Source of the DNA: a virus
Length of the DNA stretch: 20,580 bases
Reading direction: 5' to 3' (one strand)
Virus record (IMG/VR): IMGVR_UViG_3300038493_000007
Both the position numbers and the translations under genes were made by a program. The notes under the pieces are model-generated. The model saw only the letters and a list, made by a program, of their open reading frames with translations. It was not told where the DNA came from and did no database searches. Positions 1 to 20,580 of the stretch are shown in pieces. How positions within the stretch are numbered: the first letter of the stretch is position 1; each line of letters begins with the position of its first letter.

Positions 1-285
1 TATAGCCTCATCAACTTCTCCTTCCACTCTGGCAACAACGTACCAGAAAGATTTATTTGCGTCTTGTCTATTCATATATACCATCTCGCCCGTGAGGGCA
101 ACTGGATCAGGCTGGAACGAACCATCCTGATCCTTTTTATTCTTGCAATTTTCACAGATTGTCCTGCCAAATACATGCTTTTTATTTTCCTCAAAAACTG
201 GGACATAACCGTACTCCCCTCCCCTGATTTCACTACCACAGGTGCATTTTATTACTCCTAGAGACTGGCTTTTCCTGTATTCCAT
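1..285 (-). CDS. Zn-binding hypothetical protein, runs off the left edge
   Basis: Manual translation MEYRKSQSLGVIKCTCGSEIRGG...RTICENCKNKK...EVDEAI (CxC...CxxC). RBS AGGAGGTG at 291-300. Not in the ORF track. Confidence 0.7.
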   Translation of the reverse strand, partial: MEYRKSQSLGVIKCTCGSEIRGGEYGYVPVFEENKKHVFGRTICENCKNKKDQDGSFQPDPVALTGEMVYMNRQDANKSFWYVVARVEGEVDEAI

Positions 286-286
286 C

Positions 287-442
287 TTAATGCACCTCCT
301 GAATCAGATCCTCGAATCTTCCTGCCCGGGAATTATTCCTTCCGCATTCAGGGCACTTGAAATTCAATCTCATACCATCCCAAACCGCAATGGGTGGACT
401 CACTTGCTTCCCACAGCCCTGGCATAAAACTGTCTTATCCAT
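287..442 (-). CDS. 51-aa Zn-ribbon protein
   Basis: Manual translation MDKTVLCQGCGKQVSPPIAVWDGMRLNFKCPECGRNNSRAGRFEDLIQEVH (CxxC...CxxC). RBS AGGAGGTG upstream; abuts its neighbours. Confidence 0.75.
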   Translation of the reverse strand: MDKTVLCQGCGKQVSPPIAVWDGMRLNFKCPECGRNNSRAGRFEDLIQEVH

Positions 443-568
443 CTAGTCCACCTCCTTGTACTCATCAGGATAGAACTTCCTGCCAACCGAGTAGATCAGC
501 TTTATGACAAGGTATACTGCTTTTGTATCCATTATCCTCCAGAGCATCTCCCATCCGCTTTTTGCCAT
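443..568 (-). CDS. 41-aa hypothetical protein (alternative start at 532)
   Basis: Manual translation MAKSGWEMLWRIMDTKAVYLVIKLIYSVGRKFYPDEYKEVD. Fills the gap exactly between neighbouring ORFs. Confidence 0.5.
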   Translation of the reverse strand: MAKSGWEMLWRIMDTKAVYLVIKLIYSVGRKFYPDEYKEVD

Positions 569-569
569 C

Positions 570-665
570 TCAGAACACCCCCGCAATTGCTAGTGCGATA
601 ACAATCACGCCAAGCCCGATTGCCATCATGAGGCCAAGGAACAGATTTGATCTTATTTTCCCCAT
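570..665 (-). CDS. 31-aa single-TM membrane peptide
   Basis: Manual translation MGKIRSNLFLGLMMAIGLGVIVIALAIAGVF. GGAGG upstream; start overlaps the end of the 653-916 ORF. Confidence 0.5.
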   Translation of the reverse strand: MGKIRSNLFLGLMMAIGLGVIVIALAIAGVF

Positions 666-916
666 GTCAATGCCTCCAGCGTCATCTGCTTCTTTGAGTC
701 GGGATGAAGCTCCTTCCAGGAGTTGTATACATTCCCTGGATGCTCCATCTCTATGTGATCCATCATGGGTATCTCTGCCTCGAAGCCTTCACGCTCAATG
801 CTGAAGTCGCAAAGAGGGCACTCCATCCTGTGCCTTCCGTTCCCTGTCTTCTCAGGATAGACTAGGTCCATCCATTCAACAAGGGACATCCTTCTTTCAG
901 ACATGTGGGGATTCAT
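653..916 (-). CDS. C2H2-type Zn-finger protein
   Basis: CPLC...HIEMEH motif; ATGA overlap with the upstream ORF. Confidence 0.75.
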   Translation of the reverse strand: MNPHMSERRMSLVEWMDLVYPEKTGNGRHRMECPLCDFSIEREGFEAEIPMMDHIEMEHPGNVYNSWKELHPDSKKQMTLEALTWGK

Positions 917-1104
917 TGGCTCACTACCTCCACACTCACATGGACATCCAGGAGCTTAACACCTTCCACCAGAACCTCATCACACTGGGTGCAGTGGTTC
1001 CCCTTGCTGAGCCAGAAATCTATCTTCTGGCTGTCCGGAATCCTAAACCTGTCATCCTCGTACACAACCCTGTGCCCGTTCGGGCATCTCATTTCTATTT
1101 TCAT
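913..1104 (-). CDS. Zn-ribbon protein
   Basis: CPNGH...HCTQC motif; GGAGG RBS; ATGA overlaps on both sides. Confidence 0.75.
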   Translation of the reverse strand: MKIEMRCPNGHRVVYEDDRFRIPDSQKIDFWLSKGNHCTQCDEVLVEGVKLLDVHVSVEVVSQ

Positions 1105-1244
1105 GCTGGAGCCTCCAGTTTATGTGACGTCTCATAATCTTTCATCAATTTGACAACTGCAAGTCTCATGTTATCTGCTTTAAGTTCAAACTTCAGGTTT
1201 CTCAGCATTTCGTACTCATCATCATGCAAAGCTATAGTTTTCAT
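1101..1244 (-). CDS. 47-aa RHH/VapB-antitoxin-like DNA-binding protein, first gene of the leftward operon
   Basis: Manual translation MKTIALHDDEYEMLRNLKFELKADNMRLAVVKLMKDYETSHKLEAPA (beta-strand + helix-helix pattern). TATA box about 27 nt upstream; ATGA overlap downstream. Confidence 0.65.
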   Translation of the reverse strand: MKTIALHDDEYEMLRNLKFELKADNMRLAVVKLMKDYETSHKLEAPA

Positions 1245-1253
1245 TTTATCAAA

Positions 1254-1301
1254 TCATGAATCAAATATAGGTTATAAAGTTTATGTTTTATGATTTCATG
1301 A
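1254..1301 (-). promoter_or_regulatory. Archaeal promoter (TTTATAA at 1272-1278, minus strand) flanked by an imperfect inverted repeat
   Basis: TATA-to-ATG spacing is typical of leaderless archaeal mRNA. Arms are TCATGAATCA (1254-1263) and TGATTTCATGA (1291-1301). Confidence 0.6.
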
Positions 1302-1647
1302 AGCATTAGAATCATTGGTATTTTATTATCTTGTGTATTATAATTTCATAAATTTGTTATCATTATAGGTCTTATACTCTATTCCTCTCTTAGTGGACTA
1401 CTTGAATGGCCAAATCCGTGGCTTATTGCAATTCAATTATATTTAAGTTTTCTATCAATATTAATGACAGTGTATGCTACACTTTATATCTATTACTTGT
1501 TCAAGGCTATAAAAAAGCAACGTCTAGAAAAAGAATAAGCTACGTGAATATATTTGAATGTGAATTAGCATATCCTCCAATATCTTTTTGAAATCCTGCC
1601 AATTCTTGCTCTTTTCTGCTATCTGCTTTACTAGTTAGTATGGAAGT

Positions 1648-1989
1648 CTAATCCTCTTCCTGCGGTAATTTCTCAGCCAGCTTTCTCAATTCGGCGAATT
1701 TTTCTGTGTTCAAAAGGTGATCGTTGCCACTTGCAAGAATCCTGTTCAGTGCTTCCTTCGCTGAAATGATTTCACCGTAGTCTCTAGTTCCCTCCAACTC
1801 TGATCCATGAATGAGCACATACCGTCCATCTCTCAATTTTGTGAGACCTGAGTGCGTTCCTATCCCGCCATCGGTCCAGTTATGTCCATCCCAGTAATCG
1901 AGATTGGTGTTAAACTTGACCCTGGCGATCACGTCGCCATGCCAGTCTACGTCTGCGTAGACTGGAACTCTGTATATTTTCTTTTCCAT
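1648..1989 (-). CDS. Hypothetical protein, 113 aa
   Basis: Globular-looking ORF with RBS (AGGTGAG); second gene of a two-gene operon. Confidence 0.8.
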   Translation of the reverse strand: MEKKIYRVPVYADVDWHGDVIARVKFNTNLDYWDGHNWTDGGIGTHSGLTKLRDGRYVLIHGSELEGTRDYGEIISAKEALNRILASGNDHLLNTEKFAELRKLAEKLPQEED

Positions 1990-1996
1990 TTTCTTC

Positions 1997-2302
1997 TCAC
2001 CTATTGATAATCTTTGTCAATTCCCTTATTGTTACTTTTTTACCATCTTTTCTCAATTCTCTTCTTACATACACGTTCTTCGTACTCTGCTGCATACTTA
2101 TATCCATAATGTAGTTATGACCATTGAATGAAAATTCCATGTGATATGAGTTCTCCTCTTCCGCTTTTCTTCTTTGAAACGCCAAATCGTACGGCGTCCA
2201 AAAGTATGCACTATCGTACCTTTTCCATAAATTTATGTATTCTTTCACTTTTTCCTTTGTTATTTCCTTCATTTCCGTTTCCATTTTCTCAATCACGTCC
2301 AT
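1997..2302 (-). CDS. Hypothetical protein, 101 aa
   Basis: ORF with upstream TTTATA box; 7 nt from the next gene. Confidence 0.75.
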   Translation of the reverse strand: MDVIEKMETEMKEITKEKVKEYINLWKRYDSAYFWTPYDLAFQRRKAEEENSYHMEFSFNGHNYIMDISMQQSTKNVYVRRELRKDGKKVTIRELTKIINR

Positions 2303-2329
2303 CCCATTCCGGGATAATATAGTATTACA

Positions 2330-2358
2330 AACTAGAATATAAATGTTTTGTTCTAGTT
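2330..2358 (-). promoter_or_regulatory. TATA box (2338-2343) enclosed by an 8-bp inverted repeat AACTAGAA/TTCTAGTT
   Basis: Perfect 8-bp arms at 2330-2337 and 2351-2358, read directly from the sequence; upstream of the 2302 start. Confidence 0.5.
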
Positions 2359-2516
2359 ATTTGTTTTCATTGAGGACGATAAAAATAAGATGTTGGATAA
2401 ATCAGTCTGTAATGCCCAGTTTCTCTCTCTGTTTGACTATGTTCTTTATCTTCTCCTTGTTAGGGTGAAAAAGGAGGAGTTTAAAGACATTCAAAGAGTG
2501 TATGAAAATAGTTAAA

Positions 2517-2522
2517 TTTAAA
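2517..2522 (+). promoter_or_regulatory. Putative TATA box (TTTAAA) for a leaderless transcript of the TGT-like gene
   Basis: 23 nt between the box and the ATG at 2546; no RBS before the ATG. Confidence 0.5.
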
Positions 2523-2545
2523 GGGTATGTGGTCCTATACATCAG

Positions 2546-3691
2546 ATGACGTTCACTCCTATATTTGTAGCAGACAGACCAGCTTCACTTAAAATCCTGT
2601 CTGGTTTAATAAATCATAGAGGAGAATTCGGGATCCTTGCCCATGCATTTACAACTGATAATTTCAAAAGGAAATTTAAAGACTTTAATCTAGCAAAATG
2701 GAAGATAGGGGATTCCGGAATATATCAGGGGAAAGATATTCCTTATGAGCTACTTTTTGGTGAATATTTAAAGATGGGTGTTACCCACGGTATTATAAAA
2801 GATTATTATCGCGATCCAGAAAAAACCCTAAAGAGTGCTAAAACGGCGATTGATAAATATCACGCTCTTAATTACAATGAACACTTTAAACTGGTGGGAG
2901 TTGCACAGGGAAGCACTCCTGAGGATTATCTTGAAAATTATACGCAGCAAAAGAAACTTGGTTTTGAAATGGTTGCGATTGGTGGGCTGCTTGATAAGAT
3001 TGAAAACCACGTACGCATGGTTAGAATCAAAAAGGAAGGTTTATTAAAAGAGACTCTGACAATTATTGGGGAAAGATTTCCCAAGGATGATTTATTTCCA
3101 TTAGGTTCATTCAGTAGATCAAGAATAGGCATGTTCAAAGAGCTAGGAATCTGGGGTTCTGACTACAAGGGATGGATATTCAGATATAATATGGAAGAAA
3201 GCCACACTAAGGGCAATAGGTTTGAGCAGACAAGAAAGTACATTGAGACGCAAATATTTCCATTAGTGAATAAGGAAAGGTTATTGATCTTATCGTGCTC
3301 TGATAGAAAAAAAGCTGATAGGGCAAAGGCTATAGATTTGTATGATGGTCCTGCATTTAGAGTTGTCAGGAAATATCTAAAAACAAAAGATGGGGTGGAT
3401 GTTAAAATTTTATCTGCAAAGTACGGACTAATCAGTCAGGATGAAATCATCGATACATATAATCAAAAGATGACACCAGAAAATGCGAAAATGTACAGGA
3501 AAAGATACTTAAGGGAGATTAAATTACTCGAAAATTCCTTTAAAGACGCATTCTTCTTTGGCGGCAAGTTATATCAATCCGTAGTGAGCAAAAGCGATAT
3601 TAAATGTAGTGAGGGAAAAATAGGGGAAAAGCTTGGGAAATTAAAAATTTGGTTGAATAGTGAAGATAACCAAGAAAATAAAAAAGTTTAA
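2546..3691 (+). CDS. tRNA-guanine transglycosylase-fold (DpdA-like) protein fused to a C-terminal DUF6884-like domain
   Basis: TGT motifs in the correct order: GDSG (D56), IKD (D86), VAQG (Q121), AIGGL (G146-147), LG, GSD (D206). No CxCxxC Zn site. The C-terminus LLILSCSDRKK...A-DLYDGPAF...ILSAKYGLI resembles DUF6884 from memory. Confidence 0.75.
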   Translation: MTFTPIFVADRPASLKILSGLINHRGEFGILAHAFTTDNFKRKFKDFNLAKWKIGDSGIYQGKDIPYELLFGEYLKMGVTHGIIKDYYRDPEKTLKSAKTAIDKYHALNYNEHFKLVGVAQGSTPEDYLENYTQQKKLGFEMVAIGGLLDKIENHVRMVRIKKEGLLKETLTIIGERFPKDDLFPLGSFSRSRIGMFKELGIWGSDYKGWIFRYNMEESHTKGNRFEQTRKYIETQIFPLVNKERLLILSCSDRKKADRAKAIDLYDGPAFRVVRKYLKTKDGVDVKILSAKYGLISQDEIIDTYNQKMTPENAKMYRKRYLREIKLLENSFKDAFFFGGKLYQSVVSKSDIKCSEGKIGEKLGKLKIWLNSEDNQENKKV

Positions 3692-3715
3692 ATAATACAA
3701 GTTCTATATTATTGT

Positions 3716-4123
3716 ATGGAAGCAAATAAAGGGAAAAATAATTTCATCACACACGCTATTGGTCTTTATAAAGCGGCATATGATCTTTCAAGGGACGGTT
3801 ATCAAGTTAAAATTGATACATCAGCATCAAAATCTGGACACATAAAAATACAAAAAAATGGGAAGGATTTCTATGTAATGATCAAGGCACTAACTGATTT
3901 AGCACCAGTTCCATTTGCCTCAGATTATGAGATAACAGAAAAGTTTGATCATCTTCTTATTTGCGTTGGAGTATATAATGAACTTATTTCCTACTATAAA
4001 CTGGATATGCAGTATGCGAGAAGCAAGATAATTCAGAATATAGATAAGAATGGAGAAGTTAGTCATTGGATGAATGTACCTGAGTATGAAGAATTTAAAG
4101 TAAATTCTTTGATATTCCCTTAA
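3716..4123 (+). CDS. Small PD-(D/E)xK restriction-endonuclease-fold-like protein with degenerate catalytic motif
   Basis: Pattern IGLY..AYDLSRDGYQV...GHIKI...YVMIKA: helix-G-strand...x-K architecture, with His and Met where Asp and Glu/Gln are expected. Same AT-rich cassette and strand as the TGT-like gene. Confidence 0.5.
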   Translation: MEANKGKNNFITHAIGLYKAAYDLSRDGYQVKIDTSASKSGHIKIQKNGKDFYVMIKALTDLAPVPFASDYEITEKFDHLLICVGVYNELISYYKLDMQYARSKIIQNIDKNGEVSHWMNVPEYEEFKVNSLIFP

Positions 4124-4219
4124 AATTAAACATAACAACCCTGCATAAAAGTAAAATTAGTTTGACTGAGAAGGGAATGAAGAATGGAGAGATGCTAAAT
4201 AAAGTAGAGGGAATTAAGG

Positions 4220-4245
4220 AGATTTAAAAAATATAATGGAAAATC
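4220..4245 (-). terminator. Possible oligo-T terminator after the virion-protein operon
   Basis: Minus strand reads TATTTTTTAAAT, followed by a long pyrimidine-rich tract just after the 4251 stop; convergent with the 3716-4123 gene. Confidence 0.3.
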
Positions 4246-4250
4246 CAGGA

Positions 4251-4454
4251 CTATACTTTGTTCTTGTATTTCCTTTTCTTGGTTCTTGGAGATCTCCCTT
4301 CGAACCCCCAGCCATGCCTTGACCGGACTCTTTCAGCCCGCCTTGCACCTGTTGAGGTTCTCTTCCATTTTGCGACGCCTTTCATCGCATTCTCATGGTA
4401 GATCAGGCGATCACGTTTGGTTATCCTTCTCGTTTTTCTTGTTTTTGCCATCAC
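4251..4454 (-). CDS. Extremely basic 67-aa protein, putative genome-condensing nucleoprotein
   Basis: Very Arg/Lys-rich (MMAKTRKTRRITKRDR...RTKKRKYKNKV); GGAGGTG RBS; last gene of the membrane-protein operon. Confidence 0.75.
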   Translation of the reverse strand: MMAKTRKTRRITKRDRLIYHENAMKGVAKWKRTSTGARRAERVRSRHGWGFEGRSPRTKKRKYKNKV

Positions 4455-4457
4455 TTA

Positions 4458-4676
4458 TCACCTCCTGTTCCTGTGTATCAATTCCCTAATGCGTTTTCGC
4501 TCCCTGGGGCGATGTTTGTTGAACGCCTCAAGTGCGGCCAGTTTCCTATCGACCTCTCCCTTTCCGGGATGCTTATCTGCCTCGTGTATTGCCTTCATCT
4601 GCTCCTTTTCAGGCGAATGTAAATTGAAGCCATACTTGGAGAGGCTCCCCTTATGCCTTATTCTTATCTTTGCCAA
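4458..4676 (-). CDS. Basic 72-aa protein, putative virion DNA-binding protein
   Basis: KGSLSKYGF motif, helical, Arg-rich C-terminus; abuts its neighbours. Confidence 0.75.
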   Translation of the reverse strand: MAKIRIRHKGSLSKYGFNLHSPEKEQMKAIHEADKHPGKGEVDRKLAALEAFNKHRPRERKRIRELIHRNRR

Positions 4677-4919
4677 TCAATCACCTTTACTGCTCGACTT
4701 CGCTCCAATATAGATCATGCCCAGCGACAGTATGAGTGTGAGGGCATATACCAGATCCATGAAGAGCGTTATGGACGGCATTGCTGTGAACCTTCCTGCC
4801 ACATCGTATATTCCAGTCCCTATCCATCCCTCAAAGCTGTACTTCAATTTTCCCTCGATAGCCTCCACTATCACATAGAAAAAAAGAAGCACACCTATGA
4901 GGAACAAGAGTGGCCTCAT
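4677..4919 (-). CDS. 80-aa protein with two hydrophobic helices, candidate major capsid/envelope protein
   Basis: Hydrophobic N- and C-terminal helices with a polar linker. Size and topology match spindle-shaped-virus capsid proteins (topology only). Confidence 0.7.
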   Translation of the reverse strand: MRPLLFLIGVLLFFYVIVEAIEGKLKYSFEGWIGTGIYDVAGRFTAMPSITLFMDLVYALTLILSLGMIYIGAKSSSKGD

Positions 4920-4923
4920 ATCC

Positions 4924-5154
4924 TCACAGGTGGCTGAAGAAGTTCGTTATGGCGTGTGCAATGCCGTTGAACACTGCTGTCACGGGTGCGAAGAAGCTCG
5001 ACACCATGCTCAGGACTGAGTTCCCAAGCTGCTGGAACATCCCCGCAAGCCCCTGCTGCCCTGCCGGCGTTGTGATGGCGAAATACAGAGACAGACCGAC
5101 TATCAGTATCACAAAAAATACGATACCAAAGGCGATCAGCTTCACTGGCTCCAT
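4924..5154 (-). CDS. 76-aa membrane protein (N-terminal TM + amphipathic helix), putative virion protein
   Basis: LIAFGIVFFVILIVGLSLYFAI TM segment; GAGGTGAG RBS; operon context. Confidence 0.75.
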   Translation of the reverse strand: MEPVKLIAFGIVFFVILIVGLSLYFAITTPAGQQGLAGMFQQLGNSVLSMVSSFFAPVTAVFNGIAHAITNFFSHL

Positions 5155-5158
5155 ATTC

Positions 5159-5575
5159 TCACCTCAGGTCCGTCCTCTTGGCGAACACGAATGATTCCAC
5201 AAGCAGCATGAATATTATCAGCCCGTAGAACAGATACAGTATCCATCCCAGTGATCCTGTGGTCGCAAGGTTCGCAAGGAACTGCCCATCCGGTATGAAC
5301 ACCTCAACAACGTATGCGCCCAGCAGATAGCCAAGTATGACAATGCCGAGGGTGTAGTCATACCTGCGCCTTCTGTTTATGGCAGAGTATGCGTAGCCCA
5401 GTGTACCTCCAAGCAGAAGGCCCATTATCACACCGCCGGAACCAAGAGCAAACATGCCCGTGCTTCCAAGGAAGTAGGATATGGACACAACTATTGCCAT
5501 CACTATTATGCCGATGACTATGCCTGCAATTTCCCTGCTCTCAACCATCATGCCCTTTTCATGTTTCCTTGACAT
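5159..5575 (-). CDS. 138-aa protein with about 4 TM helices, putative virion membrane/matrix protein
   Basis: Four hydrophobic segments with an RRRR loop in the middle; GGAGGAG RBS; stop/start overlap with the upstream gene. Confidence 0.8.
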   Translation of the reverse strand: MSRKHEKGMMVESREIAGIVIGIIVMAIVVSISYFLGSTGMFALGSGGVIMGLLLGGTLGYAYSAINRRRRYDYTLGIVILGYLLGAYVVEVFIPDGQFLANLATTGSLGWILYLFYGLIIFMLLVESFVFAKRTDLR

Positions 5576-6369
5576 TATCTCCTCCTCCTTCTTGGCATTC
5601 CCGCTATGGCTCCAACGAACAGTATGATGCCCAGGATAACCATGGCGCTCTGCGATACTGTTATGACGTTGATGTCAAATGGCGCTCCGTAGGACTGTGT
5701 TATCTCGACTGACAGATGGTTTGTCGATGCCAGCGCTGCTGAGTTGTCCAGTGTTATCAATATTGTGCCGTAGTATCCGAAGCTGCCGGTAAGCATTCCA
5801 AGCGCATTCATTTCAACTGTCTTGTTCAGGTTGTTAATGTTGGCTGCGCTGCTGTATATCACAGTGGAAGACCAGATGTTAGCCTCTATGACTCCCTTGT
5901 CTGTCAGTGCATGTGTGGATGTGTCGTTGACCTGCTTGCCGAAGACCACTTCCGCTGTCTGAAGCGCAAAGTTGTTTGTTTGACTGACGCCGGTTGCATT
6001 CAATACCGATGTCTGCACGTTCAACGTTGTGAACAGGTAGGATCGGTTCAGAAGCCCACCAACAGTGTAGTCAGGATTCTTCTGGAATACCACAATGTTC
6101 GTCACGTTGAACCCATCAGCGAAACTGGCGGTCACAGTGTCTCCAGAGGGGCTCAATGTCGCAGCCTCCCATGTGGGCGCTTTCCCGGTGCCGTTATAGC
6201 CGTACACCACTCCGATGTCAGACCCAAGACCGACGGTGCTCGTCAGATTGCTTTTCCCGGTTGCCGCCAGTCCCTGAAATGACAGGCCGATGACAGCACC
6301 GGACGAAACAATAACGAGAGCAACGATGATCGTGAGCCATCGCTTTTCTATTATATTCTTTCCGTACAT
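5575..6369 (-). CDS. Membrane-anchored surface glycoprotein (N-terminal signal/TM, C-terminal TM + RRRRR), putative virion spike
   Basis: Hydrophobic termini, Thr/Ser/Asn-rich beta-type body, several N-x-S/T sequons. ATG at 6369 preferred to the TTG at 6408 in the ORF track. Confidence 0.8.
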   Translation of the reverse strand: MYGKNIIEKRWLTIIVALVIVSSGAVIGLSFQGLAATGKSNLTSTVGLGSDIGVVYGYNGTGKAPTWEAATLSPSGDTVTASFADGFNVTNIVVFQKNPDYTVGGLLNRSYLFTTLNVQTSVLNATGVSQTNNFALQTAEVVFGKQVNDTSTHALTDKGVIEANIWSSTVIYSSAANINNLNKTVEMNALGMLTGSFGYYGTILITLDNSAALASTNHLSVEITQSYGAPFDINVITVSQSAMVILGIILFVGAIAGMPRRRRR

Positions 6370-6540
6370 TCGTTTCTCACTTTTCCAAGCATCTGATATG
6401 ATGCTCAAAAAGACTATCTATATGCATAAGAAGTATATTAATTCTTCGGTTTCTGCTGAGATCGTATTGTTCGGCTTCCCGTGCACGCATGTTATACGGC
6501 ATTTCTTTAAGGAAAAAAATCGATTCGACCTTTCATAAAC

Positions 6541-6576
6541 AAATGTCGCTACGACATTTTAATCATAAATGTCGTA
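6541..6576. repeat. Triple AAATGTCG/CGACATTT motif forming a perfect 10-7-10 inverted repeat; candidate tyrosine-recombinase core site
   Basis: TACGACATTT (6550-6559)-TAATCAT-AAATGTCGTA (6567-6576), plus a third copy AAATGTCG at 6541-6548; 32 nt upstream of the recombinase ATG. Confidence 0.7.
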
Positions 6577-6608
6577 AAAACTAAAAACAACCTCACCATA
6601 CCATATTG

Positions 6609-7418
6609 ATGACAACTGCAATATGGAAAGCAGCCAATCGGCAGGCCACAAGGATCCTCAGATATGGTGAGGTTCGGGAGATACTCGCTAACCTCGAGCT
6701 GGAGCCTACCGGGGCATGGGCCAGAAAATTCTCTACCAGCAAGGGCACCGTCCAGATATGGCTCCAGGCACTGCTCTTCACTGGAATGAGGTTTCACGAA
6801 CTGGCAATCCTGCATTCACATCCGGAGCTGCTCCAGGATGACGGGACGATCATGCTGGCCAAGAACATATTTTATGATGTAGGCAAGAAGAAGCAGACTC
6901 TCAGGGAAAGAGTCGTCTATCTTTCCGATATGGGACTGGATATAGTGAATAGGTTCTTTGACGTTCTGCCGTTACATTCGGATCCGGGAGAGGCATTTAG
7001 ATACCTCGACGCTGTCCTGACTGCCACAGGAAAGAAGCTGGGATACCCTGAGAGGACGATTACTTACAGGGAGAACAAGACAATCGGCATTCAGGAAATC
7101 GAGAAAAACGGCAAAAGGATGGCTGTGAAGCAGACTACCCCGGTAGAAAGGACACTCGTCACCAATGGCCTGTCCGTCCGTGTCTTCAGAAAAACATGGA
7201 ACTCGTGGCTCGTGAACTACTTCAAGAATGACATTCATGCCCTGACAATCGCAGAGATGTCCATGGGGCATACCGATCAGACAGCGTTGAAGCATTATCT
7301 GACGCTGCAGTTTGATGATGATGACATGAAGGATATCGAGAAGGCTGTGAAAGGGTTCGGGCTGCACCCGGGCTGGAGAGAAAAAAAAGAAAAATCAACA
7401 GCAGAACCCGCAAAATAG
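6609..7418 (+). CDS. Tyrosine recombinase/integrase, essentially catalytic domain only
   Basis: FTGMRFHEL (catalytic Arg I), VFRKTW (Arg II; K/T variant of HxxR), MGH and HYL (Tyr nucleophile). ATG at 6609 follows the TTG at 6606. Confidence 0.9.
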   Translation: MTTAIWKAANRQATRILRYGEVREILANLELEPTGAWARKFSTSKGTVQIWLQALLFTGMRFHELAILHSHPELLQDDGTIMLAKNIFYDVGKKKQTLRERVVYLSDMGLDIVNRFFDVLPLHSDPGEAFRYLDAVLTATGKKLGYPERTITYRENKTIGIQEIEKNGKRMAVKQTTPVERTLVTNGLSVRVFRKTWNSWLVNYFKNDIHALTIAEMSMGHTDQTALKHYLTLQFDDDDMKDIEKAVKGFGLHPGWREKKEKSTAEPAK

Positions 7419-7465
7419 GTTATTATAAATGAATAATTTAGAAAGCCAATAACATAGGTTAATGT

Positions 7466-8974
7466 CTACATGAATATTTGATCAGGTTCATCATCGTGGT
7501 TCGGCTTCTGCACGACCTTGACAGTCTGCTTAACCCTCTCGCCATCGGGATATTCATTCCTTGAGTTGATATCATACATATCCCTTATGATCTGATCCAC
7601 TTCCCGAATCACGCTCTCAGGATCCTTGTCATACACAATGGGATTGGTGACCTGGGACTGGTCGAATATCTCCTTCAGTGGAAGCTCTCCGAACTCTGCG
7701 CTCATATCCGAAGATATGTTCTCGTTTAGCAGTTCCGTCAGGGGATGCAGCGGCACCATGCCAAGGTCACGCCTCACTTCACCCTTTCCGTTGGGGTCGA
7801 GATAACGTGCAACAGCCGTGTATTTGAGCTTTGGCCTTCCGAGAATGTCCCTCTTTCCGGTAGGTGTTGAGATCATCTCCACCACGGGATTGACAGCATC
7901 CATGATCTGCGCTGCCGGCATCGTTGCGCCTGACATGTAGAACCTTACCCCAATCTGCCTCGAGAGCTGGAAGTTGACCATCATCGCCGTCACATTCTTG
8001 GAAGTGCCTGATTCCATCTTTCGGCCTTTTCCCATCTCTCCCATATACACAAGGGCATAGATCGACTCTGGCCTTATTCCCAGATTCAGGCGCTTGTTCA
8101 TTGTCTGGTCATGCTTTATCCACAGGACAGAGGATCCCGGAGGATCGTCCAGATATATCTCCCATGCGTGCCTGTATGAGTAGGAATGGGCATAGACCTT
8201 CAGGTCGCTTATCCTCTTATTTGCAGGTTCCTCAATGGGAAACTGCATGTTCGGGAAGTACACTCTTAGAGTGCCTCTGATTATACCCTGCTTTCGGTAC
8301 CATTCCGGGCTGTCTGGAACTTTCCCTTTCTTCATGTAACTGATGGCCATCTCCTGATCGAATATGGTTCCCTGATGCTGGTAGACTGCCCACGATGTCA
8401 GCAGCACCGGCAGGTTTGTCTTTCCTGACCCCGGGGGCCCGAGAAAGTATGGGTTGCGCCATACAACCGGAGACCAGTTTATCAGATCCTTTATCTCCGG
8501 CACGTCCATGGTAACCTCCTTCTGCTCAGTATCTTTGCCAACGGCCCCTGCGAGAAGAGAAAACTGCCCTGTGGCCTCCTGGAATACCGGAAGGGTCTTC
8601 TGCGCCGCCTTCTGATAGAGATAATGCACAAGCGTCGTGCTCCTCTCAAGCGCCATTTTCTGCAATGCCCCTGCATGATTGGCGAGAATATCCTTCCTGA
8701 TGTCCTTCAGCCTGTCCGCCATGTCGGATATGCTCACCAGGCTTCTCTCTTCGTGTAGTCTCTTCATTGCCCACTCCTGAAGTATGATGTCCTTCTGTAT
8801 CTCGAGATCCCGTGCGGTCTCGACGAGTGGAATGATCTGAAGCATTGCTTCAGATGTCCATTTGGCCGCTTCAGAGACTCCTGCCGCATTGGCTGTGGTC
8901 TTCACCGCATTCTGGAGAGAAATGAAATAGGCATCCGGATCATTTCCGTTGGGATTATTCCTCTTCGCCATCAT
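7466..8974 (-). CDS. P-loop NTPase, probable genome packaging/extrusion ATPase (FtsK/HerA/Zot-like)
   Basis: Walker A FLGPPGSGKT; degenerate Walker B candidate LVYMGE; SRQIGV Arg-finger-like motif; N-terminal helical region. Start moved to ATG 8974 (RBS GGGGGTG, overlaps the end of the upstream gene). Confidence 0.7.
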   Translation of the reverse strand: MMAKRNNPNGNDPDAYFISLQNAVKTTANAAGVSEAAKWTSEAMLQIIPLVETARDLEIQKDIILQEWAMKRLHEERSLVSISDMADRLKDIRKDILANHAGALQKMALERSTTLVHYLYQKAAQKTLPVFQEATGQFSLLAGAVGKDTEQKEVTMDVPEIKDLINWSPVVWRNPYFLGPPGSGKTNLPVLLTSWAVYQHQGTIFDQEMAISYMKKGKVPDSPEWYRKQGIIRGTLRVYFPNMQFPIEEPANKRISDLKVYAHSYSYRHAWEIYLDDPPGSSVLWIKHDQTMNKRLNLGIRPESIYALVYMGEMGKGRKMESGTSKNVTAMMVNFQLSRQIGVRFYMSGATMPAAQIMDAVNPVVEMISTPTGKRDILGRPKLKYTAVARYLDPNGKGEVRRDLGMVPLHPLTELLNENISSDMSAEFGELPLKEIFDQSQVTNPIVYDKDPESVIREVDQIIRDMYDINSRNEYPDGERVKQTVKVVQKPNHDDEPDQIFM

Positions 8975-10223
8975 TCCCACCCCCCGCCATCTCCTCAAGC
9001 TTCTTCCTCAGGGAGAACTCGTCCAGTGCGTCCTGGGCACTGGAAGCTTTTCTTGCCGTCTCCGCTATCTCCGACTTGGCAGCAAGCTCAGATATCTCTA
9101 TCTTTGGAGCCAGTGCATTCAGAGCCTCCGCTCTCCCCAGCTTCCTTCCTTTCTCTTCGTACTGTATCTTCAGCTGTTCCAGCGACGTACCGAATTCAGT
9201 AGAGATGCGGATCGCCTTGTTCAGTGGCTCCAGAATGGTTTCAGAATTGCTGTCCGCTGCTTTTCGGACAAGCTCTTCCTCCTTCTCCCTGAGCAGCCTC
9301 AGAGAATTTGGCAGATCCGCCAAGTACATCTCAAATTGCTTGCTCAGTTTCATACGGACAAACTTCTTTCCTGTCCGCTCACGGATTTCAGACATGGCCT
9401 CTTTCCATTCCTCCATTGCACTGTAAGCTCGTGTGATGAGATCACGGATATCCTCAGCGTCCTCTGGAGCCATTTTTCTCTTGTCCACTGCCCTCTTGAG
9501 GCTGTTCATCGCATCCTGAAGCGCCGGCGGACTGATGCTTCCCGGCCTCTCCAGGAATAAGAACTGCGTCAGGTCAAGGTGCGAGAACTTCTCATCTCCC
9601 CAGACAACGTTCCGCATGACACGTGTTGCAAGCAGTGAGGGGGAGCCGTCACGTGACGGAAACTCCCTTACATTGATGCCTATAATGCCCTGCATAGCCT
9701 CAATGGGCATGATGTATGATGTAAGCATTGTCTGGTCTGATGTGATGTAGTCGATGACCTTATTCCCATTGGCGTCAACATGGTATGCTATGGGTGTTTC
9801 CGCTCCCTTCAGCTGAAACTGTGTAATGCTGAAATATTTCTTTGTGTAGATGGAATTGGCAAGGATTATGCCAACAAGCGAACCCATGACGAATAGGATA
9901 ACATAGAGTGCCCCAGCCGCTGCCTGCACTAATGACGATATAATGGCGGAGAATATCACGATGCCCACAATGAGAGCCCATCCGTAGCCCTTCTGATAGT
10001 GGCGCTGCGTCCCTATGCTGAACCATCCGCCAATGAACCATCTCACGAACCGGTACCAGAGATGCTTCTTCAGTGAAGGATCACTGTATGGGAATATTTT
10101 AGGGAAACCTTTCCTCTCAAGCAGGGTGTCGATCCTGCTCTCCTTGTCCTTGTCCAGCGTTGCCTCAACACCCACCTTCTTCAGTTCATCAAGGCTCGGC
10201 AGGTCCCGTTTTATGATTCCCAT
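8955..10223 (-). CDS. Membrane protein with two TM helices and a C-terminal coiled coil
   Basis: TM segments WALIVGIVIFSAIISSLV and ALYVILFVMGSLVGIILA; E/K/L-rich heptad C-terminus; directly upstream of the ATPase. Confidence 0.85.
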   Translation of the reverse strand: MGIIKRDLPSLDELKKVGVEATLDKDKESRIDTLLERKGFPKIFPYSDPSLKKHLWYRFVRWFIGGWFSIGTQRHYQKGYGWALIVGIVIFSAIISSLVQAAAGALYVILFVMGSLVGIILANSIYTKKYFSITQFQLKGAETPIAYHVDANGNKVIDYITSDQTMLTSYIMPIEAMQGIIGINVREFPSRDGSPSLLATRVMRNVVWGDEKFSHLDLTQFLFLERPGSISPPALQDAMNSLKRAVDKRKMAPEDAEDIRDLITRAYSAMEEWKEAMSEIRERTGKKFVRMKLSKQFEMYLADLPNSLRLLREKEEELVRKAADSNSETILEPLNKAIRISTEFGTSLEQLKIQYEEKGRKLGRAEALNALAPKIEISELAAKSEIAETARKASSAQDALDEFSLRKKLEEMAGGGNDGEEE

Positions 10224-10810
10224 TAGCTCCCACCTCTTGCTCCCTTTTCAATGTTCGGATTTGAACGCTTCATGAATATCACGTAGACGGACACAAGGAT
10301 GCCCGAAACTGCACCGCCAAGGGCATACAGACCGCCGATGATGATATTGCCCGCAGTGAATGTTGCCGTTGGGGGCTTCGGAGAAAGAGATTCCACGTAA
10401 GAGATATACTGCTTGGAAGTCATGATCACCGCTGTGTAGTGGAACACCCTCGTGTAGTTCATCTGATCGCTGTGCACCGATATGATTATGGGCGTATCGT
10501 TGTGAACTGGAAGAGACAGCGGGACATCCGTGATGTTCGAGAATGCATATCCCTGATATTTGTATGATCCGTTAACAGAGATCGAGAGAATAGAATTCCC
10601 TGGAGACCTCACGGTGACATAATCGTACTGGGGAAGAAATCCCGACGGATGCTGATTCGTCAGGAACCCCGGTGCCACTCCCGGCACCGTCAGGTTCGAG
10701 TATATCTGGGCATTGATCTCATGGACATCCACCGTCTGGGCAGATGCCGGAACCGCTGCCATTGTTGCAATCACGCTCAAAGCTATCAGTCCTAATATTA
10801 TTCCTTTCAC
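10223..10810 (-). CDS. Secreted, C-terminally anchored membrane glycoprotein, 195 aa
   Basis: Signal peptide MKGIILGLIALSVIATMAAVPASA; N-x-S/T sequons; C-terminal TM followed by KR. Confidence 0.85.
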   Translation of the reverse strand: MKGIILGLIALSVIATMAAVPASAQTVDVHEINAQIYSNLTVPGVAPGFLTNQHPSGFLPQYDYVTVRSPGNSILSISVNGSYKYQGYAFSNITDVPLSLPVHNDTPIIISVHSDQMNYTRVFHYTAVIMTSKQYISYVESLSPKPPTATFTAGNIIIGGLYALGGAVSGILVSVYVIFMKRSNPNIEKGARGGS

Positions 10811-13800
10811 TTTTTTCCACTTCCTGATGCGAATTTCTTTTCTATTCTCGCCAGCAGGGATTCGCCATCCGGCTGGCGCTTTACCTTCACTATGTAGTCC
10901 CGAACCTTCTCAAGGCTGGATTTCTTTCCCCCGATGGTCACCTCACGAAGCCTGAGCACCTCGTGGGATGCAAGGAGGAAAGCGTTCTGCTCACTGTACT
11001 CCAGCGATGTGAAAACAGCCAGTGTCTGCGGCAGATTGTCGTATGGGCGCTGGAGCTTCTGTACTGCATTTGACAGAATGTAATCAGTTATTTTCGTGTT
11101 GGTTGCCTTATCTCCCCTCAGCCATTTTATGATTTTCCTGATTCCCCAGGCACCGGCGAGGACGGCGAGAGTTCCCAGAATCGTGTAGAGAAGGTTTGTA
11201 GCCAGCCCATGCCCAATCTGCTCCCAGAATGCCTCAAATTCCCCCAGCGCTGAAAGTGAAGCCGGCTGGACATTCTCTGTCTGCGTTATGGCCGCATGTA
11301 CCGGCGTTCCTGAGAGATTGAACTGCGACACCGATGCATAGAATGTGTATTGCCCCGTGCCCAGAGGTGCAATATTGAAATCAATTGTTCCGGCGGAGTA
11401 GTTCACCGGTGCATAGGTATGTATGACCGTATTCCCCTGCAATACATACAGCGTGGTGTAGGGGAATGCGTCCGCAGTATCGGTGAGGTTGAATCTCGTT
11501 CCATTGCCGTATAGCATATAGAGGGGAACAACATAGGATTTGTTTGTGTCAAGTGATTGCGTTATCCCGAAGGCAACGGACATTCCGACGGATACTTTCT
11601 GCGGGGCTGATACCTGAAGGCTCTGTGATGACGATCCGGCATATTTGCCGTATAACACATCAACGCCAACTGTAAAGTATCCTGTTGTTGTCGGTGTTGT
11701 CGTATAGGTTACTGTATTTCCTGATGCCGATGTGCTTGCCGCAAAGGATTGCACTGACCCCGTACTGTTCCTGATCTGCACGAATATGGTCGAGTTCTTG
11801 AGATCGCTTGTTGGAAACGAGGTGTAATTCTGGTAATAAACATCCCATGAGAATGATGCAACCTGATCTGTTAAGACGCTCACTGATGAGGACGAAGGAA
11901 CAAGCCTTAATCCATACGTAGTGTTCTGCACCGATTCCGTATAGTTCAGGAGCTGGTTGATCTTCTTATCGAAGTCCGTGAGGTTTAACAAGGCTTGCCC
12001 GTTGAGGTAGAACTGCTGGTTCGATGTGGAGATATTGACAAAGAATGTGTTCGTAACGTTGTCATGCATGTGGATGGTGTAGTTTCCTGCAAGGAAATAT
12101 CCCTGCCAGTTCTGCCCCACTGAATCGGTGAAATTGTAATGATGCGATGACCCTGTCTGATTCAGCGACACATATTCGGTCGCAAGAGGTGAATTCTGGG
12201 GAACCTGCTCATCATTCTCGATGCCCATCCAGTATGATGGTGTTGTTATCATCTCCGTCAATGAGGTGAAAGAGGACTGAAGCGTTACATTCGTCTCAAG
12301 GAGGGTCTGATTGAGCAGATCGGCGATCCTTATGGTGTATGTAGATCCCTGATAGCCAGTGAACGTCGAACCGAGAGTGTATGGTGTGCCATCGATGAAT
12401 GACAGAACTCTCGGATTGCCTGAATTTGATAGAGTGCCGAGATTCGATCCATTGTAGGCGTTCACTTCAACCTGTAACTGGCCTGCCGGAGCCTTAAGGT
12501 AGATAAGAAGGGGCTGTATCGGTTCATCAGTGGTCACCGTTCCTGACTTGCCCTGCTCCTGCCCCGAGGTTATAGAATAATATGAAGTGAACCATTGGAA
12601 TGTTGTGTCGTTCGCAACAATGGCGGAATTATAGAAGGATTCGTTTATGCCGTTATGCGACAGATAGACGTAATTCTCCGTGCTGTTGAAAAAAGAGAAC
12701 TGCAATTCCGTCACATCCAGAGGAATGGTTATCGATCCTGTCGTATTCGCCACAACGTAATTGCTTATGGAACCAACGGAATCGCCCCATGGATCCGTCA
12801 CATCGATTGAAATTGAAGAACCGTATGGAATCTGCACGAACTGCGCCGTTGTCTTCTCGGTTGTCTGCGATGACGATGCGAAGGGTGTTATGGTTATCGT
12901 ATTGGTGAAATAATTCACCGGTGGCGTTATGCCTGATGGCATCTGGTAATCGATGCTCTGATACGTAGTGGAACCGATCTGCGATGATGGTTCGATCAAA
13001 GTGACCTGAACGGACGTGAATCCTGTGACATCCTCAATGGTGACGAAGTTTGAATTCTGCAGGGGCAGATACGTTGACGGATAGATGTTCGACAGCCTCC
13101 ACGTTGAATTGAATGTGACCGTAACATAGTTCGTTGAGGGCGCTATGGGGATATTGTAGGTGTCATAGACATAGGTGGCATTGTAGTTTCCCGTAGGCGC
13201 ACCCGAAAATGTCGATGTCGTCGTGGCATTCGCCTGAAACACACTGCCCGTGCCGATGGTGTAGGTGGGCATTGAACCTGCTCCCCAGTAAGCTATTTTT
13301 GTGTGATAATAATTTGATGCTCCACCGCTCCCCCCCGTTTCTCCCCCCCATTCACCAATACCAATATAACTTTCATTTGTAAAAGATGTGCTAAAACTAT
13401 ATGATTTAACTATACTACCTGGGTCATTGCCTTCTGTAAAAATTCCACTTCCATTATTTTGATAGTATGTAAATGTAAAATACTGCCACGTAGACGGAGC
13501 GTAATACTGTGAATTAAGAAGAGTTTGATTTGAATATAATTGAAAAGAATAACCTGTATAGCCTTGAGTACCTGCAATAACATAAGCACCTGGATTATTA
13601 GCTGGGAGCGAAGGTGTTTCTGTTGGAGATACGACATAGAAAGCATTTGAATTTGGTATTAACTCCCAACCAGATACCTGTATTGAACCTGCAAATGGTA
13701 TTTTATAAAAAGAATATTGTGGTCTAGTAATGGAAGCGTCAGTTGTTAAAACTTCTCTATATCCTGTAGTCCCGTCTGGAAGAGTATCGGTTTGACCATT

Positions 13801-16281
13801 ATCTGGTGTATTCATCCAAGAAATTACAGTATTTCCCTGTGATTGCTGTTCGGATATGCTCATATTCTGGAATACTAAATAATAATTGGATGAGGTAGAG
13901 TTCGATTTTCCCACATATCCTGTTGCACTCAAGACATTCTCAAAGCTCGGCAATACCTGTAATTCAACTTGGCTTGTGCCGTATGGCATTTTTACCCACA
14001 TGGTCAGAGAAGTGCTATTGAAATTTTGAATCCAAGTATACAACAGGGTGCCGTTTGGAAGGGCAATCTGGAAATTGCTTGCCTGCGAGTTGATGCCGTA
14101 ATAGCTTGGAACGTGACCTGTGGTGGATGGACTTAAGGTTATGAGTTGCTGATAATCTCCTGTTCCGCTTGGAGGACTTGAGATGGTGATCGGGTAGGAA
14201 TGGGTTGCATTCGCAGACTGCAATACTGTAACCTTATTGCTGTATTCAGTAGGTGTTAGATTCGAACCATACTGGAAAGTGATCGACTGGGAATAGCCAT
14301 ACTGATCGACTGCCTGCCATGTAACGAGAAGAGGAGCGGATACGGGCTGGGTGAAATCGTATTTGACTGTTCCTGATGTCAGATCGGGATGGAACCTGTC
14401 CTCAAGGACGCCGTTGACTGTAAGGTTTATTATTGTCATCTTTGCCGATGTCTGAGTGCTGTATGCGAGAGACATCAAAACGGAGGTGCCAACGGACGAA
14501 TAATCAACTGGGCTTGGCGTGAGGGAGAAGGGGACAACATTCACCGTTGCTGACTGCGTCGAAGAGTTCAGCTCTGAGCCGGGATAAGGATTTCCGTTGG
14601 GATCATTGTGAACATACCAGTCGATAATTTTCTGCCCCGTTGAATGGAAATAGAAGGAGGGCGACGCAAGGGATTCAGACGAAGTGGGCGATGAATGGAT
14701 GTAAGGCTTGCCATTGGCGCTTACGGCAAGGTTCTGTTGCTCCCCTAATATGACCTCTGTGGAATTCGCATACAGGTCAAGAGGCGTGAGGGGGTTTACA
14801 GGCGTTGCTACGTTGCTGTTCACAATGGAAGGATGGTAGTTGATGAACTCATCGAAATTGTATGAAACTGCGGATGAGCTGTCCACAACTACGGCTGTTC
14901 CCTGGCTAACCGAATTGTACTCAGCCGAAGGCGCAAAAGAGGATGATGAAATATCCGAACCAGAATAGAAAATCCTGTCAAAGGCCGGAGACTGTCCGTA
15001 GCCTACAGAAAGGATATGGTTTATGCTCCATGTCATTGTCGTTTCCGCATCTATTGTTCCGGATGTCGTTGACAGCGACGGATTGTTTAAAGCTCCGCTG
15101 GGATCGGTTAGGGTTAAACTTAAAGTCGAATTCCACCAGTTCTGTTGTTGTGTCGGGTTCTGGGCTCCAGTGAATGTTTGAGTCGTCGAAGTTGATTGTG
15201 CCTGTTCAATATTGGAAATATAATATTCAACTGTGTATCCACCACCACTGATTAATGCTAAATTTGGCGTTGCTTCCGGAATAAATGTGATAGATTCAAC
15301 AGAGACCGCACCTGTAAATGTATATGGCACAGCTTCCGTTACCCCGTTGTAAACCGCATTCGTAGCGTATTGCTCATTCTCAGTTACAACGTTAAATGAA
15401 GTTACGTCTGAATATGACCATGAAGAAGACGCAGAATTAAAATGATAACCAATATCGTAAGGAACAGATGCTCCCTCATCAGCAATGGACGTCTGAGTAG
15501 TATATGTGTTCCCACTTTGATCTGTAGAGGTGGCGACACCGTTTTCAGATGAACTTCCACCTGATGCCCAGCTATTTAAATTCAAAGTGCCTGTAATTGA
15601 TGTAATTGCTGTACTTTGAAGTGTGATTGTAACTCTCAAAGAACCATATGCGGTAATACCACTTGTAACACCAAATATATTCCATGTTGGATCAACATAC
15701 ATCACGTGAGGACTGGTACTATAATCTTGACTAAACGATGTTGTTGACCAGGAAACGGTTCCTCCCGTAAAACCGTTTGTAGCTGGAACAGTGAGATTTA
15801 CGTATATAATTCCTGGTGTGTACACATAATGACATGTACCTCCCAATGTATCTATTTGGTCAGAATATTGCCCCATAAACGCTAAATCCTGCAATTGGAC
15901 AGTATTTGTGTCCGCATTAGCCCAGAATTGTGAAGAACTAACAGTAAATGATGTCGTTGTCTCTGCTCCGGTACTTGATATGCTAAATACCTGAGAAGGA
16001 TCACTATATGAAGTTGTTGTGTATCCCCTATTTTCAGCAGCGTGCATCGTTACAGTACTCACACCTGAATTACTCTGTAGAACATTGTGATAATACGAAG
16101 TTGTTGTATTCACGTAAGCCGTATTCGAATATGAACTTGCTATTGCGGATGACGTGATTGGTGTAGAAATCGGAGTACTTGTTCCGTTACTAAAACTCGG
16201 CATGTCCGCAAACATAGTAACTATCGGAACACCAATCATAATGAGTGAAAAAATTAAGGCTATTGTTTTCTTATTCATCAA
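10807..16281 (-). CDS. Giant 1824-aa membrane-anchored adhesin/receptor-binding glycoprotein with a DUF2341-like domain and a probable lectin-like module
   Basis: N-terminal signal, Ser/Thr/Asn/Tyr-rich beta-type sequence, many sequons. DUF2341-like stretch YPITI...DYQQLITL...FQIALPNGTLLYTWIQ...MWVKMP. C-terminal TM LLYTILGTLAVLAGAWGI plus a cytoplasmic tail. Confidence 0.85.
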   Translation of the reverse strand: MMNKKTIALIFSLIMIGVPIVTMFADMPSFSNGTSTPISTPITSSAIASSYSNTAYVNTTTSYYHNVLQSNSGVSTVTMHAAENRGYTTTSYSDPSQVFSISSTGAETTTSFTVSSSQFWANADTNTVQLQDLAFMGQYSDQIDTLGGTCHYVYTPGIIYVNLTVPATNGFTGGTVSWSTTSFSQDYSTSPHVMYVDPTWNIFGVTSGITAYGSLRVTITLQSTAITSITGTLNLNSWASGGSSSENGVATSTDQSGNTYTTQTSIADEGASVPYDIGYHFNSASSSWSYSDVTSFNVVTENEQYATNAVYNGVTEAVPYTFTGAVSVESITFIPEATPNLALISGGGYTVEYYISNIEQAQSTSTTQTFTGAQNPTQQQNWWNSTLSLTLTDPSGALNNPSLSTTSGTIDAETTMTWSINHILSVGYGQSPAFDRIFYSGSDISSSSFAPSAEYNSVSQGTAVVVDSSSAVSYNFDEFINYHPSIVNSNVATPVNPLTPLDLYANSTEVILGEQQNLAVSANGKPYIHSSPTSSESLASPSFYFHSTGQKIIDWYVHNDPNGNPYPGSELNSSTQSATVNVVPFSLTPSPVDYSSVGTSVLMSLAYSTQTSAKMTIINLTVNGVLEDRFHPDLTSGTVKYDFTQPVSAPLLVTWQAVDQYGYSQSITFQYGSNLTPTEYSNKVTVLQSANATHSYPITISSPPSGTGDYQQLITLSPSTTGHVPSYYGINSQASNFQIALPNGTLLYTWIQNFNSTSLTMWVKMPYGTSQVELQVLPSFENVLSATGYVGKSNSTSSNYYLVFQNMSISEQQSQGNTVISWMNTPDNGQTDTLPDGTTGYREVLTTDASITRPQYSFYKIPFAGSIQVSGWELIPNSNAFYVVSPTETPSLPANNPGAYVIAGTQGYTGYSFQLYSNQTLLNSQYYAPSTWQYFTFTYYQNNGSGIFTEGNDPGSIVKSYSFSTSFTNESYIGIGEWGGETGGSGGASNYYHTKIAYWGAGSMPTYTIGTGSVFQANATTTSTFSGAPTGNYNATYVYDTYNIPIAPSTNYVTVTFNSTWRLSNIYPSTYLPLQNSNFVTIEDVTGFTSVQVTLIEPSSQIGSTTYQSIDYQMPSGITPPVNYFTNTITITPFASSSQTTEKTTAQFVQIPYGSSISIDVTDPWGDSVGSISNYVVANTTGSITIPLDVTELQFSFFNSTENYVYLSHNGINESFYNSAIVANDTTFQWFTSYYSITSGQEQGKSGTVTTDEPIQPLLIYLKAPAGQLQVEVNAYNGSNLGTLSNSGNPRVLSFIDGTPYTLGSTFTGYQGSTYTIRIADLLNQTLLETNVTLQSSFTSLTEMITTPSYWMGIENDEQVPQNSPLATEYVSLNQTGSSHHYNFTDSVGQNWQGYFLAGNYTIHMHDNVTNTFFVNISTSNQQFYLNGQALLNLTDFDKKINQLLNYTESVQNTTYGLRLVPSSSSVSVLTDQVASFSWDVYYQNYTSFPTSDLKNSTIFVQIRNSTGSVQSFAASTSASGNTVTYTTTPTTTGYFTVGVDVLYGKYAGSSSQSLQVSAPQKVSVGMSVAFGITQSLDTNKSYVVPLYMLYGNGTRFNLTDTADAFPYTTLYVLQGNTVIHTYAPVNYSAGTIDFNIAPLGTGQYTFYASVSQFNLSGTPVHAAITQTENVQPASLSALGEFEAFWEQIGHGLATNLLYTILGTLAVLAGAWGIRKIIKWLRGDKATNTKITDYILSNAVQKLQRPYDNLPQTLAVFTSLEYSEQNAFLLASHEVLRLREVTIGGKKSSLEKVRDYIVKVKRQPDGESLLARIEKKFASGSGKK

Positions 16282-16627
16282 GCAATCTCACCCCATTTTC
16301 GGAATAATATTTTTTCATATCTCTTCCATTTAATTGCGATAACACAACAAAAAACTTTTCATCGTGTGGATTGATTCTTAAACCGTACTTCTCATTAGTA
16401 ATATAGTGTGCGAGTTCGTGAAGAGCTACTTCGTTGCGCTTTTCGATGGTTTCAAAATTAGAATCTAAATAAATAGTATTACCTATTATCTTTGCTCTTT
16501 GCCGTGTGTGTTTTTTGAAATTTGGTTTAAAAGATTTTTCTTTCCATTGAAGATTATACAGATATCTAATATACTGTGGCGCATTTTGTTGCGTGATTCT
16601 AAACACTTCATCACTAAACGTGTTCAT
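16271..16627 (-). CDS. SprT/YgjP-like HExxH Zn-metallopeptidase-domain protein
   Basis: VALHELAH followed by PHDEKFF (downstream His); strongly AT-rich. Confidence 0.7.
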   Translation of the reverse strand: MNTFSDEVFRITQQNAPQYIRYLYNLQWKEKSFKPNFKKHTRQRAKIIGNTIYLDSNFETIEKRNEVALHELAHYITNEKYGLRINPHDEKFFVVLSQLNGRDMKKYYSENGVRLLDE

Positions 16628-17157
16628 TTAACCACCTTCTCATTTTTATCCTTACTCAATTTTAAAACGATTTGAGGCTGTTCTTTCAGTTCAGATGTAA
16701 TATTACATTCGGACGTCAGTCCCTCGTGATATTTGGAAGGCTGAGTCTCACCAATTGGTACTTCTTCTCTCTCCCATTCATCATCTATCCATGTCTCCTC
16801 CACATGTCTTGAAATCACAGGTATCCATTTCTTCCCTTGCATGATTTGGTATCCATCCACTCCATGGACCACTATCCTGATCCCCGACACCTCTGGCGAG
16901 TGTTGCAGCATCATCTGGATCTTCTTTTTCTTATCAGATATATGGTGGATAGTAGATGTCTGGTCCATGATGATTTCCCATGGATCATATGAGATCGTGT
17001 CGATGCACCCCAATATATCGTTCTGACCGAACGACGACTTGTTGACTGTCCATGGTATCCTGCCCTGACTCTTTCTGTATTCGTGCACATACTGTTCCCT
17101 ATTTCTTGATGTCAACGGCTTCTTTTTTGTTGCTGTAGTAACAGAATTAGTATTCAT
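16624..17157 (-). CDS. PD-(D/E)xK nuclease, Holliday-junction-resolvase-like
   Basis: REQYVHEYRKSQG...SSFGQNDILGCIDTIS...IIMDQTS matches the E...G...D..G..D...Q layout of viral resolvase-like nucleases; the Lys is not canonical. Confidence 0.5.
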   Translation of the reverse strand: MNTNSVTTATKKKPLTSRNREQYVHEYRKSQGRIPWTVNKSSFGQNDILGCIDTISYDPWEIIMDQTSTIHHISDKKKKIQMMLQHSPEVSGIRIVVHGVDGYQIMQGKKWIPVISRHVEETWIDDEWEREEVPIGETQPSKYHEGLTSECNITSELKEQPQIVLKLSKDKNEKVVK

Positions 17158-17465
17158 TTTGTTTCACCTTCTATTTTTTCTCTGTTTTCCTTGCTTTTTA
17201 TAAATTCGATCAGTCGCATTCTTTTAATCTCAACATCATGTCCATCCCATTCTTTGTGATATTCTGGGGATATTCCCGCAATGTCTGCCTTAGGGATATG
17301 CCAGGATACCTGTCCTGTAGGGAGATCAATATACAGAATAGGCCAGTCTCCATTTTCCCTTATTCCTGCATTGTAGCCAAGTTGCCGTGCCATTCTAGCC
17401 ATTACCTGGACGCATAGATTTCTGTCCAGGTAAGCTTCATCAGGTTTGCTTTCGTATCCCATCAA
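17154..17465 (-). CDS. Conserved virus-type hypothetical protein with AY.DRN, LPTGQVSWH and WDGH motifs
   Basis: Motifs read directly; recalled as a phage-associated family of unknown function; ATGA overlaps on both sides. Confidence 0.7.
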   Translation of the reverse strand: MMGYESKPDEAYLDRNLCVQVMARMARQLGYNAGIRENGDWPILYIDLPTGQVSWHIPKADIAGISPEYHKEWDGHDVEIKRMRLIEFIKSKENREKIEGETK

Positions 17466-17677
17466 AACACCTCCATGCTTTCTCTTTTTATCGAAGTATA
17501 TTCACTCTTGTGGGATCGGCTGATATGAACCAGGATTCCGCCACCTCTGTATTCCCTGCCGTTGCCACAGATATTACACAAATAGAGCCTGTGCTGGCCC
17601 TTTTTTATTTTAGTGATGTACCGATTCTTCTTTAGCAAGGACCTTTCCACTCTTGCTAATGAGGCCATACTGTTCAT
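17462..17677 (-). CDS. C2H2 Zn-finger protein
   Basis: CNIC...HISRSH; GGAGGTG RBS at the 3' end serves the next gene; ATGA overlaps. Confidence 0.75.
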   Translation of the reverse strand: MNSMASLARVERSLLKKNRYITKIKKGQHRLYLCNICGNGREYRGGGILVHISRSHKSEYTSIKRESMEVF

Positions 17678-18444
17678 TGCGTCACCTCGATTGTCATAGA
17701 CATGTACTCCTGCTCCATCTTCTTCCTCAGTTCATTCCTGGTTCTTTCAGAGTTGACCTTCGGCTTGAATTTCATAAAGTAGTCAAGAGGCATTTCTCCC
17801 TGAGGAGCTCTTCTAAGGATTACGTCATCCTCAAATTCCCTGTATTTGTCCTCTTTGATTTCAAGCATGTATCTCTGTGAAAGATCTTTGAAATCCAGAT
17901 TGAGGGATTTAGGCAAATCAAGAATGCGGTTGCCATCAGTCCTGTATAATGCTGTGATATGAACCTTGCAGTTCATACTAGTATGCTCTGTGAACTGCCA
18001 GCTCCCATTCTTGAATATTAATTCTTCCTTCCCCCAGTAGCCGTCTTCAACCTGTTTGGAAATCAGTTTTTCAAGGGGGAGTCTCTTTGGCGGACTGAAA
18101 ATACCCTGTACATAGAGAGATCGCATGTACCATGCTCCCATCTCCTCCTCTATTCTTTGGTCGATCCTCAATCTCTTTCTTTCCTCGAGGGTTCTCTTCA
18201 GCCTGGTTAATTCGATCTCCTTCACGGAGAGCTGGCCTTTAAGCTCGATGATCTCCTTGTCAAGGTCATTTATCCTTAATTCCAGGTTATCCTTTGGCAT
18301 CAGTGAGTGTATGAATGTCCTATAGAGTTCAGATGCATTGTACTGTGGATTGTCTCGCAGGAAAGATTCAGTCTCAGGATCTGTTGTGATCGTCCTGGTT
18401 AATCTCTTTGAGATGCCTCTGGATGGTCTTCCGACTTTCCTCAT
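17674..18444 (-). CDS. DNA-binding (GRP + RHH-like N-terminus) coiled-coil protein
   Basis: MRKVGRPSRG, then TRTITTDPETESFL...NASELYRTFI (RHH-like pattern), then a long heptad stretch; GGAGG RBS. Confidence 0.75.
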   Translation of the reverse strand: MRKVGRPSRGISKRLTRTITTDPETESFLRDNPQYNASELYRTFIHSLMPKDNLELRINDLDKEIIELKGQLSVKEIELTRLKRTLEERKRLRIDQRIEEEMGAWYMRSLYVQGIFSPPKRLPLEKLISKQVEDGYWGKEELIFKNGSWQFTEHTSMNCKVHITALYRTDGNRILDLPKSLNLDFKDLSQRYMLEIKEDKYREFEDDVILRRAPQGEMPLDYFMKFKPKVNSERTRNELRKKMEQEYMSMTIEVTQ

Positions 18445-19313
18445 CTTTCCATCCTCCAGATCCTAGAGATCTTACTTAAAAAATAAAAAAAAGTAGTTAG
18501 TAAGTAAGTAGTAAGTAAAGTAAATAAATAATTTAAATAATTATTTATATTATAAAAAAAGAGAGAATCACTGGTTTTCTGGAATGAGTAGTTTTGAATT
18601 TCAGTATTTACAAAAATTATTAGAGCCTGCAAATTACTGCTTCTGCAAGATGTAATTATTTTTGAATAATTAGTATGTATTGAAATCTGGTTCTCCTCCA
18701 ATTGTTTCCCTGTTCGTGGTGGGACTTTGATCTGCTCGGACCACTGTTTTGCCATCGCACTGGCGATTCCGGGGCAGGTGATCGATCGTTCTTTGGGTCG
18801 GTCTAGGCTGGGGGGCATCTTCCATATTCTCTGTTCCCTTCCCTCCACGATGTCTGTCGGTGTAAGTTTGGGCAGATTCTTAAGCCACAGACAAGTTGCT
18901 TTTGTCTCTCCATGTCCGAACTGCCAGGGCTGGATGACCTGATCCGGTTTTCTGATAAGCTCTCTTGCATATTTATGCTGTATAGGATTTTCAACCGCTA
19001 TCATGGGAATATCACTATTAAGAAGTATGTTGAAGAATTCCGCACCCTTCCTCATGTTCTCCCACCGTTCCTCATTTCTTGTTTTATCAGGATTATATAA
19101 CCATCTGACTCCAGAGTTGGAAAGATAAGTGCATGGAGGATGTGCTACAATCATGTCCCACCCATCACTCAAGTGTTTCAGGACATCGTCCTGGATATGG
19201 TAAGGAGAAGATATCTCCGTAGGTAGGAGATCGCAGGACCATGCTTCGTGCCCTCTCTTCCTGAATGCCTCCCTGACGACTCCGGAAAATTCACATGCTA
19301 CGAGGATTTTCAT
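18441..19313 (-). CDS. DNA cytosine-C5 methyltransferase (small viral type) with a low-complexity C-terminal extension
   Basis: Motif I variant ACEFSG, CDL, catalytic AHPPC, VENP, QPWQFG..K.TCLW, GIASAMAKQW. True start is probably ATG 19313 (ATGA overlap) rather than 19373. Confidence 0.85.
   Translation of the reverse strand: MKILVACEFSGVVREAFRKRGHEAWSCDLLPTEISSPYHIQDDVLKHLSDGWDMIVAHPPCTYLSNSGVRWLYNPDKTRNEERWENMRKGAEFFNILLNSDIPMIAVENPIQHKYARELIRKPDQVIQPWQFGHGETKATCLWLKNLPKLTPTDIVEGREQRIWKMPPSLDRPKERSITCPGIASAMAKQWSEQIKVPPRTGKQLEENQISIHTNYSKIITSCRSSNLQALIIFVNTEIQNYSFQKTSDSLFFYNINNYLNYLFTLLTTYLLTTFFYFLSKISRIWRMER
18474..18560. repeat. AT-rich low-complexity tract with degenerate (A)AGTA tandem units; candidate replication origin or regulatory region
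   Basis: AAGTAGTTAGTAAGTAAGTAGTAAGTAAAGTAAATAAATAA (18491-18531), then an almost purely A/T stretch. Confidence 0.55.
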
Positions 19314-19456
19314 TGCTTCTGCCCCCTGGGGCTGTTGGGTAGCAGCACCCAGTATCTTTTGCAATCTGTGCAAACCAGATGCATTGACTTGATTTTTCCG
19401 TCACCTGATAGCGTTAGGGTCTCACTTCCGCAGTTGGGGCAGTAAATCTCGGTCAT
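19310..19456 (-). CDS. 48-aa Zn-ribbon protein (missed by the ORF track)
   Basis: Manual translation MTEIYCPNCGSETLTLSGDGKIKSMHLVCTDCKRYWVLLPNSPRGQKQ; ATGA overlaps at both ends. Confidence 0.8.
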   Translation of the reverse strand: MTEIYCPNCGSETLTLSGDGKIKSMHLVCTDCKRYWVLLPNSPRGQKQ

Positions 19457-19755
19457 TTCAACACCCTCCCATGTTCCAAAGCGTAATACTCGAACCTGTC
19501 AGATCTTTCAACTATCCTTATTCTTCCCTCGTTGCGAAGCTTCTTTGTATCGTTTATTATACAGTTTAGAAAGCTTGTAAGTCTCTGCTTGTCTACGAGA
19601 CTGCTGACCGCAAATCCCAGATACGGCAGAATATTCCTCCCGGATATGCCTGGGTGAGTCCTGATCACCTGAAAGACATCCTCCTTGGTGAACGGGATCC
19701 TTTGAACTTCAGATATGGATTGAAGGAAATGCGGTGGTGCGATCTGGTTTATCAT
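19453..19755 (-). CDS. Winged helix-turn-helix protein
   Basis: VFQVIRTHPGIS...KKLRNEGRIRIVE...FEYYA pattern (ArsR/MarR-like wHTH). Confidence 0.65.
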   Translation of the reverse strand: MINQIAPPHFLQSISEVQRIPFTKEDVFQVIRTHPGISGRNILPYLGFAVSSLVDKQRLTSFLNCIINDTKKLRNEGRIRIVERSDRFEYYALEHGRVLK

Positions 19756-20033
19756 TGTATCTCTCTCCTTACTGGCCAGAACCTTAGGGACTTCGAGTTA
19801 TTTCTTCTCTCGATCTCCACCTTTCCTTCCTCTCCTAATTTCTTGAGAATGTGAACCACGACCTGAGACGAGACAACTCTCTCCTTCGTCGTCCCCTTCT
19901 CAGAGTATAAAACATAATCAATCTTCGAGCAGATCGATTTAACTTCCGCTCCAGGTGCGAGCTCGACACATCTTAGCACTACTTCATCATTCAAATGATA
20001 CTTCTTCTTACTTTCTATTAATCTGCTCTGCAT
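19752..20033 (-). CDS. Winged helix-turn-helix protein
   Basis: VLRCVELAPG...VVVHILKKLGEEGKVEIE...LRFWP pattern. Confidence 0.65.
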   Translation of the reverse strand: MQSRLIESKKKYHLNDEVVLRCVELAPGAEVKSICSKIDYVLYSEKGTTKERVVSSQVVVHILKKLGEEGKVEIERRNNSKSLRFWPVRREIQ

Positions 20034-20034
20034 C

Positions 20035-20388
20035 TCAATGAACCTCCTTTCTAAATGCCTTTTTGTCCTTGTCGTAGGTATATCCCATGTCTTTCAGGAG
20101 AGTTGAGCATTTCTGGTAAGTCGGTTTTTCCATGTACTCTTCTGGGATTAGGAGATTGTCCAGCTCCTTCAATTTATATTTCCTTTTTATAGCCTCCAGA
20201 GCTGCCTTCATCTCTTCTGGGGGGATGCTCATATGTCCAGCACCAGAGCCTTTCCACAGGCCATAGGGCTCTATACTCCTATCAAGGAGCATTTCCATTA
20301 CCTTAGGACTCACCCCCTTTGAGCCACACTGTTTTTCAATAGTCTTGGCTCTGTTGATCATTTCATCCAACCAGGAATCAAAACTCAT
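20035..20388 (-). CDS. Hypothetical protein, 117 aa
   Basis: ORF with AGGAGG RBS; its 3' end carries the GGAGG RBS of the next gene. Confidence 0.75.
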   Translation of the reverse strand: MSFDSWLDEMINRAKTIEKQCGSKGVSPKVMEMLLDRSIEPYGLWKGSGAGHMSIPPEEMKAALEAIKRKYKLKELDNLLIPEEYMEKPTYQKCSTLLKDMGYTYDKDKKAFRKEVH

Positions 20389-20422
20389 TGTGAATCAGCC
20401 TCCTTATCTTCAGGGGAAATTG

Positions 20423-20578
20423 TCATAGAGATCTTGCCTCCTCAGGTGCTGCGTTTATGACATACCCTATGTTCTTAGATTCAGGCAATGGCTGTTTTAC
20501 CAGTTCATTTGCCTTCTTCTGCATTTCCGTCTTGAGCAGGAATCTGTCAAGTTCATCGCATACGTACCTGTAGGTTAT
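20423..20578 (-). CDS. 3' end of a hypothetical protein entering from the right edge
   Basis: Open frame ITYRYVCDELDRFLLKTEMQKKANELVKQPLPESKNIGYVINAAPEEARSL-stop; same strand as the operon. Confidence 0.55.
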   Translation of the reverse strand: MTYRYVCDELDRFLLKTEMQKKANELVKQPLPESKNIGYVINAAPEEARSL

Positions 20579-20580
20579 CT

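What the first reader, a model, noticed from the sequence alone, without database searches (positions are those of the whole stretch)
2546..4123. Stand-alone two-gene cassette: DpdA-like transglycosylase-DUF6884 fusion + degenerate restriction-fold protein
Seen: an AT-rich cassette on the opposite strand to its neighbours, with its own TATA box. The first protein keeps all TGT catalytic and base-binding positions (D56, D86, Q121, G146/147, D206), lacks the Zn site and carries a DUF6884-like C-terminal domain. The second protein has a PD-(D/E)xK-like layout with the acidic catalytic residues replaced. No folE/queC/queD/queE genes are in the window. Established: DpdA paralogs of TGT insert 7-deazaguanines into DNA, and many archaea make preQ0 for archaeosine. 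Inference: the virus may draw on host preQ0 to modify its own DNA, with the small protein acting as an inactive modification reader or specificity partner. Alternatively the pair is a compact modification/restriction or superinfection-exclusion system, or a base-excising (abasic-site-forming) effector. I do not know of this architecture being described.
Basis: partly seen in the sequence, partly recalled or inferred. Interest (0 to 1): 0.8.

Follow-up and report, generated by a model that had tools for sequence, protein, structure and literature searches.

The report
Virus-borne fused DNA deazaguanine-marking enzyme
A virus-like element of acid-loving archaea carries only the DNA-marking half of a Dpd-type defence system, as one fused enzyme plus a small disabled-nuclease partner, so it probably disguises its own DNA with a 7-deazaguanine mark made from a host precursor.

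Summary
ORF A (2546-3691, 381 aa) is a stripped TGT/DpdA-fold barrel that keeps D56, D86, Q121, G146/G147 and D206. It has no zinc subdomain and is fused to a DUF6884 domain with the CxxxK and LSAxxG motifs. ORF B (3716-4123, 135 aa) has a restriction-endonuclease fold in which the catalytic Asp and Glu/Gln positions are His42 and Met55.

ORF A is not a one-off. It belongs to a family spread across archaea and bacteria whose barrel is nearly always fused or operon-linked to DUF6884. The family sits beside interchangeable restriction-type modules: DpdJ/DpdK-like, NurA-like/HerA, or SIR2-ORC.

In two Thermoplasmatales loci the same A+B pair ends a five-gene DpdJ/DpdK-like cluster. The window keeps only A+B.

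Best reading (about 0.55): this is an orphan modification module that inserts host preQ0 into the element's DNA, and the DUF6884 domain may process it further, to mimic the host self-mark. This is inferred; no chemistry has been shown.

I found no paper describing the fusion. Earlier notes of this scan report it in at least 21 other genomes. The placement on a virus-like element and partner B are the new points here.

Novelty: a new variant of a known kind.

The parts
2512..2523 (+). TATA-like box (TTAAATTTAAAG; TTTAAA at 2517-2522) centred about 26 nt upstream of the ORF A start
   Evidence: Read from the sequence. It is one of two copies of a 21-nt direct repeat, 2466-2486 and 2503-2523. Promoter function is inferred only.
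2546..3691 (+). ORF A, 381 aa: DpdA/TGT-like barrel fused to DUF6884
   Evidence: 283 homologues were found. The start matches that of the homologues.
2546..3265 (+). ORF A N-domain (aa 1-240): TIM barrel of the TGT/DpdA type without the zinc subdomain. Predicted roles: D56 general acid/base, D86 and Q121 base recognition, G146/G147, D206 nucleophile
   Evidence: Foldseek to 7ui4 and TGTs at E 1e-8. hhalign probability 95.8%. Motif table. Residue conservation. Residue roles come from PMC10164549.
3272..3670 (+). ORF A C-domain (aa 243-375): DUF6884 with C251-x3-K255 and L289-S-A-x-x-G294
   Evidence: Pfam PF21818 E 4.9e-16. PADLOC DpdC E 3.9e-7 and PDC-M57A E 7e-15. hhalign to ArcS DUF5591 gives probability 85% and E 5.9e-6, with Cys and Lys aligned. 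YaaA motif match.
3716..4123 (+). ORF B, 135 aa: restriction-endonuclease-fold protein with the canonical Asp and Glu/Gln replaced by H42 and M55, and K57 kept
   Evidence: It starts 24 nt after ORF A. A TTTAAATA overlaps the ORF A stop codon.

Best explanation
The cassette is the modification half of a compact archaeal Dpd-like restriction-modification system, carried without its restriction genes by a virus-like element of Thermoplasmatales.

ORF A's barrel is predicted to work like DpdA. D206 would displace a guanine from double-stranded DNA through a covalent sugar-enzyme intermediate, with D56 acting as acid/base. A 7-deazaguanine base would then be inserted, most likely preQ0 taken from the host's archaeosine pathway.

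The fused DUF6884 domain is kin to DpdC and to the ArcS catalytic domain. It is predicted either to process the 7-cyano group of the inserted base, for instance to the amide ADG through a Cys251 thioimidate, or at least to hold the DNA and flipped base for the barrel.

ORF B is a nuclease-fold protein that has lost its metal-binding acids. It is predicted to be a DNA-binding accessory of the marking enzyme (a site-specificity or loading factor), not a cutter.

The pay-off for the element would be DNA carrying the host-type self-mark, which would escape Dpd-like and other guanine-dependent restriction.

Shown here: the folds, the conserved residues, the gene neighbourhoods and the host pathway genes. 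Inferred: the substrate, the product, the role of ORF B and the anti-restriction benefit.
For: Fold and active site.

The profiles that recognise the protein are DpdA and DpdC models.

The barrel and DUF6884 are linked in three ways: fused, split within one operon (for example L024, L036, L042), or placed beside a canonical TGT-like gene (L045, L051).

The closest cellular loci, L001, L002 and L057, place the gene after a DpdJ-like helicase (E 6.5e-40) and a DpdK-like PLD nuclease (E 1.4e-12). In L002 and L057 the ORF B homologue follows directly. L057 lies in a defence island with Bsp6I and a C5 methylase.

Each partner module already has its own effector (PLD, NurA-like or SIR2). That leaves this gene as the shared non-effector component, meaning the marker.

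Links to 7-deazaguanine: QueC is present in 11 of 15 host genomes, including 5 of 5 Thermoplasmata. A YhhQ-family preQ0-transporter gene lies just upstream of the operon in three Chloroflexi loci, and is present in 3 of 4 genomes that lack QueC. A Haloarcula locus has an ArcS-like / DUF6884 / TGT trio.

The DUF6884 Cys-x3-Lys aligns with the PC-x3-KPY motif of ArcS.

Precedent: phage DpdA protects phage DNA, and singleton DpdA genes occur in viruses (PMC6884629, PMC10516641).

ORF B travels with ORF A on the element although the restriction genes do not.
Against: No chemistry was measured, so the target, the base and the product are all inferred.

The protein fails the curated cut-offs of TGT (17.9 against 26.3 bits), DpdA (29 against 200 bits) and YaaA/DUF328.

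Four bacterial genomes with the wider system lack QueC. One complete Acidimicrobiia chromosome lacks both QueC and YhhQ, so preQ0 cannot be the universal substrate unless it is salvaged some other way.

Bacterial DpdA needs the ATPase DpdB, and no equivalent sits in the cassette.

L001 and L003, which are close relatives, lack ORF B, so B is dispensable for the enzyme.

Neither gene was found in IMG/VR or in deposited phages as a fusion.

I found no terminal overlap.
Confidence: 0.55

Rival explanations
1. Base-excision or crosslinking weapon. The barrel removes guanine from DNA without inserting a new base, which leaves abasic sites or covalent protein-DNA adducts. DUF6884 acts on the abasic site. 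ORF B is an immunity or targeting partner. On the element this would serve to attack host DNA or rival elements.
For: The TGT mechanism passes through a covalent Asp-DNA intermediate (PMC10164549). A DUF6884 member, YfjM, was reported to interact with abasic lesions (PMC11701544). Some host genomes lack preQ0 synthesis. The family sits in defence operons. The element also has a SprT-like protease gene.
Against: Each operon type already has a separate effector (PLD, NurA-like or SIR2). A YhhQ preQ0 transporter and ArcS-like genes lie next to the operon in some loci. An unguarded guanine-excising enzyme would harm the element's own DNA. Nothing suggests that ORF B is an inhibitor.
Confidence: 0.12
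2. Compact two-gene restriction-modification or addiction module. ORF A marks DNA and ORF B cuts unmarked DNA, which gives superinfection exclusion or stabilises the element.
For: ORF B has a restriction-endonuclease fold and is always adjacent to ORF A. It keeps K57, D23, and the invariant H13 and H42, which could form a non-canonical active site. The Foldseek hits include metal-independent splicing endonucleases.
Against: The canonical Asp and Glu/Gln, present in distant relatives, are His and Met in the whole ORF B subfamily. In L002 and L057 the pair sits with a dedicated PLD nuclease and helicase. Close ORF A relatives function without ORF B (L001, L003).
Confidence: 0.1
3. Same base-exchange chemistry but with a different incoming base. 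The enzyme inserts some other purine analogue, or a different 7-deazaguanine derivative, which the DUF6884 domain helps to make or select.
For: The subfamily is very divergent and fails all curated cut-offs. The system occurs in genomes without QueC. STSV2 carries a DpdA and an unexplained dCDG (PMC10516641).
Against: The guanine and 7-deazaguanine contact residues D86 and Q/H121 are conserved. The YhhQ and ArcS links point to preQ0-type bases.
Confidence: 0.1
4. A tRNA-modifying enzyme that alters host or viral tRNA, in the manner of ArcTGT.
For: TGT fold and catalytic residues. Archaeal tRNA carries archaeosine.
Against: The protein has no zinc subdomain and no ArcTGT C-terminal tRNA-binding domains. 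Hosts have their own full-length ArcTGT. The neighbours are DNA helicases, nucleases and HerA. Profile similarity is better to DpdA than to TGT.
Confidence: 0.04

Closest known systems
Dpd system of Salmonella enterica serovar Montevideo (DpdA + DpdB + DpdC modification; DpdD-K restriction; PDB 7ui4; PMC10164549)
   Same: The barrel is TGT-fold with the same Asp/Asp/Asp plus Gln/His active-site layout. A DpdC-related domain is present. In the cellular relatives L001, L002 and L057, DpdJ-like helicase and DpdK-like PLD genes are adjacent. The predicted logic is a 7-deazaguanine self-mark.
   Different: The DpdA and DpdC functions are fused in one 381-aa protein. No DpdB ATPase is present. There is no zinc or Ins8 subdomain. 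The score is far below the DpdA model cut-off. The second domain is DUF6884 rather than DUF328. On the element all restriction genes are missing. The hosts are archaeal.
Viral DpdA subfamilies (DpdA1-3 of phages; DpdA4/DUF6610 of haloviruses; STSV DpdA) (PMC6884629, PMC10516641)
   Same: A DNA transglycosylase borne on a virus, sometimes as a singleton that relies on host preQ0, and used to escape restriction. The model matches phage DpdAs in BFVD, including nt-1, phiST and a Sulfolobales rod-shaped virus.
   Different: There is no Pfam hit to DUF6610. No deposited phage or IMG/VR contig carries this fusion. It is fused to DUF6884 and paired with a degenerate nuclease-fold protein.
ArcS (archaeosine synthase, DUF5591 domain) and YaaA/DUF328
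   Same: The DUF6884 domain shares the strand-Cys-x3-Lys motif with ArcS PC-x3-KPY. It shares the LSxxYG...Y..(K/E)M motif with YaaA. ArcS and DpdC both act on the nitrile of a preQ0 residue already in a nucleic acid.
   Different: The match to ArcS is profile-level only (probability 85%). The domain lacks the helical insert of YaaA, and lacks the TGT-like and PUA domains of ArcS.
BREX-related capture (BRC) systems with HerA, GNAT and TGT (PMC12839542)
   Same: A TGT homologue is recruited as the putative DNA-marking module of a HerA-containing defence system.
   Different: BRC has PglZ, BrxC-like, STAND and GNAT components, and reportedly has no DpdC homologue. Here the partners are NurA-like/HerA, SIR2-ORC or DpdJ/K, and a DpdC-like DUF6884 is nearly always present.
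Small PD-(D/E)xK proteins (I-Ssp6803I, Hjc, NhoI / Eco15I N-domain)
   Same: ORF B has the same alpha-beta-beta-beta-alpha-beta core, with Z 7-11.
   Different: The catalytic Asp and Glu/Gln are replaced by His and Met. There is no sequence-level match to any PDB chain or Pfam family.

Membership tests
TGT superfamily (Pfam PF01702) | TIM-barrel fold of the TGT type | tested here: met
   Foldseek top hits are 7ui4 and many TGT chains, at E about 1e-8 and probability 1.00.
TGT superfamily (Pfam PF01702) | Nucleophile Asp, acid/base Asp, and base-binding Asp plus Gln/His | tested here: met
   hhalign pairs D86, Q121, G146/147 and D206 with E. coli D143, Q187, G213/214 and D264. D56 matches by the DSG(G/I)(F/Y)Q motif only. 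Conserved in 42-43 of about 43 barrels.
TGT superfamily (Pfam PF01702) | Score over the curated Pfam cut-off | tested here: not met
   17.9 bits against 26.3; E 0.0017.
TGT superfamily (Pfam PF01702) | Zinc-binding subdomain (CxCxxC...H) | tested here: not met
   The protein has only two Cys (C251, C354). The barrel is followed directly by DUF6884.
Bacterial DpdA (NCBIfam NF041059) | Score over the equivalog cut-off | tested here: not met
   29.2 bits against 200.
Bacterial DpdA (NCBIfam NF041059) | Partner ATPase DpdB (ParB-like) in the cluster | tested here: not met
   No ParB-like or DpdB hit in any scanned window ORF, nor in the scanned neighbours of L002, L004 and L012.
DpdA4 (DUF6610, PF20314) of archaeal viruses | Match to the DUF6610 profile | tested here: not met
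   No hit at E up to 1 in the Pfam scan.
DUF6884 (PF21818) | Score over the cut-off, plus the CxxxK and LSAxxG motifs | tested here: met
   59.5 bits against 30. C251-S-D-R-K255 and L289-S-A-K-Y-G294 are present. Cys is kept in 56 of 58 family domains. The motifs are defined in PMC11701544.
DpdC / DUF328 (PF03883) | Score over the cut-off | tested here: not met
   PF03883 gives 13.9 bits against 29.6. Three PADLOC DpdC models match partially, at E 4e-7 to 3e-5.
DpdC / DUF328 (PF03883) | Converts preQ0-DNA to ADG-DNA | not testable with these tools
   This needs an enzyme assay.
Dpd restriction-modification system | Restriction genes (DpdD-K) next to the modification genes | tested here: not met
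   They are absent from the window. DpdJ-like and DpdK-like genes are present in the cellular relatives L001, L002 and L057.
PD-(D/E)xK nucleases (ORF B) | Restriction-endonuclease core fold | tested here: met
   VIA-align: I-Ssp6803I Z 10.8 (rmsd 2.9, 113 aligned), NhoI 9.8, Hjc 9.5.
PD-(D/E)xK nucleases (ORF B) | Catalytic Asp on strand 2 and (D/E/Q)xK on strand 3 | tested here: not met
   H42 and M55-I56-K57 stand where distant relatives have GVD and (Q/E)xK. The strand positions come from the model.

The most novel reading that the evidence does not exclude
The cassette is a mobile 'epigenetic mimicry' unit. The DUF6884 domain would be a true nitrile-processing enzyme of a superfamily that unites DpdC, ArcS-DUF5591 and YaaA, so that one polypeptide both inserts preQ0 into DNA and converts it to a finished mark, possibly one not yet seen in DNA. 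ORF B would be a nuclease that evolved into a reader or targeting subunit for that mark. Together they would let a Thermoplasmatales virus copy the self-mark of its host's Dpd-like immunity.
Probability: 0.2. Interest if true: 0.75.

Novelty: new variant of a known kind. Interest (0 to 1): 0.55.

Why it matters
If the reading is right, 7-deazaguanine marking of DNA extends to Thermoplasmatales and their almost unknown viruses, through a transglycosylase subfamily that current DpdA/TGT models miss. The result gives the uncharacterised DUF6884 domain a testable job, and links it to the only two enzymes known to process preQ0 already sitting in a nucleic acid (DpdC and ArcS). It offers a minimal candidate for writing such marks, one or two small genes with no DpdB, which would be convenient for biochemistry. 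It also gives a clean natural example of a mobile element carrying only the marking half of a defence system that its hosts use.

Tried and rejected
- No whole genome is held for the window.
- IMG/VR scans with both family alignments found nothing.
- The single metagenome scan, run with the ORF B family, gave one locus, L057.
- Deposited phages and plasmids hold only stand-alone DUF6884 genes, not the fusion.
- Sequence searches of the PDB gave nothing for ORF A alone, and only a short DpdA/TGT stretch with the family profile.
- Sequence searches of the PDB gave nothing real for the ORF B family.
- Rfam found no RNA, including no preQ1 riboswitch, in 2000-4700.
- The Atlas look-up of the 399-aa protein upstream in L002 gave nothing. 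Pfam and PADLOC gave nothing for it either.
- hhalign to single STSV2 proteins (DpdA and its 185-aa neighbour) was suggestive by motif but not significant, so I do not use it as evidence.
- A full phylogeny against reference DpdA1-4, ArcTGT and TGT was not built. At about 15% identity it would not be reliable, so I relied on profile scores and fold matches instead.
- A test for circularity of the window found no terminal overlap of 12 nt or more.
- The methylase reading of ORF 18441-19373 got no Pfam or PDB support.
Full report
**What is there**

The window has two adjacent + strand ORFs, 2546-3691 (ORF A, 381 aa) and 3716-4123 (ORF B, 135 aa). They sit among genes that are almost all on the - strand. 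The pair is 34.4% GC against 45.4% for the rest of the window.

A TTTAAA box lies about 26 nt upstream of the ORF A start. A similar box overlaps the ORF A stop codon, 24 nt before ORF B. These fit leaderless archaeal transcripts, but they are only sequence readings.

An earlier follow-up of this scan (e1-5820113) judged the window to be a nearly complete virus-like element of Thermoplasmatales. I did not re-derive that, and I found no terminal overlap. Most of its other ORFs have no Pfam match.

**ORF A, N-terminal domain**

Curated profiles barely see this domain:
- Pfam TGT: E 0.0017, 17.9 bits against a cut-off of 26.3.
- NCBIfam DpdA: E 4e-7, 29 bits against a cut-off of 200.
- PADLOC DpdA: E 1.2e-6.

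The fold is clear all the same. An AlphaFold model built on 29 homologues has pLDDT 91.7. Its best PDB matches are the DNA preQ0 insertase DpdA (7ui4) and then dozens of bacterial TGT chains, at E about 1e-8.

hhalign of the family against an E. coli Tgt-anchored alignment gives probability 95.8% and E 7.5e-9. It pairs D86 with D143, Q121 with the Gln of GIIQG, G146/G147 with AVGGL, and D206 with the nucleophile D264. The family profile also aligns GVAQG...AIGGL with GVAHG...TMGGM of DpdA. D56 sits in GDSGIYQ, the counterpart of TDSGGFQ (by motif).

In the model all five residues lie at the C-terminal ends of successive strands. The roles of the equivalent DpdA residues (D95 acid/base, D130 and H181 base contacts, D256 nucleophile) were established by mutagenesis (PMC10164549).

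Across 55 loci from archaea and bacteria these positions are kept in 42-43 of about 43 barrels. The only common change is Q121 to His, which is the DpdA state.

There is no zinc subdomain. The protein has two Cys in all.

**ORF A, C-terminal domain**

Residues 247-353 match DUF6884 (E 4.9e-16) and carry its two signature motifs, CxxxK (C251...K255) and LSAxxG (289-294). These motifs are described in PMC11701544, which relates the family to YaaA.

Three PADLOC DpdC models match residues 254-320 (E 4e-7 to 3e-5). The stretch ILSAKYGLI...TYNQKM mirrors MLSGLYGVL...PYRLEM of E. coli YaaA.

I also found that the domain aligns with the DUF5591 catalytic domain of ArcS from five archaeal genomes and a Haloarcula locus (hhalign probability 85%, E 5.9e-6). 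C251 and K255 fall on the Cys and Lys of the ArcS PC-x3-KPY motif.

DpdC (preQ0-DNA to ADG-DNA, PMC10164549) and ArcS (which acts on preQ0 in tRNA) are the two enzymes known to work on the nitrile of a preQ0 residue already in a polynucleotide. That gives the fusion a chemical logic, but it remains an inference.

**The family and its neighbours**

A word-indexed search found 283 relatives, many of them full-length, in Thermoplasmatota (Ferroplasma, Thermoplasmataceae) and Caldisphaera. The GTDB genome scan added 55 loci in Methanoperedens, Archaeoglobus, Methanosarcina, Planctomycetota, Cyanobacteriota, Chloroflexota and others.

I clustered the neighbouring ORFs of those loci, which gave three recurring contexts:

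- **About 30 loci:** an optional stand-alone DUF6884, a 610-aa protein with a weak NurA hit, a HerA ATPase (PADLOC E 2.5e-81), then the barrel gene.
- **Six loci:** a SIR2-ORC/Cdc6 ATPase and a CARF-like protein precede the barrel gene.
- **The closest Thermoplasmata relatives (L001, L002):** a DpdJ-like helicase (E 6.5e-40), a DpdK-like PLD nuclease (E 1.4e-12) and an unknown 399-aa protein precede it.

Where the barrel protein lacks DUF6884, a stand-alone DUF6884 gene is usually in the same operon. In L045 the barrel slot is filled by a canonical TGT-like protein (PF01702, E 2.8e-18).

Each partner set has its own obvious effector (PLD, NurA-like or SIR2). The shared gene is therefore best read as the marking component.

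In a tree of 57 family members, the window's protein falls in a well-supported clade of acidophile Thermoplasmatales sequences. Within that clade the partner modules differ (DpdJ/K in L001 and L002, HerA in L003), so the modules swap.

**Link to 7-deazaguanine**

- The window has no preQ0 synthesis gene.
- All five Thermoplasmata genomes carrying the family have QueC and a separate full-length ArcTGT. Three of them (those of L002, L010 and L015) were also tested for ArcS and have it.
- Of 15 host genomes tested, 11 have QueC.
- The four without QueC are bacterial. Three of them have a YhhQ-family transporter. In three Chloroflexi loci a YhhQ gene lies a few genes upstream of the operon. This is the family shown to import preQ0 in E. 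coli, which I state from my own knowledge.
- A Haloarcula locus has ArcS-like, DUF6884 and TGT genes side by side.
- One complete Acidimicrobiia chromosome has the system but neither QueC nor YhhQ. I cannot explain this, and it counts against a universal preQ0 substrate.

**ORF B**

Pfam, NCBIfam and PHROGs give nothing significant for ORF B, and PADLOC gives only a weak GajA match at E 0.0045. It has only 13 close clusters, all 135 aa.

Its model (pLDDT 84) has the alpha-beta-beta-beta-alpha-beta order of restriction endonucleases. An all-against-representatives structure search puts I-Ssp6803I (Z 10.8), NhoI (9.8), Hjc (9.5, 8.7), PrfA/RecU (8.3) and PvuII (7.8) on top. The Foldseek hits are weaker but belong to the same superfamily.

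A full HMM search of 1.8 billion representatives found 57 relatives, nearly all stand-alone and 130-150 aa long. In the distant relatives, strand 2 starts with G-V-D and strand 3 carries (Q/E)-x-K. ORF B and its nearest kin have G-H42 and M55-x-K57 at those columns. The canonical metal-binding residues are therefore lost in this subfamily while the Lys is kept.

**The pairing of A and B**

An ORF B homologue directly follows the ORF A homologue in L002 and in the one metagenome locus found, L057. In both it closes the same five-gene DpdJ/DpdK-like cluster.

Six further A/B cluster pairs share an identical longest-contig length: 12210, 27825, 14064, 2150, 10428 and 4880. No other locus has an ORF B relative within 8 kb, and L001 and L003 lack one.

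L057 continues into a Bsp6I/C5-methylase pair and two HhH-GPD glycosylase genes, which marks it as a defence island.

**Reading**

The window keeps genes four and five of a five-gene Dpd-like cluster and drops the helicase, the nuclease and the unknown protein. A mobile element that keeps only the marking genes of a defence system used by its hosts is most simply explained as self-protection by mimicry.

This matches the role shown for phage DpdA (PMC6884629), and singleton DpdA genes are known in archaeal viruses (PMC10516641). Because ORF B stays with ORF A when the restriction genes go, I assign it to the marking side as a DNA-binding accessory. That is the weakest step in the argument.

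The rivals are set out separately with their tests: a base-excision weapon, a two-gene restriction-modification or addiction pair, a different inserted base, and tRNA modification.

**Novelty**

I found no paper that describes a DpdA-like/DUF6884 fusion or links DUF6884 to TGT enzymes. The nearest published system is the HerA/GNAT/TGT 'BRC' system, which reportedly lacks a DpdC homologue (PMC12839542).

No deposited phage, plasmid or IMG/VR contig has the fusion. BFVD matches are separate: phage stand-alone DUF6884 proteins for the C-domain and phage DpdAs for the N-domain.

Earlier notes of this scan already report the fusion and its NurA-HerA and DpdJ/K contexts in at least 21 other genomes. 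My neighbourhood analysis reproduces those readings independently.

The new points here are the orphan placement on a virus-like element, the degenerate nuclease-fold partner, and the ArcS-DUF5591 link. I class the finding as a new variant of a known kind.

Noticed in passing
window 16271-16627 (-): A 118-aa ORF with an HExxH motif matches SprT-like (Pfam E 1.1e-5, exactly at the cut-off of 25.6 bits). SprT/Wss1 proteases remove DNA-protein crosslinks. Its presence on an element that also encodes an enzyme working through a covalent DNA intermediate is curious.
   Followed up: no
window 2330-2358 and 2466-2523: An inverted repeat (13-nt arms, 3-nt spacer, 85% complementary) lies in the divergent region upstream of ORF A. 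There is also a 21-nt direct repeat, each copy ending in TTTAAAG, 37 nt apart. These may be an operator and duplicated promoter boxes.
   Followed up: no
A1 rows P0101, P0117, P0118 (columns about 60-90): A subset of the family has a roughly 30-aa insert with four Cys (C..C..C..C) after the second strand of the barrel. It may be a zinc ribbon standing in for the missing TGT zinc subdomain.
   Followed up: no
L051:4045-7822 (Haloarcula sediminis): Three adjacent genes encode a TGT+DUF5591 (ArcS-like, 667 aa) protein, a stand-alone DUF6884 (152 aa) and a TGT-like protein (414 aa). This is another independent link between DUF6884 and 7-deazaguanine enzymes.
   Followed up: partly
L034:1413-2132, L044:6553-7236, L045:3193-3999 (Chloroflexi): A YhhQ/Vut_1 transporter gene (PF02592, E 5e-52) lies just upstream of the DUF6884 / NurA-like / HerA / TGT-like operon. 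In L045 an HPPK-GTP cyclohydrolase I fusion precedes it.
   Followed up: partly
L042 (Acidimicrobiia, complete 3.3-Mb chromosome): This genome has the DUF6884 / NurA-like / HerA / barrel operon but no QueC and no YhhQ. The source of any 7-deazaguanine base there is unexplained.
   Followed up: partly
L057:14125-18375: Downstream of the five-gene cluster lie two divergent HhH-GPD glycosylase genes, a C5 cytosine methylase (E 1e-87) and a Bsp6I-type restriction enzyme. The region is a defence island.
   Followed up: no
window 18441-19373 (-): A 310-aa ORF shows methylase-like motifs by eye (FSG, PPC, ENP) but has no Pfam or PDB sequence match. If it is a methylase, the element carries a second orphan DNA-marking gene.
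   Followed up: partly
phage and plasmid records (e.g. Burkholderia phage KS14 gp8, Caulobacter phage Kronos): Stand-alone DUF6884 genes are common on temperate phages and on plasmids of many bacteria. This suggests the domain has a use for mobile elements on its own.
   Followed up: no

Follow-up and report, generated by a model that had tools for sequence, protein, structure and literature searches.

The stretch of DNA considered here raises the question of what kind of mobile element carries two operons of membrane proteins, a P-loop NTPase and a putative tyrosine recombinase. The stretch analysed, referred to below as the window, comprises 20,580 nt. One Zn-ribbon gene is cut by its ends, with the N-terminal part at 1-285 and the C-terminal part at 20423-20578. 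Because this one gene is split across both ends, the sequence indicates a nearly complete circular genome, whose size is put at about 20.6-20.7 kb. Both an uncut homologue of the split gene and collinear DNA are present in a related contig (G466:C124). No terminal repeats were found in the window, no replication protein was identified among its proteins, and family searches of these proteins returned no cellular genes. The sequence is already in databases: a matching stretch has been present in the GenBank WGS set ABOZ01, where ABOZ01000006.1 is 98.9% identical to the window over 8.8 kb and departs from it by about 500 nt around the gene b72. ABOZ is an assembly from the acid mine drainage of the Richmond Mine (PMC3219967).

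The part of the genome that is of main interest contains eleven genes and a control region:

4251-4454, minus strand: b67, very basic protein of 67 aa (pI 12.0, 37% K+R); core gene
4458-4676, minus strand: b72, basic protein of 72 aa (pI 11.0); accessory gene
4677-4919, minus strand: h80, 80 aa, two hydrophobic helices, a conserved YSFEGWIG loop and a basic C-terminal tip
4924-5154, minus strand: h76, 76 aa, strong N-terminal TM helix and hydrophobic C-terminal half
5159-5575, minus strand: tm138, 138 aa, 3-4 TM segments; core gene
5575-6408, minus strand: gp277, type-I-like membrane glycoprotein of 277 aa
6502-6587, no strand: control region with AATGTCG-type inverted repeats, in the divergent intergenic space that separates the recombinase gene from the small-protein operon
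6606-7418, plus strand: highly divergent putative tyrosine recombinase, 270 aa
7466-8998, minus strand: orphan P-loop NTPase (the ATPase below), 510 aa from a TTG codon and about 501 aa from the start used by homologues
8955-10223, minus strand: m422, 422 aa, TM hairpin at residues 78-127, then a long C-terminal part that is charged and helical
10223-10810, minus strand: m195, secreted protein of 195 aa with a C-terminal anchor and 5 sequons, in topology like gp277
10807-16281, minus strand: giant glycoprotein of 1824 aa, 26% Ser+Thr, 42 sequons

The preliminary description had placed these eleven genes and characterised their products from the letters, and both the list of open reading frames and the physicochemical properties agree with it. 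According to the same list, start/stop overlaps join genes within both operons. Searches of Pfam, PHROGs and NCBIfam returned no HK97, jelly-roll or double jelly-roll capsid protein, portal or terminase, as had also been described. The remainder of the genome is a variable part that distant relatives do not have:

16271-20578, minus strand: variable module, absent from distant relatives, encoding a SprT-like metalloprotease, a WDGH-domain protein, a Zn-ribbon protein, a 256-aa HTH/coiled-coil protein, a DNA methyltransferase, two small wHTH-like proteins, a 117-aa protein and the C-terminal part of the end-split gene
1-4123, no single strand: rest of the variable module, with small proteins and the N-terminal portion of the Zn-ribbon gene cut by the window ends (1-285)
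2546-3691, plus strand: TGT/DpdA-like plus DUF6884 fusion, in a low-GC cassette
3716-4123, plus strand: 135-aa protein of the same cassette

In the small-protein operon, two proteins are candidates for major components of a virion: h80 is a candidate major membrane/virion protein, and h76, whose family shares the motif YF.(L/I)T.P.GQ, is a second candidate. No relationship between the two could be detected. The very basic b67 is a candidate DNA-condensing virion protein and is kept in loci L003, L005-8, L013 and L020. The gene b72 is limited to close relatives, where it occurs only in L009, L027 and L059-60. The glycoprotein gp277 has an N-terminal hydrophobic segment, 7 N-glycosylation sequons and a C-terminal anchor with an RRRR tail. 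It likely starts at the ATG at 6369, which would give 264 aa, the length of its homologues; its family comprises 25 clusters at 90% identity, every one of them without a name.

In the second operon, the ATPase has a helical N-terminal third, a Walker A motif GPPGSGKTN and no TM segment. In the alignment, residues G192, K193, N195, S290, E321 and R347 are invariant. No family could be assigned to it in Pfam, PHROGs or NCBIfam, including searches with 19 homologues. Its relatives are few, amounting to 8 clusters at 90% identity among 5.8 billion proteins and 15 representatives among 1.84 billion proteins. The start of the ATPase gene overlaps the end of m422, and m422 appears to anchor the NTPase to the membrane. 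The giant protein begins with an N-terminal signal or TM segment and has a TM segment at 1693-1711, followed by a tail of 113 aa. It is a candidate host-recognition adhesin, and no lectin or LamG domain was found by Pfam in it or in four homologues. Its gene is mosaic, since the relative G022:C25 is 68% identical in the C-terminal part of the giant and just 28% identical in the ATPase.

The recombinase shows R62, R195, H222 and Y231 invariant in an alignment across 10 homologues. It matches the integrase family phrog_1 with E=8.7e-6, PF00589 is matched weakly by only 2 of 10 members (E=0.004, below the family threshold), and no PDB match was obtained. No integrated copy or att site of the element was found, and a temperate lifestyle is suggested by the recombinase. 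The neighbouring control region has matches of 78-85% in two Thermoplasmatales genomes and could be an operator, an origin or an att site.

Ten core genes (those for the giant, m195, m422, ATPase, recombinase, 264-aa glycoprotein, tm138, h76, h80 and b67) keep their order across more than 12 lineages, among which the identity of the ATPase drops to 19%; b72 is the only one of the eleven left out. Because ten of eleven genes are conserved in order in many independent contigs, they are not chance open reading frames. An iterated profile search of the loci recovered all ten core genes, even in the most distant L020 and L021. The same gene neighbours were found on every relative contig examined, while non-core genes are not shared. 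The relatives originate from metagenomes of acid mine drainage and of Yellowstone, the latter having yielded the syntenic relative that is most distant, and some are binned in two Thermoplasmata MAGs. Among 401 sampled genomes of the class, the ATPase profile gave strong matches in two, both on short contigs, and one further marginal P-loop match (E=9e-4).

The core proteins have no match in NCBIfam, PDB, 50,697 phage and archaeal-virus records, PLSDB (72,556 plasmids) or IMG/VR, and, apart from the recombinase, none in Pfam or PHROGs, the latter of which covers archaeal viruses. A tblastn search against all phage and archaeal-virus records also gave no match. By these searches, no described virus or plasmid is related to the element family at a level that sequence comparison can detect. 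With none of the ten core genes matched in a described virus or plasmid, the element points to a family that has yet to be named, whose hosts have yielded no virus isolates.

The host can be addressed through CRISPR spacers. Three Thermoplasmatales arrays hold spacers against the giant gene (G233 36/36, G488 36/36 and G108 33/36); listed by position, the three targets are at 12542-12577, 14272-14307 and 15375-15410. The G233 array carries another spacer that matches the L005-7 lineage at 36/36. On the strength of the three spacers, the hosts are identified as Thermoplasmatales, which are acid-loving, wall-less archaea. The host of this kind that had been proposed in the preliminary description is thereby borne out, as is its view of an uncharacterised mobile element rather than a cellular locus. 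No close homologue was found in a classified virus, plasmid or cellular locus. To our knowledge, no Thermoplasmatales virus has been isolated to date, and a full-text search of 8.4 million papers gave no hit for phrases naming a virus of Thermoplasmata, Thermoplasmatales, Cuniculiplasma, Ferroplasma or Thermoplasma. Particles attached to these wall-less cells are visible in acid mine drainage biofilms by cryo-tomography (PMC4110969).

The uncultivated element is probably a membrane-coated virus, or a virus-like plasmid. The favoured reading, held with some confidence, places it in a new family of archaeal viruses that are temperate, contain lipid, lack a capsid, carry an integrase and infect Thermoplasmatales in acid mine drainage. 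Features that resemble virion content are the three anchored glycoproteins rich in sequons, the small hydrophobic proteins and the proteins of pI 11-12. The sole structure model, at pLDDT 41, was unusable. More tentatively, the ten-gene module may mark out a new family, or even a higher taxon, of lipid-enveloped viruses that lack a capsid, are restricted to Thermoplasmatales and evolved independently of fuselloviruses and pleolipoviruses. Such a group would have its own shell families (h76, h80 and tm138), b67 as nucleoprotein and an orphan NTPase that is tethered to the membrane and serves morphogenesis.

According to the proposed mechanism, the module would assemble a spindle-shaped or pleomorphic virion that contains lipid and lacks an icosahedral capsid. 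Proteins h76, h80 and tm138 would be the main shell proteins, embedded in the membrane, and the DNA would be condensed by b67, together with b72 where present. The virion surface would be decorated by the 264-aa and 195-aa anchored glycoproteins and by the 1824-aa giant, which would act as the host-recognition adhesin and be diversified by recombination under CRISPR and receptor pressure. In this mechanism, m422 would hold the P-loop NTPase, to which it is translationally coupled, at the membrane, and the tethered NTPase would power assembly or DNA delivery in a non-lytic release from the wall-less host. The divergent tyrosine recombinase would permit an integrated, temperate state.

The same genes can also be read in other ways. 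The element could be an integrative plasmid whose module transfers DNA in membrane vesicles, in the manner of the Halorubrum plasmid pR1SE, or by an apparatus resembling conjugation, of the kind suggested for pT26-2-type plasmids, with the basic proteins coating the transferred DNA. Such a plasmid would explain why no homology of the core proteins to known virion proteins was detectable by PHROGs, hhalign or phage and archaeal-virus records, and why the family is not found in IMG/VR; like transfer systems, the module combines many membrane proteins with an NTPase. Conjugative pilins can also be two-helix hydrophobic proteins. Plasmids, too, are targeted by CRISPR arrays, so this targeting cannot separate a plasmid from a virus. 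However, no conjugation protein (VirB4/TrbE, VirD4/TraG, relaxase) was found in Pfam, NCBIfam or PHROGs among the window proteins and the 19 ATPase homologues, no plasmid replication or partition family was found in the same collections, and none of the PLSDB plasmids matched. Co-transcribed small proteins that are hydrophobic or of pI 11-12, together with a CRISPR-targeted, hypervariable giant adhesin, are more typical of a virion, and a plasmid is considered the less likely reading. A surface locus (S-layer, adhesin or secretion) belonging to the genome of a Thermoplasmatales cell, assembled as its own contig, would account for the large Ser/Thr-rich glycoproteins, the membrane proteins and the presence of some relatives in MAGs. 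It does not account for a circular genome without cellular genes, for the recombinase, methyltransferase and small Zn-finger/HTH genes, for relatives that all lie on contigs of at most 30 kb, or for the scarcity of strong ATPase matches in genomes of the class. Spacers from the same order target the element, and this targeting together with the circular gene order effectively rules such a locus out.

It is also improbable that the element is a very divergent member of Fuselloviridae, Halspiviridae, the PAV1/TPV1 group or Pleolipoviridae, with structural proteins that have drifted past sequence detection. A circle of this size would fit the fusellovirus range, and gene layouts are analogous. 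The ESM-Atlas feature neighbours of the ATPase are Zot-like morphogenesis ATPases (scores 0.93-0.94), which provides a lead only. A 32-sequence ATPase alignment matched five pleolipovirus VP8 homologues at an hhalign probability of 84% (E=7e-6), with SGKTN common to both P-loops, but over just 39 columns around Walker A. Against this membership, hhalign gave probabilities of no more than 8% for h76, h80, tm138, gp277 and b67 with the virion proteins of SSV1, His1, PAV1 and HRPV-1, and the element has no protein-primed polymerase, no terminal repeats and no PHROGs match for these proteins.

Returning to the favoured reading of a new viral family, the near-complete genome, the conserved ten-gene module and the direct CRISPR links to hosts are now available for what may be the particles seen on wall-less cells, and they open the way to targeted proteomics, microscopy and cultivation. 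Should the module build virions, the archaeal virosphere would gain structural protein families without known relatives, as well as a model of how viruses enter and leave a cell that is bounded by one membrane and has no wall. If the family is indeed new and specific to Thermoplasmatales, its members would be the first viruses of that order tied to a genome.

Among known systems, Fuselloviridae have circular dsDNA of about 13-24 kb, a range into which the element's circle falls. SSV1 offers a two-helix hydrophobic architecture like that of h80, and its order VP1-VP3-VP2 parallels the hydrophobic-hydrophobic-basic order of the operon. The large surface proteins SSV1 C792/VP4, His1 VP27 and PAV1 ORF676/678 resemble the giant in being very large and C-terminally anchored. 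Spindle-shaped viruses have a tyrosine recombinase, as the element probably does, and share with it many small Zn-finger/HTH genes, and their non-lytic, lipid-containing virions would suit a wall-less host. In contrast, fuselloviruses lack the three anchored glycoproteins and the 3-4-TM protein of the element, whose host is Thermoplasmatales. Family alignments of h76 and h80 reached at most 3.2% by hhalign against SSV1 VP1 (mature) and VP3, single-sequence targets that limit the sensitivity of the comparison. The recombinase gave 1.5% against SSV1 D335 and the ATPase 4.9% against SSV1 B251, and the element's ATPase is not of the DnaA-like B251 type. Halspiviridae differ further: His1 is linear, with terminal inverted repeats and a protein-primed family B polymerase, whereas the element is circular and has no polymerase family in Pfam; h76 and h80 gave at most 1.1% against His1 ORF21 (VP21). 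PAV1/TPV1-like viruses have an ORF121-type capsid protein and LamG/concanavalin-like adhesins, neither of which was detected in the element, and core proteins gave at most 8% against PAV1 proteins.

The putative Thermoplasmatales viruses AMDV2-AMDV5, from Richmond Mine metagenomes (Andersson & Banfield 2008, as cited in PMC2745766 and PMC3330103), have environment, host group and identification by CRISPR spacers in common with the element. AMDV3b is described as an 18-kb contig targeted by G-plasma spacers. The passages citing these reports give no virion type, gene-module analysis or classification. Plasmids of the pT26-2 type and pR1SE vesicles resemble the element in being integrating and in combining a block of membrane and secreted proteins with ATPases, without capsid genes. 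The element differs from them in its small basic proteins, its lack of a PLSDB match and a single orphan NTPase that is not of the VirB4/HerA type.

Pleolipoviridae (HRPV-1, HHPV1, HRPV9/10 and His2) share anchored spike-type glycoproteins and a small multi-TM protein with the element. The HRPV-1 order VP4-ORF6-ORF7-VP8 parallels its surface protein, small anchored protein (~190 aa), membrane protein and overlapping NTPase. However, the element's genome is larger, it encodes proteins of pI 11-12, whereas descriptions of pleolipovirus genomes call them naked, and its adhesin is 3-4 times as large as VP4. By hhalign, tm138, gp277 and m195 reached at most 1.2% against HRPV-1 VP3, VP4 and ORF6, and m195 and m422 at most 5% against ORF6/ORF7. 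The profile comparison suggested in the preliminary description, of the small and 264-aa proteins with SSV1 VP1/VP3, the His1 MCP and HRPV VP3/VP4, thus stayed within 8%. The mixture of spindle-shaped and pleomorphic traits proposed there holds for gene layout and protein type, which are analogous, but not for homology, as the ATPase meets VP8 in the P-loop only. The phrase "spindle plus pleomorphic" is therefore best understood as a likeness of layout and protein type rather than as membership.

The eleven open reading frames that the preliminary description had placed at 4251-16281 are all present as described, on the basis of the ORF list, hydropathy, pI and sequon counts. Within each operon, neighbouring genes abut or overlap. 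The features of the encoded proteins are as follows.

b67: 67 aa, very basic by pI calculation (pI 12.0, K+R 37%)
b72: 72 aa, very basic by pI calculation (pI 11.0); accessory
h76 and h80: about 80 aa each, hydrophobic by hydropathy
tm138: 138 aa, 3-4 TM segments by hydropathy
gp277: 264/277 aa, hydrophobic N-terminal segment, C-terminal anchor and 7 N-glycosylation sequons
m195: 195 aa, topology as in gp277
m422: 422 aa, TM hairpin by hydropathy
ATPase: soluble P-loop protein, Walker A GPPGSGKT
giant protein: 1824 aa, Ser/Thr-rich, 42 sequons, TM segment at 1693-1711 followed by a 113-aa tail

Cysteine is missing from nine of the ten core proteins encoded in 4251-16281 and occurs once in the remaining one, the giant protein. 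The AlphaFold2 model of the ATPase, built from a 9-sequence alignment, reached a mean pLDDT of 41. The proteins h76 and h80 were rejected as paralogues (hhalign probability 0.2%), and also as type IV pilins, since no consistent class III signal-peptide motif is visible by eye in the alignment.

In Pfam, PHROGs and NCBIfam, the ten core proteins are unassigned, apart from a weak integrase match (phrog_1, E=8.7e-6). The same databases returned no capsid, portal or terminase family, which agrees with the original claim. The ATPase, the giant protein, gp277 and m422 had no tblastn match among 50,697 phage and archaeal-virus records, and relatives were absent from IMG/VR by both protein and profile query. 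Profile searches of the PDB yielded nothing beyond P-loop noise with the ATPase and no match for gp277 or the recombinase. In the ESM Atlas, the neighbours of gp277 are exclusively unnamed Thermoplasmatota clusters. The ATPase lies near Zot-like morphogenesis ATPases in ESM-Atlas features (0.93-0.94), which serves only as a lead; it has no match to Pfam Zot.

Relatives were obtained from larger protein collections. Eight ATPase relatives, with identities of 94-31%, were found among 5.8 billion clustered proteins, and 15 were obtained when 1.84 billion representatives were searched by profile; repeating the word-indexed protein search with a profile as seed yielded no further ATPase sequences. 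Every readable contig has a common gene order, consisting of the giant gene, genes for proteins of ~195 and ~422 aa, the ATPase, and then the recombinase on the opposite strand, followed in turn by genes for proteins of ~265, ~138, ~80 and ~80 aa and a small basic protein. Of the syntenic relatives, the most divergent originates from a Yellowstone metagenome. At the loci farthest from the window (L020 and L021), the ATPase is ~19% identical and all ten families are detected; their layout differs in that the giant gene precedes the 260-aa gene. Only close relatives carry the gene for the 72-aa basic protein, and the window genes outside 4251-16281 are not common to distant relatives. Because the core genes are kept and the outside genes are not shared, a conserved module stands beside a variable one, which is how viruses and other mobile elements are usually laid out. 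In the same ENA assemblies, such as ERZ27236996 and ERZ27236945, at least three family lineages (L005-L008, L021 and L059-L061, with ATPases 19-94% identical to that of the window) occur together.

The ends of the window share one gene of ~175 aa encoding a Zn-ribbon protein: ORF 1-285 is its N-terminal part and ORF 20423-20578 its C-terminal part. An intact homologue lies on contig G466:C124, whose DNA runs collinearly with the window from 19453 to 20580 and on from 17 to 1354; the gap at the junction amounts to ~25-30 codons (about 80-90 nt). Therefore, the window is a circular genome of about 20.6-20.7 kb, nearly complete and without cellular genes, linearised by a cut inside the Zn-ribbon gene. 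No integrated copy was found in the class and order genome searches. One candidate, the 46-aa cluster member P0031 from a 139-kb contig, was rejected: its membership is spurious and its neighbourhood looks bacterial. The window contains no tRNA, Rfam match or long repeats, and because tRNAs are likewise absent at the chromosomal matches, tRNA-type att sites were rejected.

A metagenome scan returned only contig ABOZ01000006.1, which is 98.9% identical to window 4486-13245 over 8,768 bp. The window sequence is thus already public as an unannotated contig. PMC3219967 gives ABOZ00000000 as a Richmond Mine acid mine drainage assembly, and AMDV2-5, putative Thermoplasmatales viruses, were reconstructed from the Richmond Mine system according to PMC2745766 and PMC3330103. 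The ABOZ contig (L058) carries ~500 nt missing from the window at the variable region of the 72-aa basic gene (window 4435-4676; L058 9164-9660).

The window DNA was also searched against 401 class and 169 order genomes, the taxa being those of a Thermoplasmata archaeon MAG. Three short CRISPR spacer matches were obtained, each lying exactly between repeats.

Window 15375-15410: spacer in genome G233, 36/36
Window 12542-12577: spacer in genome G488, 36/36
Window 14272-14307: spacer in genome G108, 33/36

These matches bear out the proposed Thermoplasmatales-like host, and all three target the giant gene. The G233 array has 46 repeat copies within a 3-kb stretch and holds a second perfect spacer, against the L005-7 lineage.

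The giant gene is also mosaic. In the relative L027 (G022:C25), the C-terminal part of this gene retains 68% identity to the window, compared with only 28% for the ATPase; L027 is a mosaic relative, and these identities indicate recombination between distant family lineages. Beyond 13245, at the border of a low-GC block inside the giant gene (window 13245-13900; L058 1-397), the 98.9% identity to ABOZ01000006.1 breaks off, which fits an in-frame module exchange in the adhesin. The giant adhesin may diversify through recombination.

Several shorter stretches match other Thermoplasmatales genomes. The 67-nt intergenic stretch at 1565-1631 has sharp borders and is 96% identical to the interior of a 619-aa AAA-ATPase gene, which has identical flanks in four genomes (G108, G157, G093 and G333); the stretch could be the scar of a recombination event or a target common to mobile elements, and a tRNA was ruled out. 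Between convergent operon ends, the 77 nt at 4156-4232 are 81-85% identical to intergenic DNA of G093, G143 and G245 and 74% identical to G451. A 21-codon micro-ORF can be read in this stretch from a TTG at 4163, its changes being partly conservative; the stretch could act as a regulatory RNA or encode a small peptide. Upstream of the recombinase, the palindrome-rich stretch at 6502-6587, with repeated AATGTCG motifs, is matched at 78-85% in both G460:C15 and G492:C6, adjoining genes without a Pfam match. These neighbourhoods are probably other mobile elements, and the stretch could function as an operator, an origin or an att-like site that they have in common. The low-GC plus-strand cassette at 2546-4123 encodes a TGT/DpdA-like and DUF6884 fusion and a 135-aa protein, with homologues in G429, G435 and G488 (51-63% amino-acid identity) and a match to the DUF6884 part alone in G490. 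The cassette appears to be mobile, passing between elements and genomes of Thermoplasmatales.

The element is a near-complete genome from an unclassified family of Thermoplasmatales mobile elements that CRISPR arrays target, most likely a new virus family. Taken as a whole, the initial observation was confirmed and its reading as an enveloped archaeal virus supported in part. That these are temperate viruses of Thermoplasmatales, forming a family that contains lipid and lacks a capsid, is considered reasonably probable. In such a virus, the small hydrophobic proteins and the multi-TM protein would form the shell, b67 would condense the DNA, the surface would carry three glycoproteins, and a membrane-tethered NTPase would power assembly or DNA delivery. 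The main rival, an integrative plasmid with a module for vesicle- or contact-mediated transfer, is rather unlikely: conjugation families were not found among the window proteins in Pfam, PHROGs and NCBIfam, and the ATPase had no tblastn match among 72,556 plasmids. A cellular locus is effectively excluded.

It appears improbable that this virus-like family falls, as a divergent branch, within an existing virus family. In hhalign comparisons of the family alignments with proteins of SSV1, His1, PAV1 and HRPV-1, the small, membrane and glycoprotein families reached probabilities of at most 8%, the spindle-virus targets being single sequences. The ATPase aligned with HRPV-1 VP8, PAV1 ORF375 and His1 ORF16 only around Walker A. 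Against a five-member pleolipovirus VP8 alignment, it reached a probability of 84% (E=7e-6) over 39 columns only, and SGKTN is common to both families. Consequently, the proposed mixture of spindle-shaped and pleomorphic traits concerns gene order; among these protein families, the hhalign alignment is confined to the P-loop of the ATPase. The order VP1-VP3-VP2 of SSV1 is mirrored by h76, h80 and the basic protein, and VP4-ORF6-ORF7-VP8 of HRPV-1 by a surface protein, a ~190-aa protein, a membrane protein and an overlapping NTPase. Beyond the P-loop, the likeness to SSV1 and HRPV-1 is, as judged from these parallels, an analogy of gene order.
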